Source: Bacteroidota bacterium | GTDB lineage: Bacteria > Bacteroidota > Rhodothermia > Rhodothermales > DATKEJ01 | Direction of reading: 5' to 3' | Assembly: GCA_038749615.1 (NCBI GenBank) | Contig: JBCDHV010000001.1 | Coordinates: forward strand, 1 to 35,657 | DNA length: 35,657 nucleotides | Shown here: in pieces, positions 1 through 35,657 of the stretch | How the letters are laid out: every line of letters begins with the position of its first letter | How positions within the stretch are numbered: the stretch's first letter is position 1 | Translations under genes and position numbers: made by a program | The notes under the pieces: model-generated | What the model saw: only the letters and a program-made list of their open reading frames with translations | Database searches by the model: none | What the model was told of the DNA's origin: nothing

Positions 1-245
1 CCGGTCTGCGAAAAGCAAAATGAGAGGTGTGTTGTGCCGGCAGGGGGATGAGTATTTAATGGATAGCCAGACTGGGCTTCCGTTCCCTGTGGGCCTATGC
101 ATTCTATCGATTCTGTATCTAGGTGCCGGATTTTAGCCGTTGGGGCACATCAGGTTATGTGCCTTCGCGAAAAAGCGTTGCCCAGATGTTGCAAAAACGT
201 GCCGGATTCGGCTGGTTTTGAGCCTGGTGGCACTCAGAAACCGGT

Positions 246-1550
246 CTAGGCCGGTAGACCAGCCCTCGGCGAAAAGAGGAAGTCCGAGATCGAGGCCGGA
301 TCGCTTGCAAGCGCCCGGGTCTCGGTTTCGCTCAGGTGTGGGCAGTGCCACGCGAGCACGGCCGCACGCTTGCCCACCGGGTCGGCCTGGAGCCGCCGGC
401 GAGCCTGTTTGACGTAGGCCGCCGTCTGGTTGATGTTCGAGTGCCCGAGCTGGTCGGCGATGTCGAAGGCGGAGAAGGCGAGGTCGGCGAGATCCGTCGC
501 GTAGCCGTCGCGCAACTGGTGAAAGCTCGTGTCCGTGAGGCCTGCGAGTTGCCGGCAGCGCGCGAAAGCATTGGTGAGGGTTGGGGCCGGCACGCGCGTT
601 CGGTTCTCGCGCATGAAGACCGGGGCCATCGGATCGTCAGCTGGCATCCGCTCCATCTCCGTGCGAAGCGCGAGGGCGGCACGCGGAGAGAGCAGGACAT
701 CGCGCTCGCGGGCGACTTTGGTCACAAACGACTCCGGACGCAGCTCGCCAGCGCGCACGTACGGGCTTGACTCTCGGCTCCAGTGGCGCACCTGCACGTA
801 GCCCGATGCGTGGCCGGCGAAGAAGACGCTCCCTCGGTTCAGAAACACCAGCTCGCTGCGGCGCAGACCAGTCGCACGAGCGACCTCGAAGGCCGCTTGG
901 AGGACAGGCCGGTCGAGACGCTCGTAGATGCGGCGGAAGTCGGCGAGCGAAACCGGTCGGTTCTTCTTCGACTGCACGCTCCGGCGCTCGAGCAAGCTGG
1001 AGCCGGTCAGGTAGTCCGCCTGAAACGCCTTGGCCGGGTTCGTGTCGCACCAGCCCTTGCGAACGGCGATCTCGAAGAGCTGCCGCACGCAGCGGCTGTA
1101 GGTCGCGATCGTGTGCGCGCTGCGAGGCGTTCCGAGCAGCCACTCGCGCACGTGTTGAGCGGTGACGTGGCGCACCGGCGTGTCAGCACCAGCGGGGAGA
1201 CGAGCGCACAGGCTCCGGAACGCGGTCTGCCGGGCTTTCAGGCTCGCCGGCCGCTGGCGCTGAAAATACCGATTCGTCTCCTCGTGCACCTGGGCCAGGG
1301 AGACGGACTTCTTGACGGGATTCCACGGATCGTAGTCGCCGCGGAGCCAGTCGAGCTTGAGTTTGCGGTACTTCTCGACGGCAAACTCGATGTCGTGCTG
1401 CGAGATGTCGCCGAGGTCGACTTCGCCCATGCGCCGGCGTACCCGTACCGGGTGGCGGTCTGGATCCTCGAACGTACCGTAAATCAGGTTGCCTTGCCGG
1501 CCGCGGTAGAGCATGCCGCGGGGCAGTTTGGGGCGTTTCGTCTTTCCCAT
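246..1550 (-). CDS. int: Tyrosine recombinase / phage integrase
   Basis: Lies in ORF 246..1604; I start it at the ATG of MGKTKRPKLP (1550). Catalytic-domain motifs are TGLRRSELVFL (Arg), HQLRDGYATDLA (HxxR) and LGHSNINQTAAYV (His...Tyr). Confidence 0.9.
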   Translation of the reverse strand: MGKTKRPKLPRGMLYRGRQGNLIYGTFEDPDRHPVRVRRRMGEVDLGDISQHDIEFAVEKYRKLKLDWLRGDYDPWNPVKKSVSLAQVHEETNRYFQRQRPASLKARQTAFRSLCARLPAGADTPVRHVTAQHVREWLLGTPRSAHTIATYSRCVRQLFEIAVRKGWCDTNPAKAFQADYLTGSSLLERRSVQSKKNRPVSLADFRRIYERLDRPVLQAAFEVARATGLRRSELVFLNRGSVFFAGHASGYVQVRHWSRESSPYVRAGELRPESFVTKVARERDVLLSPRAALALRTEMERMPADDPMAPVFMRENRTRVPAPTLTNAFARCRQLAGLTDTSFHQLRDGYATDLADLAFSAFDIADQLGHSNINQTAAYVKQARRRLQADPVGKRAAVLAWHCPHLSETETRALASDPASISDFLFSPRAGLPA

Positions 1551-1555
1551 AGGTA

Positions 1556-1593
1556 TGTGTGCGTTTGATGTCTGATGATAACAAACGCACACA
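1556..1593. promoter_or_regulatory. Perfect 12-bp inverted repeat (TGTGTGCGTTTG-N14-CAAACGCACACA) in the int / dprA-like divergent intergenic region
   Basis: Arms at 1556-1567 and 1582-1593 are exact reverse complements. The repeat sits 6 nt upstream of the int start codon on the minus strand. Confidence 0.45.
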
Positions 1594-1608
1594 AATGATT
1601 GCACAGGT

Positions 1609-2820
1609 GTGCCGGCTTCGTTTGGCCGGACGGTTACTCAGATGTATAATTCGGCAATGGTCCAACCCGTCACCACATTGAGCGCTTCAGCAGACAAAAA
1701 CGGACTGCAGATTGGCCTTTTCGACGATGCGGAAGGGCTTCGAGCAGGCTTGCTAGGCTTGTCACAGACCCCAGGGGTCGGCTTGCAGTCGCTCAAGAAG
1801 CTTTACCGCACTGGCTTTTTTCTCGGATTGCCATCCGCTCCAGTTGAGGATCTTGTTGAGCGGGCTGTAAAGGTTCTCTCTGGGGCGAGCTTGGAAGGTG
1901 TACGAGAAGCACTTGGCAACAGAGAGAAGGTCATGCAGCGAGGCCGCAAGGTGCTCGGTGAGCTTCGTGCTGCTGAAATTCATGTCACTTTTGAACACGA
2001 GAAGTCGTTTCCTCGCCGTCTTCGAGACCTAGCTGAGCCTCCGCTTTGGATTTTTTACAGAGGAAGCTTGAAAGCGATATGGTCCAGAACCGCAGTCGCG
2101 CTCATAGGCACGAGAAGCCCCTCCGATTTTGGGGCCCGGCTAGCTTTAAACTGTGGATTTCATCTAGCTACGCGTGGCCATGTGGTTCTCTCGGGTCTTG
2201 CCCGGGGCATTGATCAGGCAGCGCACGAAGGGTGTCTGGAGGCAGGCGGCATCACCGTTGCTGTTCTGGCACAGGGACTTGCTTCGGATCTGTCAAGTAC
2301 AGCCAAATCGCTTGCCAACGAGGCAGTTGCAAACGAAGGAGCAGTCGTCTCTGAGTATTTGCCTTTTGATCCGCCTAACCGGTCAGCTTTTCTGCGTCGC
2401 AACGAGATTATTGCCGCTCTCGCTCGCTTGGTTGTGCCCGTTGAGTATCCGGAAGTCCAGAGTGGGACCGGTGCTACCGTTCGGCGAGCAATGGCGATAA
2501 AGCGTCCGTTGGCCGGAATTTCGAGCAGTCGCTTCGAAGGGCCAGCATCTGAAGCGACTCAACGCAACTTGAGGAGCGCAGGCATTACAGTCTACGATCT
2601 CCATAACGGCGAGGCTGAGCGCTTCTGGACGCATGTAGCGAAGCTCGTGGATGCTCGCGAGGCAGCCGAGAACAGACGAACTTTGCTTGGCCGGCGTGCT
2701 GAGCATTTTGCCCGCCTGCTTGCAATCGAGGCTAAGTCGCGCTCCATGGATCCAGGCGAAATCGATTCGTTCTTGGATCTTCTTACGAAAGCAGTTCGGA
2801 GGAGCATTGCCGGTGATTAA
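1609..2820 (+). CDS. DprA/Smf-like (SLOG Rossmann) protein; ShosA-like
   Basis: Motifs match the DprA Rossmann core: LIGTRSPSDFGARLA...VVLSGLARGIDQAAHEG...GITVAVLAQGL...SEY...FLRRNEIIAAL. An N-terminal HhH/SAM-like LGLSQTPGVGLQSLKKL is also present. The start is uncertain (GTG 1609, ATG 1642 or ATG 1657). Confidence 0.8.
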   Translation: MPASFGRTVTQMYNSAMVQPVTTLSASADKNGLQIGLFDDAEGLRAGLLGLSQTPGVGLQSLKKLYRTGFFLGLPSAPVEDLVERAVKVLSGASLEGVREALGNREKVMQRGRKVLGELRAAEIHVTFEHEKSFPRRLRDLAEPPLWIFYRGSLKAIWSRTAVALIGTRSPSDFGARLALNCGFHLATRGHVVLSGLARGIDQAAHEGCLEAGGITVAVLAQGLASDLSSTAKSLANEAVANEGAVVSEYLPFDPPNRSAFLRRNEIIAALARLVVPVEYPEVQSGTGATVRRAMAIKRPLAGISSSRFEGPASEATQRNLRSAGITVYDLHNGEAERFWTHVAKLVDAREAAENRRTLLGRRAEHFARLLAIEAKSRSMDPGEIDSFLDLLTKAVRRSIAGD

Positions 2821-3952
2821 GCTACTCGTCACCGATGGAGACGGAACCCTATTCGCTCCGAGTGAAGCGGACTACCTGGGCGATTTTCGTGTATGGCTAA
2901 GGCAAGAAGGGATTGCGCTTGGGGTTGCTAGCAATGGACAGCGAGGAGTGATTCTCCGCCGGTTTGCCGACCACGGGATTAGTCCTCCAGACTACATCGT
3001 CACTCGGGCAGATGTGGGCAATAAAAAAAAGCCGAGCCCTGCTTTTGTTGATAAGCTGATGGAACAGGCAGGCGTAGAGCCAAGAGAGACTGCTTACATT
3101 GGAGATGACGAGAGAACGGATAACTATTTGGCTATCAATTCGCGAGTCATGCCACTGCTGGCAAGGTATTCGGAGGGCTACAGTGGCAAGTACGCATTTC
3201 CGATTAGCTCGCTTTATGGGTTGAAGCGTTTCTTAGAGGTCTTCGGCCGTCAGCCTGCTCCCTACTTTGGGTGGGTGTGCAAGAGTGACAACTATGACTT
3301 CCGCGCTGTAATCAGCCAGCACTCCCGCATAGGAAGCCAAATGCGAGCGGTTCTCAAGGAGCACCGCGACGTGCAAGTGGGTCCGGGAATGAGCCTGCGA
3401 CCCCTGCTGTTCTACTACACACTTTCGCAGTGCTACTTGAGTGGTGCACACGATGGGAAACGACTCATCGCCGTCTATCCTGGCAGTCAACCCAAGCGGC
3501 CCAACTCCACGCTGGCTGAGTTTGGTGAACTTTTCGACCTGACCTCGCAATCCAACTACCTTACAGATCTCCTAATCCGTGAGAAACCCGCCCCAGAACA
3601 GAAGAAGGCTGGAGTCCGGCGGTCGTTTGGTCCGCAGCTCGAGACCGTTCGCCTAAACGATGCGCACAAGAGGAGAATCAGTGGAAAGAGCGTGTTGGTA
3701 CTCGACGACTACACAACGTCTGGCGTGAGTCTGGCTGTCGCCCATGCACTTCTCAAGCAAGCAGGAGCAAGCAAAGTGATCGGCGTAGCCATCGGTAAAT
3801 TCCGAAACAAGCAGCGCGTCGTGAAGCTGCCGGCGAGCTACGACCCCTTCCGTGTCATGTCAGCTGGCACCAGGCTTGAAGAGGACGTACTCGATGGCGT
3901 GCAGCACGCCGAAGCTGATCAGCATTTCTACGACCGGGTCATTTCCGCGTGA
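2813..3952 (+). CDS. HAD-like phosphatase domain fused to a phosphoribosyltransferase (PRTase) domain; ShosT-like
   Basis: GTG 2813 is preceded by GGAGGAG and overlaps the upstream stop (GTGATTAA). HAD motifs are VTDGDGTL (DxDxT), GVASNG, KKPSP and YIGDDERTD. The C-terminal PRPP loop is SVLVLDDYTTSGVSL. Confidence 0.75.
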   Translation: MIKLLVTDGDGTLFAPSEADYLGDFRVWLRQEGIALGVASNGQRGVILRRFADHGISPPDYIVTRADVGNKKKPSPAFVDKLMEQAGVEPRETAYIGDDERTDNYLAINSRVMPLLARYSEGYSGKYAFPISSLYGLKRFLEVFGRQPAPYFGWVCKSDNYDFRAVISQHSRIGSQMRAVLKEHRDVQVGPGMSLRPLLFYYTLSQCYLSGAHDGKRLIAVYPGSQPKRPNSTLAEFGELFDLTSQSNYLTDLLIREKPAPEQKKAGVRRSFGPQLETVRLNDAHKRRISGKSVLVLDDYTTSGVSLAVAHALLKQAGASKVIGVAIGKFRNKQRVVKLPASYDPFRVMSAGTRLEEDVLDGVQHAEADQHFYDRVISA

Positions 3953-4015
3953 GATACTGAGACAAAAAAGCCTCTCTTGTCAGGATAGTGAAACCCCCAC
4001 CGTTATCTGGACAGA

Positions 4016-4459
4016 TCAATCCAAGAAGGGCGGTTGGTTCCAGTGGCGGCCCACTGCACCCTCACTCCATTTTGGTAGCTTTCTTCCCTGATAGATTGCC
4101 ACGAGATCGTTTCCACAGGTAGACGTATAAGATTTTCCTTTGTGATCTTCGTACGTAGACCCGATTCCTGTTGTGTTTACGTGGCCAAGCCACTTGAGCA
4201 AAAATACAGACCCTTTGGCCATTGGCGGGATTCGCACAGGATTAAACCAGGATCCGGAGGGGTTCTTCTGAGCCACTACAACGTTGAGTGCGGGACCGTT
4301 TCCTATGTTATGGATACGCCAACCGGTATCTCCGTCATATTCTATTGAGAGCACGGGTACTATCCGAGACCTGAACGAGCGAAGCGTCTGCCAAAATGAG
4401 AGAGCAAACGAAACAAGTGAGAGGATAAAAGCAGGAGCAATCAAGGTCTCGAAATCCAT
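4016..4459 (-). CDS. Small membrane-anchored protein (N-terminal TM helix plus beta-rich domain), unknown function
   Basis: 147-aa ORF in low-GC DNA. The N-terminal hydrophobic helix is LIAPAFILSLVSFALSFW. It is convergent with the PRTase gene. Confidence 0.55.
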   Translation of the reverse strand: MDFETLIAPAFILSLVSFALSFWQTLRSFRSRIVPVLSIEYDGDTGWRIHNIGNGPALNVVVAQKNPSGSWFNPVRIPPMAKGSVFLLKWLGHVNTTGIGSTYEDHKGKSYTSTCGNDLVAIYQGRKLPKWSEGAVGRHWNQPPFLD

Positions 4460-4517
4460 CTTTTTTGGACAGGTCGTGCTAGGTACAAGCGAGATCGCCC
4501 GCCGGCTTCGCCTTTAA

Positions 4518-4540
4518 CCGGCAGCGTCCGGGGCTGCCGG
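4518..4540 (-). terminator. GC-rich hairpin (8-bp stem CCGGCAGC/GCTGCCGG, 7-nt loop) downstream of the HD-GHKL gene
   Basis: The stem was read directly from the sequence. The flanking U-tract is weak on both strands, so a terminator function is tentative. Confidence 0.3.
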
Positions 4541-4764
4541 GTTTCGGCCAGCAAGCGTGCATCGTTCGCTAGCTCGCTGATGGGCTCAGCGTTGCCCTCG
4601 TGTCCGTGGAGCCGGCTCGTGACAGTCTCTGCTGAGGGGAGCGACGTGAAGTGGCATGTCTCGCTCCTCTGGTACCGGCGCTGTAGATGCCGGCGGGTCT
4701 CGGGCGTAATTCTGTTTGCCAGCTTGTGGCTAAAAAAGCAGCTATCCCAACGTTGGGTGGTGGT

Positions 4765-7389
4765 TCAGTTTTCGGAGTTTAATATCCTATTTAAGTCTAG
4801 AACACCGAATGCATACCATTTGTGCCGCGTACTTGCAGACACTTCATCCATGGGCCTCACACGCCAATCGATCTGATGCGACAAATCTTCGATGTGGACC
4901 GAGAGGACGCGAGCTGCCTCTTCAAGGAAAAAGTCGAACAAAAGGTTTTTGTTGGTTTTAGGCAGTTGCTTTGTATTCATGCCGTCAGGGGAATTTCCAA
5001 ACGATTCCACATCGTCATTTGAACTTTGAGTAGCCTTCCATTGATGTTCAATTATCAAGACGTTGTCCGGGATCGGGATGAACACTGGCGCTTGATTTGA
5101 GACGAAAAACGGGTGTACAAAAACTATCTCTTCGTGCTGCAGAAAATCTGAAATGTTGGATTTACATATGGCGCCAGAACGTGTAAGCGCGAATGCTAAA
5201 TCGCCTATGTCGCCTCCAAAGGCGCTAATTTTTTCTGCTACCTCGATCTGCGTGCGAATCGGAAGACGTAAAGCCTCAGCGAGGCGGGCTTGCTCGGTAG
5301 CCCATGTTGCATAAATGGTCATATCTCCCATTAGCGCAGCCTGATTTCTGGCGGCTACACTCGGCACACTCTTTAGCACGCCCTGAAACTGAAGCGAATC
5401 GGACGCTCTGAATCCCCCAGTGGTAAGCAAGCCCCTGTCAGCGGATCTGGAGCTCGCGTTGCCGTCCTCGTCCTCATCAAAGAATGTAGGAATAGCAATG
5501 CATGCTCTTCCTAAATTGTCATCCAAGATGCGCAGTCGTGCCCCGTCTCTATCACGCTCCTTTTGGATTGACCCGCCAGAGTCGATCCGGTCAAGCAGAG
5601 TCTGCCCCTCAATACTGAGCCAGTCGTTTGCTTTCACCGCAAGAGTCAATTCGCCCTCATCGGCGTAGAGGTCGACATCCAAAGTTGGGCAAAGCCATGC
5701 GCAACATTGTGCAAGCGTGAATGTGGAGTGTCGCGCACGCGCAACTAAGAGTCCCGAATTCGCCGGCGACAGGCCATCGCGAAACCACACCCTGACGACT
5801 GTACCGGCATCAAGCAGTTCAGGTGTGACGTTGCCGGTTTTCAGAATAGGCCGGGTCCCGAGACCACCGGTAAATTCCAGTGTGAGCGTCTCGCTGCTTG
5901 CGCGGTCCGGCCGGCGTGTGACAACCCGGACGTGGTCACCCCACATGAAGACGGAGAAGAAACCAATGCCAAACTGGCCGGTGGCCTCAAACCCCTTGCG
6001 CTCCAAGCCGGGCAGCTCCGCATGCATGAGCGACGATCCCCAGAACGAGGTGCTAAAATCCAAAAAGGGTCCCGTCAGCACGTCGACCGACATACCGATA
6101 CCTGTGTCCTTAACCTCAAGCCAGTGGCCGTCGTCGTCTTGGCCAGTGTGGACGACGATGTGCCCCCAGTCGTTTTCTCTGGATTCGAGCAGCCGCCGGG
6201 CACGCACGGCGTCGGCTGCGTTCTGAATCAGCTCACGGAGAGGGACCGTAGGGCTGTCTCCGTAGAGTTTCTCGCCCCCCAAGGCAGAGATGAGGGAAAC
6301 GACATCACTCACCTGCACGCGGGCGTCGACGGGCAGCCAGCCGTTTGTGCGGACGAGCTGCGCGAGGCTTTCGGGGGCGTCGGTGTAGGCGACGCTCCGA
6401 GCTGCTAGCCGAGGCCGGTCCGTGTCGGCAAGCAGCGTGTCGGTTCGGCGCAACTCTTGGTCGACCATGCGGAGCGTGTCCGCGCAGAGCCACCACGCCT
6501 CTGCCTGGGCTTCCTCGAAATCGCTGCTCGAGGTGTACTCGAGCCGGTCTCTTTCGAGCCTGGGCTGATTGAGTTTGGCCTGAAACGTCCAGTGATCCGC
6601 GCTGTAGCCTTCAGGCCGGCGGAGCGCGTGAAGGAAGGGATCTGCCCGCCGCTTGTCCAGGTGGCTGGCGTCGGCCGTGCGGAGCATACAGGCGAGCTTG
6701 ACGGGATCGATCGTCCACCTCCTATTGAATCCCCCAGGCGCTCCTATTCTCGAGGGGAAGCCCCTTGCGATCTGATCGATAGGCCACCAATGGCTGTGGG
6801 CGATCCGGCCGATCAGCGAGCCGTAGCTGCTCCGGAGGTTCGCATCCTCAATCAGGTGGAGGGTGCCGCCGGCCGGGTCTGGCCACGAGACGAGCGCGAG
6901 CCGCTCGGCCTGCTCAGCGTGCCGCATCCGCAGCACGTGCTCGGTTGCGCGCTGGGCGATCTCAGCCGGCGGATCCTTGATCTGCTCCTCGGTAGCCGGC
7001 CGGCCGTGTTCGCGCCGGAGCATGCCGGCCACCGTGTCGAGCCAGAGGTCCGAGCTCTTCAGCTCCTCAATGCCGGCCGGGTAGGCAGCCAATCCCAGGC
7101 CGAGGTCGTGGATCAGGAAGGCGCCGCCGAGCACGTACGCCTCAGCCGGGGTGATGGGGTAATCGTCGCCGGCGATCAGGTCTGCCATCTCCCAGAGCGC
7201 GTCGATGTGCGTGATATCGTGGACCGTGAAGTCGGGGAGGTCACGACCGATCTCGGCAGCCAGCGTGGCGGCTCGCTCTCTGAAGCGCTCGAAGCTGGTA
7301 CGCAGGCGAGTGCGGTTGCTCTCTTCAGGGTCGCCCGTCCGCTGGGCCAGCGTTCTGTGCCAGAGATTCGTGTTCGCGTACCGGGACAT
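4765..7389 (-). CDS. HD-domain plus GHKL (Hsp90/MORC-type) ATPase protein, 874 aa
   Basis: The N-terminal HD-type dyads are FTVHDITHIDALW and AFLIHDLGLG. The central Bergerat fold shows LRELIQNAADA (N box), EVKDTGIGMS (G1) and TGQFGIGFFSVF (G2). Confidence 0.85.
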   Translation of the reverse strand: MSRYANTNLWHRTLAQRTGDPEESNRTRLRTSFERFRERAATLAAEIGRDLPDFTVHDITHIDALWEMADLIAGDDYPITPAEAYVLGGAFLIHDLGLGLAAYPAGIEELKSSDLWLDTVAGMLRREHGRPATEEQIKDPPAEIAQRATEHVLRMRHAEQAERLALVSWPDPAGGTLHLIEDANLRSSYGSLIGRIAHSHWWPIDQIARGFPSRIGAPGGFNRRWTIDPVKLACMLRTADASHLDKRRADPFLHALRRPEGYSADHWTFQAKLNQPRLERDRLEYTSSSDFEEAQAEAWWLCADTLRMVDQELRRTDTLLADTDRPRLAARSVAYTDAPESLAQLVRTNGWLPVDARVQVSDVVSLISALGGEKLYGDSPTVPLRELIQNAADAVRARRLLESRENDWGHIVVHTGQDDDGHWLEVKDTGIGMSVDVLTGPFLDFSTSFWGSSLMHAELPGLERKGFEATGQFGIGFFSVFMWGDHVRVVTRRPDRASSETLTLEFTGGLGTRPILKTGNVTPELLDAGTVVRVWFRDGLSPANSGLLVARARHSTFTLAQCCAWLCPTLDVDLYADEGELTLAVKANDWLSIEGQTLLDRIDSGGSIQKERDRDGARLRILDDNLGRACIAIPTFFDEDEDGNASSRSADRGLLTTGGFRASDSLQFQGVLKSVPSVAARNQAALMGDMTIYATWATEQARLAEALRLPIRTQIEVAEKISAFGGDIGDLAFALTRSGAICKSNISDFLQHEEIVFVHPFFVSNQAPVFIPIPDNVLIIEHQWKATQSSNDDVESFGNSPDGMNTKQLPKTNKNLLFDFFLEEAARVLSVHIEDLSHQIDWRVRPMDEVSASTRHKWYAFGVLDLNRILNSEN

Positions 7390-7692
7390 CGGCTCTCGCT
7401 CTGCTAAGTTGGTGGGACGTGTTGCGGCCGGCCCGTTGGTGGTGTGGCTAGTCGGCTTGGTAGGGGAGGGACGTCCAGCGGCACCACCTCAGCTACTCCT
7501 CGTCCGGCGCCGGCATCTTGTATTTCGGCCTGAGACAGACAGAGCCGTGTGTTGGCTTGGGCGACTAGTCTGGTGGAGCCGAAAAGCTAAGGTGTCCGAA
7601 TGAGCCCGGGTTCCATCCAATGAGGCACAGCGTTAATCAGACAAAAGTAGACTTCGGATCGTAATCAATAACGCTACAAGTGAGGCAGTAGT

Positions 7693-9579
7693 CTAGAGCA
7701 TGGGGTTATCCAAGTCCTCCTCCGAGTAGTTCATTTCCTTGAGAAGATCTTCAATATTGGTTTCCATGCCAGAGAGGAGCCGGTCAAGAACACGGTCGTA
7801 ATCATCCTCCAGCTTACCGAGGCGCTGCCGCACGCGCGTGCGGCGCACCTCAATGGCCCGAAGTCGCTCATTGTACGATTTTATCTTACCGTCGTAGCTG
7901 CCCGAAGACTCTAGTTTTTCTAGTTTTGTAGCTTCAAGACTTGCAATCTCATCCAAAAGCGACTGGTGCTTTTTTATTAGATGAATGCTAATGTTCTCAC
8001 CTGGAGATAAAGTGATTATACCTTCAACCTCCTCAAGCTCAGATCGAAGACTTTTAGTCATAGCATCGATTTGGTCAATAGATCTTGAGAAAGCTTCAGA
8101 TTCGCTGATGATAGCGTCAAGTTGCAGCAGGGCGGAGTCATATGCGTCGTCCTCTTGAGCAATCCTGGTTCTGGTGTCGCCTATTGCTGCCTGGATTTTG
8201 TTCAATAGAGCATCAGTCTTAGAGTCGGCATGTGCTTCGTCTTCCTCTACTCTAAGACGGATCTCGGCTCTTTGCTTATCGAGCTTCTCCCGCTTCTCTT
8301 TTTCAGCAGCGTCGTTTTCTCTTTTCTCATCCCTCGCCCTTTGGCGGGCTCGTCGAGATCTTTCGGCTTCGTCTAAGAGCGATTTGTCTCTACGAGCTTG
8401 TGCCTTTTTGAGGTCGAACTCGTTAAGCCATTCTTCAAAATCATAGTCGCGTAAAGGCGATCTTGAGTAAGACCGGTTCTCTTCATATTCGATATACTCA
8501 TCGTAGGCGCCTTGTATGTACCTTTCCCACCTGCTCTGGAGATACCCGTTCAGGTATAGCCTAATTGCGTGTGGCTGCAGCAATTTTATCAGAATCGTTG
8601 AAAGGAACATCCCGTAAAGCAGCAGGATGGCTAGTCGCTCGGCCTTTTGATATGCATTATTTGAGCCCATGAGCTCGATCTGGATCTGTCGATTCGCAAA
8701 TGATCCAACTAGGGAGGGGACACCGTAGGTAGTCACCAGAGAGTCGTAAGGCATGCCTTTGATTCTCGCCGACTCTGAATTGAAGAGAGAATCAATGGCG
8801 CTCAGCTCAATCTCCTTGGCCTTGATGTTCTGTTCCATGGAGATGGCAACGACACTCCTTCCATAAGACCGAGATCCCCCGGTGCCATTAATTTCTGCAG
8901 TAAGACTGTCTCTGAGTGCATCGAGAGAGCTGGTGAGTTTAGCCTTGCGGTCAGCATTTCTAGACCGGAGAGTGTCAACGAGCACTCTCCTTTGCTCGCC
9001 ACGCTTCTCGGCCAAGGCAGCGTCTATATCCTCAGTGATCAGTATCTGAGCTAGGTATGGAGCAGTTATGAACGTGAAGCCAAGCAGGACGCCAATTCGA
9101 AGCGAAACTGCCAAGAACAGCTTTAAAGATTCACCAGACGCAAGACTATATATGCGGGCAAAAATGGAATCCAAGTGTTCTGGCTTGCCCTCCCTGTCTT
9201 CCTGGGCCAAATAAGACGGTTTCGAGAAATCGCTGGTTATGAAGGTGGAATCGATAAACCATATCATTCCAGCAACAACTAGCCCAACGGCTACACCAGA
9301 GATCCACCTGCCAGCCGTACTTTCAAAAGGCAAAATATCCTGAACAATGATCGTCCAGGTAAAGCCTTCTATGATCGCCATGGCAATGGCTAAAAACGCC
9401 ATAGCCCCTAGCCATGCTCCTGCTAGCGGTAGTAGATTCTTCCTTCCATGGGGACGCATCAGCAAGGTTCGCCTGAATCGCTCCCCTGTCGAAGGTTCGT
9501 CCCGAGTCAAATCCGGGTGCTGCGTTTCCTTAGCGCTACGGTGTTCCATAATTCCCCGCGAAGTATCAAATAATTCCAC
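7693..9579 (-). CDS. Multi-pass membrane protein with internal and long C-terminal charged coiled coils (DUF4407-like)
   Basis: Four hydrophobic helices are visible (LAGAWLGAMAFLAIAMAII, ISGVAVGLVVAGMIWFI, LFLAVSLRIGVLLGFTFI, LAILLLYGMFLSTILI). The motif EINGTGGSRSYGRS is present, followed by about 250 aa of E/K/R-rich heptad-like sequence. The start is GTG 9579 or ATG 9549. Confidence 0.75.
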   Translation of the reverse strand: MELFDTSRGIMEHRSAKETQHPDLTRDEPSTGERFRRTLLMRPHGRKNLLPLAGAWLGAMAFLAIAMAIIEGFTWTIIVQDILPFESTAGRWISGVAVGLVVAGMIWFIDSTFITSDFSKPSYLAQEDREGKPEHLDSIFARIYSLASGESLKLFLAVSLRIGVLLGFTFITAPYLAQILITEDIDAALAEKRGEQRRVLVDTLRSRNADRKAKLTSSLDALRDSLTAEINGTGGSRSYGRSVVAISMEQNIKAKEIELSAIDSLFNSESARIKGMPYDSLVTTYGVPSLVGSFANRQIQIELMGSNNAYQKAERLAILLLYGMFLSTILIKLLQPHAIRLYLNGYLQSRWERYIQGAYDEYIEYEENRSYSRSPLRDYDFEEWLNEFDLKKAQARRDKSLLDEAERSRRARQRARDEKRENDAAEKEKREKLDKQRAEIRLRVEEDEAHADSKTDALLNKIQAAIGDTRTRIAQEDDAYDSALLQLDAIISESEAFSRSIDQIDAMTKSLRSELEEVEGIITLSPGENISIHLIKKHQSLLDEIASLEATKLEKLESSGSYDGKIKSYNERLRAIEVRRTRVRQRLGKLEDDYDRVLDRLLSGMETNIEDLLKEMNYSEEDLDNPML

Positions 9580-9738
9580 TCGCGAAACATGTGGAAGATC
9601 CCGTTGCTTTCAAACGTGTGATCCAATAGAAGCGGTCTGCACTCGAGGTTCTTGCATCGCATATCCACCCGGCATTCAAACCAACCACAGAATAACACAT
9701 AAAGCCGAGGATGTCACGGCAGTGATCGCGCGATCGCG

Positions 9739-9787
9739 AGCAGCCAGTCGTAGAGCGCGCTACCCAGGCCGCCGGCGACTGGCTGCT
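9739..9787 (-). terminator. 12-bp GC-rich stem (AGCAGCCAGTCG / CGACTGGCTGCT) with 25-nt loop, about 30 nt downstream of the DUF1353 gene stop
   Basis: The inverted repeat was read directly. There is no U-tract. The 12-bp palindrome GATCGCGCGATC lies adjacent at about 9724-9735. Confidence 0.3.
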
Positions 9788-9815
9788 TGATCCTTCTACT
9801 GATCTATTTTCATGC

Positions 9816-10529
9816 TCAGTCGTAACTCAGTCCGCAGTGGCGTCTGTCTGCAGGTAAGCTGAACTGCCTAGTTCCTTTGCCTCGCAAGTGCTCTCGCAAG
9901 CGAAGCCAGTCTCCGTCATACGTCCAATTTGATAGCGGTACGACTTTGACATATCCCTTCTTTCTATCGTTCTGGTTCTCTCTCCACGCGTTTCCCCCCG
10001 CTGCTCTCAGCGCGGCGTAGACTGCCCATATCCGATCTGGTCTGACTTGAAGATCTTGCATTGCAGCTCGCATGACCTTGTCCGCAGTCTCACGGTCTTC
10101 ACATTCCTGGGTCCAATAGAGATAATCGTGGATAATAGCGGCACGCTTATGCTTGCCAGCAACAGATACGTACGACCTTACACGTGGTGGTACGCTTGTC
10201 AAGTCGGTAACAAACCCTGCTGGGACAACGATTTTCTCTCCTCTGGTACCAACTTCGTAGATCATATTCTGAGCAAGCATCCAGAACTTTCCGTCCCTAA
10301 AGTCTAACAGCGCCGCCCTTGTAGGTGGTTTTCGATATGGGTCGTTAAGGTCAATTAGGTACAAATCGTCGTCGAGAAAACTCGCGCTGTCAGCAAGTGA
10401 GGTTACATAAAGCCAGAACATTTCTTTTGAAGAACTTTCACGGGGATAACTAATTTCCCTGTAGGCACACCCTGATAGCCATAGGACACATGTAAAAGCT
10501 AGAGTTACAGTAAGCGTGTACTTTCTCAT
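9816..10529 (-). CDS. DUF1353-family lipoprotein
   Basis: The start is at MRKYTL, with a signal peptide and lipobox (VLWLSGC). The DUF1353 signature is GFVTDLTSVPP...AAIIHDYLYW. Confidence 0.8.
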   Translation of the reverse strand: MRKYTLTVTLAFTCVLWLSGCAYREISYPRESSSKEMFWLYVTSLADSASFLDDDLYLIDLNDPYRKPPTRAALLDFRDGKFWMLAQNMIYEVGTRGEKIVVPAGFVTDLTSVPPRVRSYVSVAGKHKRAAIIHDYLYWTQECEDRETADKVMRAAMQDLQVRPDRIWAVYAALRAAGGNAWRENQNDRKKGYVKVVPLSNWTYDGDWLRLREHLRGKGTRQFSLPADRRHCGLSYD

Positions 10530-10820
10530 GGCAAGAATGGTCGGCACGCAGCACAAAGAGTAGGAGGGGCAAGCCTAACAGGTTTCCTACTGGCATTCTA
10601 ACGACTGATGTTGAACTTAGTCAAAGGCGTTCGGGATTGATTAAAAAATATACAGCCGGCGCAATAGACCGGAAAACCCCGGCATCCGGCATTTCAGCAC
10701 TGGCCGGCTAGTCGAGGTAAGTCTCCGGCCCATCGAGTTCAATCAGGAGAGAGTCGATGGCGTCTAGTGGCGGATCGTCGGGACGCGTGGTGCCGGTGAG
10801 GTGCCGGCGGGTGAGGAAGG

Positions 10821-10857
10821 TCACCGGCTCACCAGCCGGCTCATCTGCTGGGTGATG
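10821..10857. repeat. Direct-repeat copy A: orphan remnant of a repressor 3-prime end (minus-strand frame ...SITQQMSRLVSR-stop)
   Basis: 32/37 identical to 12767-12803, with 24 nt identical (10834-10857 = 12780-12803). The remnant frame is closed after 14 codons by the YbjQ gene stop at 10866-10868. Confidence 0.8.
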
Positions 10858-10865
10858 CTGGTTAC

Positions 10866-11918
10866 CTACGAGTGCGTCAAAACCCGCGTGAGGGCATCGG
10901 CCCTGTTGAGCAGCCGGTTGATTACTACTGGTGGGGATACGTAAGAAGAAGGAACGCCGTACACGTCTCGCCGGCAGGTTGAGCAGCGGACGTCTTCCTC
11001 ATGAAAGCTTGCTCCGCACGCACCGCACAGGCGGACCACGACCTCTTCTTTTGAAAACATGCCCACGGTGCGTTGTTCGTTCACCACGGTCACAGGGAAT
11101 TGCTGCTCGACCAGCTCGGCGACTCTGCGCATGGGATTGATGTCGCCGGCTCCGTAGCTGCGCTTGGCTGCACCCGCAGCGGTAAGCCCGTTCAACCGTA
11201 CCTCTTCGTCTTCGCTCATCAGAAGTGGCCGGATGCGCCCTGGATCGAACAGACGGCCTTGCTCGACGACGATGCGCCCGAGCTCACCTGCGGAAAGCAC
11301 CGGACGCGCTAGCCAACCATAGACCGCCTCCTTCGCCGCCTCTTCGGGAAGCGCAAGAACGTATTTGATGATGGGGCCCGGGTTATCCTTATCAAGTCGC
11401 CGCCTGCTCTGCGCCAGCTCAGCGTTGATTTGCGGCAAAGCTGCTGGCGACCGGTGTTTGGCTGCAAAGGCGAGGTCACGCCTAGAGAGCGAGGACGTGT
11501 TTGCTGCTATCTCGGCAAGACGCATTTGAACCCCGAGAGCGTCAGCGTCTATGCGACTCGGTCTGTTCGGCTGGTCAGCGGGCGTGTCTAGCGTTACTGC
11601 TGTACCAGAAGCGGTCACCATGAACATGCTTTTGCCGCCCCCTGAGACCTCGTCAAAATCGACACGCACACCCACAACTGCGTGGGCTCCGCGATCCAGA
11701 CCAGCGTCGGCAAGCTGGTCAAGGACTTCCTTGTTGATCGAGGCCAACTGCTTGTGGTACGACTGGGATCGGCCACCGAACACGTCGCTGAAGCTTGCCG
11801 CCATGTCAGCAAAAAGATTCGTGCCGGCAACGACGTAGGCCGAAACTACTCCGAGGTACCCGGTAATGCGTGCGCCTTCGACGTGTGGAGTTGTGGTGAC
11901 GATGATTGGGGAAGCCAT
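10866..11918 (-). CDS. YbjQ (UPF0145/DUF74) domain protein with helical middle region and C-terminal zinc ribbon
   Basis: The first ~105 aa align with E. coli YbjQ as I recall it (TTP.VEG..I..YLGVV...G.N.F.D......GGRS.SY.K.L...GA.AVVGV..D...V....MFMV.ASGTAV). The C-terminus carries CGACG...CSTCRR. It is the last gene of the minus-strand lysogeny operon. Confidence 0.85.
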   Translation of the reverse strand: MASPIIVTTTPHVEGARITGYLGVVSAYVVAGTNLFADMAASFSDVFGGRSQSYHKQLASINKEVLDQLADAGLDRGAHAVVGVRVDFDEVSGGGKSMFMVTASGTAVTLDTPADQPNRPSRIDADALGVQMRLAEIAANTSSLSRRDLAFAAKHRSPAALPQINAELAQSRRRLDKDNPGPIIKYVLALPEEAAKEAVYGWLARPVLSAGELGRIVVEQGRLFDPGRIRPLLMSEDEEVRLNGLTAAGAAKRSYGAGDINPMRRVAELVEQQFPVTVVNEQRTVGMFSKEEVVVRLCGACGASFHEEDVRCSTCRRDVYGVPSSYVSPPVVINRLLNRADALTRVLTHS

Positions 11919-11982
11919 GCAGAGAAAAAAAACTGATAAGGCAGGTTTGAAACAGTGGCGAGATCCTGCAAGGCCCGTCGGC

Positions 11983-12747
11983 TCAGCGGCTGGGGAAGAG
12001 TTGCTGCTGCACCGCGCCGGCCATGCTCGTAATCGCCTCCTTCACTTCGCGCATCAGCATTTGGGAAACTTGCCGGCGTGGCCACAAGACAGGGCCAACC
12101 ACACGAAAGTCCACCTTCCGTCCGGTCTCTTGCTGAATGAGTGTACCGTCGTTACCTGGGGTGAGTACTTCGTCACGGTAGCCGGTGGAGCGGTTGTCGC
12201 ATTTTAGCACGAGACTACCATCACTGAGACGCTGGACCCGCCTAAGAATGAGGCGTCCATTGACTTCGAGAACGTGGCGACCCGAGCCGGCAATGCGGTC
12301 GGAAGCTCTGTAGAAGACCACGTCACCTTCGGTTGCACTTGGCTCCATGCAGTCGCCAGTCACGGCCCAGATTCCAATCTGTCCACCAAGCTCTATCCCG
12401 AGCACGGTTTGCAGGACGTAGCGATGCAGAAAGATCTCTTCAGTCTGATCTGACCCTGTGAGCCGGCGGTCGCAGACAGTGATCGCTACGTACGCATCGC
12501 TCGGAATTGGCCGCCGAGCGGAAGAGACCACGCTTGCAACTTCGCCTTCAGCTAGCCACTCGAAAGACACTTCCAATACGTGGGCATACAGAGCAAGCGC
12601 TCGGTTTGGAACGGGGTACTTCCCGGATTCATGTCGAACCACGCTGCGTAGATGCATCCCAGTCTTGTCCGCTAATTCGGACTGCGTCAGTGATCGGCGC
12701 TTCCGAGCTTTTTTCAGGCGGACAGAAACAGGGGACTCAGAAGGCAT
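11983..12747 (-). CDS. CI/LexA-like HTH-XRE plus S24-fold protein with substituted catalytic dyad (Ser to Cys, Lys to Arg)
   Basis: The HTH is RRSLTQSELADKTGMHLRSVVRHESG. The S24 region reads GDCMEP instead of G(D/T)SMEP, and LILRRV instead of VKRL/VKRI. Confidence 0.85.
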   Translation of the reverse strand: MPSESPVSVRLKKARKRRSLTQSELADKTGMHLRSVVRHESGKYPVPNRALALYAHVLEVSFEWLAEGEVASVVSSARRPIPSDAYVAITVCDRRLTGSDQTEEIFLHRYVLQTVLGIELGGQIGIWAVTGDCMEPSATEGDVVFYRASDRIAGSGRHVLEVNGRLILRRVQRLSDGSLVLKCDNRSTGYRDEVLTPGNDGTLIQQETGRKVDFRVVGPVLWPRRQVSQMLMREVKEAITSMAGAVQQQLFPSR

Positions 12748-12766
12748 GAGTGCGAAAGCGTCAGCG

Positions 12767-12803
12767 CTACCGGTTTACGAGCCGGCTCATCTGCTGGGTG
12801 ATG
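12767..12803. repeat. Direct-repeat copy B: genuine 3-prime end of the CI repressor gene (...TITQQMSRLVNR-stop)
   Basis: This is the partner of 10821-10857, 1946 bp away. Confidence 0.8.
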
Positions 12804-13504
12804 GTTGAGAGGATCGCCTGAGGCGTGTCCGGCGGAAAGACGACCCGGCCGCGAACGTTGACGCGCAACCGCAGGTCGTTGTCGTCGTCGCTGTACATGT
12901 CTTCACCCAGCGGTCGCAGCGTGCGGGTGACGTGAGCCGGATTGTCGCTCACCACCTTGATCGCGCCGCCTCCGAGCTTCTCGATGCGCTTGACCTCTTC
13001 GCCGTCGTCGTCGTCGAAGTAGAGCACGTAGCGGCCGGCGGCTGTGATGCCGTGGACCACCTCGACAAGAATGGGAGTGCCGTCGGGCAGCCACGGCTCC
13101 ATCGAGGTGCCACGCACCCTCGTCCAGTACGCCTCATCGGAATCGAGCGTGCGGCCACTCGTCCATGCCTTCAGGACGTCCACCGGGGTAATGATGTATT
13201 CGCCCGTGTCCTCTTGCTCTTGGCCCGGGCCGGCTCCGACGCCGCCGGCAAAATATCGATGCCGGACAACGCTGGAGGTACCTTCAGTCAGGCTTTCGGA
13301 GTGGCCGTTTGAGAGAGTTTGTTCGCCTTCTCCAATGGAGTGAAGCAGCCAGGCCCTTTTGTTTTTAGGAATTCTTCCGCCCAGATAATTCTTGAGCGTG
13401 GAGACTGAAATCTTGAGAGAGACGGCTGTCTCCTCTTGGTTTAAGCCCTTCTCTAGCATCCACGATCGAAGTAGAGCAGAGATTTTATCAGGTGAAATAG
13501 TCAA
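12767..13504 (-). CDS. CI-type prophage repressor (HTH plus intact S24 autopeptidase domain)
   Basis: The HTH is LNQEETAVSLKISVSTLKNYL. The S24 Ser motif is VRGTSMEPW and the Lys motif is EEVKRIEKL. The apparent start is TTG at 13504. It is divergent from an RHH gene. Confidence 0.85.
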   Translation of the reverse strand: MTISPDKISALLRSWMLEKGLNQEETAVSLKISVSTLKNYLGGRIPKNKRAWLLHSIGEGEQTLSNGHSESLTEGTSSVVRHRYFAGGVGAGPGQEQEDTGEYIITPVDVLKAWTSGRTLDSDEAYWTRVRGTSMEPWLPDGTPILVEVVHGITAAGRYVLYFDDDDGEEVKRIEKLGGGAIKVVSDNPAHVTRTLRPLGEDMYSDDDNDLRLRVNVRGRVVFPPDTPQAILSTITQQMSRLVNR

Positions 13505-13593
13505 TTTTAGACATTTTGATATTGCGTAGGGGCCTAAATTTGGCTATTCTACGGGTGCAAGAGCTATCTGTTACACCCTAAAGATATCAGGCC
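13505..13593. promoter_or_regulatory. Divergent immunity-switch intergenic region with candidate operator half-sites
   Basis: It lies between the CI gene (minus) and the RHH gene (plus). An imperfect inverted pair TGATAT-N3/4-TAGG occurs at 13517-13530 and 13577-13589 (reverse complement). GGGTG-N16-CACCC occurs at about 13553-13578. Confidence 0.35.
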
Positions 13594-13773
13594 ATGCCTA
13601 CGGATCAAATCATAGTTCGCGTTTCGAGGACGGAGCGCGAACGGATTGAGCGGGCCGCAGAGATCGACAGGCGGTCTCGCAATCAGTTCTTGAGAGTCCA
13701 CGGCCTCGAAAAAGCCGAGCGTGTGTTGCGCGAAGCCGGCGAACTCGAACGCGAGGAGGCCGGCGATGCCTAG
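13594..13773 (+). CDS. Ribbon-helix-helix (CopG/Arc-like) protein, 59 aa; positional Cro analog
   Basis: It is not in the ORF track because it is under 60 aa. My translation is MPTDQIIVRVSRTERERIERAAEIDRRSRNQFLRVHGLEKAERVLREAGELEREEAGDA, which has a beta-strand/helix/helix pattern. Its stop overlaps the next start (ATGCCTAG). Confidence 0.6.
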   Translation: MPTDQIIVRVSRTERERIERAAEIDRRSRNQFLRVHGLEKAERVLREAGELEREEAGDA

Positions 13774-14083
13774 GAAAGCGACGAGCTACAAGCGGGCCGA
13801 AGAGCTGATGGCCGGCGATGTCTTACAAGTTGTGCCCTTCTGTTTCGCGACAGTGACACGGGTCATCCTTGACGAGACGCACGCCGAGGTGTCGCTAGAG
13901 ATTGAGACGACGCTACCGGCAGATGGCATCGAGATCACGATGCCAGTCGAGCGCGGACAGATCGTCACGATCTACGGCGAGGACTCAACACCATTGCCCA
14001 ACAGGGCAAACGGGCCGGTCCCCGGCCCTAAATCGCCCGCAATGGCGACTCACGACGGGCGGGGAGTTCGCCCGTCTACCTAA
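13766..14083 (+). CDS. Hypothetical early protein (member of the small AGD-motif paralog set)
   Basis: I use an internal ATG of ORF 13721..14083 that is coupled to the RHH stop. The motif is EELMAGDVLQVV. Confidence 0.55.
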   Translation: MPRKATSYKRAEELMAGDVLQVVPFCFATVTRVILDETHAEVSLEIETTLPADGIEITMPVERGQIVTIYGEDSTPLPNRANGPVPGPKSPAMATHDGRGVRPST

Positions 14084-14167
14084 AACGAACGCCAGCACCC
14101 TGAGCCTGAGAAACTGGGGTGCCGGCGAGCCGGGCCGAGATCCGGCCCTCAAACCGAGAGGTCTAGA

Positions 14168-14407
14168 ATGAGCATACGAAGACTAGCACGAATGAGCAAA
14201 CGATGGCGCAAGGGCGGGCTCCGGCCCACCCCAGAGCGCACGGGCGACGGCCGGCGACGAATCAGGGTAGGGGACTACGTGAGTTTCCAGCAATGGATCG
14301 GAGGTCGAGGCTACGTCTGGACCTACCGCGTCGGTACGCTGCTGATGACCGAAGAAGAGTTCAACCGCCGGTATGTCGTGGCCGGAAGTGTGCGGGGGGC
14401 GGCATGA
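14168..14407 (+). CDS. Hypothetical early protein, 79 aa
   Basis: The ORF has an ATGA overlap with the next gene. The motif is IRVGDYVSF. Confidence 0.55.
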   Translation: MSIRRLARMSKRWRKGGLRPTPERTGDGRRRIRVGDYVSFQQWIGGRGYVWTYRVGTLLMTEEEFNRRYVVAGSVRGAA

Positions 14408-14628
14408 TGATCCAAGGACCTGAAATCAGAGCCGGCCAGCTCGTGCGCCTGCCGTCGTGGAGCTATCCGCTTCGTGTCACGGGCGTCGAGCACGAGGGCT
14501 CGATGACATGGCTCGTCGGCGAGTTCGTCGGCGAAGGAGCCCCTGAGGGCCGGCGTGAGCGCGTGATTCTGCCGGACATGTACGTCGAACTAGCGCCGGA
14601 TGCCGGCGCTGGGGAGGTGCCGGCATGA
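14404..14628 (+). CDS. Hypothetical early protein, 74 aa
   Basis: ATGA overlaps occur at both ends. The motif is IRAGQLVRL and the protein ends in EVPA at the conserved junction 17-mer. Confidence 0.55.
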   Translation: MMIQGPEIRAGQLVRLPSWSYPLRVTGVEHEGSMTWLVGEFVGEGAPEGRRERVILPDMYVELAPDAGAGEVPA

Positions 14629-14912
14629 GTCTAAAAACTGAGCACATCAACGAACGGGCGATCCGGCTTGGCGACGGGGCGCTTTATGTCCCCTCGGAAG
14701 ATGCGGAGTTCGTGTCGATCGATATCCATAGTGATGTCGCTGTGCACACGGAAGAGCCCGAATTCACGGCTGCGACAGGCCTATGGTGGTCGTCTGACGA
14801 GATCGAAGTTGGATACGTGGACCCTGAGGTGGCCGCTGCTGAACTCTACCGCATTGTCCGGTATCAGTCGGGCCGGCTGCACCGCCTCGAACGAGTGGAG
14901 GTGCCGGCATGA
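14625..14912 (+). CDS. Hypothetical early protein, 95 aa
   Basis: It starts and ends in the conserved GGAGGTGCCGGCATGAG junction. Confidence 0.6.
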   Translation: MSLKTEHINERAIRLGDGALYVPSEDAEFVSIDIHSDVAVHTEEPEFTAATGLWWSSDEIEVGYVDPEVAAAELYRIVRYQSGRLHRLERVEVPA

Positions 14913-15148
14913 GTCAGTACCGCAACACGAAGCCGGCTCGCGAGCTGGCCGCCGGCGATCTGGTCTTCGTCCACGCCTGTGATTTGATCTCCGGCGTCAT
15001 CATGGAGATCGTCACGGTGGATAGCGACCCGCCGGCACCGAGCATCGCCAGCGTGGCGAGCGCGCGGGCGTTCTTGGTCAACATCGACGCAGACGCTGAG
15101 GTCGAACTCGTCGGCACCGTACGCGAAACGGAGGTGACGGATGGCTAA
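14909..15148 (+). CDS. Hypothetical early protein, 79 aa
   Basis: It starts at the junction 17-mer. The motif is ELAAGDLVFV. Confidence 0.6.
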   Translation: MSQYRNTKPARELAAGDLVFVHACDLISGVIMEIVTVDSDPPAPSIASVASARAFLVNIDADAEVELVGTVRETEVTDG

Positions 15149-16325
15149 CCTGAAAATGACGGTGGCCTACGGGGCCGACCGTATCCAGATCGAAGCCGAG
15201 TCCCTGGCGGAGTTGCTAGAACTCGCCGCCGGCATCGCTGAACTCAACGTCGATTACGAGTATCTGCTGGAGCGCGCGCACGGGCGCGTGGTGCCGGCCT
15301 ACCGGATCGACGACGAGGGCAACGACTACTTCGGCTTTCGCGATCTCGCCTCGGGGGCAAACCAGTCCTTTGGGCGCAAGCGCGAGAAAGGCTCGGCCGT
15401 TCCGTTCTTCCCGAAGCGAGCTGAAGGGTTTTGGGCTCCACAGGATTACGTAGAACCTCAGCCCACTGCGCTAACTGCAAGTCCTGCGCGGCCGGCTGAA
15501 CCTCGTGCGACCGCTCGCCGGCCACGTGTAGCCGCTGTGGCCGGCAATTCTGCCCCTGTTGGCGGCTATACGCCGGGCCAAGAGTCCGCACTCGCTCCGT
15601 GGCTGGTTGCGCGTACCAAGCTCCGCGAGCTCGGCGTACGCGACCCGCAATCGATTGCGGCTATGCGCATAGCCGAGGGTAACCCTCAGCTCACGTGGAA
15701 GCAGGCCACGCCGGCCACGCTCTCGCTCGTCGAGGGCATGGCCCGGAAGGCGAAGACCGACCGCGGATGGGACGCTGAGGCCTTCCTGCATTTCGCCTGC
15801 CAGTGGTGCGAGCGCGAAGGTGTCGTGCTCGACAAGGTGGCGCTCAAGGCCATCGCTGAGGCCTACGCGGAGACGCAGGGTGAACCAAAGAAGCCGACGG
15901 GCGGACCCGGCCGGCCGCTCACCTCAGAGGAGTCGCGCGAGCTCACAGGGCTGCTGAAGCAGCTCACGCACGAGGGGCTCCAGGACTTGCAGAACAAGGC
16001 CGGCTTCGTGGGTCTCTCGTTCTACACGCTGGAGGCCTTGATGCAGCGCCGGCTCTTGAACGGCCTGCGTGATCCGCTCGGCATTCGCAATGCGGACACG
16101 GCAGGCCTCGTCTCGTGGATCAACCGTGAGATCGCGAATTGCTCGCCAGCGCATCTGGATTTCGTGATGGGTGAGGCCAAGCAGAAGATCGAAGCGCTCG
16201 CGAGCGGTAACGACTTGAAGCGTGACGAGCTGATCGAGCATCTGAACGCCTGCATCGCCGAGCGAGGGGTCGGGTCGGAGACCCCGACCACTCCCACGCT
16301 AGGGTTGACCGGAGGTGAGAAATGA
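15141..16325 (+). CDS. Hypothetical early protein, 394 aa
   Basis: SD GGAGGTG lies upstream. It overlaps both neighbours. I recognised no motif. Confidence 0.7.
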   Translation: MANLKMTVAYGADRIQIEAESLAELLELAAGIAELNVDYEYLLERAHGRVVPAYRIDDEGNDYFGFRDLASGANQSFGRKREKGSAVPFFPKRAEGFWAPQDYVEPQPTALTASPARPAEPRATARRPRVAAVAGNSAPVGGYTPGQESALAPWLVARTKLRELGVRDPQSIAAMRIAEGNPQLTWKQATPATLSLVEGMARKAKTDRGWDAEAFLHFACQWCEREGVVLDKVALKAIAEAYAETQGEPKKPTGGPGRPLTSEESRELTGLLKQLTHEGLQDLQNKAGFVGLSFYTLEALMQRRLLNGLRDPLGIRNADTAGLVSWINREIANCSPAHLDFVMGEAKQKIEALASGNDLKRDELIEHLNACIAERGVGSETPTTPTLGLTGGEK

Positions 16326-17620
16326 GCCAGCGAGCGATGCTGAAGGCCCGCGATCTTGACATCCGCGTGCCGGCCGAAAAACTGACGTTGATGTGTCTAG
16401 CCGACCGCGCGCACGACGACGGCAGCGGGGCGTATCCGTCGCTCAAGCGGCTCGCCTACGAGACCGGAGCCGGCGTCGAAACCGTCCGCGGCTACCTCAA
16501 CAAGTACGAGGAGCTGGGCTGGATCACGTGCACGGCACCGGCCCGCAGAGGCCGCGGAAAGACGTACGCGTTCGACTGGGAGCAGTGCTCGTTCTTGCCC
16601 CCGTGGGAAGCGCTGGATGCCGGCGAGCGAGACGTCGCGCTCGGGCAGCGGAAGCGAAAACGGCCGTACCAGACGAGCCGAAAAAAGAGCGCGTCGCCGG
16701 TGGCGGAACCCTCCGAAAGACCCCCAGAATCTGGGGGTCAACAGGACGAGCGTACACCCCCAGGATCTGGGGGTCAAATTGAGGAATGGGGCCCAGATCC
16801 TGGGGGTCAACTGAGCGAAAGACCCCCAGATCCTGGGACAATGACCCCCAGATCCTGGGATCGCACCTCTTTAGAACAGTCCAAGAACTCTTCTTCATCA
16901 TCAGGTAGTGGTAGGCTAGAGAGCGAGCCGGCTCCGAAAAACGAGCCGTCAAACCCGGATTTGGCCGCTGCGCGGCGGGATGATGATGATGATGGAAAAA
17001 TTGATTTGAGTTGGCTTCCCCAGCACCTGCGCCATCACGGCTCGCAGCTCCGCGAGGAGATCACGACGCTCGGCCGGTCGGTGCTGGTGCCGGACCTCGC
17101 CGCTCGGGTGGTGACGCTGTGGGGGGCCGGCGAGCGCACGGCCAAATCCGTCAAGGGCTGGGTGGTCTCGAAACGCAAGGACTACCCAACGGCCTCGGTC
17201 TTGCTCGCGGCCATCGTGACCGCGGCCGAGGCGGACCAGCCGAACGCTCGGTACGCGAACAAGGTGCTCCGCCAACTCCCCCCTCTTGGGACGGTGCGCC
17301 GGATTCAGTCCAGCGCGGCGCGACAGGCCGATGAGACCTTCGCTCGGATGGAATCGCGGAACGGCTACGCTCGCCGGTACGGCGAACTCACCGCCGGCTG
17401 GTCGGACGAGGATTTCGATCGACTGCGGGAGGACGCGACGGCGGAGCTGCGTGCCACGCCGAGCGGATCGTTCCTGTGCCGGGAGGAGGAGGACGGGACG
17501 CTCGCCAAGATGCCGGGCTTTGATTCGGCGCTGCGGCAGATGATGCACACGCTCGTCGTCGAGACGGGATGGAGACCGACTGCGCCGGCCTCCGGAGAAG
17601 CCGGGGAGGTGCCGGCATGA
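16322..17620 (+). CDS. Replication initiator / replisome-organizer-like protein (N-terminal winged HTH)
   Basis: The N-terminal sequence LMCLADRAHDDGSGAYPSLKRLAYETGAGVETVRGYLNKYEELGWI is typical of phage replication HTH proteins. The gene contains the iteron array. The C-terminal part resembles a DnaD/DnaB_2-like domain (weak). Confidence 0.7.
   Translation: MSQRAMLKARDLDIRVPAEKLTLMCLADRAHDDGSGAYPSLKRLAYETGAGVETVRGYLNKYEELGWITCTAPARRGRGKTYAFDWEQCSFLPPWEALDAGERDVALGQRKRKRPYQTSRKKSASPVAEPSERPPESGGQQDERTPPGSGGQIEEWGPDPGGQLSERPPDPGTMTPRSWDRTSLEQSKNSSSSSGSGRLESEPAPKNEPSNPDLAAARRDDDDDGKIDLSWLPQHLRHHGSQLREEITTLGRSVLVPDLAARVVTLWGAGERTAKSVKGWVVSKRKDYPTASVLLAAIVTAAEADQPNARYANKVLRQLPPLGTVRRIQSSAARQADETFARMESRNGYARRYGELTAGWSDEDFDRLREDATAELRATPSGSFLCREEEDGTLAKMPGFDSALRQMMHTLVVETGWRPTAPASGEAGEVPA
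16719..16860. repeat. Iteron array: five copies of a palindromic ~20-bp unit (consensus about GACCCCCAGATCCTGGGGGTCAA), putative phage origin
   Basis: Copies lie at about 16719-16741, 16756-16777, 16790-16810, 16821-16838 and 16843-16860. Four of the five carry a central GATC. AT-richer stretches follow at 16861-16920 (about 45% GC) and 16975-17015. Confidence 0.7.
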
Positions 17621-17796
17621 GCAAGACGAAGACGTTCCAGGCAGACGCCGGCAAGCCTGGCGGTAATGGGCTGCGCCTCGTTGTCGAGACGGCTGAGGAC
17701 CCGACCGTCAGAGAGTTGCAGCGGAGCGGGTTGAGCCGGTGCCGGCGGCTGACTGAGCTAGCGAAGAAGAAAGCAAACGAGGGGGGAAAGCGATGA
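17617..17796 (+). CDS. Hypothetical protein, 59 aa
   Basis: It starts at the third copy of the junction 17-mer and has an ATGA overlap with the next gene. Confidence 0.5.
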   Translation: MSKTKTFQADAGKPGGNGLRLVVETAEDPTVRELQRSGLSRCRRLTELAKKKANEGGKR

Positions 17797-18062
17797 GCAC
17801 AGAAGAACTCATTCTGCGCGAACTCCGCTTTCTTCGCGGGGAGGTCCGCACCATGCAGGAGCGCCTCGGTCTTGCGCTGGTAGGGCCGGCGGAGGCTCGC
17901 AAGATCCTGGGTATTGGGCGCTCGACGCTCAGCGAATGGGTGCGCAAGGGGAAGCTGGAGGCCGTTCTCCAGAATGGCAAACGGATGTACCGGATGCAGG
18001 ATTTGGAGGAGGTGCGCAACACGAAGAACAAGCACCACCGAAGGAGCCGGAGGGTGCGGTAG
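17793..18062 (+). CDS. Excisionase/AlpA/MerR-type HTH DNA-binding protein
   Basis: The motif is EARKILGIGRSTLSEWVRKGKLEAV...YRMQDLEEV. Confidence 0.65.
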   Translation: MSTEELILRELRFLRGEVRTMQERLGLALVGPAEARKILGIGRSTLSEWVRKGKLEAVLQNGKRMYRMQDLEEVRNTKNKHHRRSRRVR

Positions 18063-18106
18063 GACCTGAATCGCCCTGATTGGCAGGGCATGACCACACA
18101 ACGACA

Positions 18107-18436
18107 ATGGCAGAACTCAGAAGCTTAGACGAGCCGGCGAAGCTGGACCGGTACCTCGAACTCAAGGCCGAGATCAAACGGCTGACTGCCGAACTCAAAG
18201 AGATCGAGCCGGAGATTCTTGACGCTCTGATGGCCGAGCCGGAGGAAGACGGCAAGCAGGCCGTCCGTCATCTCGGATGCGAAATCACGGTTCAGCGGCG
18301 GAAGTCGTACCGGTACAGCGAGGGGCTCGAAGAGATGATGGAAGACGTCAAGCTGCTCAAGGCGCGCGAACAGCGCGACGGGACGGCTGAGGTTGTCAAG
18401 GAAACGGCGTTCCTACGTGTCACCCAGGCTCGATGA
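18107..18436 (+). CDS. Hypothetical coiled-coil protein
   Basis: ORF 18080..18436; I prefer ATG 18107 over TTG 18080. A charged helical N-terminus is visible. Confidence 0.55.
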   Translation: MAELRSLDEPAKLDRYLELKAEIKRLTAELKEIEPEILDALMAEPEEDGKQAVRHLGCEITVQRRKSYRYSEGLEEMMEDVKLLKAREQRDGTAEVVKETAFLRVTQAR

Positions 18437-18558
18437 GAAGCATGCTCACACGCGAGCCGGCGGCCGTCAAGGTCGAGCCGGCGTCTCCTGGGTGTTTGGA
18501 GTTCGTGATCTTGGCTCTGGCCGCGGTGGACGTGGTGTTGCTGGAGGTGCTGGTATGA
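18433..18558 (+). CDS. Possible 41-aa hydrophobic micro-protein
   Basis: It is absent from the ORF track. My translation is MRSMLTREPAAVKVEPASPGCLEFVILALAAVDVVLLEVLV. ATGA overlaps link it to both neighbours. Confidence 0.35.
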   Translation: MRSMLTREPAAVKVEPASPGCLEFVILALAAVDVVLLEVLV

Positions 18559-19040
18559 ATGCTGGTGCCTCGATACGGGCTGCTACAGTCGCTCAATTGC
18601 TTGCCGGTTTGGCTGACCCAGTGCCGCACAGGCACATCCTCGAAGCCGAAGTAGCAGCTCCTGATCTTGCACGGTTGCTAGCCGGTCATTCCTCTCGTCT
18701 CGTGCACGAGCTGCACTGCCGGCGGCTGAAGGCCCTCGCCGAGTGGCATCATCTCGAAATTATGCGGCTGGCTAGGCTCGCACTGAGTCACTGCCGGCCG
18801 GGTGTGCTTCTCGTAGCGTGGCCGGCACTGCAAGAGGCTGGCACCTACGCCTTCGGGCAGCCGATCTACAGCATGGACGAACCACGCGAGACTAAGCTGG
18901 CCGTGGCCGCACTCGCACTCGCCGGCGTGGCTCATGTGCTGGCCTCCTCCGTCCACGATTACGAAACGCCAACACAGGATTCGACTGAGGCGTTTCTGAG
19001 TCCCTTATGGCCTGGCGTGCAAACCAGTCTATTCGCATGA
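18555..19040 (+). CDS. Hypothetical protein, 161 aa
   Basis: I use an internal ATG of ORF 18393..19040, preceded by GGAGGTG. Confidence 0.55.
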   Translation: MNAGASIRAATVAQLLAGLADPVPHRHILEAEVAAPDLARLLAGHSSRLVHELHCRRLKALAEWHHLEIMRLARLALSHCRPGVLLVAWPALQEAGTYAFGQPIYSMDEPRETKLAVAALALAGVAHVLASSVHDYETPTQDSTEAFLSPLWPGVQTSLFA

Positions 19041-19070
19041 CGGATAACGAACACCTAACGGAGACGACCC

Positions 19071-19340
19071 GTGATTCCTGATTCGATGAACCCTACTGAC
19101 AACGCTCCTGCATGGGATGACAGAGACCTCTCTGTCGAAATGACCGACGACGACCTCATCGTTGTGACGAATGTCGAAACGGGCGAGTCGGTTGAGATGC
19201 TGCCGGCTGAGTGGGTGCGCGAGTGGTCGAACGCTGTCGAAGTGGCCGCCACTTTGCTCGGCCTCGAAGCCGGCTTGTCCCCGCGTCAGTTCGTCACGGC
19301 CGTGGGCCGCAAGACGCGCTTGCCCCAAGACCCAGAGTAA
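19071..19340 (+). CDS. Hypothetical acidic protein, 89 aa
   Basis: The GTG start has GGAG about 10 nt upstream. ATG 19086 is an alternative start. Confidence 0.55.
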   Translation: MIPDSMNPTDNAPAWDDRDLSVEMTDDDLIVVTNVETGESVEMLPAEWVREWSNAVEVAATLLGLEAGLSPRQFVTAVGRKTRLPQDPE

Positions 19341-19385
19341 AATTATCCGCAATCTTGGCCGAAAGTGTCAACTTATCCGAATCCT

Positions 19386-19730
19386 ATGCACGCCAACGAA
19401 TACCAGCGGCTCGCTGCCCGCACGCTGATCGCCGAACCCGAGAACGAGCTGACCGGTCCTGAATCGATGGTGGTCTGGAACGCGCTCGGCTTAGCCGGCG
19501 AAGCGGGCGAAGTGGCTGACCTGATCAAGAAGGGCGTGTTTCACCAGCACGGGGTGAGCAGGGACACCATCCGTGACGAACTCGGCGACGTGCTGTGGTA
19601 CGTGGCCGCCCTGTGCACGAACCACGGCCTCACGCTCGAAGAGGTCATGGAAGCCAATGTCGAGAAGCTGAAGCAGAGATATCCCGAGGGCTACAGCAGC
19701 GAGCGCTCGATCAACCGGGAAAAACAATGA
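19386..19730 (+). CDS. MazG-like nucleoside triphosphate pyrophosphohydrolase
   Basis: Motifs are NEYQRLAARTL, GLAGEAGEVADLIKK and DELGDVLWYV. GTG 19365 is an alternative start. Confidence 0.85.
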   Translation: MHANEYQRLAARTLIAEPENELTGPESMVVWNALGLAGEAGEVADLIKKGVFHQHGVSRDTIRDELGDVLWYVAALCTNHGLTLEEVMEANVEKLKQRYPEGYSSERSINREKQ

Positions 19731-19945
19731 AAGGCGTCAACACGGAAACAGAGCACAAGGGGTGGGCTGGCGTAGTCGGTGGGCGTAAATACCACTACTT
19801 CGTCGACATGCGGTCGCTCTGTGGTCGTTACATGTTCTTCGGGCCGAGCGAGAACCTGGACGACAGCAAGCATCAGCATTCGGAAAACTGCGCGACGTGC
19901 AAGCGAAAGCGAAACAAGCTGTTTGGAGACGATGAGTCAGCTTGA
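19727..19945 (+). CDS. Small Cys-containing (possible zinc-binding) protein, 72 aa
   Basis: It has an ATGA overlap with the MazG gene. The motif is SLCGRY...ENCATCKRK. Confidence 0.5.
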   Translation: MKGVNTETEHKGWAGVVGGRKYHYFVDMRSLCGRYMFFGPSENLDDSKHQHSENCATCKRKRNKLFGDDESA

Positions 19946-20240
19946 CCTTTTCGACGCGCCTGTAGCGAGCCGTACTGGTGGTGTACCGGACATTTGCCGC
20001 AGTTGGCCGGTCATCTACGTCAGCCGGCATGAGCATGTGATTTTCCCAGCCACGCAGAGAGCCGAGATGCACGAGCATACAACGGTGCTGTACCTCACGC
20101 CGGCGGGCGTCATAAAGCTTGAGTGGTGGCGCGTAAGGCGAAGACAGGGGCCAGCGACGTCAGTCAAGACCTGGTACTTGCCGGCGGCGGCTTCGGCGTA
20201 CAGTAGTCGGTTCGCCGCCCGGACGGGAAATGCATCGTGA
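19932..20240 (+). CDS. Hypothetical protein, 102 aa
   Basis: I use an internal ATG of ORF 19779..20240, which overlaps the previous gene by 14 nt. Confidence 0.5.
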   Translation: MSQLDLFDAPVASRTGGVPDICRSWPVIYVSRHEHVIFPATQRAEMHEHTTVLYLTPAGVIKLEWWRVRRRQGPATSVKTWYLPAAASAYSSRFAARTGNAS

Positions 20241-20378
20241 GCACGAAGATGGTCACAGCGCTCGTCGTGACGGAGTCTGGAGAGCAGCTATAGGCGATGT
20301 GTCATCGCCAAGTGGCGCGTCGCCGGCTGCGGCTCAATAGCAAACTGAACAAATTGGCCGCTACTGGCGGCAGCTAAC

Positions 20379-20843
20379 ATGCCGATTCGCAACTACACCT
20401 CGAAGACCACAGCCGCCAGTAGCGCCGGCCAAATGCAGGACCTTCTCGGCCGTAACGGGGCGAGCCGGATCAGTCTGGATTACGAGGCTGGCCAGGTCGT
20501 CGCGGTCTCGTTCATGATGCGCATCCCTGGACCAAACGGAGTCGAGAGACCGACATGGTTTCGTATTGCGCCAGATCCTGCCGGCATGCTGAACGCGCTC
20601 AGAAAGGATCCAGGGGTGCCGGCGGGCAAGTGCACGATGTCTCAGGCCGAGCGGACCGCGTGGAAAAACAAACTCGACTGGCTGGACGCTCAACTGGCCG
20701 AGGTCGCAGCCGGCCAGGCGCGCATTGAGCAGCTTCTACTCGGCTACGTGCTCACCGACGACGGCCGGCCGGTCTACGAGCGCCTCGTTGAGACAAGGAC
20801 CATGTTCGGCGGAGATCATCCGCCAGTGTTGCCGGCGGGATGA
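20379..20843 (+). CDS. Hypothetical protein, 154 aa (last early-operon gene; position analogous to a late regulator)
   Basis: This is a clean ORF. I recognised no motif, and the functional hint comes from position only. Confidence 0.6.
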   Translation: MPIRNYTSKTTAASSAGQMQDLLGRNGASRISLDYEAGQVVAVSFMMRIPGPNGVERPTWFRIAPDPAGMLNALRKDPGVPAGKCTMSQAERTAWKNKLDWLDAQLAEVAAGQARIEQLLLGYVLTDDGRPVYERLVETRTMFGGDHPPVLPAG

Positions 20844-20849
20844 GATAGG

Positions 20850-21863
20850 TCAGCGCAGACCCGGAATTCCTATCGTGTACCTGCGCTCGCCTCTTCGCGT
20901 GTATACAATTACCGACGTAGTGAAAATGTAATTCGCGACCGCATCGCCGGAACCTCCCGAGAGGCGGCTCCGGCTCGATCTACGTGATTGTCTTGAGAAC
21001 TCGTAGATCGCCAGCGCGGATTCTCCAGCACCGATGTACGTGGGTGCTTCTGGCTGACCGAATCTGGTTCTGGCTAGTCCCGTGAGTGACTTGCATGAGT
21101 ACCCCCTCCCCTTATCGTCGGTGAGCTTGCATGTGTCGGTCAGGTGCTTCATTTCGATAGGTTCACGGCTGGTGTTCGTGATTCGTAAGGAAACCGTCAC
21201 TACTCCTTCGTTGTCACCTAGAGACAGGGCCTCAACCGTAAAGTGCCGATTGGAATACGTACGTCCTGTTCCTCCACTTCGGCCACTTCTGGACGACTCT
21301 ACGCGTGCCGGTCGCCCCATCAAATCGTCAATCTTCGGGTCGCGGGCCACGTTCACCTTCGCGGCAGTGAACACCATGGCCGTCGTTGTGCTCAACACGC
21401 TGGCGTTGATCTCGCTCTGACCGGAGGAAGGGAAGTACGTGACCTCCCCTAGCACTATCGCGTCTACGCCCAGAACCTTCTGCAGCTCGGCCACCGTGTT
21501 GTCGTCGAGGGCGCCCGATTGCCCGAGGTTCTGCTCTTGGAGCACCTGCTCAAGCCGCCGCCTTTCAACAAGGCTATAGTTGGCACCATCGGCGTTTACG
21601 AGCGCGGTGGCGAGGTTCTGCGAGACGTAATCGCCGAACGGGGTTACCCGGTCGGCTAGATCGTAGAAGTCGACGACGGCGATCTTGTCGACTCGTTGTA
21701 TCAAGAGCTGCTTGCTGAGGTCACTCGCAAGCACGGAGATGGCCTGGTCCAAGCTCGGGGCGCGCTTGGATTGCGCATCGACCAGGCCTACGAGCCACAG
21801 GCAGAGTGCGAAAGCGGTGCAGAGAAGTAGTGGGGTTCGGCTGGGAGGACGTAGGTGTATCAC
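20850..21863 (-). CDS. Secreted protein with FlgO/LpoB/CsgG-like N-terminal domain and beta-sandwich C-terminal domain (moron gene 2)
   Basis: The signal peptide is LLLCTAFALCLWLVGLVDAQ. The pattern KIAVVDFYDL...LVERRRLEQVLQEQNLGQSG...LGVDAIVLGEV is typical of FlgO/LpoB/CsgG-type periplasmic modules. The gene is antisense to the flanking phage genes and has lower GC. Confidence 0.75.
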   Translation of the reverse strand: MIHLRPPSRTPLLLCTAFALCLWLVGLVDAQSKRAPSLDQAISVLASDLSKQLLIQRVDKIAVVDFYDLADRVTPFGDYVSQNLATALVNADGANYSLVERRRLEQVLQEQNLGQSGALDDNTVAELQKVLGVDAIVLGEVTYFPSSGQSEINASVLSTTTAMVFTAAKVNVARDPKIDDLMGRPARVESSRSGRSGGTGRTYSNRHFTVEALSLGDNEGVVTVSLRITNTSREPIEMKHLTDTCKLTDDKGRGYSCKSLTGLARTRFGQPEAPTYIGAGESALAIYEFSRQSRRSSRSRLSGGSGDAVANYIFTTSVIVYTRRGERRYTIGIPGLR

Positions 21864-21866
21864 GAA

Positions 21867-22529
21867 TTACCTGAGTTCTTGTGCGAGATTGGCAGTGAGC
21901 TTATCGACTACATTCGTTTCCGCAGAGCCTGCAGAGAACCCTCCGCCTATCGTTCTGACGGAAACCGTGCGGCTCGACATGGACCTAGTATCCACGACTC
22001 GAACGGTCGCGACGGCTTCTCCTTTGTGCCAGTCCTCATGAGGGCCTGGATGCGGAGAGACGTTGACGCTGACGGTGCCTACGACGAGTTGGCGGACCAG
22101 CTCTCGCAAGTTCTCGTCGGCGACGACGCTCAAGTCTCCGTTGACAAGGCCTAGGGCCCCCGGGCTTCGTATGAAGCGTGCAGAGAAGAGGCCCTCGCTC
22201 CCTCCGAGTGCTGAAGCGAGTTGGCCGTTGGTTCCGGGGTGATATCTGCCATCGCGCATGACAAAAACGGCTGGACTCGCATAAGTGCGGCTCCTGTTCA
22301 CGAACCCCGAAGATTGAGGTAAAGAGGGGGGGGGATGTGGCGGTGAACTCTCACCCCCGTTTGGGGTCGGCTCGGTTGGCGGATTCCTGGCCGGATTGGG
22401 TTGCTGGGAGGTGTCAGCGTTGAGGTAATTGTTGAGCGTGATAACGCTGACGGCGAAGCCCAGCACGACGCAGAGCCTGACGAACCAGTCCCACAAACGA
22501 GGCCCCTCATGGGTATGGCGGTCGCTCAT
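21867..22529 (-). CDS. Membrane-anchored protein with Pro-rich linker (moron gene 1)
   Basis: The start is at MSDRHTHEG. The TM helix is WFVRLCVVLGFAVSVITL, followed by a P-rich spacer and a C-terminal globular part. Its stop lies 3 nt before the next gene. Confidence 0.65.
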   Translation of the reverse strand: MSDRHTHEGPRLWDWFVRLCVVLGFAVSVITLNNYLNADTSQQPNPARNPPTEPTPNGGESSPPHPPPSLPQSSGFVNRSRTYASPAVFVMRDGRYHPGTNGQLASALGGSEGLFSARFIRSPGALGLVNGDLSVVADENLRELVRQLVVGTVSVNVSPHPGPHEDWHKGEAVATVRVVDTRSMSSRTVSVRTIGGGFSAGSAETNVVDKLTANLAQELR

Positions 22530-22753
22530 GGCGGGGTGGGGTGGGTGACGGGTAGCGGGTGTGTCGAACGGCGGACACCTAACAACGATATACTCACCAA
22601 CATAACAGACTCGCAAGCCAGCCCGCACCTGTGGGGACTGAAACCGGCCCCTCACATCATGTTGCCGGCGCGAGATACGGGGTAGTTTTGTGACACATTT
22701 CCCCATGCCTCCCAGTTTGATGGTAGCTGGGAGTCAACCTTGCACCGAGGTAA

Positions 22754-22829
22754 GGGTCGCCGGCCCTTTGGGTCGCGCCTGTGTTCGGCGCTGGGAGAAC
22801 GTCGGCGACCCCGGGCTGGGGGGCAGCCC
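22754..22829 (+). promoter_or_regulatory. Nested GC-rich stem-loops upstream of the lysis cassette
   Basis: A 9-bp stem GGGTCGCCG (22754-22762) pairs with CGGCGACCC (22803-22811) and encloses GCGCC-N7-GGCGC (22775-22791). GGGCTG-N5-CAGCCC follows at 22813-22829, just before the amidase ATG at 22845. Confidence 0.35.
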
Positions 22830-22844
22830 CAATCTTCCTCGTTT

Positions 22845-23384
22845 ATGCGCGTTTGCATCGACCCAGGCCACGGTGGCCACGACTCTGGCGCTCGAAATGG
22901 CCTGCTGCTCGAAAAAGACATCGTCCTGGAGATAGGCCTGCTGACCGCCGGCCTGCTCAGAGACCGCGGCGTCGATGTCGTGCTCACGCGCACGCGTGAT
23001 GTCTTCCTCGGACTGCGCGAGCGAGCCGAGATCGCCAACGCGGCCCAAGCCGATGCCTTCGTGAGCCTGCACTGCAACGGGGCGGCTTCGCCAAACGCCT
23101 CGGGTGTTGAGACGTGGCATTACCTCGGATCGGGTGCTGGACGCGAACTCGCACGGTCGGCCTACTTCGCGCTCCGCGACGCCGCGGCGGGTCACAAGCC
23201 GCGCGGCGTGAAGGCCGCCAACTTTGCCGTGCTCCGGCTCACCACGATGCCGGCGGCGCTTCTGGAGTACGAGTTCATCACCAACCCCAAGCGCGGGGCG
23301 TGGCTCGCCCGGCCTGAAACGCACCTGTTGCTCGCCCAGGCGACAGCAACGGGCGTGCTCACCTTCATGGAGGCCTCCGCATGA
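22845..23384 (+). CDS. N-acetylmuramoyl-L-alanine amidase (Amidase_3-type endolysin)
   Basis: Motifs are CIDPGHGGHDSGA, LEKDIVLEIG, VSLHCNG, GVETWH, ANFAVLR and LLEYEFITNP. Confidence 0.9.
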   Translation: MRVCIDPGHGGHDSGARNGLLLEKDIVLEIGLLTAGLLRDRGVDVVLTRTRDVFLGLRERAEIANAAQADAFVSLHCNGAASPNASGVETWHYLGSGAGRELARSAYFALRDAAAGHKPRGVKAANFAVLRLTTMPAALLEYEFITNPKRGAWLARPETHLLLAQATATGVLTFMEASA

Positions 23385-23848
23385 GCTTCTGGAAAACCCT
23401 CGTCTCGCCGGTCACGCGCATCATTGAGCAGGTGATCGACAAGGTCGCTGGCGACAAGATGGACGAGGCCGAGCGCGCGCAGCTCAAGTTCGAAGCGGCC
23501 AAGGCGGCAGCCGAAGCCCTGCAAGCCGAGGAGGAGAGCTTCCGCGCCTTCGTGCTTGACTACGAGGGGTCGGCGAGCGACATGCCGCGCGCCATCCAGG
23601 TCCTCCGGGGATCGGTGCGGCCGGTGCTCACCTACGCGCTCGCGGTTGCCTTCATCGTCGTGCAGCTCGCCTCGTTCTTCGACGCCCAGGCCGAGTGGAC
23701 GCCTGAGCAGATGGGACGTCTGGACCGACTGGCCGAGATGCTCTACAAGGTCAACCTGGTCAGCCTCGGCTTCTGGTACGGCGAGCGACTGCTCACGCGC
23801 ACCGGCCTCTTTCAACTCTTCCGCAACGCCCAACCCTCCGACTCATGA
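23381..23848 (+). CDS. Holin-like protein (helical N-terminus plus C-terminal TM helices; GTA-type 3TM holin-like)
   Basis: It has an ATGA overlap with the amidase gene. TM segments are VRPVLTYALAVAFIVVQLASFF and LYKVNLVSLGFWY. Position within the lysis cassette supports the call. Confidence 0.6.
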   Translation: MSFWKTLVSPVTRIIEQVIDKVAGDKMDEAERAQLKFEAAKAAAEALQAEEESFRAFVLDYEGSASDMPRAIQVLRGSVRPVLTYALAVAFIVVQLASFFDAQAEWTPEQMGRLDRLAEMLYKVNLVSLGFWYGERLLTRTGLFQLFRNAQPSDS

Positions 23849-25383
23849 AGCGCGTGCTCTCCCTTCTCGTTCTCCTCGCTGCGACCTGCGTGCAGGCCCA
23901 GCACGTGGTGCAGTACTGGAACTCGGTCGAAGTCGTCAACTCGGCCGGCATCATGCCAGACGATGGCAACCGCGTGGGGGTGGTCTACGCGCGGGCCTAC
24001 CTCAGAAGCGAACGGCCGGAGCTCGAACGCACGACGGCGCGCTTCATCATGGGCGGTGGCTGCGTAACGACCCAGCCGTGCACGAGCAAGCCGGCTTCCA
24101 AGTGGGACTGGTCGAATTACGACGAAGCCTACGCGTTTGCTCGCCAGATTGACGCCATCCCGCTTTTCCGGCTCAACTTGATGGTGACGCCGCTTCACCC
24201 GCGGACGGCGCCGGACGACTTTGACTTCACGAGCTGGAAGATCGACCGCGGAATCGGGGACGAGGAAGGCCCCAACGCGGTCGATCCGTTCTCGCCTAAG
24301 AACCGAACGCTCATCCGGCAGCTCTGGGCCGAGGGAGTGAAGCGCTACCCAGCCGCTCGGTGGGACGTGGCTTACCCCGGTGGATCGGGCGAGCCGACAG
24401 GCGCGATCGAGTGGTGGGAGCATTACGAGCGTGACGAGTGGCTTGGCGCGCAGATGTGGGCCACGAAGACGATCATCGATCTCGCTGGCGCCGACCGGGT
24501 CGTGGTCAACCTCGGGGCCTACACCGCCACACTCGTCTACGCCTACAACCGAGGGGTGCGCGCCTTCCGGGACGACAGCTTCGGAGGCGACGAGCGCCAC
24601 GCCAAGATCGCCAAGCAGCGCGCGAGCTCTAGCGTCGGACCGCTCATCCGCAACGGCCTCGCCTTCTGGGAGACGTTCTACGACATGGAGCGCTGGCCTG
24701 GGCCGGGGATGACGGGTGACATTGCCCGAGTACTCAGAGACGGTGCCGACTGGCCGGCCGCTGCGTTTCTGGGCAACATGGGCAGCGCCATACCGGCTCG
24801 GCACCGCCAGGTGGTTCGCGACCACTTCTTCGCCCGCGCCAAACCGTTGCCGGCCTCGTGGCAAAACGTGTGGGAGAGTGCCGGCTCGATCGACGACCCC
24901 ATCGATGATCCAGACCCACCTGAGCCGGTCGATGTCATCATGACGCTCTCGGACGCGAGCTACGCGGCCGGCGTTCGACTAGCCGGCTTTACGACCCAAG
25001 CGCTGGAGGCGGACGAACTCGAATCGGGCCGCGCCTTCGATCCGGAGGAGTTTCCCTTCTTCGCTAGCGATCGCACCACGACCCGTCTGCCGGCCGGCGT
25101 GCACCGCGTCTGGTACCGTCTGCCGGCAGGGTTTCGCGTCGTGAGCGCCGACGAGGTGTTCGTGGCAGACGAGACGATCTACGCCGGCTATGCTCGTCCG
25201 GAGACCTCCACGACGCTCACGGTGAGTCTGGAGCCGGCCGGCGAGTCTAGTGCCGAGACAATCCGCCGGCTCACCGAGCAGGTGCAGGAGCAACAGGCTG
25301 CGATCAATGCGTTGCAGGAGCGGATTCTGAGGGCCGCTACTGCGGCCCAGGAAGCGTCACGCATTCTGTCGGGGGGAGAGTGA
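23845..25383 (+). CDS. Secreted 512-aa protein of unknown function with C-terminal coiled coil, coupled to the lysis genes
   Basis: The signal peptide is MKRVLSLLVLLAATCVQAQ. It has an ATGA overlap with the holin gene. I recognised no catalytic motif. Confidence 0.7.
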   Translation: MKRVLSLLVLLAATCVQAQHVVQYWNSVEVVNSAGIMPDDGNRVGVVYARAYLRSERPELERTTARFIMGGGCVTTQPCTSKPASKWDWSNYDEAYAFARQIDAIPLFRLNLMVTPLHPRTAPDDFDFTSWKIDRGIGDEEGPNAVDPFSPKNRTLIRQLWAEGVKRYPAARWDVAYPGGSGEPTGAIEWWEHYERDEWLGAQMWATKTIIDLAGADRVVVNLGAYTATLVYAYNRGVRAFRDDSFGGDERHAKIAKQRASSSVGPLIRNGLAFWETFYDMERWPGPGMTGDIARVLRDGADWPAAAFLGNMGSAIPARHRQVVRDHFFARAKPLPASWQNVWESAGSIDDPIDDPDPPEPVDVIMTLSDASYAAGVRLAGFTTQALEADELESGRAFDPEEFPFFASDRTTTRLPAGVHRVWYRLPAGFRVVSADEVFVADETIYAGYARPETSTTLTVSLEPAGESSAETIRRLTEQVQEQQAAINALQERILRAATAAQEASRILSGGE

Positions 25384-25994
25384 GCGGACTGCCCGGGCTT
25401 CCCCATTTGCCTGAGTACGCTGGGCCGGCACTCCCGTCGCCGGAGTGGACGGCGTGGGCACGAGCAACGTTTGTGATGCCTGAGTCCCGCTGGGCCAACG
25501 CCAACCACGCGCACCTCGAAGGCGCAATCGTCGGGTTCGTGCTGAGCGACATCGAGCCGGTTCGCAGTGGCAAGGTCACACTCGGGCAGGCCGAACTCGT
25601 CACGCCGGCCAAGTCGTTTGCCGCTGGACGAAAAGAAGCGTGGTGCGAGGATGCGTTCGGCGCACTACCTGACTTTCTGATTACGCTCAACTTTTGCTAT
25701 GTCCAAGCCTGCGCTGATGAGGGCAATACCGCCGCGATCTGCGCGCTCGTCGAACACGAACTCAGGCACTGCGCGCAGGCGACCGATCAGAACGGGGATC
25801 CGAAGTACGACCAACACGGCAATCCGATGTGGACCATCGCGCCGCACGACATTGAGGAGTTCTTCGATGTGATTGAGCGCTACGGGCCGGCCAACGAGAC
25901 GCTGAGACGACTCACGGAGGCGGTTGCTATCTCGCCGACGCTAGCGCCGCGAAGAGCGGCCGGCACCTGTGGAACATGCGGAGGGGCGCTGTAG
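25380..25994 (+). CDS. Putative phage metallopeptidase-like protein (HExxH)
   Basis: The motif LVEHELRHC is followed by HDIEEFFDVIERYG. The C-terminus carries CGTCGG. Confidence 0.6.
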   Translation: MSGLPGLPHLPEYAGPALPSPEWTAWARATFVMPESRWANANHAHLEGAIVGFVLSDIEPVRSGKVTLGQAELVTPAKSFAAGRKEAWCEDAFGALPDFLITLNFCYVQACADEGNTAAICALVEHELRHCAQATDQNGDPKYDQHGNPMWTIAPHDIEEFFDVIERYGPANETLRRLTEAVAISPTLAPRRAAGTCGTCGGAL

Positions 25995-25996
25995 CA

Positions 25997-26416
25997 ATGG
26001 CAAGAAAGCGGAAGAGGCAGCTCGACGTGCACGACCAGGCCCAGGCCGTGCTCATCGCCGGCGTCGAGGGCGACGAGGCGGCGCTGGAGCGGTTCGGCGT
26101 GTCGCGCCGTAGCCTCCAGCGTTACAAGCGGTTGGCGCAGGAAGAAGGCAGCGAACTGGCGCGAGTTGTCGCAGCCTACGCGCGCGAGCTGGCCGGCGAG
26201 CCTGGCAAGGCCCACGACTTCGCCGGCTTCCTGAAGGGCCAGATCGAGGCCATGAGCCAGCTTTTCTTCGAAAAAATCTCTGGGGCCCGCCTCAACAGCC
26301 CGGCCCACTACGAGGCGATCACGAACCACGTCCGAGCCCTCTCCGAGCGCGACGTGGCCGGCGAGTACATGGGGCGGCTGTTTCAGGTGGAGCAGTCAGA
26401 CAAGGAGGCCGAATGA
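25997..26416 (+). CDS. Probable terminase small subunit (HTH protein)
   Basis: It lies immediately upstream of, and is coupled to, the large terminase gene. The HTH-like segment is LERFGVSRRSLQRYKRLAQEEG. Confidence 0.55.
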   Translation: MARKRKRQLDVHDQAQAVLIAGVEGDEAALERFGVSRRSLQRYKRLAQEEGSELARVVAAYARELAGEPGKAHDFAGFLKGQIEAMSQLFFEKISGARLNSPAHYEAITNHVRALSERDVAGEYMGRLFQVEQSDKEAE

Positions 26417-28053
26417 TCGCCGGCATCAGGCAGGTCCAGCAGTTGGAGCGCCGCTTCGCCCGCATAGGTGCGCCGGCAAGGACCGCCGGTCTTGGCGGTA
26501 GCGTACGCCGTGCCAAGTCGGTCGATCGGCAGATCAAGCTGATTGATTTCGTGCGGCAAGTCAACCCGACCCTGCTCCGGTATGAGCATGTGCCGCTGAT
26601 GCTGGGCGTGCTTCAGAAGACAGCCGACACGCACGCCGAAGACGGCGGCTTCAGTTTCAGTCAGAGGTGGAGCTACGAACCCGACCAGCCGAATTACCGG
26701 CGGGTCATGTTTCTGATGCCCACAAGGTATTTTAAATCCGAGTGCGCGAGCCGGCTGTTCTCGGCCTATCTCTCGTTTCGCTTCCCAGAGAAATGGGCAG
26801 GGGTGACGAGCTACAACGCCAACCTTGCCTACGAACTCAACGGCAAGGCGAGAGAGTACTACCAACTTGCTGCCGGCCGCATTGCGGGCGCGTCCAAGTC
26901 GGTCAAGCGCTGGGAGACGGGTCTAGGTGGTGGCGTGTGGGCCGATGGCACAGGCGGCGCGCTCTTGGGCCGTGGGTTTCATCACGGCACCATCGATGAT
27001 CCGACCAAACCAAAGGACGCGAGCAGCTTGGTATACCAGCGCATGTTCGAGACGTGGTATCCGTCGACCTTCCTAAGCCGGCGCGAGCCAGGGGCCTCCA
27101 TCGCGTTCGTGATGCAGCGTCTCGGACCAAAAGACGCGGTGGACTACTTGTTTCGCCGGGAAGTTGGTGACGGGACCGAGGAAGCGCCAGAGCACTGGCA
27201 TGTCGTCTGTTTCGACGAGATCAAGTCGAGCGAACCGCTCTGGAGAGGCACCGGACCGATGGGACTGCCGGCCACCTGCACGCTTGAGCCAGACACCCGG
27301 TTGGTCGGCGAAGCACTGTCACCGTCTAGGTTCTCTGCCAAAGAAGTCGAAGCCCTCCAAAAATCGTCGGGTACACTGGTCGCCAAAGCGCAGCGCCAAC
27401 AGCGACCCACCGCACTCACCGGTGATTTCTGGCGGCGAGGGTGGTTCCGGGTGGTCGACGAGCTACCGGAGATCATCTACGACCGGGGCAAGGGTTGGGA
27501 CACCGCGCACACCCGAAACGACCGCAATGCCGCGTCGGCGTTTGTCGAGACCTGCCGCGGGCCTGGCCCAGACGGCGAGTTCAAGATCTATGTCACGGAC
27601 GCCGATTGGGCCTGGGTCGAGCAGCCCGAACTCGTGCACTGGATGGGCGGGCCGGCCTACGCGGATTCAGAGCTTGTTCCGGTCAAGGGGCCGCACTACA
27701 TCGAGGACAAAGCCTCCGGCAAAGGCGCGTTGAACTGGCTCAGTGCTGCCGGCGTCTACGCGGAACCCGTCTCGGTGGACGGCGACAAGTTCAAGCGGGC
27801 CTCGGGCGTGCAGCACATTGTGAGCTCGGGCCGCGTCTGCGTGCTGCGCTCGGTGGTTGAAAAGCTCCTCTCCGGCCTGCATGCCGATCCGCGCCGCTCG
27901 GGCCGGCAGGGCTTGCTCTCGGTCACCGCCGAGAGTCTCGCCACCGGAAACGGAGACCTGGATCTCAACGACGCCTTCGTCCAAGAGCTGGCTCGCCACA
28001 CGGCCCCGCCGTCCCACCGCGACCACATCATCGAAGAGGATCTGTACGTATGA
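26413..28053 (+). CDS. Terminase large subunit
   Basis: 546 aa, located upstream of the portal gene. ATPase-like segments are FLMPTRYFKSE and GFHHGTIDDPTKP. A C-terminal nuclease-like part reads GWDTAHT...YVTDADWAW. Confidence 0.75.
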   Translation: MIAGIRQVQQLERRFARIGAPARTAGLGGSVRRAKSVDRQIKLIDFVRQVNPTLLRYEHVPLMLGVLQKTADTHAEDGGFSFSQRWSYEPDQPNYRRVMFLMPTRYFKSECASRLFSAYLSFRFPEKWAGVTSYNANLAYELNGKAREYYQLAAGRIAGASKSVKRWETGLGGGVWADGTGGALLGRGFHHGTIDDPTKPKDASSLVYQRMFETWYPSTFLSRREPGASIAFVMQRLGPKDAVDYLFRREVGDGTEEAPEHWHVVCFDEIKSSEPLWRGTGPMGLPATCTLEPDTRLVGEALSPSRFSAKEVEALQKSSGTLVAKAQRQQRPTALTGDFWRRGWFRVVDELPEIIYDRGKGWDTAHTRNDRNAASAFVETCRGPGPDGEFKIYVTDADWAWVEQPELVHWMGGPAYADSELVPVKGPHYIEDKASGKGALNWLSAAGVYAEPVSVDGDKFKRASGVQHIVSSGRVCVLRSVVEKLLSGLHADPRRSGRQGLLSVTAESLATGNGDLDLNDAFVQELARHTAPPSHRDHIIEEDLYV

Positions 28054-28253
28054 CCAACGTCTTGCTCGCTGCCATTCTGCTTGTCCTGCTTGCTGGCTTC
28101 GGCCTCGTCCTCTGGCGAGTCCGCGTGACGGAGAACCGGCACCGCCGGCACGAAACCGCACTGCGCGGACTGCTGGCGGGACTGACCGCCGAGGACGACG
28201 ACGAAGCCTCGGTTCGCCTTCGCGACGCTCATGAATCCCTGAAACGGCCATGA
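28050..28253 (+). CDS. Small single-TM protein, 67 aa
   Basis: The TM segment is VLLAAILLVLLAGFGLVLW. ATGA overlaps link it to the terminase and portal genes. Confidence 0.55.
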   Translation: MTNVLLAAILLVLLAGFGLVLWRVRVTENRHRRHETALRGLLAGLTAEDDDEASVRLRDAHESLKRP

Positions 28254-29581
28254 ACAAATCCTTACGTCGCCTCCGCATGCCTGCGAGCAGCCGAGCGGCC
28301 AAAACGTCAACGGCGCAAACGTTTTCCAATCTGAGTGAGATCTACGCGTACCTCTCAGGCCGAGACCGCAAGGAAGGAATCCCTGATACGTATGCCGGCT
28401 ACGTTGAGATGGCCTACGACACCAACAGTGTGGTGGGCTCTGCCGTGGCGCGGATGGTCGGCAGCGCCACCGGCATTTCGGCTCGGCTCTACGAATCAAG
28501 CGGGGAGGCTTCCAAGCGCCTGAAGCTTGCTCGGCACGCCGGCTCGGTCGAAGCTGGGCTCAGCCTCAAGGCCATGGTGGCGGCCGGTACCGTGAGCGAG
28601 ATTGAGGACCACCCCATCCTCGACGCGCTGCGGTGCCCCAACGACGGGCACCAGACCACGTGGGAAGAGTGGCAGATGGCCTGGACGGCACAAGAGATCT
28701 GTGGAGGCCAGCAGTTCTTCTACGCCGAGCGTGGCCAGCGCGTTTTTGCCGAGCCACGTCTGTTTCTCTACCTGCTGCCACGGCCCGACCGCGTCCGCAT
28801 TGACGAGACCGCCGGCCGGCGAACCGGCTACCACTACAGCGGCAAGCGCCGGAACCGGACCTTTGAGGTAGGCTCGCCGCTCGAGCCCTACGGCCTTCAT
28901 CACGCCAAACTCTACGACCCGGCCCATCCGGAAACGGGTCGGAGTCCGCTTCGCAGTTTGCGCTACGAGATTGCCGGCTACAATCTCGCCATGCGCTGGA
29001 ACAATGCCTTTCTGCGCAACGGTGCCAAGCCGAGTGGATTTCGGAAGCCGGTCTCGAACTCGGCCATGGGCGCGAGCCGTACGCGAGACGAGTTGCAGCG
29101 CCGCTACGGAGGTCCCGAGAATGCCGGCCGAGTCGTAGTCGAACCCTACGAGTGGGAGGAGACCGGCAAAGTCCACCGGGACATGGATTGGAAGGACTTG
29201 GCCGAGTTCTTCATCACCCGCATCGCAGCCGGTCTGGGGGTCGATCCGATTCTGCTCGGCATGAAGAGCGCGAGCAGCTACAACAACCAACTTCAAGCCG
29301 AGCGCTCGCTCATCGCAGACAACACGCTGCCGCGCTTCGACCGGATGTACGGTGCCCTCAACACGCGGATTCTCAGGCCCGTCTACGGGGACCGGCTCTC
29401 GCTCGCCTACGATGTCACGCAGATTGCAGCGCTGCGGCCGGACCTCTCGAAGCTTGCCTCGGCTCTTCGAGACGCCTACTGGTTGACCGACAACGAGAAA
29501 CGCGCGCTCACGAACCTGCCGGCCATCCAGGGTGGCGAGGTGCACCGAGTGCCCACCAAGCTTTCAACAGAGGAGGCATGA
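28250..29581 (+). CDS. Portal protein (HK97-family type)
   Basis: 443 aa, located between terminase and protease. The segment GYNLAMRWNNAFLRNGAKPSG is portal-like. Confidence 0.8.
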   Translation: MNKSLRRLRMPASSRAAKTSTAQTFSNLSEIYAYLSGRDRKEGIPDTYAGYVEMAYDTNSVVGSAVARMVGSATGISARLYESSGEASKRLKLARHAGSVEAGLSLKAMVAAGTVSEIEDHPILDALRCPNDGHQTTWEEWQMAWTAQEICGGQQFFYAERGQRVFAEPRLFLYLLPRPDRVRIDETAGRRTGYHYSGKRRNRTFEVGSPLEPYGLHHAKLYDPAHPETGRSPLRSLRYEIAGYNLAMRWNNAFLRNGAKPSGFRKPVSNSAMGASRTRDELQRRYGGPENAGRVVVEPYEWEETGKVHRDMDWKDLAEFFITRIAAGLGVDPILLGMKSASSYNNQLQAERSLIADNTLPRFDRMYGALNTRILRPVYGDRLSLAYDVTQIAALRPDLSKLASALRDAYWLTDNEKRALTNLPAIQGGEVHRVPTKLSTEEA

Positions 29582-29796
29582 ACGAGACCCTCACCATCAC
29601 GCTCACGCATCCAACAGAGGCCCAGGTACGCAGGGCCCGCCGGCTCGAAGAAGACAACCGGATCTCGCAACGCGTGCGCGAGCTCTACGACAACGCGCGC
29701 GCTTCAGGGCACTCCCAGCAGTGGGCCTATTACCTCGTGGGCCGGCACGTCAACCTGTCGCCGACGCGGGTGCGTGACATTTTATCTGGACGCTAG
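29578..29796 (+). CDS. Hypothetical protein, 72 aa
   Basis: I use an internal ATG of ORF 29152..29796, preceded by GAGGAGG, with an ATGA overlap to the portal gene. Confidence 0.5.
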   Translation: MNETLTITLTHPTEAQVRRARRLEEDNRISQRVRELYDNARASGHSQQWAYYLVGRHVNLSPTRVRDILSGR

Positions 29797-29888
29797 TTCG
29801 TTGGCGGCCAAGGACTTGCATTTCGTGCGAGCGTACGAACCGAGAAGTCACGATTTCGCCGAGCCGGCCGAGCCGCTACGTTGGCGGC

Positions 29889-30893
29889 ATGCCCACTCGC
29901 CATCCATCCGAACCCCTGGCCTTCTACGGAGGTGCCGTCAAAGCCGTCAAGTCTGACGACGGACATACAGGCACGCTCTCTGGTTACCTAGTCAAGTACG
30001 GCGCGCCAGACGAGCGCGACTTTGACGGCCAGTACTTCTCGGCCGAGACCTACTACGGAGCCCACAAGGGCAACGGCGTCGACACGGTGTTCCATCACGG
30101 ACTGCCGGTCAAGGGCTACGACTTTGCAGCCCAGATCGGGTTTATGGCACCCGTCAAGACGACGGTCGACGAGGTAGGGCTTTTCTCCGAGGTCGTGCTC
30201 GACCTTCGCAAGCAGTACGAAGCCGCCCTCTTCAAACTGGCAGAAGACGGTTCGCTTGGCTGGAGCTCTGGCAGTGCCGGCCACTTGGTCAAGATTGGCA
30301 GCGATGGGCACATCAAGACGTGGCCCATCATCGAGGCGAGCCTGACGCCAACGCCGTCCAACCCGCGAAGCACCGTCGTTCCGGTCAAGTCGCTTCTGGC
30401 CGCGGAGGAGCCGGCACTTAAGGCTGCTCTTTCGATCGAGGCGCTGACCGGACGCGTCTACCACGCCGTTTACGCCTACGCCGTCGAGGAAAAGCTCGAA
30501 GCATGGGTCCAGGCCACCTACCCGTTCGACGCGCCGCCTCGTGCGGTCGTCGAGCTGTGGCATGCCGGCGGTCTGGACCTGCTCAACGTGCCGCTCTCGT
30601 TCGACGGGGATCCCCTCGATTCCGAAACCACGATCACCGTCGCGCCGCGCGAGCAGTGGACGCCTGCCGAGGCCGTTACTGAATACAAGAGCGCAAGCCG
30701 TCCTGGCGCGAGTCACTCTGGCCTGCACCAGCACGCCATGAAGGCCGCACGCCGCTCCGCGCGCTCTTCTACTTCTGATCCGGTACACACCTCAGGTGGG
30801 GCCACCTCCACCTCGGATGGGGTGGAGCCCGGACCGCAGCACTTTGATGACCTGAAGTCGACGCTGGCCGGCGCGCTGGCGTCATTCACCTAG
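29889..30893 (+). CDS. Prohead serine protease (HK97/S78-like) with C-terminal extension
   Basis: Segments are LSGYLVKYGAPDERDFDGQYF, VFHHG, LGWSSGS and IIEASLTPTPSNP. It lies between the portal and capsid genes. Confidence 0.7.
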   Translation: MPTRHPSEPLAFYGGAVKAVKSDDGHTGTLSGYLVKYGAPDERDFDGQYFSAETYYGAHKGNGVDTVFHHGLPVKGYDFAAQIGFMAPVKTTVDEVGLFSEVVLDLRKQYEAALFKLAEDGSLGWSSGSAGHLVKIGSDGHIKTWPIIEASLTPTPSNPRSTVVPVKSLLAAEEPALKAALSIEALTGRVYHAVYAYAVEEKLEAWVQATYPFDAPPRAVVELWHAGGLDLLNVPLSFDGDPLDSETTITVAPREQWTPAEAVTEYKSASRPGASHSGLHQHAMKAARRSARSSTSDPVHTSGGATSTSDGVEPGPQHFDDLKSTLAGALASFT

Positions 30894-30968
30894 AGCTGAG
30901 TGAGCCTCGCCGCGCCGACCGGACGGTGAAACGCAGCACTCAGCAGACAACCCCATACGCGAGCCGAC

Positions 30969-32141
30969 ATGGACGCCACCCAGCACGCCGAACTCAAGGC
31001 CGTAGCCGATCAGATTGCCAAGGCGCAGAAAGACTTCGCAGCTACCTACGCCGACGACAAAAAGACGTCCGGCGAAAAGCACGAGGAACTCACCAAGCGT
31101 GTCGCTGACATCGACGCAGCCATGAAGCTGGCTCAGTCGAAACTCGACGCCATGAAGTCGGCGCCGGCTGACTCCCAGCCGCTCACCGACGAGGACCGCG
31201 CGTACAAGTCGTATCTCGATGGTAGCATCGATGACGACGCGTTCAAGCTCATCTCCTCCGACGACGCGTCGAGTGGAGGCGTCGTCATGGGGCCGGCCGC
31301 TCGGGGATCGCTCATGGAGCGGGTTCGCGAAATGAGCCCGATGCGCGAATACGCCACCGTCATTCCGGTCTCGGGAACGGACCGCTACGAGCATCCCCGG
31401 GAGCAGTACGAAACCGACTTCGGCTTCCAGAACCGCAAGGAGCGCGAACCCGTCGTCGAAACAACGACGGGTAAGTTCGAGGTCGTCAACATCTTTGCCC
31501 ACGAGCGCTCGGCTGAGCCGGTGATCTCGAACAAGGCGCTCCGCAACGCACGCTTCGATCTGGCGGCCTACATCGAGCGCAAGTTGCGCAGCCGCTTTGC
31601 CCGCCAGGAGGGCGTCGACTACACCGTCGGTACCGGGAACGACCAAGCCAAAGGCTTCACGAAGAACACGGATATCATCCGTTTCAAGAGCGGCAACGCC
31701 ACCCGGCTCGACGATCACAAGGCGCTCTACAAGTGCATGGTCGACCTTCAAGACGAGTTTGCACTCGGTGGTCGGTGGTTCTGGAACCGGCGCACGCTCT
31801 TCAACCTGCTCTCCTTCGAGTCGAACGAGGGCGTGCCGCTCTGGAACTTCAACACGCTGCGCGAAGGCAAGCCCCCCGAATTCTTGGGCCACGCGTACGT
31901 CAATCTCGACGCGATGGCGGCGCCGGACATCAGCCAAACGGGCGCTCCCTACGAGACGGGCGACATCGCTGTGGCGTTCGGTGACATGGAAGAAGCCTAC
32001 GTCATCGTCGACGTCGAAGAGATCGAGGTCATCCGCGACGACATCACGCGCAAAGGCTTCACCAAGTTCTACGTCTCGCGCTCGACAGGCGGCGATGTCG
32101 TCGAGCCTCGCGCGCTCCGCCTGCTCGAAATCGCCGCGTAA
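30969..32141 (+). CDS. Major capsid protein (HK97 fold) with N-terminal coiled-coil delta domain
   Basis: 390 aa, with an N-terminal helical propeptide-like region. Position after the protease supports the call. Confidence 0.8.
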   Translation: MDATQHAELKAVADQIAKAQKDFAATYADDKKTSGEKHEELTKRVADIDAAMKLAQSKLDAMKSAPADSQPLTDEDRAYKSYLDGSIDDDAFKLISSDDASSGGVVMGPAARGSLMERVREMSPMREYATVIPVSGTDRYEHPREQYETDFGFQNRKEREPVVETTTGKFEVVNIFAHERSAEPVISNKALRNARFDLAAYIERKLRSRFARQEGVDYTVGTGNDQAKGFTKNTDIIRFKSGNATRLDDHKALYKCMVDLQDEFALGGRWFWNRRTLFNLLSFESNEGVPLWNFNTLREGKPPEFLGHAYVNLDAMAAPDISQTGAPYETGDIAVAFGDMEEAYVIVDVEEIEVIRDDITRKGFTKFYVSRSTGGDVVEPRALRLLEIAA

Positions 32142-32188
32142 TTGCTCTCTTGCCGCTGCTCTGCCGGCCTCAATCAAACGAACCCATC

Positions 32189-32581
32189 ATGGTCCCGCAA
32201 GACCTCACGCACCACGTCAAGGTTGAGCTCGCGCTCAAAACCGACGCGACGACGGGTGCCACCATCGATACCCTGGGCTTCAACGGCCTCGCCTTCGCCA
32301 TCGTTGTCGACACGCTCTCCGACTCAGCCGACATCGCGCTGCCCGTCGAAGAAAGCGTCGACGGTACCAATTGGACGACGGTGGCCAGCGACGACCTGCA
32401 CGGCGAATCGGTAGTGCTCAACGACGCCTACAAGGCAGCCAACGGAGCCGACTCCGGCGCTCAGCTTGGCTACATCGGCTCGAAGCGCTACGTCCGCCTG
32501 AGAAAGGCCGTGACAGCCGGCACGGCCAACGTGACGGCAACTGCGGTGCTGGGGCACCCTGAACTCGTTCCGACCTACTAG
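32189..32581 (+). CDS. Head-associated hypothetical protein, 130 aa
   Basis: I use ATG 32189 within ORF 32150..32581. It lies directly downstream of the capsid gene. Confidence 0.55.
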   Translation: MVPQDLTHHVKVELALKTDATTGATIDTLGFNGLAFAIVVDTLSDSADIALPVEESVDGTNWTTVASDDLHGESVVLNDAYKAANGADSGAQLGYIGSKRYVRLRKAVTAGTANVTATAVLGHPELVPTY

Positions 32582-32626
32582 GCTGGTTGCTCAACCGGTC
32601 GTTCGCTGCAAAACCCCACGATTGCT

Positions 32627-32800
32627 ATGCCTCAGTTTGAGTTCACGTCCGATTACGGACACCGCACTTCAGCTCACACGGTGACGGTCTACACAGCCGG
32701 TCAGACGTGCGAGGTCTCAGAAGCTGTTGCGAAACGAGCAGCCGAGATCGGAGCAGGGAAGGTAGCGACGCCTGTCAAGACTGCGGCCAAAAAGAAATAA
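32627..32800 (+). CDS. Hypothetical protein, 57 aa
   Basis: It is absent from the ORF track. My translation is MPQFEFTSDYGHRTSAHTVTVYTAGQTCEVSEAVAKRAAEIGAGKVATPVKTAAKKK. Confidence 0.4.
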   Translation: MPQFEFTSDYGHRTSAHTVTVYTAGQTCEVSEAVAKRAAEIGAGKVATPVKTAAKKK

Positions 32801-32803
32801 GCT

Positions 32804-33472
32804 GTGCTCTTTAAACGTCTGATTCCTGCGTCTGCGATCGAGACGGCGCTCTCGGGCTGCGCGCCCGAGGAGACTGACTACAATGCGCTTGCCATCGAAG
32901 CCTCAGCCGCCGTGCTGCAGGACGTAGGCCGCGAGTCGTTTGGTCTGGTCCGGCAGGAAGACTTCGTGCCGGCCCCTGGCAACCGGGCAGCCTGGCTGCT
33001 GCATTGGCCGCTGCACCAAGCCGTCGAGGACGCGCCTCAAGAGACCGATGCGGGGCCGGTGCCCGTCACGCGGACGGATGTCAGGTGGTCGCTCCCGAAA
33101 GCCGGCGGCCAGCTCGTCAGCGTGACCCTAGGCGACGCTCAGTACAGCCCGGCAAGCGCGATCACGTACTATGCCGGCTACGCCTCGTCTGATGTCACGC
33201 TCGAAGACCTGAACGCGGAACTGTTCGCGTGCTACCCCGAGTGGGGCGCGGTGCAACTGACCAAGTTGCCGGCCACCACACCGGACGATCTCGCGCGCGT
33301 CGTCGTCGACTACGCCTGCGGGCTCTGGCAGGAGCGCAACACGCAGTTGTGGGCGCTGAGTTCGACCAGCAAACGCCTGGACTCCGGCGGATCGCCCACC
33401 ACGGTGACGCGCCGGCTCCGCGAGAACTGGAGAGACGCGGTCCTAGCCTCCGCAGCTCACTACCGGAGGTAG
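32804..33472 (+). CDS. Probable head-tail connector/adaptor protein
   Basis: 222 aa with a GTG start. The call rests on position in the head-completion block. Confidence 0.5.
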   Translation: MLFKRLIPASAIETALSGCAPEETDYNALAIEASAAVLQDVGRESFGLVRQEDFVPAPGNRAAWLLHWPLHQAVEDAPQETDAGPVPVTRTDVRWSLPKAGGQLVSVTLGDAQYSPASAITYYAGYASSDVTLEDLNAELFACYPEWGAVQLTKLPATTPDDLARVVVDYACGLWQERNTQLWALSSTSKRLDSGGSPTTVTRRLRENWRDAVLASAAHYRR

Positions 33473-33474
33473 CC

Positions 33475-34023
33475 ATGCAGGTTAGCGTCACCGCCGATCC
33501 GGGCTTCCAGGAACGCTTCTACGGCACCGGCCAAGCCCGTCTCGAAGCAGCCGCCGAAGAAGTGCTTCGCGCCCTACGCGACGAATGGGGCCTTATTGCC
33601 GCGACCGTCTACATGCAAGACGGCCGGCGAGGCTATCCCGAAGACGGGCCGCTGTACCGCCAGTCGGAGCGCCTGAGTGAGGCCGTGCTGGATCCCGAGG
33701 CCAACGTAGATGCTGAACTGACGGTGTCGAGTGACACGGGGACCGTCGTGCTCACCCAGATCGTGCGCGTGCCGTATGCGATGACGCACGAGAAAGGCCG
33801 AAGTGTCACCGTGACACCGGCCATGCGAAACGCCTTCTACGCGCTCTACAAAGACACGGGCGAGCAGAAATACCTCGCCATGTATTTGAGCGAGAAAGCG
33901 GTCTTCGAGATTCCTGCACGGCCCTACGCCGCACCGGCCACGCAAGACCTTGCGTCTAGTCTCACGGCTCTAGCCGCGCCGGCTATGGGAGCGTTCGCAC
34001 GTACCCTGGGAGGTCAGCCGTGA
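33475..34023 (+). CDS. HK97 gp10-like head-tail joining / morphogenesis protein
   Basis: ATG 33475 is preceded by GGAGGT. The segment FEIPARPY is reminiscent of the gp10 family. Confidence 0.5.
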   Translation: MQVSVTADPGFQERFYGTGQARLEAAAEEVLRALRDEWGLIAATVYMQDGRRGYPEDGPLYRQSERLSEAVLDPEANVDAELTVSSDTGTVVLTQIVRVPYAMTHEKGRSVTVTPAMRNAFYALYKDTGEQKYLAMYLSEKAVFEIPARPYAAPATQDLASSLTALAAPAMGAFARTLGGQP

Positions 34024-34493
34024 CGCCTGAAGCCCAGCAGAAGATGCAACTCGTGGCGCAGTGCTGCGAGGACGTCGGGCTGCCAAGGCCCGTCTACTCG
34101 GCCGAGACCGAGTGCAAGCGGGCCAAGCGCCCAAGCCTGGCTGTCCGGCCGCTGCCTGGCGGCGTGCGCATCAACCCAAATGTAGACGGCCGGCGCATCG
34201 GCGAGCCAACGCAGCGCGTGCTCGGCGTGATCTACAACGTCACGCTCCGCTGGAACAGCGCCAGTTTTGACGCGCGCGTCCGGCTCGCTGTCAAGCTCAT
34301 GAGCATGCTCGACACCCGCGGCCGGTACTGTTTTCCCGCCTTCGATGTCATTCGCAACGGAGTCGATGTCGACGAGTGCCCGCCGGAGAGTGGGCATGCC
34401 GTCTTCATGTTCAGATACACCGCCTTTTACCCGCAGGAGCAGACCGCCACCCCAGACTTCATCGACGGCCACCCGGCCGACACGTACCACTAG
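34020..34493 (+). CDS. Probable tail-completion protein
   Basis: A GTGA overlap and the SD GGGAGGT support the start. The call rests on position. Confidence 0.5.
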   Translation: MTPEAQQKMQLVAQCCEDVGLPRPVYSAETECKRAKRPSLAVRPLPGGVRINPNVDGRRIGEPTQRVLGVIYNVTLRWNSASFDARVRLAVKLMSMLDTRGRYCFPAFDVIRNGVDVDECPPESGHAVFMFRYTAFYPQEQTATPDFIDGHPADTYH

Positions 34494-34500
34494 ACCCGCC

Positions 34501-34782
34501 ATGTTCCGAACGATCCGCATCACCAAAGCGCTCTTGGGCGACGGCACCGAGATCACGCACCCAGCTGGCACCGTGCTCACGCCGGCGCAGGCCGAAGCGG
34601 TGCCCGAACGCCTCCGGCGCACGCTCGCAGACGCGTCCCTGCCTTGGCCGCCTCCTCTGCGTCCTGAGACGGGACGGCCGGATGCCCCCGCACCAGAAGC
34701 GCCTGCCAAGACTCGCAAACGCAAGCCGGCTCTCCCCTCCAAGGACGGAGACGGCGCGCCCACTCCAACCGACGAGAGCTAG
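34501..34782 (+). CDS. Hypothetical protein with Pro-rich C-terminus, 93 aa
   Basis: I use an internal ATG of ORF 34345..34782, immediately followed by the next start (TAGATG). Confidence 0.45.
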   Translation: MFRTIRITKALLGDGTEITHPAGTVLTPAQAEAVPERLRRTLADASLPWPPPLRPETGRPDAPAPEAPAKTRKRKPALPSKDGDGAPTPTDES

Positions 34783-35657
34783 ATGTCCATCAACCGCAAC
34801 ACGTACGGCAACAAGACGATCCGCCACGGTGGCAACGAGCTTTTCGCCATGATTGCCGACGCGACGGACGTGCGCCGAATCTTCCGCGACGGCTCGCGCT
34901 CGGCCGGCCTGCACAGCTTCGGCCAACTCCAAGACTTCACGCCGGCCACCGGCTTCCAGAAGAGCGAGCAAGCCGGCATCGATGGGAGTCCGTACCTCTC
35001 GTCGGTCACCTACGCGCCCAGTTTCGCGGGCACGATGCTCAACTACTCGACGCCGTTTCACCGGCTCCTCGATTACCTGAAGCGCAACCGCGTCCCGCTG
35101 GCCTACTTCGCCCGCGAAGGCGAGGTCTCCGAGGTGTTGGGGGCTGAGGCCTGCGGTCTGCCAACCCCGGTCGGATACGAGCGCCGCATCCTCTTCCTGC
35201 TCTGCGACGGCTCGGTTCAGCAGGAGACCCTGCCGCAGATCGCTGCTGGCACGACGCCCGCCATTCCGGTTACCTTCACGGGCCGGCGCCAGCTCGTCGT
35301 CGAAGACTTCGTCTACGCTGGCGGCAACCCGTTCTTCGCTTCAGCTCCCGTCTGGATCCGCGACCTCATCGACCCGGTGGTGCCGGCGACCAAAAGTCTC
35401 GAATCGCTCGTCGCCCACTTGACCCCGACGGACTACCGCAGCTTCGCCTTTGCTGGCGCTGCGATGAGCGAGCCCTTTGGCGTTTACGGGGCTGAACCCC
35501 TGAGTGCTGAACCCTCGGGTGGCGTGCTCTACCTCGACGGTGGAGCCGAGTTTGCCAAGGCCGTCAAGCTGCCGGGCAGCGCGCAGATCCGCATCCCGAA
35601 CGTGGGCCTCGGTACCAAGCACACGATCATTGCGCAGCTGCGCCTGCCGGCTACAGG
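34783..35657 (+). CDS. Probable major tail protein, 5-prime partial (runs off the window end)
   Basis: I translated from ATG 34783 by hand and found no stop through 35657 (MSINRNTYGNKTIRHGGNELFAMIADATDV...). It is absent from the ORF track because it has no stop in the window. Confidence 0.6.
   Translation, partial: MSINRNTYGNKTIRHGGNELFAMIADATDVRRIFRDGSRSAGLHSFGQLQDFTPATGFQKSEQAGIDGSPYLSSVTYAPSFAGTMLNYSTPFHRLLDYLKRNRVPLAYFAREGEVSEVLGAEACGLPTPVGYERRILFLLCDGSVQQETLPQIAAGTTPAIPVTFTGRRQLVVEDFVYAGGNPFFASAPVWIRDLIDPVVPATKSLESLVAHLTPTDYRSFAFAGAAMSEPFGVYGAEPLSAEPSGGVLYLDGGAEFAKAVKLPGSAQIRIPNVGLGTKHTIIAQLRLPAT

Follow-up and report, generated by a model that had tools for sequence, protein, structure and literature searches.

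Between the integrase gene and the repressor operon of a temperate phage, positions ~1540-10680 are occupied by a mosaic of cargo genes of foreign composition. This region is probably horizontally acquired cargo in the integrase-repressor slot, comprising several unrelated cassettes rather than one operon: the Shosta pair, a single-TM protein, an HD phosphohydrolase-Hsp90-like ATPase (HD-ATPase), a four-TM coiled-coil protein and a DUF1353 lipoprotein. The island thus combines one known anti-phage system, Shosta, with four uncharacterised candidate genes. The window analysed is a whole MAG contig of 35,657 nucleotides with the phage on board. Its relevant features are as follows:

246-1604, minus strand: tyrosine integrase, the left anchor (Pfam Phage_integrase, 1.4e-15; PHROG_1, 2.5e-31)
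1556-1593: near-perfect inverted repeat found by repeat search in the 58-bp divergent int/shosA gap
1609-2820, plus strand: ShosA, DprA-like antitoxin (PADLOC ShosA, 1e-59; Pfam DNA_processg_A, 2.3e-48)
2813-3952, plus strand: ShosT, toxin (PADLOC ShosT, 1.2e-28; Pfam HAD_2, 8e-11, and Pribosyltran)
4016-4459, minus strand: 147-aa protein (o147) with one N-terminal TM helix, aa 5-23; GC3 0.51
4480-4720: short high-GC block, 64.7% GC
4765-7389, minus strand: HD-ATPase, 874 aa (Pfam HD-CE, 2.5e-54, and HATPase_c_3)
7693-9579, minus strand: membrane coiled-coil protein, 628 aa, with four TM helices; DUF4407-like
9816-10556, minus strand: DUF1353-domain lipoprotein (Pfam DUF1353, 1.1e-23; PHROG_1158)
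10823-10857: orphan copy of the 3'-terminal 12 codons of the repressor gene, found by repeat search
10866-13504, minus strand: repressor operon, the right anchor (Pfam and PHROG matches)
10866-11918, minus strand: YbjQ-fusion gene, in the repressor operon
11983-12747, minus strand: HTH-S24 paralogue of cI, in the repressor operon
12767-13504, minus strand: cI, in the repressor operon

The gene list for the island given by a sequence-only reading was confirmed by domain and TM searches. The integrase probably starts at the ATG at 1550, giving a 434-aa form that matches the source's own gene call, and on the other side of the island the two HTH-S24 repressors span 11983-13504 on the minus strand. 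The contig also encodes a replication initiator, an amidase, a terminase, a portal, a protease and an HK97-type capsid. The modules follow the standard lambdoid prophage order (int, cargo, repressor, replication, lysis and head genes), with the lysis genes at 22.7-23.8 kb. Detectable relatives of the integrase and repressor were absent from every collection searched, and the phage is a novel temperate phage.

Composition boundaries were determined by penalised optimal-partition segmentation, which placed GC breakpoints at 1540, 5760, 7580 and 10680. The GC content of the segments was 64.7% (1-1540), 53.5% (1541-5760), 64.8% (5761-7580), 49.2% (7581-10680), 61.1% (10681-22740) and 64.4% (22741-35640), against ~63% for the phage backbone and 62.2% for host DNA; host 1-kb windows had a mean of 62.2% (sd 2.6), with just 0.3% of them below 52%. 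The block limits of the sequence-only reading were correct to ~100 bp and the alternation that it described is real, but its values were somewhat off: the 1.6-4.0 kb stretch is ~55% GC rather than 45-52%, and the high blocks average ~65%, peaking at 69.7% in 300-bp windows, rather than reaching 65-72%. The k-mer comparison that it proposed showed the low-GC blocks to be foreign relative to host windows. The 4-mer distance of the 1.5-6.0 kb and 7.5-11.2 kb windows was exceeded by only 0.2-1.3% of 1079 host windows, so that the blocks fall among the most atypical ~1% in tetranucleotide content, while the contig outside these stretches was host-typical. GC3 was 0.75-0.83 in backbone genes versus 0.49-0.60 in island genes, and intermediate (0.61-0.72) in the repressor operon. 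The short block at 4480-4720 lies in the 305 bp that separate the 147-aa gene from the 3' end of the HD-ATPase gene. Six-frame reading of this block gave no convincing ORF, blastn and tblastx returned no significant match in the host genome, and there was no Rfam match; the block may be a leftover piece of older backbone or of junction DNA.

Each end of the island is marked by a repeat. At the left composition boundary (1540) sits the inverted repeat 1556-1593, whose hairpin (-23.2 kcal/mol, z = -2.8) may serve as operator or terminator. At the right boundary (10680) lies the orphan repressor-end copy, 91% identical to the other copy at 12769-12803, and the two copies bracket a cassette of the cI paralogue and the YbjQ gene. 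Promoter and terminator scans performed no better than shuffles. Flanking att-like direct repeats were absent, with no stretch of at least 16 nt shared between 1-260 and 10.6-10.9 kb, which argues against reading the integrase and the 9-kb cargo as an independent integrative element of small size (defence islet or satellite) inserted next to the prophage. Such an element is unlikely also because the segment has no satellite-type replication, regulation or packaging-hijack genes, the integrase has the composition of the backbone (GC3 0.81), and the order of modules is the lambdoid one. In its favour, a Tenacibaculum homologue of the HD-ATPase directly adjoins an integrase, within a mobile element that is not a phage, the contig is truncated at both ends, which leaves room for another integrase at the prophage's far end, and an excisionase next to int was looked for and not found.

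The best understood part of the cargo is the DprA-like/PRTase pair, which appears from its sequence to be a complete, bona fide Shosta defence system. That the pair is conflict-related had been proposed earlier, and PADLOC assigned it to Shosta. The best solved structure for ShosA was ShosA itself (8zva/9vzo, 4e-30), ahead of canonical DprA (1e-20). ShosT consists of an N-terminal HAD-type hydrolase with a DGDGT motif and a C-terminal PRTase with the PRPP loop VLVLDDYTTSG; its best match in the PDB was ShosT 8zvb (3e-8), and its DD aligns with the catalytic DD of E. coli ShosT. The true start of ShosA may lie slightly downstream of 1609, and that of ShosT is probably the GTG at 2813. The shosT start overlaps the shosA stop by 8 nt, and the genes are translationally coupled. 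In a P2-like phage the defence hotspot has a ShosA/ShosT pair in matching gene order, and the DprA+PRTase pair of that hotspot guards against T7 and lambda (PMC9122126). E. coli ShosT, a PRTase with a fused HAD-type pyrophosphatase (PMC11961720), binds PRPP and, together with the pyrophosphatase, disturbs purine metabolism and causes cell death or arrest, whereas DprA-like ShosA, which binds ssDNA and RecA, neutralises ShosT until infection upsets the balance (PMC11961720, PMC12961424). This defence role was established experimentally for the E. coli homologues only, which have ~24-30% identity to the island pair.

The 147-aa protein is without detectable relatives, with no matches in Pfam, PHROGs, PADLOC, NCBIfam or PDB. 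The 628-aa protein has a C-terminal coiled coil of ~240 aa (42% charged residues), matched Pfam DUF4407 under the cut-off (0.0095, 15.7 bits) and the PDB through the coiled coil only, and has 255 representative relatives among 1.84 billion proteins, with a top identity of 36%; it is a divergent member of a rare DUF4407-like family. The DUF1353 lipoprotein, which likely starts at the ATG at aa 10, has the lipobox LSGC at aa 27-30. This protein gave the single match of any island gene to a phage-propagation family (PHROG label 'tail assembly chaperone'), and PHROG_1158 and several GenBank phage records name DUF1353 a tail assembly chaperone or tail fibre assembly protein. The labelled phage proteins, however, align with its ~100-aa domain alone, and in the island this domain sits behind a lipoprotein signal that predicts export from the cytoplasm. 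DprA-like genes are likewise carried by many phages, but the one here is closer to ShosA than to DprA and is coupled to a toxin. Since the island genes are, moreover, compositionally foreign and sit on the side of the lysogeny genes, a long way from those for lysis and the head, it is very unlikely that they serve the phage life cycle, with the DprA-like protein mediating recombination, the DUF1353 protein acting as a tail assembly chaperone and the membrane proteins assisting lysis or the entry of DNA.

The product of the largest island gene begins with an HD-CE phosphohydrolase domain (aa 51-315) and continues with an Hsp90-like GHKL ATPase and middle domain (aa ~370-850). It has at least 2250 relatives of ~885 aa, and a 48-sequence alignment shows no variation at the HD and GHKL motif residues. 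The AF2 model (pLDDT 83, pTM 0.79) matched the N-terminal and middle domains of Hsp90/TRAP1 in Foldseek (E ~1e-9, ~480 columns), and sequence searches matched the NCBIfam HSP90 family (8e-19) and PDB Hsp90 (2e-10). The high-GC block at 5.7-7.6 kb, earlier described as backbone-like, is really the 5' part of this gene plus ~200 bp upstream. GC3 is 0.80 in codons 1-502 (5884-7389) and 0.52 in codons 503-874 (4765-5883), with the change point at codon 502 (LLR 39.5), just past the best-conserved GHKL motifs, the region of greatest similarity between homologous genes; no such step was present in the three homologues checked. The C-terminal part has 27-28% identity against 63% for the N-terminal part, which is below expectation, as other family pairs with similar N-terminal identity have 37.4 +/- 3.5% C-terminally. 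The gene is thus a compositional chimera, itself recombinant. Its promoter-proximal 500 codons (HD and ATP-binding domain) are of host- and phage-like composition and its distal 370 codons (Hsp90-like middle region) of low-GC, foreign composition, which points to allele exchange within the gene. That the GC alternation, this step included, is an assembly chimera of DNA from different organisms is most improbable: the source MAG is fragmented (697 contigs, 85% complete, 4% contamination) and the step falls where homologues are most alike, but it would take five or more separate chimeric joins, full-length intact ORFs are kept at all junctions, the 874-aa protein is collinear with its ~885-aa homologues over the step and folds as one confident model, and two alleles so far apart in GC3 (0.80 and 0.52) are unlikely to have in common the identical k-mers by which an assembler joins sequences.

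The HD-ATPase family is spread patchily across bacteria and archaea, and in 47 of 51 genomes its genes have a GC content below that of the flanking DNA, the mean difference being 7 points. When seven homologues were inspected individually, five were singletons amid housekeeping genes; another sits within a clear defence island, in the company of NERD-UvrD, DUF1016, Schlafen-like and AbiE genes. Genes nearest to 36 homologues include AriA, GajA/PtuA-type ATPases, AbiLi, IetA, LmuB and TRIP13, as well as integrases, resolvases and a restriction enzyme. PADLOC models matched numbered 197 for the nearest genes and 118 for genes 6.5-10 kb off, a qualitative association with defence genes, as the comparison is with distal genes and not a true random control.

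The intergenic gaps of the island are 63, 305, 303, 236 and 309 bp; independently expressed cassettes had been proposed from gaps of ~240-300 bp. In all loci examined, which covered homologues of ShosA, ShosT, the HD-ATPase and the membrane coiled-coil protein, the only island genes found side by side elsewhere were ShosA and ShosT, which supports independent cassettes. The proposal that the contents are conflict-related holds for the Shosta pair; the PADLOC search suggested at the time matched ShosA and ShosT and none of the other four genes, so for the HD-ATPase, the coiled-coil protein, the lipoprotein and the 147-aa protein it stays conjectural. If the prophage expresses the island, the lysogen, and hence the prophage, would be shielded from other phages. 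Within the cargo, ShosA/ShosT would act as a toxin-antitoxin abortive-infection system, the HD-ATPase may be a single-gene, ATP-controlled hydrolase effector, and the two envelope proteins are candidates for cell-surface exclusion.

The HD-ATPase shares the Bergerat ATP-binding motifs with Hsp90/HtpG/TRAP1 and the wider GHKL group (MORC, sacsin), and by sequence it has the Hsp90-type N-terminal and middle domains, with which the fold agrees. In contrast to Hsp90/HtpG/TRAP1, it alone carries a fused N-terminal HD-CE domain, it scores far under the chaperone model cut-offs (67 vs 455 bits), and its patchy distribution and foreign composition in most genomes are unlike those of a housekeeping chaperone. 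The Shosta pair resembles E. coli ShosTA, a type IV toxin-antitoxin system (PDB 8zva, 8zvb, 9vzo), in having a DprA-like ShosA, a ShosT of HAD-type pyrophosphatase and PRTase with the PRPP-loop DD conserved, and adjacent, coupled genes. Identity is low, as the E values above reflect, and the island pair is known from sequence. The solved ShosA chains have 318 and 331 aa, and the island ShosA exceeds them by ~70-85 aa; the island ShosT, by contrast, is ~50 aa shorter than its solved counterpart (379 vs 432 aa).

Temperate phages also carry lysogenic-conversion morons and exclusion proteins, such as lambda rexAB, T5 Llp, phi80 Cor and P22 SieA. Like these, the island genes are prophage genes of foreign composition beside the immunity region, each with its own intergenic spacer, and their products likewise include envelope proteins, one a lipoprotein and one a polytopic membrane protein. 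The island proteins are nevertheless unrelated to rexAB, Llp, Cor and SieA by sequence or family, and a role in exclusion is conjectural.

Anti-phage hotspots of prophages have been described in P2, in P4 and between cI and integrase in K139-like Vibrio prophages (Rousset et al. 2022, PMC9122126). The island differs from these in its size, ~9.1 kb against ~1-5 kb, with an average of 3.2 kb in P2 (PMC9122126), and its phage is not P2-like: the head module is of the HK97 type and the genes stand in lambdoid order. Hotspots are defined by turnover among relatives, whereas this phage is without detectable relatives. In common with the hotspots, the island mixes a known system with uncharacterised genes, the Shosta pair being shared with that of P2, and it is likewise wedged between conserved phage genes, with int on one side and the repressor operon on the other; it is a further case of the int-cI defence or cargo slot of prophages, a kind already known.

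In a novel temperate phage, the slot between the integrase and the repressor operon is occupied by a real, compositionally foreign and mosaic cargo island. The window is the complete contig C1 of a metagenome-assembled genome (MAG) of 697 contigs, 85% complete, and holds most of this one phage, the contig end cutting off the tail genes. The frame in which the island sits, together with one small island gene, is as follows.

Phage genes and one cargo gene in the window
246-1604, minus strand: tyrosine integrase (int), by Pfam and PHROG
4016-4459, minus strand: cargo gene for a 147-aa protein with a single transmembrane (TM) segment, by TM prediction
10866-11918, minus strand: YbjQ-fusion gene, after the repressor pair
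11983-12747, minus strand: HTH-S24 repressor-type gene (cI paralogue), by Pfam and PHROG
12767-13504, minus strand: HTH-S24 repressor-type gene (cI), by Pfam and PHROG, in tandem with the paralogue at 11983-12747
19365-19730, plus strand: MazG-type nucleotide pyrophosphohydrolase (Pfam, 9e-15), among phage early/middle genes
23845-25383, plus strand: 512-aa phage ORF
Plus strand: replication initiator, amidase, holin-like gene, terminase large subunit, portal, protease and HK97-type capsid protein

No tRNA was found on the contig, and Rfam gave zero family matches anywhere on it. A second minus-strand insert (20850-22706) lies amid the plus-strand phage genes; it encodes a CsgG/FlgO-like protein of 337 aa whose N-terminal segment is hydrophobic, and a TM protein of 279 aa, has a slightly reduced GC content at third codon positions (GC3 of 0.64-0.68), and may be another moron. 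A relative of the 512-aa ORF, 42% identical, is encoded elsewhere in the MAG (contig C78, positions 205-1215), which may point to a second prophage there.

The composition of the contig was divided by optimal-partition segmentation, which was used in place of an earlier binary segmentation that had overlooked the low-high-low pattern of the island.

GC segments from optimal-partition segmentation
1-1540: 64.7%
1541-5760: 53.5%
5761-7580: 64.8%
7581-10680: 49.2%
10681-22740: 61.1%
22741-35640: 64.4%

The sequence-only reading had described alternating low- and high-GC blocks, with limits that match these boundaries to about 100 bp. The alternation stands, while the percentages given for it were a little too extreme: the part carrying shosA and shosT is at about 55%, and the mean of the high blocks is about 65%. 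On the other contigs of the host, GC has a mean of 62.2% and is under 52% in just 0.3% of 1-kb windows. For windows at 1.5-6.0 and 7.5-11.2 kb, just 0.2-1.3% of the 1079 host windows have a tetranucleotide distance to the host that is as large or larger; at 5.25-7.5 kb and in all windows from 10.5 kb to the end the distance is ordinary. The island genes have a GC3 of 0.49-0.60, against 0.75-0.83 for the backbone genes outside the island and 0.81 for the integrase. The island deviates far beyond chance from both the host and the remainder of the element, in GC and in oligonucleotide usage, as a horizontally acquired genomic island would, with the host-like block at 5761-7580 interrupting the deviation. 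Within the low-GC DNA, the 305-bp gap at 4460-4764 contains a 241-bp block (4480-4720) at 64.7% GC; no ORF in the gap begins with a start codon, and neither the host genome nor Rfam gave a match to it.

Both edges of the island carry repeats. On the left, composition shifts inside the first codons of int, and exactly at this boundary an inverted repeat (1556-1593, 12-bp stem) fills the 58 bp that separate the divergent int and shosA genes; its hairpin has a folding energy of −23 kcal/mol (z = −2.8). On the right there is a 35-nt direct repeat, 91% identical between its copies at 10823-10857 and 12769-12803. The second of these is the 3' end of cI, its last 12 codons, while the first is an orphan copy just past the YbjQ gene, so that the two bracket a cassette of the cI paralogue and YbjQ, which has an intermediate GC3 (0.61-0.65). 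The orphan copy of the cI end marks a past recombination, which imported or duplicated this cassette. Because of this copy and the intermediate GC3 of the cassette, the mosaic zone arguably reaches 12.8 kb.

The first two island genes belong to a known type of defence system. The 403-aa protein is recognised by PADLOC as ShosA (1e-59), and its top matches in the PDB are the ShosA structures 8zva and 9vzo (4e-30), with canonical DprA behind them (1e-20). Its partner matches the PADLOC model for ShosT (1.2e-28), and the best match among solved structures is again ShosT (8zvb, 3e-8). [quoted passage not shown] The protein encoded here shares this two-domain build: its N-terminal domain is HAD-type (Pfam HAD_2, 8.1e-11; Hydrolase, 5e-9) with a DGDGT motif, and its PRPP loop, VLVLDDYTTSG, aligns to VIDDFCTEG of 8zvb, with the acidic residues conserved (the E. 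coli pair is D331/D332). The shosA gene stops at 2820 and the probable start of shosT is at 2813, an 8-nt overlap; a homologous pair at the genome end of a P2-like coliphage has the same gene order and a 1-nt gap. Rousset et al. (PMC9122126) showed that this DprA and PRTase pair, taken from the P2 hotspot, gives protection from T7 and lambda. With a DprA-like ShosA, a PRTase that has the acidic pair, a fused hydrolase and adjacency in one transcription unit all present, the pair makes up a complete Shosta system, in which ShosT would be toxic, ShosA would neutralise it and the two together would protect against phage.

The largest island gene (4765-7389) encodes an 874-aa protein with an HD domain and a GHKL-type ATPase, here called the HD-ATPase. 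The HD-CE profile (PF24391) is matched over its full length (1-263 of 263) at 2.5e-54, with 185 bits against a cut-off of 27, and the GHKL motifs are present. In length and order of domains it belongs with a family of proteins of about 885 aa, whose homologues are 870-900 aa long and collinear; at least 2250 members occur, from Methanosarcinales to Bacteroidota, Acidobacteriota, Firmicutes and Proteobacteria. In an alignment of 48 sequences, the HD residues H57, D58, H94 and D95 and the ATP-binding residues E386, N390, D393, D428, G430 and G432 are invariant. The AlphaFold model, a confident one (pLDDT 83, pTM 0.79), superposes over residues ~370-850 with the N-terminal and middle domains of Hsp90/TRAP1. 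PADLOC has no model for this protein, and a literature search for 'HD-CE' found nothing relevant. In a public protein collection the gene call for 4765-7389 is 640 aa, starting well within the ORF; alignments of homologues favour the longer N-terminus.

It is this gene that accounts for the high-GC block at 5.7-7.6 kb. The block had been taken for backbone-like DNA; it in fact consists of the opening 500 codons of the HD-ATPase gene and some 200 bp of DNA upstream of them. The gene has a change point at codon 502 (window position ~5883; log-likelihood ratio 39.5), GC3 being 0.80 before it and 0.52 after it, and this drop coincides with the point where the ATP-binding domain meets the Hsp90-like middle region. 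No such step was present in the three homologues examined. Across the family, 47 of 51 genomes have a homologue whose GC is below that of its flanks, the mean difference being 7 points, and high-GC members exist. Compared with its nearest relatives, the HD-ATPase is 63% identical in the N-terminal part and 27-28% in the C-terminal part, while other family pairs with the same N-terminal identity retain 37.4 ± 3.5% in the C-terminal part; the C-terminal part is thus more diverged than the N-terminal identity predicts. The simplest reading is that the gene is a recombinant of two alleles, with the crossover inside the gene. The alternative, that the GC step is an artefact joining two sequences during assembly, is unlikely: reading frame, collinearity and fold are all intact across the step, and stretches of such different codon usage would share few k-mers. 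Read as a recombinant, the chimeric gene offers a clean natural case of a candidate defence gene that has recombined internally, with the exchange at a domain boundary.

The genes surrounding HD-ATPase homologues elsewhere bear on its role. In an uncultured Rhodoferax (locus L028, 6725-19092) a homologue lies within a dense, textbook defence island containing a NERD-UvrD helicase, two DUF1016/YhcG nucleases, DUF488, a protein with Schlafen/AlbA_2 and HATPase_c_4 domains, and AbiEi/AbiEii. Another directly adjoins an integrase, in a mobile element with ArdC. Five of the seven homologues inspected individually are singletons amid housekeeping genes. For 36 further homologues, the two nearest genes on each side included PADLOC matches to AriA, GajA/PtuA-type ATPases, AbiLi, IetA, LmuB, TRIP13 and others, and by Pfam three integrases, two resolvases and one restriction enzyme. 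Genes 6.5-10 kb away also matched PADLOC (HamA, SIR2 and PD-T4-6-type). Since both near and more distant genes match, many copies of the HD-ATPase lie in defence-rich neighbourhoods, an association that is qualitative: 197 PADLOC models were matched by nearest neighbours and 118 by genes 6.5-10 kb away, in an uncontrolled comparison in which both sets match. The earlier suggestion that the uncharacterised cargo is conflict-related has suggestive, not decisive, evidence: for the HD-ATPase, the Rhodoferax island and the ArdC element speak for it and the five singletons against.

There are three further cargo genes. The 147-aa protein has no relatives in Pfam, PHROGs, PADLOC, NCBIfam or the PDB. 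The gene at 7693-9579 encodes a 628-aa membrane protein with four TM helices and a coiled-coil tail, 42% of it charged residues; in a set of 1.84 billion proteins its family comprises 255 representative clusters, and the closest of these is 36% identical to it. It scores 15.7 bits against the DUF4407 profile (PF14362), below the cut-off of 31.3. Its relatives are borderline, with 30.7 bits for one homologue (G020) and a precomputed PF14362 hit for another (P0123). It is best called DUF4407-like, and is a distant member of a rare family. The public gene call for 7693-9579 is 569 aa and begins well within the ORF, and homologue alignments favour about 618-628 aa. The third protein, a 246-aa lipoprotein, carries behind its lipobox a DUF1353 domain (PF07087, 83 bits against 22.5, profile positions 1-90 of 91). 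DUF1353 is called 'tail assembly chaperone' in PHROGs and some phage records, in matches that span only the ~100-aa domain; the protein here has a lipoprotein signal and foreign composition, and its gene lies beside the immunity genes.

Among the four uncharacterised island genes, the HD-ATPase is the strongest candidate for a novel defence gene. We suggest, tentatively and with some doubt, that at least one of the HD-ATPase, the DUF4407-like protein and the DUF1353 lipoprotein might have a new anti-phage or superinfection-exclusion function. If so, the drop in GC within the HD-ATPase gene would represent a recent allele swap of the variable Hsp90-middle-like half, the way in which such a gene would alter its recognition.

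The intergenic gaps measure 63, 305, 303, 236 and 309 bp. In other genomes, shosA and shosT are the sole island genes found travelling together. None of the seven inspected HD-ATPase homologues has a DUF4407-like, DUF1353 or Shosta neighbour, and two DUF4407-like contexts had no shared neighbours and nothing in common with the window. The proposal of several independent cassettes is thus supported, in that, apart from shosA and shosT, no tested island genes are linked elsewhere. From cI down to the 147-aa gene, every gene lies on the minus strand in the same orientation, so read-through from the repressor operon into the island may occur. Promoter and terminator scans performed no better than shuffled expectation; downstream of the DUF1353 gene there is a strong hairpin (z = −2.15).

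Searches for related prophages found kin in the packaging genes alone. Megablast of both contig halves against 50,697 phage records gave zero matches. By tblastn against INPHARED, int found only ~22-28% matches, in Lactobacillus and faecal phages, and the 512-aa ORF none. No relative of int at E ≤ 1e-10 was found among 5.8 billion proteins, and nothing better than 1e-9 in 60 related genomes. IMG/VR held none for int, cI or the replication initiator, and neither GTDB genome contigs nor JGI metagenomes had any for cI. The terminase has relatives at ~48-59% identity in two genomes of the same order, on contigs that share packaging genes only and stop before the lysogeny module. A search with YbjQ, taken as an alternative anchor, gave 69 viral contigs that have only this gene in common with the window. 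In 17 IMG/VR loci (L123 and 16 others in the range L122-L190, at ~10001-10936) the YbjQ gene is 84-98% identical in DNA among themselves, and in many of them the DNA directly downstream is unrelated, DNA homology ending right behind the gene. These phages form a group unrelated to the one here, and their mosaic junction at the equivalent position serves as no more than an analogy.

The island genes include no replication/primase, regulatory or helper-hijacking families of the kind that mark P4-like or PICI-like phage satellites. Prophage cargo slots beside integrase and repressor are a proven source of new anti-phage genes; this one adds a Shosta system to a phage lineage without known relatives, and places three uncharacterised families (HD-ATPase, DUF4407-like and exported DUF1353) beside it, where a lysogen-protecting role can be tested. 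The island lies between int and the repressor operon and contains a known anti-phage system, Shosta. It would be a hotspot in the sense of Rousset et al. (2022) if its anchors are conserved across a phage family and its content turns over rapidly among related phages; these authors reported such a site in K139-like Vibrio prophages, flanked by cI and integrase (PMC9122126). The island as such is an instance of something described before and introduces no new principle: prophage defence and cargo hotspots, and morons, are a known type of feature, of which its contents and chimeric gene are new members and details.

Follow-up and report, generated by a model that had tools for sequence, protein, structure and literature searches.

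The question raised by this locus is whether two overlapping genes beside a phage integrase gene, the first encoding a DprA-like protein and the second a HAD domain fused to a PRTase, belong to the ShosTA system known from E. coli and, if so, whether the HAD domain makes them a variant of it. The window, by which we mean the whole stretch of 35,657 nucleotides analyzed (GenBank assembly GCA_038749615.1, contig JBCDHV010000001.1, positions 1 to 35,657), belongs to a metagenome-assembled genome of Rhodothermales, and the gene pair lies inside a prophage. The reference ShosTA systems are those of E. coli APEC O1 and P2-like phages (PDB 8ZVA-8ZVD, 9VZO, and 9W2P/9W2Q; Pu et al. 2025, PMC11961720; Yang et al. 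2026, PMC12961424), in which ShosT is toxic, ShosA neutralizes it without direct binding, as in a type IV toxin-antitoxin system, and the pair protects against phage (PMC11961720, PMC12961424). The "DprA-PRTase" cassette of P2 hotspots, a term used in the initial annotation, is ShosTA. It is highly probable, in our judgment, that the pair in the window is a type IV toxin-antitoxin/anti-phage module of the ShosTA family and forms part of the cargo of a temperate phage that resides as a prophage in a Rhodothermales bacterium. Judged by profile matches and predicted structures, it belongs clearly, if distantly, to the known system.

The prophage has a lambdoid-style layout, with an integrase, cargo, CI-like repressors, and replication and head genes, and encodes terminase, portal, and capsid genes. 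The tyrosine integrase gene (246-1550, minus strand) is the immediate neighbor of shosA, is transcribed divergently from it, and stands outside the ShosTA system. Its product matches Phage_integrase (1.4e-15) plus SAM-like N-domains in Pfam, the likelier start is the ATG at 1550 (MGKTKRPKLPRG...), with the reading frame open to a GTG at 1604, and a single-query search of genome contigs found no close relatives of it. shosA and shosT occupy a lower-GC cargo region with the integrase on one side and the CI-like repressors on the other, outside the replication module, which starts beyond 14 kb. A search for features that would mark the prophage ends found no tRNA genes in the window and no terminal repeat. 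The divergent intergenic region between the integrase gene and shosA holds a promoter-like site (TTGGCC-17-TATAAT, 1622-1650, plus strand) with 10 of 12 consensus matches, which overlaps the called ATG at 1642 and is followed after 6 nt by the ATG at 1657. A scan for promoters and terminators gave nothing above shuffled expectation, and the site is only a lead to a possible shosA promoter, because such sites are no more numerous in the region than in shuffles. Both the E. coli and the window systems are carried by temperate phages, although the carriers differ, a P2-like phage of Enterobacteria in the one case and a lambdoid-style prophage of a Rhodothermales host in the other. The prophage of an uncultured Rhodothermales bacterium contains a recognizable ShosTA defence/toxin-antitoxin module in its integrase-proximal cargo slot, which extends the known phage carriers of ShosTA beyond the P2-like phages of Enterobacteria.

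The first gene, shosA, is called at 1642-2820 on the plus strand and encodes a predicted DprA-like antitoxin of 392 aa as called, ending with a TAA at 2818-2820. Its start is uncertain; the GTG at 1609 chosen in the initial annotation is one of three candidates, next to the ATG at 1642 of the public gene call and the ATG at 1657. The second gene, shosT (2813-3952, plus strand), encodes the predicted toxin of 379 aa plus stop, and its GTG start at 2813 is preferred over an in-frame ATG at 2651 because the homologues begin with MIK(V/L)L(I/V)CDGDGT. The two genes overlap by 8 nt (GTGATTAA, 2813-2820, plus strand), the shosT start codon overlapping the shosA stop codon, an overlap that is consistent with translational coupling. 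A Shine-Dalgarno-like run, GGAGGAG (2798-2804, plus strand), is located in the last part of shosA and precedes the shosT GTG by 8 nt.

For ShosA, the PADLOC ShosA model PDLC03961 is matched at 1e-59, and the Pfam matches are DNA_processg_A (2.3e-48) and SLOG LDcluster4 (4.6e-7). The best PDB match by sequence is E. coli ShosA (8zva/9vzo, 4e-30, versus 1e-20 for competence DprA), and the AF2 model (pLDDT 89.6) has 8zva as its top Foldseek match (E 1.4e-18, TMt 0.83, 306 columns). In the 392-aa numbering, a disordered N-terminus (residues 1-27) is followed by a helical SAM-like region (~30-110), a DprA Rossmann domain (~113-335), and a helical hairpin (338-389), with the SAM-like region modeled as five to six helices over residues 30-110 at a pLDDT above 90. 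The combination of a SAM-like helical domain with a DprA Rossmann domain that bears an ssDNA-binding Arg triad is shared with E. coli ShosA, whose R139, R234, and R261 correspond to R158, R253, and R281 here (contexts GTR, RRN, and TVR). E. coli ShosA forms a homodimer via L181/F182 and helix alpha14, and its disordered C-terminal tail has been linked to instability. In the window protein, by contrast, L181/F182 are not conserved and align to E200/A201, helix alpha14 is unaligned, and the C-terminal ~55 residues form a predicted helical hairpin that is kept in six clade members. Because this C-terminus is a predicted hairpin rather than a disordered tail, the trigger logic may differ from that in E. 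coli. The initial annotation had called the protein a full-length DprA/Smf-like one; the DprA/Smf likeness stands, but the full length does not, as the DprA winged-helix domain PF17782, which housekeeping DprAs among the relatives carry, has no Pfam match in ShosA, and the clade-specific hairpin is found instead.

The evidence for ShosT is of the same kind. It matches the PADLOC models PDLC03962 (8.7e-29) and PDLC03012 (8e-11), both of which E. coli ShosT also matches, and E. coli ShosT is its best PDB match by sequence (8zvb, 3e-8). An hhalign comparison of the two gave a probability of 99.9% (E 4e-31) over 371 columns, covering the full length, including residues 1-164 of E. coli ShosT; the window protein is the shorter, at 379 aa versus 424 aa. 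Its AF2 model is confident (pLDDT 88.5), and the top Foldseek matches are the E. coli ShosT crystal structures 8zvc/8zvd/8zvb (E 1e-21, TMq 0.78 across both domains), with the next match at 7e-6. [quoted passage not shown] The loop, VLVLDDYTTSG (residues 294-304, 3692-3724, plus strand), contains D298/D299 (3704-3709), which align to D331/D332 of E. coli ShosT, where D331A/D332A abolishes toxicity (PMC11961720). D298 is present in all 138 family representatives and D299 in 131 of the 138, while the match of the window protein to Pfam Pribosyltran (2.8e-4) is under the gathering score. E. coli ShosTA is therefore the best match for both window proteins by sequence, profile, and fold, which, together with the gene pairing in relatives described below, bears out the ShosTA assignment of the initial annotation; its readings of the 8-nt overlap, the neighboring integrase, the PRPP loop, and the complete HAD motif set were confirmed as well.

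A related system is PsyrTA/RqlHI, which likewise joins a PRTase-containing toxin to a DprA-like antitoxin. The PsyrA model matches ShosA of the window at 1.8e-24, but the ShosA model scores far higher (200 versus 85 bits), and ShosT matches the PsyrT model at 9e-7 only over positions 639-686 of 689, that is, its last ~50 positions. The large N-terminal part of the PsyrT model is a RecQ-like helicase, and no helicase family was found in ShosT in Pfam or NCBIfam scans. PsyrTA/RqlHI was thus ruled out, as the PRPP loop alone matches the PsyrT model and the large N-terminal part is absent.

As for the second question, the HAD-like hydrolase domain of ShosT (residues ~1-125, 2813-3187, plus strand) matches HAD_2 in Pfam (6.3e-11) and HAD-IIIA in NCBIfam (2.4e-6, under the model cut-off). 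All canonical catalytic residues are retained: D8 and D10 lie in motif I (DGDGT, with T12 at its end, residues 8-12, 2834-2848, plus strand), S40 and K73 represent motifs II and III, and D98 and D103 lie in motif IV (GDDERTD, residues 97-103, 3101-3121, plus strand). The initial annotation had raised the possibility that an N-terminal HAD module makes this a variant. The fusion itself is no variant, because the crystallized E. coli ShosT also has an N-terminal HAD-like hydrolase domain at residues 1-164 (PMC11961720, PMC12961424) and such a domain is present in almost all of the 138 aligned ShosT-family representatives; it is standard for ShosT, and a novel fusion was excluded on these grounds. 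What is somewhat unusual is that the catalytic set is intact, which sets the window protein apart from the characterized E. coli protein, where the HAD nucleophile and metal ligands are replaced (S9, A11, and R117). Most of the ShosT family retains the nucleophile, and the complete set occurs in ~22% of the 138 representatives, about one-fifth of the family, mostly in the window protein's own clade. The sole biochemically studied ShosT comes from a small branch in which the HAD nucleophile and the metal-binding aspartates have been lost.

Among single-domain folds, the closest to the ShosT N-domain are the KDN9P and KDO8P phosphatases, which belong with HAD-IIIA to the cap-less HAD phosphatases. 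With these the domain shares the complete set of DxDxT / S / K / GDxxxD motifs; its motifs I and II are only ~27 residues apart, too close to accommodate a C1 cap. Unlike the cap-less phosphatases, it is fused to a PRTase, which is possibly the substrate-selecting partner, and, unlike KDO8P/KDN9P phosphatases, it lacks evident tetramerization or a sugar-phosphate context. We tentatively raise the idea, which we regard as doubtful though worth stating, that the N-domain in this clade is a fully competent Mg2+-dependent phospho-aspartyl HAD phosphatase that takes the phosphoribosylated PRTase product, and not PPi only, as its substrate, whereas the E. coli domain is degenerate and Mg2+-independent. 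In E. coli ShosT, the R56A substitution has a marginal effect on toxicity. If this is true, a built-in 5'-nucleotidase step would drain PRPP irreversibly or make a toxic nucleoside, the published model of a PRTase plus pyrophosphatase would describe a derived branch, and the HAD-intact clade would be the better system in which to find the real substrate of ShosT. The published discussion (PMC11961720) raises the questions of which acceptor ShosT uses and what its N-domain does, and a HAD-intact ShosT such as the window protein would make a good subject for enzymology.

The mechanism we propose for the pair is adopted from PMC11961720 and PMC12961424, and it transfers function over a long distance, because identity to the E. 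coli proteins is ~21-24% for ShosT and 34% over the aligned core for ShosA. By homology with the E. coli system, ShosT would be the toxin, its PRTase domain binding PRPP and transferring phosphoribose to an acceptor, which would disturb nucleotide (purine) metabolism and DNA replication. The HAD-like N-domain would strip a phosphate-containing product, which is PPi in E. coli (PMC11961720, PMC12961424) and may here be the 5'-phosphate of the product. ShosA would counter the damage via the recombination machinery (RecA), leaving the toxin unbound, and the gene overlap would tie its synthesis to the ShosT transcript. ShosA function would be lost when, during infection by a phage, host expression is shut down or ssDNA fills the cell; ShosT would then halt the replication of phage and cell, and the lysogen population would be protected. 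The sequence analysis itself establishes the family membership, the domain architecture, the intact catalytic and DNA-binding residues, the conserved pairing, and the prophage location, whereas toxicity, neutralization, trigger, and defence are carried over from E. coli.

The pairing is conserved. In all eight of the relatives' contexts examined, metagenomic or genomic, a DprA-like gene lies directly upstream of the HAD-PRTase gene on the same strand; the shosA-shosT order is shared by L005, L007, L008, L011, L012/L013, L042/L043, and L044/L045 and, tightly joined, by the P2-like E. coli phage 10W, with overlaps of 4 nt in L011 and 11 nt in L042-L045. Several of the relatives' pairs adjoin integrases, phage genes, or a PglZ/SNF2/methylase island. 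Proximity to an integrase is also what would be expected if the pair were mainly an addiction module that stabilizes the prophage by post-segregational killing and does not serve to exclude other phages, and toxin-antitoxin modules on mobile elements are classically maintenance devices (reviewed in PMC12961424). We think this unlikely, as the homologous E. coli system makes T7 plate six orders of magnitude less efficiently (PMC11961720) and one relative belongs to the PglZ/SNF2/methylase defence island, whose contig shows no phage genes; moreover, addiction and defence are mutually compatible roles.

The context of another relative points in a different direction. The L044/L045 pair comes directly after phage recombination genes (YqaJ exonuclease, RusA, and SSB) and before a methyltransferase, as it might if the two proteins served the DNA and nucleotide metabolism of the carrier phage, as a DprA-like recombination mediator and a HAD-PRTase salvage or modification enzyme, and not as toxin and antitoxin. 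The intact HAD catalytic residues of the window protein would suit a working metabolic enzyme, and the acceptor substrate of ShosT is not established even in E. coli (PMC11961720). However, the window pair lies in the integrase-proximal cargo and not in the replication module, pairs are also found where no phage replication genes are visible, and the closest homologues that have been characterized are proven to act as toxin and antitoxin (PMC11961720, PMC12961424), all of which makes this reading very unlikely, and less plausible than an addiction role. A natural-competence pair of DprA and a ComFC-type PRTase that came to lie beside an integrase by chance, which would account for the two folds occurring together (competence DprA, or Smf, shares the Rossmann fold of ShosA [3uqz, E 4e-16], and ComF the type I PRTase fold of the ShosT C-domain) and for the weak ComF match of ShosT (TIGR00201, 9.3e-4), has a negligible probability, given scores under the cut-offs (TIGR00201, 19.2 versus 233.55 bits; dprA TIGR00732, 141.7 versus 191.15), the missing winged-helix domain, the lack of DNA-uptake genes nearby in the window, and the presence elsewhere in the genome of a DprA on contig C617 that scores much better (251 bits) and ends in a winged-helix-like tail, together with a ComF-like gene, unlinked to it, on contig C138 (95 bits over the full model length). 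ComFC, moreover, is not known to have a HAD domain.

The ShosT family, which comprises 484 clusters, became visible in an exhaustive representative search; a word-based homologue search with ShosT alone returned two relatives only, and a single-query search of viral contigs found no close relatives. The window ShosT groups in one well-supported clade and E. coli ShosT in another. A sample of 400 genomes from the phylum yielded just one further match, as is expected for mobile cargo.

ORF A (shosA, DprA-like, the putative antitoxin) and ORF B (shosT, HAD-like plus PRTase, the putative toxin) together add a new, divergent member to the ShosTA family, as the initial annotation had proposed. ORF B matches the PADLOC ShosT models (8.7e-29 and 8e-11) and Pfam HAD_2 (6.3e-11), with a sub-threshold Pribosyltran match centred on the PRPP loop, and its best match among all PDB sequences is E. 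coli ShosT (8zvb, 3e-8). A profile of 21 relatives aligned with E. coli ShosT over 371 columns spanning both domains (hhalign probability 99.9%, E 4e-31). Structure prediction, proposed in the initial annotation, gave a confident AlphaFold model (pLDDT 88.5) for which the top three Foldseek matches were crystal structures of ShosT (E 1e-21, TMq 0.78, both domains), followed by a single-domain HAD at 7e-6. ORF A matches the PADLOC models for ShosA (1e-59) and PsyrA (1.8e-24) as well as Pfam DNA_processg_A (2.3e-48) and SLOG LDcluster4 (4.6e-7), and scores 141.7 bits on the dprA equivalog, under its cut-off of 191.15. Its best match among all PDB sequences is E. coli ShosA (8zva/9vzo, 4e-30), ahead of competence DprAs by ten orders of magnitude, and its AlphaFold model (pLDDT 89.6) retrieved first E. 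coli ShosA (E 1.4e-18, TMt 0.83) and then S. pneumoniae DprA.

The alternative that the genes form a competence pair of DprA and a ComF-like protein was ruled out, because the same MAG (4.24 Mb, 85% complete) carries, unlinked to each other, a ComF-like gene on contig C138 and, on contig C617, a separate housekeeping DprA that scores 251 bits and has a winged-helix-like tail. This housekeeping DprA is ~63% identical to those of Rhodothermales MAGs, and the assignment to a Rhodothermales host assumes that the window contig was correctly binned. A third, weak DNA_processg_A match in this MAG (2.4e-10) lies in a 288-aa open frame on contig C316 (247-801). When 400 genomes from the phylum were sampled, only one further weak match was found, a rarity as expected for sporadic mobile cargo.

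The initial annotation had also considered that the N-terminal HAD module might be a variant addition; it is instead usual for ShosT, according to both the E. coli papers and a cluster search. In the former, the first domain is proposed to hydrolyse the PPi freed by the second (PMC11961720; PMC12961424). The latter, run exhaustively with HMMER against 1.84 billion representatives, recovered 484 clusters at E<=1e-3, 194 of them with E<=1e-10; since the majority measure 380-415 aa and their alignments begin at residue 2, the HAD plus PRTase architecture is family-defining. Conservation of individual residues was surveyed in an alignment of 138 near-full-length representatives and E. coli ShosT from the P2-like phage 10W. 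The PRPP-loop aspartates (window numbering) are present in 138/138 (D298) and 131/138 (D299) representatives, HAD motif IV retains D103 in 134, and motif III at K73 is K in 115 and R in 20. The nucleophile D8 is found in 100 of the 126 representatives with an aligned N-terminus, and the general acid/base D10 is D in just 35 of the 138 (S in 50, T in 16). The full D8/D10/K73/D98/D103 set occurs in 28/126 (22%), including the window ShosT.

In the experimentally characterised E. coli-type ShosT (phage 10W, P0154, L001:1180-2454), S9, A11, and R117 replace D8, D10, and D98, a correspondence on which MAFFT and hhalign concur, and the protein thereby lacks the canonical nucleophile and metal ligands of HAD enzymes. 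No mention of this loss was found in the portions of PMC11961720 and PMC12961424 that were covered, and the former reports that the PPase activity of E. coli ShosT is Mg2+-independent and that the N-domain mutation R56A hardly reduces toxicity. We infer that the lost residues may explain this Mg2+-independent, weakly contributing activity. A maximum-likelihood tree placed the window ShosT in a 20-representative clade (SH-aLRT 100%), in which the DxD and GD state is present in 13 of the 17 members whose N-terminus is aligned, and E. coli ShosT in a separate four-member clade (100% support) with the nucleophile in 0/4. Beyond annotation, these comparisons show that the window ShosT carries a HAD domain complete in its catalytic residues, whereas that of the sole studied homologue is degenerate. 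Because HAD motifs I and II are only ~27 residues apart, there is no space for a C1 cap, and the nearest single-domain folds are the cap-less KDO8P/KDN9P phosphatases.

The window pair has the two-domain architecture, intact PRPP-binding, HAD, and ssDNA-binding residues, the gene overlap, and prophage carriage. E. coli ShosT is reported to bind PRPP, to require the DD loop for killing, and to disturb purine metabolism and DNA replication, while ShosA does not bind ShosT and neutralises it in a manner requiring ssDNA binding and RecA interaction (PMC11961720, PMC12961424). By analogy, the window ShosT would bind PRPP, kill through its DD loop, and perturb purine metabolism and DNA replication, and the window ShosA would neutralise it, without binding it, through ssDNA and RecA. 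The residues R139, R234, and R261, which bind ssDNA in E. coli ShosA, are kept as R158, R253, and R281. The reported E. coli trigger is a shut-off of host expression (T7 Gp0.7) upon which unstable ShosA decays, with phage ssDNA a possible further trigger (PMC11961720, PMC12961424). The window system might respond likewise to host shut-off through ShosA decay, and possibly to phage ssDNA, although this step is the least safely transferred because the window ShosA has a different tail and dimer interface. The E. coli dimer residues L181/F182 correspond to E200/A201 in the window, and where E. coli ShosA has a disordered tail linked to instability, the window protein has a predicted ~55-residue helical hairpin, common to its six closest relatives.

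The window is a complete contig of 35,657 bp, and the initial description of an overlapping pair beside an integrase held. On the + strand, shosA ends with TAA at 2818-2820 and shosT runs from GTG 2813 to 3952, the 8-nt overlap being GTGATTAA. An in-frame ATG at 2651 also leaves ORF B open, but GTG 2813 is taken as the start because homologue N-termini, MIK(V/L)L(I/V)CDGDGT, align there with VIKLLVTDGDGT; this GTG is preceded by a GGAGGAG run at a distance of 8 nt. The start of shosA is less certain, the options being GTG 1609 (403 aa, initial annotation), ATG 1642 (392 aa, public gene call), and ATG 1657. The sole good promoter-like site in the int/shosA intergenic region, TTGGCC-17-TATAAT (1622-1650), contains the called ATG 1642 and ends 6 nt before ATG 1657; if real, it could yield a leaderless mRNA translated from 1657 rather than from 1642. 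The tyrosine integrase (246-1550/1604, - strand) is the immediate, divergent neighbour. Convergent with shosT is a 147-aa ORF (4016-4459, - strand) with a hydrophobic N-terminus and no Pfam or PADLOC match; only 63 nt separate the two stops, a gap in which the search for terminator-like sites gave nothing.

The element is a lambdoid-style prophage, with the pair as the first genes of a lower-GC cargo stretch (GC about 0.49-0.56). The stretch also encodes, all on the - strand and without PADLOC matches, an 874-aa protein in which an HD-CE domain (2.5e-54) precedes a GHKL/HATPase_c_3 domain (4765-7389), a membrane/coiled-coil protein of 628 aa that matches DUF4407 only faintly (7693-9579), a DUF1353 protein (9816-10556), and a YbjQ-domain fusion (10866-11918). 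At its inner edge are two tandem CI-like HTH plus S24 peptidase repressors (11983-13504, - strand), beyond which lie replication initiator, terminase, portal, and major capsid genes.

In every relative with a readable neighbourhood, the DprA-like gene is directly upstream of shosT on the same strand, as in L005, L007 (with a resolvase ~2 kb upstream), L008, L013, and E. coli phage 10W. The pair overlaps by 4 nt in L011, with an integrase fragment downstream, and lies amid YqaJ, RusA, SSB, and methylase genes in L044 and L045. On the 23.8-kb metagenomic contig L012 (1-10392), a ShosTA of the window's clade is immediately 3' of methyltransferase, SNF2-type helicase, and PglZ genes, a BREX-like island. 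In Nitrospira sp. (L042:5289-9173; also L043), a HAD-intact pair with an 11-nt overlap directly follows a tyrosine integrase, with a phage head protease near and head genes further on; the pair thus sits next to an integrase both here and in the window, despite the lack of relationship between the two integrases.

Follow-up and report, generated by a model that had tools for sequence, protein, structure and literature searches.

The gene at positions 4765–7389 of the 35,657-nucleotide stretch of Bacteroidota DNA analysed here (the window) encodes a protein in which an N-terminal HD-type phosphohydrolase domain is joined to an Hsp90-type ATPase and a hypervariable C-terminal half, and it is a credible single-gene anti-phage candidate, since the widespread family to which it belongs is frequently found in mobile and defence regions. 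The reading that we favour, to which we assign a probability of about 0.5, is that of a single-protein immune enzyme combining sensor, ATPase and effector, most likely directed against phages and carried here as prophage cargo. The combination of HD and Hsp90-like domains is already catalogued as the Pfam HD-CE family, which contains more than 2,000 sequence clusters.

In the list of open reading frames, this gene is a single frame of 874 aa with an ATG start, and homologues of about 880 aa align with it beginning at residue 1. The public record for the gene holds just a 640-aa product whose start is the internal Met235, despite this alignment, and the public annotations use only the names "ATP-binding protein" or "HD domain-containing protein". 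The full-length AF2 model of the protein has a pLDDT of 87.4 and a pTM of 0.84, with pLDDT values below 50 in two segments only, a linker and an insertion in the C-terminal half (Table 1). As had been noted from the sequence originally, the gene has intergenic regions of its own on both sides, which are non-coding gaps of 303 and 305 nt. The TAnnTTTG motif found in the upstream gap is not enriched across the window (six observed vs 4.7 expected), and hence it is a weak promoter hint only; a sigma-70 scan of the same 303 nt, which is uninformative for a Bacteroidota genome, returned no promoter. On the downstream side, a palindrome followed by a T-run is a possible weak terminator, with a non-canonical 8-nt gap before the T-run, and its hairpin was also flagged on the plus strand (4741–4761) by the terminator scan.

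Table 1. Features of the HD/Hsp90-type ATPase gene and its flanking DNA (positions are those of the window; residues are those of the 874-aa protein).
Feature	Position	Strand	Remarks
Complete gene, HD + Hsp90-like ATPase protein	4765..7389	-	ATG at 7389, TGA at 4767-4765
HD-CE phosphohydrolase domain, residues 51-315	6445..7239	-	Pfam PF24391; metal-ligand pattern H57-D58...H61...H94-D95...H157...H200...D240/D245
Flexible linker between HD and ATPase, residues 361-371	6277..6309	-	pLDDT <50 in full-length model
Bergerat-fold (GHKL) ATP-binding domain, Hsp90 type, residues 372-530	5800..6276	-	Pfam, NCBIfam and PDB profile matches
Variable middle and C-terminal region, residues 531-874	4768..5799	-	Hsp90-middle-domain-like by fold
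Query-specific low-confidence insertion, residues 784-813	4951..5040	-	pLDDT <50
Intragenic compositional break, about codon 500	5860..5920 (approximate)	-	Codon-window GC3, sliding GC profile
Upstream intergenic region, 303 nt	7390..7692	-	Presumed own promoter; one TAnnTTTG at 7642-7649
Downstream intergenic region, 305 nt	4460..4764	-	Palindrome CCCAACGTTGGG at 4746-4757, then T-run at 4732-4737

The original prediction of HD-superfamily His-Asp dyads at the N-terminus is borne out by a match to the Pfam HD-CE profile that extends over all of its positions (1–263 of 263; E=2.5e-54, 185.2 bits vs a cutoff of 27), the two motifs on which it was based, VHDITH and LIHDLGL, corresponding to residues 56–61 and 92–98. 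In an alignment of 74 sequences, the residues H57, D58, H61, H94, D95, H157, H200, D240, and D245 are invariant, and relatives with only 22–28% identity retain nearly all of the invariant residues of both the HD and the ATPase domains, so that a lack of conservation of the HD-like residues, which had been named as grounds for rejecting the proposal, is not observed. Each of the HD and ATPase motifs quoted at that time is at least 95% conserved among 117 homologues. The pattern H...HD...H...H...D marks binuclear HD enzymes, and its presence in these sequences suggests a two-metal centre in the HD-CE domain. The same pattern is found in the class-I cyclic-nucleotide phosphodiesterases, the HD-GYP proteins and the HD domain of Cas3, with which the query domain also shares a large, all-alpha build. 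When the HD domain was modelled separately (pLDDT 92), Foldseek returned weak matches only (best E=0.037, TM about 0.3, rmsd about 15 Å), and these were mostly to HD-superfamily phosphodiesterases, chiefly the class-I cyclic-nucleotide enzymes, together with Ddi2 and BT4208. The domain differs from the known two-metal enzymes in that none of these fold matches is significant and no sequence-level relative of it was detected in the PDB even at E<=10. As no solved fold is significantly related to it, any substrate named for the HD domain is a guess. No source on the name "HD-CE" or PF24391 was found in the literature, including the conflict-system papers of the Aravind laboratory, and, because no relative of the domain has been solved or characterised, identification of its substrate would define a new clade of HD enzymes.

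The central part of the protein had been predicted to be a Bergerat ATP-binding fold, and all three of its boxes are present: the N-box (E386/N390/D393, within ELIQNAADA, residues 386–394), G1 (D428-G-x-G432, within DTGIGM, 428–433) and G2 (G471-x-x-G474-x-G476, within GQFGIGFFSVF, 471–481). The residues E386, N390, D393, D428, G430, G432, G471, G474, and G476 are invariant in the 74-sequence alignment. The Pfam HATPase_c_3 profile is matched just above its cutoff (25.4 vs 25 bits), partial matches to the NCBIfam HSP90/HtpG models range from 1e-15 to 1e-19, and the family profile, when compared with the PDB, identifies the N-domains of HtpG, Grp94, and TRAP1 with E=8e-17. Similarly, the AF2 model matches Hsp90-family structures in Foldseek with E=2.5e-10, and the 450–495 aligned columns cover the N-terminal and middle domains of TRAP1, HtpG, and Hsp90; the model thus possesses both the N-domain and the middle-domain folds that characterise Hsp90. 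The domain had originally been described as "Hsp90/MORC-type", and while the Hsp90 part of this description stands, the MORC part does not. The S5-fold domain of MORC proteins carries the motif GhXhhpXXRhl (Iyer et al., 2008), for which a regular-expression search of the query gave no match, and the best relatives by both sequence and fold are Hsp90 proteins; a MORC or paraMORC assignment was therefore rejected. The ATPase module is of the Hsp90/HtpG type and not of the MORC, MutL, or GyrB type.

The remainder of the protein, a C-terminal region of about 350 aa, had been regarded as uncharacterised, but much of it is now accounted for by the same structural match, as it corresponds in fold to the Hsp90 middle domain. 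Within it, the invariant arginines R628 and R681 are candidates for the basic residue that would serve in catalysis. This region (residues 531–874) evolves much faster than the rest, the pairwise identity within the family being 26–34% here vs 54–61% in the N-terminal half, and the last 90 aa of the query are only 11% identical to the homologues vs 26% for homologues compared with each other. Additionally, the family contains outlier pairs that resemble swaps (e.g., 93% vs 45% identity), and within the query gene GC3 changes from 0.72–0.90 upstream of about codon 500 to 0.44–0.60 downstream of it. A scan of metagenome peptides revealed no relative that could be the donor of the low-GC half. 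Based on these patterns of identity and composition, some C-terminal halves look like modules that have been exchanged between family members, and we take residues 531–874 to be a specificity or sensor module.

A hypervariable half of this kind also recalls the target-recognition domains of restriction-modification enzymes, and the protein could accordingly be read as a restriction-like clamp nuclease, in which the GHKL and middle domains would close around DNA or RNA (as in MORC, MutL, GyrB, and paraMORC proteins), a Cas3-like HD domain would cut foreign DNA, and the variable half would supply sequence or modification specificity, so that defence would result from direct sensing of nucleic acid rather than of a protein client. 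This reading, which we consider unlikely, draws on the existence of GHKL-nuclease fusions that are already known as restriction or defence enzymes, a weak NCBIfam match (E=0.028) to the GHKL-containing BbrUII/HgiDII restriction family, and the location of one distant relative beside an MmeI-type restriction-modification enzyme. The charge of the middle region bears upon it in both directions. The query itself is acidic in its middle and C-terminal regions (pI 4.7–5.1), which speaks against nucleic-acid clamping, but the charge varies among homologues and 67% of them have a basic middle region (median pI 8.9); because of this family-wide result, the argument that an acidic protein is not a DNA binder was dropped. 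Further points against a clamp nuclease are that the sequence and fold matches all fall in the Hsp90 clade, in which the known members are protein binders, and not with MutL, MORC, or GyrB, that the MORC S5 motif is absent, that the 25 loci compared show no conserved methyltransferase partner, and that the HD fold matches lean, although weakly, towards phosphodiesterases and not towards Cas3.

In the favoured reading of a sensor-ATPase-effector enzyme, the HD-CE domain would be a metal-dependent phosphodiesterase acting as the effector, the Bergerat domain an Hsp90-type ATPase switch, and the fast-evolving, exchangeable, Hsp90-middle-domain-like half the part that recognises the trigger. The HD site would be kept inactive at rest. 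During infection, a ligand derived from it, which may be a phage protein "client" or a nucleic acid, would bind the variable half, and ATP-driven closure and dimerisation of the N-domains, in the manner of Hsp90 and the other GHKL clamps, would follow. This change would be relayed via the short linker and would release the HD activity, and hydrolysis of nucleic acid or of an essential nucleotide would then halt phage replication, possibly by abortive infection.

The distribution of the family is consistent with a self-contained system of this kind. A profile of the HD domain alone retrieves 2,182 representative clusters, and all of the best 150 of these 2,182 matches are proteins of about 880 aa with the HD domain at the N-terminus, from which the fusion of HD-CE to the ATPase appears to be obligate. 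Members of the family occur across bacteria and archaea. The original prediction that the gene is stand-alone agrees with a comparison of 25 loci (18 from close and seven from distant homologues), in which no neighbouring gene is conserved. The 147-aa and 628-aa proteins encoded beside it in the window never recur next to homologues and they were therefore dropped as possible components of the system.

The gene had also been placed in the cargo of a prophage, and the window indeed encodes an integrase, two HTH-S24 repressors, a replication initiator, TerL, a portal, and a major head protein, and the gene has the integrase on one side and the CI-type repressors on the other. It directly adjoins a ShosTA system (ShosA, 1e-59; ShosT, 1e-28), which is a defence system validated in the literature. 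The family is known from at least three unrelated phage lineages, including the prophage in the window, and its capture by phages has thus happened independently in unrelated lineages. The vast majority of its members, in contrast, are chromosomal: a search of 50,697 genomes of isolate phages found none, and full-length members occur on only seven of 2.9 million IMG/VR contigs.

Carriage by this prophage and at least two other phage lineages raises the question of whether the protein serves the phage itself, either as a counter-defence factor whose HD domain destroys second messengers of host immunity, such as cyclic oligonucleotides, or as a competition factor that excludes superinfecting phages. 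Superinfection exclusion functions are commonly encoded by prophage cargo, and the leaning of the HD fold matches towards cyclic-nucleotide phosphodiesterases would fit a reading of this kind. We nevertheless consider both to be highly improbable in view of the chromosomal location of most members and the scarcity of the family in the phage collections. The protein, which is 874 aa long and includes an ATPase and a half that resembles a sensor, is also unlike the known small anti-defence phosphodiesterases, and in a library of viral structures the HD domain matched just a 117-aa fragment of its own family and no other related fold, so that no link to these enzymes was found. In practice, there is no difference between defence and the exclusion of superinfecting phages by a prophage.

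The neighbourhoods of homologues bear on whether the protein has a role in immunity at all. In a small sample of 15 annotated contexts from the close family, given here as raw counts, about 10 are of a mobile or defence type and five are ordinary. The former include an island with AbiE, NERD-UvrD, DUF1016, and Schlafen genes; a region with an integrase, IS110, group II introns, and SIR2 with a DEAD helicase; HNH with an AAA_13 ATPase, and Fic; an integrase with an AAA_15/21 ATPase and PLD; an integrase in an ArdC-bearing element; a gene with transposases on both flanks; a plasmid site adjoining a TIR protein; and a gene with a TIR-NACHT protein nearby. Distant relatives adjoin an MmeI restriction-modification enzyme or serine recombinases. 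The ordinary chromosomal contexts include the nuo operon, an RND efflux system, and alaS, and in Nitrosospira the homologue lies 3 kb from htpG. On these counts, about two thirds of the annotated neighbourhoods accord with an association with mobile or defence regions, for which a survey had originally been suggested, and about one third do not.

This latter third, together with the proximity to htpG in Nitrosospira, the cyclic-nucleotide phosphodiesterases among the best (weak) HD fold matches and public names that mention only ATP binding or an HD domain, would be accounted for if the protein were a cellular stress or signalling enzyme, namely a chaperone paralogous to Hsp90 in which the HD domain breaks down a nucleotide signal (such as a cyclic nucleotide or an alarmone) and which has spread horizontally to become prophage cargo by chance. 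We regard a non-immune role of this kind as improbable, since conserved synteny is wholly absent from the 25 loci, the gene repeatedly adjoins integrases, transposases, recombinases, and defence genes, its capture has taken place separately in unrelated phages, and a hypervariable, recombining C-terminal half would be unusual in a housekeeping enzyme.

No characterised defence system with exactly this architecture was known to the original prediction, and the databases and literature searched agree: PADLOC v2 lacks a model of the protein and gave no real match to it, and no paper was found on a defence protein that combines HD and Hsp90-like domains, the DefensePredictor and modularity-network papers mentioning histidine-kinase-type HATPases only. 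If it is defensive, the family would add a widespread single-gene system across bacteria and archaea, and its ATPase would be the first from the Hsp90 clade (rather than of MORC or MutL type) to gate an immune effector, tying chaperone-style client recognition to immunity. The conserved N-terminal half with a swappable C-terminal half would also provide a natural system for studying the exchange of specificity modules. A bolder version of this reading, which we put forward with little confidence, is that an Hsp90-type chaperone clamp has taken on the role of a pattern recogniser in innate immunity, in which the swappable half would bind phage "clients" and ATP-driven closure would activate a new clade of two-metal HD phosphodiesterases; it would define a class of single-protein immunity that is both new and widespread, numbering about 1,000–2,000 sequence clusters in bacteria and archaea and evolving by swaps of C-terminal modules.

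Among known proteins, the Hsp90 chaperones (HtpG, TRAP1, and Grp94) share with the query the Bergerat N-domain motifs and the N-terminal plus middle-domain fold. The query is not an HtpG orthologue, as it scores far below the cutoffs of the HtpG equivalog models (67.5 vs 455 bits for NF010683; 57 vs 371 bits for NF003555) and matches by sequence in the N-domain alone. It also differs from the chaperones in carrying a 350-aa N-terminal HD domain, in having no recognisable catalytic-loop motif (NLSRE) and a hypervariable middle and C-terminal region, and in belonging to a patchy, mobile family that lacks synteny. [quoted passage not shown]

Tiamat (TmtA), which is listed in PADLOC and DefenseFinder and found in defence hotspots, resembles the query as a large, stand-alone protein providing single-gene defence; we take it to be a GHKL-type ATPase, and its PADLOC model aligns with the G2 box of the query. 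Membership in this system was rejected, as the match (E=0.014, 11.5 bits) spans only 24 residues (468–491) of the query vs a model of 1,302 positions that has no similarity to HD-CE. Likewise, the protein does not belong to Shedu (SduA), because no DUF4263 is detected in it by Pfam at E<=1 and PADLOC gives no Shedu match. Shedu nevertheless offers a close parallel. An Hsp90-like N-terminal/middle domain has been described in Shedu variants, for which sensing of misfolded proteins was proposed (Gu et al.), and VcSduA, of Shedu type I-D, is a single-protein fusion of a GHKL ATPase with a nuclease, both activities of which are needed for phage defence (PMC12137116). In VcSduA, the ATPase is of the paraMORC3 type and the effector is a C-terminal DUF4263 nuclease of the PD-(D/E)xK class, whereas the query has an Hsp90-clade ATPase and an N-terminal HD domain, so that the order of the domains is reversed, and defence has been shown for VcSduA, whereas for the query it is predicted. 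By analogy, the query appears close to this validated enzyme, since in both a single polypeptide would combine an effector that cleaves phosphodiester bonds with a GHKL ATPase and a clamp-like middle domain, the cleavage activity being a predicted one in the query.

The window spans the full 35,657-bp contig of a Bacteroidota MAG. The target gene, for which the deposited annotation (AAGI08_00020) describes only a 640-aa product starting at the internal Met235, forms a single unbroken ORF in which every one of the HD and Bergerat motifs quoted in the original prediction was located. As homologues of ~880 aa align with it from residue 1, the 874-aa ORF is the real gene and AAGI08_00020 truncates the HD domain, most of which is lost. 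The gene has its own flanking intergenic regions, with 303 nt non-coding upstream and 305 nt downstream, and its predicted placement in prophage cargo was also borne out: it lies between a tyrosine integrase and HTH-S24 repressors, with the replication initiator, terminase, portal and major head genes further right. Directly to its left is the toxin-antitoxin system ShosTA, which is confirmed as anti-phage in the literature. The ShosA and ShosT ORFs as called overlap by 170 nt; ShosT itself probably begins around 2816 (VIKLLVTDGDG). The 628-aa coiled-coil protein, with one weak match (DUF4407, E=0.0095) and none in PADLOC, may be a further cargo or exclusion gene; its gene never recurs beside homologues of the target. 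The 147-aa, DUF1353 and YbjQ-fusion ORFs likewise showed no PADLOC match.

Features of the target, its surroundings and its homologues (window or locus nucleotides unless marked as residues; identities are median pairwise values among homologues, query numbering)
Feature	Position	Strand	Remark
Tyrosine integrase	246-1604		left bound of cargo segment
ShosTA system	1609-3952	+
ShosA, DprA/SLOG-like	1609-2820	+	PADLOC 1e-59
ShosT, HAD + PRTase fusion	2651-3952	+	1.2e-28
147-aa protein	4016-4459	-	no matches
Target gene	4765-7389	-	874 aa, ATG start
628-aa protein	7693-9579	-	N-terminal transmembrane segments, very long charged coiled coil
DUF1353 protein	9816-10556	-	lipoprotein-like N-terminus
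YbjQ-domain fusion	10866-11918	-	350 aa
Two tandem HTH + peptidase S24 (CI/LexA-type) repressors	11983-13504	-	lysogeny switch, right bound of cargo
TAnnTTTG element	13535-13542	+	just past repressor genes
VHDITH	residues 56-61
LIHDLGL	residues 92-98
ELIQNAADA	residues 386-394
DTGIGM	residues 428-433
GQFGIGFFSVF	residues 471-481
HD-CE (PF24391)	residues 51-315		full-length Pfam match, E=2.5e-54
HD region	residues 1-350		54% identity
ATPase region	residues 351-530		61% identity
Variable half	residues 531-690		34% identity
Variable half	residues 691-783		28% identity
Variable half	residues 784-874		26% identity
L020, split member	9148-10164, 12926-14623
L021, split/truncated member	9971-10954
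L011, split member	1197-1667, 1670-4042
L066, canonical htpG	15667-17589	+	Nitrosospira lacus
L081, second HATPase_c_3 protein	4799-6775	+	658 aa
L081, 181-aa + 1,202-aa ORFs	12631-16786	+	overlapping, uncharacterised

The HD module, modelled alone with a pLDDT of 92, is a deeply divergent HD clade: no relatives were found in the PDB by sequence, even at E<=10, and its fold matches were weak (best E=0.037), nearly all of them being HD-superfamily proteins, mainly class-I cyclic-nucleotide phosphodiesterases. The HD residues, on whose conservation the original prediction depended, are invariant together with the ATPase centre in an alignment of 74 sequences, and both catalytic centres persist in relatives with only 22-28% identity and lengths of 800-1,040 aa. 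The invariant putative metal-site residues (H57-D58, H61, H94-D95, H157, H200, D240/D245) form the extended H...HD...H...H...D pattern that is typical of two-metal HD phosphodiesterases and nucleases, and the module appears from this ligand pattern to be of the two-metal type.

A word-indexed search identified >2,251 homologues of ~880 aa (40-54% identity) from many bacterial phyla and archaea, and, when just the HD module served as query, an exhaustive HMM search recovered 2,182 representative clusters (983 at E<=1e-30). Because the HD domain is N-terminal in all of the best 150 of these 2,182 clusters, most of them ~880 aa long, its fusion to the Hsp90-like region is old and effectively obligate; the few shorter proteins among these 150 are probably fragments. 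Some members are split or truncated, which points to occasional inactivation: at locus L020, ~2.7 kb between the HD part and the remainder of the gene suggests an insertion, and at L011 a frameshift divides the gene into two ORFs.

The match of the ATPase module to HATPase_c_3 in Pfam is just above threshold. Both NCBIfam and a PDB search with a family profile assign it to the Hsp90 clade, and of the proposed Hsp90/MORC-type affinity only the Hsp90 part holds, the MORC-specific S5 motif being absent from the target. Pfam, PADLOC, NCBIfam and the motif scan ruled out identity with MORC, Shedu or Tiamat. The N-domains of HtpG, Grp94 and TRAP1 match with E=1e-15 to 1e-19, far under the equivalog cutoffs. 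The target is Hsp90-like by fold, yet no HtpG orthologue. At the Nitrosospira lacus locus a canonical htpG lies just 3 kb downstream of the family gene, which is probably a coincidence and was seen at no other locus. AlphaFold2, given 74 homologues, produced a confident model (pLDDT 87.4, pTM 0.84), and Foldseek aligned it over 450-495 columns to Hsp90, TRAP1 and HtpG structures containing N-terminal and middle domains (E=2.5e-10). Since this alignment spans both domains, most of the C-terminal ~350 aa, earlier described as uncharacterised, is Hsp90-middle-domain-like by fold.

This C-terminal half evolves rapidly. Homologue pairs with 90-100% identity over residues 1-500 can drop to as low as 45% over residues 531-874, as in the proteins P0058 and P0064 (93% vs 45%). 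Such pairs look like module exchange and are candidate natural C-terminal swaps; those of P0058 with P0064, P0060, P0048 and P0077 (90-94% vs only 45-48%) would suit specificity-swap experiments. The same signature is present in the query DNA, where GC3 falls sharply from 0.72-0.90 for codons 1-500 to 0.44-0.60, the break at window ~5860-5920 (codon ~500) coinciding with the conserved-to-variable transition of the protein. In composition, the high-GC half agrees with the phage core (GC 0.62-0.66) and the low-GC half with the neighbouring cargo genes (GC ~0.49-0.52); no closer donor of the low-GC half emerged from a peptide-seeded metagenome scan. The C-terminal half of the query is 1.7 sd more divergent than predicted from the family trend, and its last 90 residues show only 11% identity to homologues. 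The middle region is variable in net charge as well: 67% of homologues have a basic one, and that of the query is acidic.

As predicted, the gene stands alone, with no recurrent neighbour family in 18 close or 7 distant loci. In a small sample of 15 annotated close-family contexts, this window included and without background control, ~10 were mobile or conflict-type sites, which is suggestive of an association with such sites. These comprised a site between three transposases; a position directly after an integrase in an element with ArdC and polyvalent-protein genes; an island with NERD-UvrD, DUF1016 nucleases, a Schlafen-like ATPase and AbiEi/AbiEii; neighbourhoods with an integrase, IS110, group II introns and SIR2 with a DEAD helicase, with HNH, an AAA_13 ATPase and Fic, and with an integrase, an AAA_15/21 ATPase and PLD; a Zymomonas plasmid site adjoining a TIR protein; a locus with an EAD8-TIR-FtsK/NACHT protein; and, counted only loosely, a more mixed Planctomycetaceae site where a phage capsid-like gene and a DUF4011 helicase occur. 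Five contexts looked ordinary (e.g., the nuo operon, an RND efflux system and alaS). We regard a housekeeping role, and that of a counter-defence factor, as less likely than a role in defence. Of the distant relatives, one lies beside an MmeI-type RM enzyme and another follows two serine recombinases.

No member was found in 50,697 isolate phage genomes, and the family is rare on plasmids. Full-length members occur on seven IMG/VR viral contigs, among them two bona fide phage lineages that are not related to the prophage described here. In four related IMG/VR phages (loci L076, L077, L078 and L080; GC ~0.41) the member lies on the opposite strand to long flanking runs of phage genes and adjoins an amidoligase-like gene, and the presence or absence of extra ORFs directly downstream suggests a variable moron hotspot. 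The only operon-like locus is the IMG/VR contig L081, where a different HATPase_c_3 protein is encoded 3 kb upstream of the member and two ORFs directly follow it.

A defence or conflict role for the target has, in our estimate, a probability of about 0.5. Its modules read as an HD effector, a Bergerat ATPase switch and a sensor formed by the variable Hsp90-like middle/C-terminal region. ATP is known to drive N-domain closure in Hsp90 and other GHKL proteins. In the proposed sequence of events, a ligand would bind the variable half, ATP would drive N-domain closure, closure would free the HD phosphodiesterase, and the HD domain would then hydrolyse nucleic acid or nucleotides and block phage replication. 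Affinity to the Hsp90 clade favours a protein client as the trigger sensed by the variable half; our confidence in the specific client-sensing mechanism is low. A nucleic acid is the alternative trigger, favoured by the mostly basic middle region of the homologues, a weak BbrUII match and the one RM neighbour of a distant relative.

By sequence, the target is a member of both Pfam HD-CE and the GHKL superfamily, and its family is already catalogued, with a function that is predicted only. PADLOC v2 holds no model for it, and, in line with the original prediction, neither PADLOC v2 nor the searchable literature yielded a characterised defence system of HD-GHKL architecture. Immune sensors and restriction specificity subunits are usually built in this way, from a conserved enzymatic core and a recognition half that evolves fast and can be exchanged. 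Among validated systems VcSduA comes closest: in this single protein a GHKL ATPase is fused to a nuclease, and defence needs ATPase and nuclease activity alike (PMC12137116), and the Hsp90-like N-terminal domains of Shedu variants have been proposed to sense misfolded proteins (Gu et al.). We rate the target as a candidate variant of single-protein GHKL-ATPase-plus-hydrolase immunity.

Follow-up and report, generated by a model that had tools for sequence, protein, structure and literature searches.

The elements e14 and phage 21 (E. coli icd), like many tRNA-integrating elements, insert at the 3' end of a gene and bring a replacement end with them. Short shared sequences at the junctions of phage genomes were reportedly proposed as 'linkers' by Susskind and Botstein, and Hendrix and colleagues are said to have described morons and mosaic phage joints. 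In lambdoid prophages, the slot after cI is a documented hotspot for accessory genes, mosaic in content and occupied by lysogeny-expressed accessory or defence genes such as rexAB and bstA (PMC7067206). A first-pass annotation of the locus described here had assigned a two-gene cargo to the rexAB-type position, and we agree with the assignment, as both genes lie directly after cI in the same orientation.

The locus is located in a 35,657-nt stretch of a Bacteroidota contig (JBCDHV010000001.1; hereafter the window), which originates from a metagenome assembly. The 3' end of cI-1, the gene of the resident repressor, recurs 1946 bp away with 32 of 37 bases identical (R1 and R2, Table 1). R2 reads TCACCGGCTCACCAGCCGGCTCATCTGCTGGGTGATG and R1 reads CTACCGGTTTACGAGCCGGCTCATCTGCTGGGTGATG, and the repeat as first reported was reproduced by direct reading and by repeat tools. 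The 1.95-kb interval between the copies holds exactly the CI-type repressor gene (cI-2) and the YbjQ gene that the repeats had been said to delimit, and no recombinase.

Table 1. Features of the cI-1 locus in the window (positions are those of the window).
Feature	Position	Strand	Description
Integrase	246..1604		Sole integrase; 9 kb from the insert, no copy of the 24-nt core nearby
Predicted terminator of the cI operon	10643..10710	-	G+C-rich hairpin (10653-10710) then UAUAUUUUUU; z = -2.4
ORF38	10708..10824	-	38 aa; GTG start; no family match
R2	10821..10857	-	Non-coding orphan of a cI-1-type 3' end (ITQQMSRLVSR + TGA); core at 10834-10857
YbjQ gene	10866..11918	-	350 aa; complete; long YbjQ family
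cI-2	11983..12747	-	254 aa; HTH_3 + S24; CI-type repressor
R1	12767..12803	-	Functional 3' end of cI-1 (ITQQMSRLVNR + TAG); core at 12780-12803
cI-1	12767..13504	-	245 aa; HTH + S24 peptidase; resident CI-type repressor
Promoter-like site	13546..13574	-	GTAACA-17-TAGAAT, upstream of cI-1 in the divergent cI/cro intergenic region; consensus match only
Ribbon-helix-helix gene	13594..13773	+	59 aa; cro position, divergent; matches TacA1 and NikA-like

The two copies share an exact 24-nt core, and all five mismatches fall within the last 13 nt at the stop-codon end (12767-12779 in R1). This clustering has a P value of 0.003 (P = 0.018 for any identical run of at least 24), and the confinement of the mismatches suggests hybrid repeats of the kind that result from a crossover in a shared 24-bp core. 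The core is the longest exact repeat of the window, where two copies and no third were found with up to three mismatches allowed; it did not occur in 100 shuffles, and the chance expectation for exact 24-mer repeat pairs is about 6.6e-6. On the minus strand R1 reads ...STITQQMSRLVNR-stop, the end of the S24/HTH gene, and R2 reads stop-VTSITQQMSRLVSR-stop. The 37 nt comprise the stop, 11 codons and one base. Of the 'stop plus last 12 codons' reported previously, the stop and 11 codons therefore stand, while the twelfth residue differs (T vs. S).

R2 is an orphan, as had been claimed; the YbjQ stop codon (TAG, 10866-10868), in frame and 8 nt from the repeat, closes the reading frame on the upstream side, and the repeat's own TGA overlaps the GTG of ORF38 (GTGA). 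The repeated tail, T(I/V)T.QM(A/S)R(L/M), is a conserved C-terminus of the cI-1 family, indicating that R2 is a gene fragment. The orphan tail matches cI-1 at 24/24 nt, compared to 0.57-0.67 nucleotide identity between the tails of homologs and that of cI-1. The objection that the repeat might be a generic dispersed element fails, given two copies in the window and a tail that belongs to the repressor family. We also considered readthrough or recoding of the TAG, fusing the orphan to YbjQ, and rejected it because cI-1 itself ends in TAG and the long ORFs are intact in the standard code.

The resident repressor retains the GAG cleavage motif, the serine of GTSMEP and the lysine of VKR, and its C-terminal extension, which is family-specific, terminates in the repeated tail. 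cI-2 starts 19 nt past the cI-1 stop, a spacing that leaves it without a promoter region of its own. Its domains are clear (HTH_3, 2.9e-9; Peptidase_S24, 1.2e-6) and its HTH aligns to the 434 repressor. The first-pass annotation had named it a CI paralog, but it is not a recent one: the two proteins are 22% identical, and the nearest homolog of cI-2 (P0139) is the primary repressor of a different phage, divergent from the early genes of that phage. In place of the Ser and Lys of cI-1 and of the RS1 repressor, cI-2 has a Cys (GDCMEP) and an Arg (RRVQRL), and its linker has no Ala-Gly site; P0139 has Cys and Lys, plus AAGG. Thus cI-2 has the HTH and S24 parts of a self-cleaving LexA/CI protein but neither the Ser/Lys dyad nor the Ala-Gly site, and would be expected to be an SOS-insensitive repressor. 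It would probably either protect against phages that share its immunity type or regulate the cargo. PADLOC matched the HTH part of cI-2 only (residues ~5-76; RmrA, capH), and an exact-protein look-up among the recorded contigs returned no record of it.

The YbjQ gene starts 64 nt beyond cI-2, is full length and ends where its homologs end. The protein has a YbjQ_1 domain at its N-terminus, followed by a HEAT/ARM-like helical repeat, a CxxC...CxxC Zn ribbon and a terminal helix. Both sequence and fold place it in the YbjQ/UPF0145 family (PF01906): Pfam matched YbjQ_1 over residues 5-109 (1.9e-27), and the AF2 model (pLDDT 89.5) gave target-normalised TM-scores of 0.84-0.85 with 1y2i and 1vr4. 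Pfam and PHROGs returned YbjQ_1 and a family of unknown function, PADLOC returned no match, and as a clue to function the fold yielded only structural-genomics YbjQ entries and weak ARM/HEAT matches. The long YbjQ family is cellular, and its genes stand alone in bacterial chromosomes. We consider the protein a likely lysogeny-expressed accessory protein. Two ideas about the gene pair were discarded. cI-2 and YbjQ are not a conserved pair, since no YbjQ gene occurs in the 350 nt following P0139 and the long YbjQ genes are solitary, and they are not a known defence system according to PADLOC.

At least three phage groups that are unrelated to each other have a YbjQ-domain gene immediately after an S24 repressor gene, namely alphaproteobacterial Mu-like phages, low-G+C (36-41%) IMG/VR phage contigs and the present phage. 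The pairs were found in Rhodovulum phage RS1 and Rhodobacter phage RC1 (PHROG 15412) and in IMG/VR contigs L041, L026-L040, L043 and L044. As here, a YbjQ-domain protein, often with a Zn ribbon, is encoded co-directionally after an S24 or CI-like repressor. In those phages, however, the adjoining repressor is the phage's own primary one, no 3' end is duplicated, and the YbjQ proteins differ in architecture, one kind (161-187 aa) having its Zn ribbon at the N-terminus and the other (310-321 aa) departing from the present protein in the C-terminal region. A literature search found no paper linking YbjQ with phages.

Downstream of R2, ORF38 resembles the native phage genes in GC by codon position (0.69/0.44/0.77) and is probably a native gene downstream of cI, and the hairpin and U-run that follow are a probable intrinsic terminator of the cI operon. 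The overlap of the orphan TGA with the ORF38 GTG, with a probable strong terminator after it, would place the cargo inside the cI transcription unit. Consensus scans and folding found no terminator-like site between cI-1 and that hairpin, pointing to co-transcription of the cargo with cI-1, and the entire unit of cI-1, cI-2, YbjQ and ORF38 has a candidate promoter in the promoter-like site that precedes cI-1. A search for other operator-like repeats shared by the cI/cro region and the cargo gave nothing above chance.

We think it fairly probable that the orphan is the scar of a foreign 1.95-kb segment that recombined into the cI-1 transcription unit upstream of the terminator. The proposal that the genes were inserted behind cI, already made in the first-pass annotation, gains support from the orphan gene end, the intact YbjQ gene, the lower GC3 of the cargo and the presence of ORF38 and the terminator downstream. 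GC3 is 0.61 in cI-2 and 0.65 in YbjQ, compared to 0.72 in cI-1, 0.77 in ORF38 and 0.75-0.82 in the core phage genes. This lower GC3, together with the cellular YbjQ homologs, suggests that the cargo is foreign, albeit with cI-1 exceeding it only modestly; Shine-Dalgarno use was mixed across the genome and uninformative as a marker of foreign origin. A segment carrying a promoter-less cI-2 and a complete YbjQ gene would have been joined between the end of the cI-1 ORF and the native ORF38 and terminator, duplicating about 12 of the last cI codons. The upstream copy would keep cI-1 intact, probably with the donor-type last four codons (LVNR-TAG), and the downstream copy would be the native end (LVSR-TGA), which is no longer translated but continues to overlap the start of ORF38. 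The join could have arisen by a single crossover within the shared 24-bp core, giving a Campbell-type product, or by unequal crossing-over of two phages that were close relatives; either route would account for a run of 24 identical bases with five differences in the adjoining 13. The right-hand joint of the insert is placed solely by the mismatch pattern, which itself rests on 37 nt. In lysogens the cargo would be transcribed from the cI-1 promoter, like rexAB in lambda and bstA in BTP1. The 24-bp direct repeats would permit precise loss of the cargo, restoring cI-ORF38. On the minus strand, the empty site should read ...GCGATCCTCTCAACC-ATCACCCAGCAGATGAGCCGGCT-GGTGAGCCGGTGA-CCTTCCTCACCCGCC..., and the predicted circle junction, should the cassette excise, is YbjQ-TAGGTAACCAGC-ATCACCCAGCAGATGAGCCGGCT-CGTAAACCGGTAG-CGCTGACGC....

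The first alternative, which we regard as unlikely though worth weighing, is that the orphan is the remnant of an older cI-1-like gene overwritten by a block of cI-1, cI-2 and YbjQ. The overwriting may have taken the cro side too, and the repeat would then mark only the left edge of a larger acquired segment. Such an immunity replacement would account for two full repressor genes in tandem, each of a type that is a primary repressor in other phages; in addition, the right-hand joint cannot be located, and no relatives are available to anchor the early genes on the right of cI-1. The GC3 of cI-1, however, groups it with ORF38 and the core genes and away from the cargo, and the mismatch clustering puts an exchange point inside R1. 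The parent of the orphan must also have been nearly identical to cI-1 in the tail, so that the swap would have been made by an almost identical allele.

The first-pass annotation had also described the cargo as an exchangeable module. Taken literally, the core would be an att-like site, and a non-autonomous unit of 1946 bp (core, cI-2 and YbjQ) would enter and leave cI 3' ends through a recombinase acting in trans or by short-homology recombination. The arrangement A-[24]-[13 donor]-cargo-[24]-[13 native]-B is indeed the exact product of one crossover between a circle and a cI 3' end, and a second gene (14625..14912) likewise lies between exact 19-nt direct repeats of a gene junction. We nonetheless judge a mobile cassette to be very improbable. 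It encodes no recombinase, the window has no third copy of its core, be it near the integrase or elsewhere, and the tail is not conserved at the nucleotide level in the family. The tail peptide was found at no other locus: the back-translated ITQQMSRLV pattern had two chance matches only in genome_contigs and IMG/VR, one in a non-coding frame of Photobacterium and one in a low-GC phage. Duplicated repressor 3' ends were absent from all 12 other loci that we inspected. The further idea that the core is a dedicated, integron-like site for swapping promoter-less cassettes at the end of cI operons, with the repeats at 14625..14912 as a second instance, is very doubtful as well. Among integron-cassette traits, an attC-type palindrome and IntI/attI were sought; neither copy had a significant fold and no IntI-type arrangement was seen. 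The repeat here differs from that of an integron gene cassette in being a fragment of coding sequence.

It is extremely unlikely that the 24 nt were kept at both places because they work as a signal in RNA or DNA, for instance in processing, attenuation or protein binding. Perfect identity beside 13 diverged bases would fit such an element, as would the location of both copies on what is probably the same transcript, but there are no further copies in the window and homologs show no nucleotide-level conservation. Structure is no better than in shuffled sequence at either copy (z = -0.85 and -0.14), which also eliminated an RNA structure or terminator at the repeat, and a nucleotide-level 'linker' kept across the cI-1 family was rejected because tail identity is no higher than that of the remainder of the gene. 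An assembly artefact or chance similarity has a next to negligible likelihood: this is a single metagenome-assembled contig with proteins known from one contig only, but chance would yield about 7e-6 such repeat pairs, assemblers usually finish with k-mers longer than 24 nt, the junction of the YbjQ stop and the orphan must be in reads for the contig to be built, and all three genes are intact.

We attempted to find an empty site, or alternative cargo between such repeats, and recovered neither; there was no close DNA relative in the collections searched. The closest cI-1 homolog is 56% identical. A single-protein scan of genome_contigs and IMG/VR with cI-1 gave no match, profile scans of IMG/VR and JGI metagenomes gave distant or partial relatives only, blastn against phages and plasmids gave no match, and the neighbouring early gene (o394) had no relative in IMG/VR. 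The phages that carry cI-1 relatives differ from one another in the cargo that directly follows cI.

If the recombination scar is the correct reading, the locus is an unusually clean fossil of the entry of an accessory module into the lysogeny operon of a temperate phage, and the predicted sequence of the empty site can serve as a query against reads. The scar is of less interest than the cargo. YbjQ-domain proteins are cheap candidates for lysogeny-expressed exclusion or defence factors, and cI-2, having lost its self-cleavage residues, could be an SOS-proof 'immunity gene' against a different type of phage.

The locus is a tidy case of the well-known uptake of accessory genes by phages and involves no new mechanism. 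It resembles the moron slot of lambda rexAB and Salmonella BTP1 bstA in having co-directional genes that immediately follow the CI gene and probably belong to its transcription unit, and in the differing cargo that cI-1 relatives carry there. It differs in that the cargo has no homology to RexA, RexB, BstA or any PADLOC effector and includes a second full-length CI-type repressor, and in that the duplicated cI 3' end survives as a scar, of which we know no description for rexAB or bstA. With e14 and phage 21 at icd it shares direct repeats of the target 3' end flanking the insert, a target gene that stays intact via an incoming near-copy of its 3' end, a native end left as a downstream orphan, and an identical core beside diverged sequence. 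Those elements encode an integrase by the att site, unlike the 1.95-kb insert, which has no integrase or recombinase of its own. As in mosaic phage joints, the novel joint coincides exactly with a gene boundary, and the exchange could have been steered by a short stretch of shared sequence; here, in contrast, the shared sequence is coding (the repressor tail) rather than intergenic. Both parental copies are also still present, so that, if our reading is true, the joint can be read to the base.

We confirmed the 37-bp direct repeat reported in the first-pass annotation: the orphan copy and the copy at the end of the resident repressor gene cI-1 agree at 32 of 37 bases and share an exact 24-nt core (coordinates in the table). 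No other exact repeat in the window is as long as this core; by chance, about 7e-6 exact 24-mer pairs would be expected. A third copy of the core with three or fewer mismatches was not found, and 100 shuffles gave none. The cI-1 copy encodes, on the minus strand, the last residues and TAG of the 245-aa HTH and S24 repressor. The other, downstream copy is an orphan as described: it reads VTSITQQMSRLVSR-TGA, and the stop codon (TAG) of the YbjQ gene, 8 nt away, closes its frame. A search across the window found no copy of the core near the integrase, and there is no recombinase gene in the insert between the repeats. The 24-nt core is free of mismatches; all five (CTC/CTG, GTA/GTG, AAC/AGC and TAG/TGA) lie in the 13 nt that include the stop codon (P = 0.003 for this placement; P = 0.018 for a run of 24 or more identical bases, wherever placed). 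Such clustering would not be expected if a simple duplication had decayed uniformly, but it is expected from a crossover within the shared 24-bp stretch.

An insertion scar left by the 1.95-kb segment in an accessory-gene slot downstream of cI is well supported. The proposed insertion at the end of cI held up, with the GC3 contrast, the stop/start overlap, the terminator position and the mismatch clustering in agreement. GC3 is 0.72 for cI-1, 0.77 for ORF38 (the 38-aa frame downstream of the orphan) and 0.75-0.82 for core phage genes, whereas the cargo genes have values of 0.61 (cI-2, a second CI-type repressor) and 0.65 (YbjQ). The orphan TGA overlaps the GTG of ORF38 as GTGA, and ORF38 leads directly into a long hairpin and U-run that looks like the original cI terminator. 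No terminator-like site was found between cI-1 and this hairpin, and the cargo therefore lies upstream of the apparent original terminator. A single circle-borne exchange would yield the order A-24-13(donor)-cargo-24-13(native)-B; so, equally well, would unequal exchange between closely related phages if one of the two already carried the cargo. In E. coli, homologous recombination becomes efficient at about 24 bp of identity, and the 24-bp repeats could allow a precise deletion restoring cI-ORF38. On the other arm, native gene junctions show a coupling similar to GTGA, with ATGA overlaps.

The cI-1 family is small and rare (16 homologs at no more than 56% identity among 5.8 billion proteins), and all members carry a C-terminal extension past the S24 domain, ending T(I/V)T.QM(A/S)R(L/M)... 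Because this tail is conserved across the family, the orphan is a fragment of a cI-1-type gene rather than a generic repeat. At the nucleotide level, conservation of the tail in distant homologs does not exceed that of the remaining gene, and the parent of the orphan was therefore cI-1 itself or a very close relative. The interpretation in the first-pass annotation is thus supported in part: its stronger idea, a module exchanged by way of the repeats, is not supported, as no collection searched yielded relatives in which the site is empty or the tail repeats enclose different cargo. The genes immediately after cI differ among distant cI-1 relatives (bPH_3/SHOCT in one locus, L001, and unknown genes in two others, L002 and L003), which shows that the slot is variable. 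The duplicated repressor 3' end was absent from the distant cI-1 relatives and from seven other repressor loci, which gives the repeat the look of an isolated and fairly recent scar, not of a feature of the system.

The two repressors are only 22% identical. The nearest homolog of cI-2 (P0139, 43%) is the primary repressor of another phage contig, divergent from the early genes, and the c repressors of D3112-like Pseudomonas phages show a more distant resemblance. As only 19 nt separate the cI-1 stop from cI-2, the latter lacks a regulatory region of its own. Its S24 domain has Cys (GDCMEP) for the catalytic Ser and Arg (RRVQRL) for the catalytic Lys, and no Ala-Gly site occurs in the linker. 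Since all three are missing, cI-2 may, judging from its residues, be a non-cleavable repressor unable to self-cleave. P0139 has Cys and Lys at the catalytic positions, plus AAGG.

The YbjQ gene encodes a full-length member of a widespread 350-370 aa family (more than 400 matches, many named after Bacteroidota or Verrucomicrobiota), whose genes in bacterial chromosomes are solitary, in contexts unrelated to phages. Its predicted model, a confident one (pLDDT 89.5), comprises the YbjQ fold, a HEAT/ARM-like helical repeat, a Zn ribbon and a terminal helix, and gave no functional match other than structural-genomics YbjQ entries. In PHROGs the phage YbjQ family is PHROG 15412, 'unknown function', and no publication connecting YbjQ with phages came up in full-text searches. 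Unrelated temperate phages repeatedly carry YbjQ genes immediately downstream of S24 or CI-like repressors. The Mu-like Rhodovulum phage RS1 (L022, NC_020866, 388-1553) ends with a 161-aa Zn-ribbon-YbjQ gene that comes after its CI-like repressor; for the related Rhodobacter phage RC1 the observation covers the YbjQ match, which has the same identity and also lies at the end of the genome, and the RS1-like IMG/VR contigs L043 and L044 (~4140-5340) carry a related repressor/YbjQ arrangement. The IMG/VR locus L041 (36% G+C; 4327-5927) has an S24 repressor, 12 nt and then a 310-aa YbjQ protein, while L026 (2790-5978), the inspected member of 15 IMG/VR loci (L026-L040) that all gave the same YbjQ match at 53% identity, has the order S24, 492-aa gene, YbjQ. 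In these phages the repressor beside YbjQ is the phage's own, and on this ground we speculate that the cI-2-YbjQ pair is a 'repressor plus YbjQ' lysogeny module transplanted from a phage of different immunity type; against this, no YbjQ gene lies behind the only cI-2 homolog. The repressor-YbjQ association is somewhat more interesting than the repeat itself.

The window is an entire metagenome contig of 35,657 bp, labeled 'MAG: Bacteroidota bacterium' in NCBI, and its gene order is a temperate-phage layout. ShosA is a DprA-like protein (PADLOC 1e-59) and ShosT a HAD/PRTase protein (1e-28); the HD-CE/HATPase_c and coiled-coil proteins, for which PADLOC gave no match, may be further defence cargo. 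The DUF1353 gene (GC3 0.49) has its own promoter-like site and is distant from the tail genes. Direct and inverted CCCAGATCCTGGGGGTCA repeats clustered within the initiator gene are probably iterons or an origin, and the CsgG/FlgO-like gene with its neighbour may be an additional accessory island. An exact 17-19-nt motif, GG(GG)AGGTGCCGGCATGAG(TC), is common to three gene junctions; it consists of a Shine-Dalgarno sequence and an ATGA stop/start overlap, and all three upstream genes end ...EVPA. As a result, one ORF has an exact 19-nt direct repeat on either side, a layout matching that of the cI-tail repeat. The GC content of the contig is 62-66%, and strong GGAGGTGA Shine-Dalgarno sites precede several early genes, which would be unusual for Bacteroidota; a binning error may underlie the host assignment.

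Features of the contig, in window positions
Feature	Position	Strand	Remarks
Integrase	246..1604	(-)	
Low-GC accessory arm			Shosta pair, HD-CE/HATPase gene, 628-aa coiled-coil protein, DUF1353 gene
Shosta anti-phage system (ShosA/ShosT)	1609-3952	(+)	adjoins integrase
HD-CE + HATPase_c protein, 874 aa	4765-7389	(-)	accessory arm
Coiled-coil protein, 628 aa	7693-9579	(-)	accessory arm; marginal DUF4407 match
DUF1353 protein	9816-10556	(-)	PHROG 'tail assembly chaperone'; N-terminus lipoprotein-like
Promoter-like site, DUF1353 gene	10595-10624		
Hairpin and U-run	10643-10710		z = -2.4
ORF38	10708..10824	(-)	
Weak fourth AGGTGCCGGCATGAG motif copy	10792-10813		77%; adjoins orphan
Orphan repeat copy	10821-10857		
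YbjQ gene	10866..11918	(-)	350 aa
cI-2	11983..12747	(-)	
cI-1 repeat copy	12767-12803		
cI-1	12767..13504	(-)	
Promoter-like site upstream of cI-1	13546-13574		
Immunity region			between accessory arm and replication genes
Junction motif copies	14611-14631, 14897-14915, 17603-17621	(+)	
ORF bracketed by 19-nt repeat	14625..14912		
Replication initiator	16322..17620		HTH_36; PHROG replication initiation
CCCAGATCCTGGGGGTCA cluster	16714-16859	(+)	
CsgG/FlgO-like lipoprotein gene + 279-aa neighbour	20850-21863	(-)	opposite strand, between early and lysis genes
Lysis + structural genes			beyond replication genes

In a lysogen, the cI-1 promoter region would give one transcript carrying cI-1, cI-2, YbjQ, the orphan, ORF38 and the terminator, and the cargo would be co-expressed with the repressor. 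cI-2 would be an SOS-insensitive repressor that could provide immunity against phages with its operator type or regulate the cargo, and the YbjQ protein could act as an accessory factor. Expression together with the repressor, proposed here for the cargo, is the arrangement of rexAB of lambda and bstA of BTP1. The region of rexAB and bstA is a mosaic accessory-gene hotspot (PMC7067206), and the locus is a new instance of this already known phenomenon.

Follow-up and report, generated by a model that had tools for sequence, protein, structure and literature searches.

YbjQ-domain genes at the end of phage repressor operons: a fusion protein as candidate prophage cargo

Introduction

Some temperate phages carry exclusion genes which are transcribed together with the prophage repressor, such as rexA and rexB of lambda, and sieB of P22 and bstA of BTP1 beside the repressor locus. 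In the window analysed here, a stretch of 35,657 nucleotides of Bacteroidota DNA, a gene for a YbjQ-domain protein is found in a similar position. As in the rex-type slot, which is also reused by different phages, this accessory gene lies directly downstream of a CI-like gene and is co-oriented with it, which suggests expression in the lysogen. Unlike RexA and RexB, which it resembles in neither sequence nor fold, the encoded protein is not one of a pair, and, in contrast to the membrane protein RexB, it has no predicted transmembrane segment.

The YbjQ (UPF0145) family is widespread and is also present in E. coli; its structures are about twenty years old, and a function has never been assigned. 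The YbjQ proteins of entries 1y2i, 1vr4 and 3qkb are documented as pentamers (PMC2954204, PMC4092069). Whereas YbjQ of E. coli and Shigella and the Bacillus cereus BC homologue (1y2i, 1vr4) are stand-alone proteins of about 105 amino acids which crystallise as homopentamers, the window protein is phage-borne and carries 240 additional residues. The likeness covers its N-terminal 107 residues (TM about 0.85, 38–39% identity) and includes the conserved GGRS and acidic motifs.

Layout of the repressor operon

The repressor operon and its control region comprise the following features:

12767..13504, minus strand: first CI-like repressor gene, 245 aa, with HTH and Peptidase_S24 domains, intact GTSMEP and VKRIEKL motifs and a linker with Ala-Gly
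11983..12747, minus strand: second CI-like gene, 254 aa, with a 434-repressor-like HTH and an S24 domain without the Ser/Lys dyad
10866..11918, minus strand: gene of the YbjQ-helical-zinc-ribbon fusion, ATG start, 350 aa, final gene of the repressor operon
10636..10710, minus strand: GC-rich, terminator-like long hairpin with U-run, taken from the minimum free energy structure of 10630–10760
13505..13773, plus strand: divergent control region and a 59-aa ribbon-helix-helix gene (TacA/NikA-like) in the cro position

The genes are arranged in the order cI1-cI2-ybjQ, all in the same orientation, with gaps of 19 nt between cI1 and cI2 and of 64 nt between cI2 and ybjQ, and folding of the 64-nt gap revealed no stable hairpin (z = +1.3). 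The terminator-like hairpin and its U-run follow about 160–230 nt past the stop codon of the fusion gene and probably mark the end of the repressor operon. A promoter-like site (13574..13546, minus strand) lies inside the divergent control region; both scans applied rules for sigma-70 promoters and intrinsic terminators, and these may be unsuitable for a Bacteroidota host. The first CI-like protein, with its intact S24 motifs and a linker containing Ala-Gly, is probably the SOS-cleavable prophage repressor.

The initial annotation had regarded the fusion gene as the terminal gene of the cI operon, occupying a Rex-like slot. The shared orientation, the lack of a hairpin between the genes and the terminator-like hairpin behind them agree with the former statement, and the position of the gene as well as the use of the same slot by YbjQ genes of other phages (see below) support the latter. 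Its GC content had been said to match the backbone, which is roughly right when compared to the window (0.597 vs. 0.607), while the phage right arm has 0.633 and the genes immediately downstream have 0.49.

Domains of the fusion protein

The fusion gene was divided into the following regions:

11586..11906, minus strand: YbjQ/UPF0145 domain, aa 5–111, predicted pentamerising core (Pfam, alignment, Foldseek)
11094..11546, minus strand: all-helical, ARM/HEAT-like region, aa 125–275 (AF2/DSSP helices, weak Foldseek matches)
10956..11045, minus strand: four-Cys zinc ribbon, aa 292–321, with C298, C301, C312, C315, D318 and G321 (alignment columns)
10875..10934, minus strand: C-terminal helix, aa 329–348, with conserved P329 (AF2/DSSP)

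Residues 5–109 matched the Pfam family YbjQ_1 (PF01906) with an E-value of 1.9e-27 and 96.3 bits at a cut-off of 23 bits, covering profile positions 1–102 of 103. The AF2 monomer model of all 350 residues reached a mean pLDDT of 90.2, and a Foldseek search with it returned 1y2i_A (E = 6e-8, TM about 0.85 on the target, rmsd 2.4 Å) and 1vr4_A (E = 1.4e-6). In this model, the N-terminus is a YbjQ fold (beta-alpha-beta2, similar to a dodecin subunit). The family-invariant residues of the domain are present (D38, D45, FGGRS 47–51, Y54, D87, D89, K96, M98 and M100). A structure search of BFVD yielded a single match, which covered the YbjQ domain only.

The helical region gave only generic ARM, HEAT and alphaRep proteins in Foldseek, all of them weak (E 0.02–0.1), and no specific fold match; matches of the model to GABA-A receptors were of low probability and were dropped. 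No Pfam family covers this region in any of the 120 family members scanned. The zinc ribbon has the spacing C298-x2-C301 ... C312-x2-C315. In 120 full-length homologues, C312 is invariant and C298, C301 and C315 are at least 96% conserved; the window fusion has all four. Weak matches to Zn_Ribbon_1 and Zn_ribbon_RanBP occur in some family members, the latter in only 5 of 120 with a best E-value of 1.5e-4. The window fusion itself gave no HMM match to the RanBP2/NZF finger (PF00641) and lacks the W and N of that finger, whose pattern is W-x-C-x(2,4)-C-x3-N-x6-C-x2-C. The module is best described as a generic four-Cys zinc ribbon.

All 14 columns that are invariant in the 120-sequence alignment are kept. 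At three further positions, the window fusion has L149 and R296 instead of the family residues W149 and W296 (both more than 90% conserved) and F instead of the zinc-ribbon Asn that forms the majority consensus. Its C-terminal region shares only 15–27% identity with other members and is the most divergent in the family. By these measures the window fusion is a divergent, atypical member, which may have drifted. The domain order proposed at the outset, a YbjQ domain followed by a helical region and a CxxC...CxxC zinc ribbon, is thus borne out by Pfam, AF2 with Foldseek and the alignment of 120 homologues, and AlphaFold, which had been suggested as a check on the full protein, produced a confident model (pLDDT 90) that superposes on the subunits of 1y2i and 1vr4.

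The second CI-like gene and its flanking repeats

The second CI-like protein has a good HTH domain (HTH_3, E = 2.9e-9; 434 repressor DNA-binding domain, E = 2e-4) and is recognised as a Peptidase_S24 protein (E = 1.2e-6). Its motifs GDCMEP and LRRVQRL show Ser-to-Cys and Lys-to-Arg exchanges compared to GTSMEP and VKRIEKL of the first paralog, and its linker has no Ala-Gly site, while nine other phage CI-like proteins retained G[DE]SM and the K of the dyad. The protein is predicted to be non-cleavable, and the degenerate CI paralog reported initially is real in having lost the Ser/Lys dyad. Only one homologue was detectable in 5.8 billion proteins (P0265, 43% identity). It is the sole repressor of another phage, encoded opposite an early operon with AAA_24 and DEAD helicase genes, and its gene is followed by a 63-aa membrane ORF and no YbjQ gene. 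Going by this match, the second CI-like gene has diverged from a true phage repressor gene, one of the P0265 type.

A repeat search of the window revealed that cI2 and ybjQ are bracketed by a duplication of the 3' end of cI1:

12769..12803, no strand assigned: direct repeat copy A, formed by the final 11 codons and the stop codon of the first cI gene
10823..10857, no strand assigned: direct repeat copy B, non-coding and left over from the 3' end of cI, 8 nt past the ybjQ stop codon

The copies are 35 nt long with 91% identity at a spacing of 1946, and their 23-nt exact core occurs twice vs. zero expected occurrences. The 1946-bp unit enclosed by them looks like an inserted immunity cassette. 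Relatives of the window phage with an "empty site" were sought in IMG/VR with the 23-nt core and both CI-like proteins, and no matches were obtained.

YbjQ genes in repressor operons of other phages

In no fewer than three further phage lineages, the last or nearly last place in the repressor operon is taken by YbjQ-domain genes of several architectures, whichever repressor lies upstream. In Bacteroides prophages (L115–L119), an HTH_3 and S24 repressor gene is followed by a gene for 489 or 492 aa, the YbjQ fusion gene (321 aa), a gene for 64 aa and then the host genes mltG/POR/rplT, and this operon is divergent from an early operon with WYL_2, AAA_24 and NinG genes. Two genes separate the S24 gene from the YbjQ fusion in loci of another type (L011), and the S24 gene overlaps the YbjQ fusion or ends at most 16 nt before it in four others (L005, L019, L021 and L035). 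A further IMG/VR prophage (L055) contains a gene for a 177-aa YbjQ protein 54 nt behind an S24 gene; scanning with an additional alignment recovered it again and nothing more. In the cultured, Mu-like phages RS1 and RC1, a gene annotated as "CI-like repressor" is followed after 17 nt by one for a zinc-ribbon and YbjQ protein at the genome end. Altogether, an S24 gene of the same orientation is present in the 2 kb or so upstream of about 42 of the 52 YbjQ loci from IMG/VR, these loci being highly redundant. Because the Bacteroides prophage cases probably represent one broad phage lineage, independent recruitments are few (about four).

YbjQ fusions of 100% identity are found behind repressors sharing only 25–26% identity with each other. 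For this reason, the comparison indicates that the slot is conserved and the repressor partner is not. A report on Bacteroides phage BV01 describes the repressor as the most highly transcribed prophage gene.

The Bacteroides prophage fusions (313–327 aa; for example the "YbjQ family protein" of B. intestinalis and of B. caecigallinarum) share 54–62% identity with the window protein in the YbjQ domain, and the proteins of RS1 and RC1, of the PHROG 15412 type, about 42% (RS1). Both groups also resemble it in being encoded at the end of a CI-repressor operon. They differ in the attached domains: the C-terminal region of the Bacteroides fusions is unrelated to that of the window fusion, and the RS1 and RC1 proteins carry an N-terminal zinc ribbon and lack a helical repeat. 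In accordance with this, hhalign aligned the two fusion families over the 112 YbjQ columns only (59% identity, E = 3e-51).

Homologues on IMG/VR contigs that match only residues 5–111 of the window protein are not stand-alone YbjQ proteins of 107 aa. Calling the ORFs showed fusions of 313–373 aa with another C-terminus, which speaks for a connection with phage immunity regions. Two sets of records were not counted: the YbjQ matches in E. coli phage vB_EcoM-813R9 represent flanking host DNA (ybjP-ybjQ-amiD), and the records under Listeria and "Bacteriophage sp." come from unverified contigs, whose YbjQ genes encode 108–110 aa and have no CI-like neighbour.

Chromosomal members of the fusion family

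The exact YbjQ-helical-zinc-ribbon architecture forms a fixed family of 824 clusters at 50% identity, each of about 350–380 aa. The 120 full-length homologues are collinear with the window fusion (91–100% coverage; 30–37% identity at 93–100% coverage) and agree with it in domain order, in the four Cys and in the invariant YbjQ residues. When a profile was built from the C-terminal module, it recovered the window fusion at E = 2.7e-50. A search of 1.84 billion representatives with this profile for other N-terminal domains on the module gave only about 130 N-terminal residues or truncated fragments. Members occur in Chitinophagaceae, Sphingobacteriaceae, Flavobacteriaceae, Bacteroidales, Verrucomicrobiota and other taxa and are annotated merely as "YbjQ family protein".

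Unlike the window gene, members of this family are overwhelmingly stand-alone genes of the chromosome, for the most part located outside prophages, and a co-oriented repressor gene is never found directly in front of them: of the 48 other loci, none shows a CI-like gene of the same orientation immediately upstream, and one (L001) has a small, divergent HTH gene. An association of homologues with prophage immunity regions, whose absence had initially been named as a refutation, is present for the other YbjQ architectures (Bacteroides prophages, L055, RS1 and RC1) and is not supported for the exact fusion family. All-vs-all clustering of ORFs revealed no conserved partner gene, no neighbour being present in more than four loci (37 Bacteroidota genomes), and the neighbours in common arose from synteny that was local to three or four related genomes; the query of this genome scan was a Bacteroidota-only subset, which biases the 37 loci towards Bacteroidota. 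The flanking genes are housekeeping genes for the most part. Copies in Mucilaginibacter and other Sphingobacteriaceae lie in a conserved pgi-prfB-hydrolase synteny, a setting more in keeping with a general role in the cell than with a defence island, and others adjoin uvrB, FBPase or AhpC genes. Some homologues are located in mobile or defence-type settings, namely an integrative element, a TA/nSTAND island, or next to HNH or Fic/DUF4145 genes, and the neighbours of one encode a type IIG restriction-modification system and an OLD/GajA-like ATPase. Matches to KwaB, PDC-S05 and AriA were found among 136 flanking ORFs.

Possible function and alternatives

None of the 5027 models of PADLOC-DB v2 matched the window fusion at E ≤ 0.1, and no significant match was obtained for nine related or neighbouring proteins, comprising phage YbjQ proteins and operon neighbours. 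Literature searches likewise found no defence role for YbjQ, in agreement with the earlier statement that no defence or exclusion role has been described. An anti-phage function is deduced solely from gene position, by which a defence role is plausible.

We propose, with a probability of about 0.4, that the fusion gene is lysogen-expressed cargo (a "moron") which was transplanted together with cI2, exclusion or abortive infection by a single protein being its most probable, if speculative, function. The two genes would be a piece of another phage's immunity region, a repressor plus its downstream cargo, recombined behind the resident repressor, and the fusion gene would be transcribed with the repressor in the lysogen. 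Via its YbjQ domain, the protein may assemble into a homopentameric ring like the solved YbjQ proteins and display five helical/zinc-ribbon arms. These arms are acidic across the fusion family, which makes binding of proteins more likely than binding of nucleic acids. Speculatively, the fusion would be a self-contained protein of benefit to the lysogen, most probably by excluding superinfecting phages or aborting their infection; the conserved ring would do the shared work, the C-terminal domain, which varies, would recognise the target, and the CI-like neighbour would not be required as a partner.

The most serious alternative, which we still consider unlikely, is lysogenic conversion, the prophage giving its host one more copy of a YbjQ-family protein that works in the cytoplasm in stress or metabolic physiology, and the slot merely providing expression in the lysogen. 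The mostly chromosomal family with its fixed architecture and its mainly housekeeping neighbourhoods, including the synteny in Sphingobacteriaceae, would suit this explanation, as would the conserved chromosomal YbjQ of E. coli. Against it stand the repeated placement behind immunity repressors in four phage lineages, even at the extreme end of Mu-like genomes, the combination of a constant core with a variable C-terminal domain, which is more typical of conflict genes, and the minority of chromosomal copies in defence or mobile contexts. We give clearly less credence to a regulator of the lysis-lysogeny decision, in which the YbjQ protein stabilises or antagonises CI or its ring senses a small molecule. 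Such a role would explain why YbjQ genes travel with repressor genes, as the window gene did within a single cassette, and why they overlap CI-type genes or follow them after 2–54 nt in L005, L019, L021, L035, L055 and RS1/RC1; repressor-operon partners that control the repressor do exist, for example ImmR/ImmA of ICEBs1. However, the low mutual identity of the repressors preceding identical fusions makes a specific protein-protein match unlikely, many phages have other genes between CI and YbjQ, and chromosomal family members have no repressor nearby.

The initial annotation had suggested a two-gene system with the degenerate CI paralog (11983..12747) as sensor or regulator and the YbjQ fusion as effector, which we now regard as improbable. 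The genes are indeed adjacent, co-oriented and jointly bracketed by the 35-nt repeat, and the loss of the self-cleavage residues would be expected of a repurposed protein, but the pair is not conserved: the paralog's one homologue precedes a membrane ORF, the exact fusion family lacks co-oriented CI-like genes directly upstream (0 of 48), and the S24 proteins upstream in other phages keep the GDSM/K dyad like plain phage repressors and vary freely while YbjQ stays constant. We rate lowest that the cassette is a decaying passenger, left by recombination with another phage's immunity region, its dead repressor and divergent fusion now being idle. The paralog without catalytic residues and a fusion that is the most divergent of its family and lacks several residues of more than 90% conservation point in this direction, but the ORF is intact and of full length, all 14 invariant columns and the four Cys are kept, the AF2 model is confident and the GC content is adapted to the phage.

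If our preferred reading of the fusion as an exclusion factor is correct, it would represent a new defence family of single genes, unusual in that its core is pentameric and does not look enzymatic, and the few lysogeny-operon cargo genes characterised in Bacteroidota phages would gain a member. Should the fusion not exclude phages, the repeated linkage would still point to lysogen physiology or control of induction. YbjQ variants end immunity-repressor operons in four phage lineages, among them Bacteroides prophages that are abundant in the human gut and the two Mu-like phages available in culture, and the recurrent slot offers a concrete and cheap experimental entry point. The locus also illustrates clearly how a "repressor plus cargo" cassette can be transplanted; its second repressor, predicted to be non-cleavable, might protect against a heteroimmune phage in an SOS-insensitive manner.

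A tentative extension, which we think somewhat unlikely, would be that YbjQ/UPF0145 proteins form an unrecognised class of prophage cargo, single-protein exclusion or abortive-infection factors with a pentameric core and interchangeable recognition domains. This would provide the first function for the UPF0145 family, including its stand-alone chromosomal copies. The recognition domains would then be the ARM-like region with the zinc ribbon in the window fusion, a different helical domain in the Bacteroides prophages and the N-terminal zinc ribbon in the Mu-like phages.

Repressor operon of the phage

The window represents a temperate phage, in which the YbjQ fusion gene follows two CI-like repressor genes on the same strand:

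246..1604, integrase
10866..11918 (-), YbjQ fusion protein of 350 aa, beginning with ATG
11983..12747 (-), CI2, HTH and Peptidase_S24 domains
12767..13504 (-), CI1, HTH and Peptidase_S24 domains
13594-13773 (+), 59-aa ribbon-helix-helix protein in the cro position
26413..28053, large terminase
28250..29581, portal
30969..32141, major head protein

The intergenic gaps amount to 19 nt between CI1 and CI2 and 64 nt between CI2 and the YbjQ gene, and the CI1/CI2 pair is divergent from the gene in the cro position, which codes for a TacA1/NikA-like protein (E=6e-7) rather than an HTH-type Cro. The initial annotation had described the YbjQ gene as the last one of the cI operon and its GC content as close to that of the backbone, and both statements hold. 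The genes are co-oriented, stable structure is absent from the 64-nt gap (z=+1.3), and applying E. coli-type promoter and terminator rules, we located a long GC-rich hairpin with a U-run at ~10636-10710, ahead of a promoter-like site for the next gene. The GC content of the YbjQ gene is 0.597, compared to 0.576 for CI2, 0.592 for CI1 and 0.633 for the right arm. Further downstream, two genes at 7693-10556 (-) have a GC content of 0.49 vs. 0.61 for the window and are probably recent acquisitions. One product, of 628 aa, has hydrophobic segments towards its N-terminus, a long coiled coil and a weak match to DUF4407; the other is a DUF1353 protein with a lipoprotein-like N-terminus, which belongs to PHROG family 1158 ("tail assembly chaperone").

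Domain structure of the YbjQ fusion protein

Residues 5-109 of the protein match Pfam family YbjQ_1 (PF01906; E=1.9e-27, 96 bits vs. a cut-off of 23) as well as PHROG 15412 (E=7e-30), a family with function unknown. An AlphaFold2 model calculated from an alignment of 120 homologues was confident (pTM 0.73, mean pLDDT 90.2), and residues 1-111 of it could be superposed on the experimental YbjQ structures 1y2i (Foldseek E=6e-8) and 1vr4 (E=1.4e-6) with a TM score of ~0.85 on the target. The protein is therefore a PF01906 member by HMM as well as by fold. Residues ~125-273 form nine helices in the model, with weak Foldseek matches to ARM/HEAT/alphaRep solenoids (E 0.02-0.1) and no Pfam family covering the region. 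They are followed by three short strands bearing C298-x2-C301 and C312-x2-C315, and by a last helix (residues 329-348). All 120 full-length homologues have C312, and conservation of C298, C301 and C315 among them is 96% or higher. The initial description of a YbjQ domain fused to a helical region and a CxxC...CxxC ribbon was thus correct.

The protein is a divergent member of an undescribed family of YbjQ-helical-Zn-ribbon fusions. Full-length homologues are numerous (30-37% identity, ~360 aa), and a profile of the helical/Zn-ribbon part only retrieved 824 clusters at 50% identity, in essentially all of which the proteins are 350-380 aa long and the module begins near residue 130. Their architecture is fixed, and no other N-terminal partner of the module was found. 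The window protein is an outlier, lacking W149, W296 and the ribbon Asn, and its C-region is only 15-27% identical to those of other members, whose median among themselves is 33%.

A presumably inserted repressor-YbjQ cassette

A 35-nt direct repeat with 91% identity, whose 23-nt exact core was found twice vs. zero times expected, brackets exactly CI2 and the YbjQ gene at a spacing of 1946 bp:

12769-12803, repeat copy, last 11 codons and stop of CI1
10823-10857, repeat copy, non-coding remnant of the CI1 3' end, 8 nt past the YbjQ stop

This looks like the scar of an insertion or recombination event that placed a two-gene unit behind a resident repressor gene; a search of IMG/VR for relatives with an empty site found none. 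CI2 retains a good 434-repressor-like HTH and has lost the S24 dyad (GDCMEP, Ser to Cys; LRRVQRL, Lys to Arg). The corresponding motifs are GTSMEP and VKRIEKL in CI1, and at the dyad positions of nine further CI-like phage proteins we found G[DE]SM and K. The sole detectable CI2 homologue among 5.8 billion proteins (P0265, 43% identity) shares the Cys of CI2 and keeps the Lys. In the other phage that encodes it, P0265 is the only repressor; its gene is divergent from an early operon containing AAA_24 and DEAD helicase genes, and a 63-aa membrane ORF follows it instead of a YbjQ gene. From these sequences, we read the two-gene unit as a probable piece of a heteroimmune phage's immunity region, consisting of a repressor with its downstream cargo, and CI2 could be an SOS-insensitive second immunity repressor aimed at such a phage.

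Chromosomal settings of the exact family

The exact family was seen in Chitinophagaceae, Sphingobacteriaceae, Flavobacteriaceae, Bacteroidales and others, in genomes spanning 28% to 70% GC; cultured carriers are Niastella soli, Mucilaginibacter roseus, Pelobium manganitolerans and a Flavobacterium sp. No neighbour gene family was common to more than 4 of 37 genome loci, and the sharing observed reflects local synteny. Copies from Mucilaginibacter and other Sphingobacteriaceae share a conserved neighbourhood of pgi, prfB and a hydrolase gene, and further ones adjoin uvrB, FBPase or AhpC genes. A minority occurs in mobile or conflict-type settings: one in an integrase-primase element, one on an island with toxin-antitoxin pairs and an nSTAND protein, and some next to HNH, DUF559 or Fic/DUF4145 genes, a Type IIG R-M enzyme or an OLD/GajA-like ATPase. 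Among 136 flanking ORFs, we obtained matches to KwaB, AriA and PDC-S05 against a mostly housekeeping background. In IMG/VR, the exact architecture is present on only one contig, between a tape-measure gene and two integrases.

In none of 48 other loci is the fusion gene directly preceded by a co-oriented CI-like gene; one of them (L001) has, 306 bp upstream, a small HTH gene of divergent orientation. Taken by themselves, these data would have counted against the proposal of the initial annotation, which had named homologues lacking a link to prophage immunity regions as a refuting outcome. Two further loci are unusual. On a metagenomic contig (L109, 1756-3317), a stand-alone 112-aa YbjQ gene precedes a full fusion gene at a distance of 116 nt, a transposase follows, and mixed pentamers of both products are conceivable. 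In one lineage (L112, 7459-9098), the last 4 nt of a 181-aa gene without Pfam match lie within the fusion gene, in a region also containing Fic genes (two), an ArdC-N fragment, DUF4357 and DUF4145.

YbjQ genes behind repressors in other phages

About 50 other IMG/VR loci with YbjQ motifs do not hold stand-alone YbjQ genes but encode proteins of 313-373 aa. Their N-terminal YbjQ domain is 54-62% identical to that of the window protein, a range covered by the values between the latter and its own family (50-66%). Their helical C-terminus is unrelated, the hhalign alignment being confined to the 112 columns of the YbjQ domain (59% identity, E=3e-51). These fusions belong to Bacteroides (B. intestinalis, B. 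caecigallinarum and others; 436 matches). Together with other phages, they provided the following loci:

L115-L118, 9001-9966, YbjQ fusion gene
L119, 8801-9766, YbjQ fusion gene
L011, 5463-8942, repressor-to-YbjQ operon
L038, 5790-8978, repressor-to-YbjQ operon
L120, 388-873 (-), Zn-ribbon and YbjQ gene of phage RS1
L122, 3398-3883 (+), Zn-ribbon and YbjQ gene of phage RC1; identical copy, first/last gene

By gene calls and Pfam, the five places L115-L119 have an early operon (WYL_2 ... AAA_24 ... NinG) on one strand and, divergent from it, genes for an HTH_3+S24 repressor (223 or 233 aa), a 489/492-aa protein, a 321-aa YbjQ fusion and a 64-aa ORF, directly followed by host housekeeping genes (mltG, POR, rplT, infC, thrS). 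Two different genes separate repressor and fusion in L011, and at four loci (L019, L021, L005, L035) the S24 gene and the fusion overlap or are at most 16 nt apart. In a further prophage (L055), an S24 gene is followed after 54 nt by that of a 177-aa YbjQ protein. The cultured Mu-like phages Rhodovulum RS1 and Rhodobacter RC1 carry an annotated "CI-like repressor" and, 17 nt downstream at the very end of the genome, a gene for a 161-aa protein annotated as hypothetical, which consists of an N-terminal CxxC...CxxC zinc ribbon and a YbjQ domain. YbjQ-domain genes are therefore recurrent cargo at the end of repressor operons in about four lineages including the window, which supports the earlier idea of a Rex-like slot at the level of the YbjQ domain.

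In human-gut Bacteroides prophages, this end-of-genome operon is conserved as CI repressor, variable gene(s) and YbjQ fusion, and one protein cluster comprises 587 member sequences. The variable part codes either for the 489/492-aa protein, which has a weak HSDR_N match, or for a DUF4236+FtsK-gamma+TPR protein and an SH3+DUF3761 protein; none of these matched a PADLOC model.

Proposed function

Crystal structures of YbjQ proteins show homopentamers, and in one of them the subunits adopt alternative conformations (PMC2954204, PMC4092069). The 350-aa protein may accordingly be pictured as a pentameric ring bearing five helical/Zn-ribbon arms. Given the acidic character of the helical region across the family (median pI 5.3), we favour a protein ligand for the arm. 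The most conserved residues (D38, D45, FGGRS, Y54, D87, D89, K96) cluster in the YbjQ domain and take in a loop of low model confidence, as would be expected of a flexible ligand site.

The initial annotation had suggested CI2 as a possible sensor or regulator in a two-gene system with the YbjQ protein. The S24 proteins upstream of YbjQ fusions in other phages retain the catalytic dyad and are nothing other than the repressors of these phages. Three loci (L038, L041, L046) have 100% identical fusions behind repressors only 25-26% identical to each other, and the fusions of L011, L006, L019 and L035 are 89-99% identical, whereas the L011-type and L035 repressors align over only ~36 residues. 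This pattern corresponds to classic immunity-region mosaicism around a constant downstream gene. Because the repressors vary while the fusions stay constant, a specific sensor/effector pair is argued against, and the CI2-YbjQ pair, with P0265 also lacking a YbjQ gene downstream, appears improbable. The same variation weakens a model of YbjQ acting on its own repressor, so that a regulator of lysis and lysogeny is unlikely, if somewhat less so than the pair. Repressor mosaicism and the many stand-alone chromosomal copies together argue that the YbjQ protein works on its own, and the conserved trait would be the timing of its expression rather than its partner.

A constant YbjQ core with swappable C-terminal (or N-terminal) domains, co-expressed with the repressor, would fit the pattern of lysogen-protecting exclusion or abortive-infection proteins, and by this analogy we regard such a role as the most likely one, with a probability of roughly 40%. 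Less probable is that the phage supplies its lysogen with a protein of general cellular function, an alternative for which the housekeeping contexts of the chromosomal copies speak, and least of all do we expect the gene to be a decaying scar. The protein is outside every catalogued defence family: neither it nor the other phage YbjQ proteins compared matched any PADLOC model, and the literature searched contained nothing on YbjQ and phage defence. It resembles the Rex/Sie class in gene position only. What is new is a variant of repressor-operon cargo built on a domain of unknown function, and its recurrent association with immunity operons is easily testable in cultured systems.

Other cargo genes

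Between integrase and immunity region, the product of the gene at 4765-7389 (-) measures 874 aa and combines an HD-CE domain (PF24391, E=2.5e-54) with a GHKL/HATPase_c_3 ATPase domain behind it; placement and composition are typical for a conflict or defence gene. Adjoining the integrase at 1609-3952 (+), a gene for a DprA/SLOG-like protein (PF02481, E=2e-48) extends into the start of one for a HAD-hydrolase and phosphoribosyltransferase fusion, and the pair may represent nucleotide-modifying or signalling cargo. Midway along the phage genome and in opposite orientation, the gene at 20850-21863 (-) codes for a CsgG/FlgO-like lipoprotein, which is unusual phage cargo.
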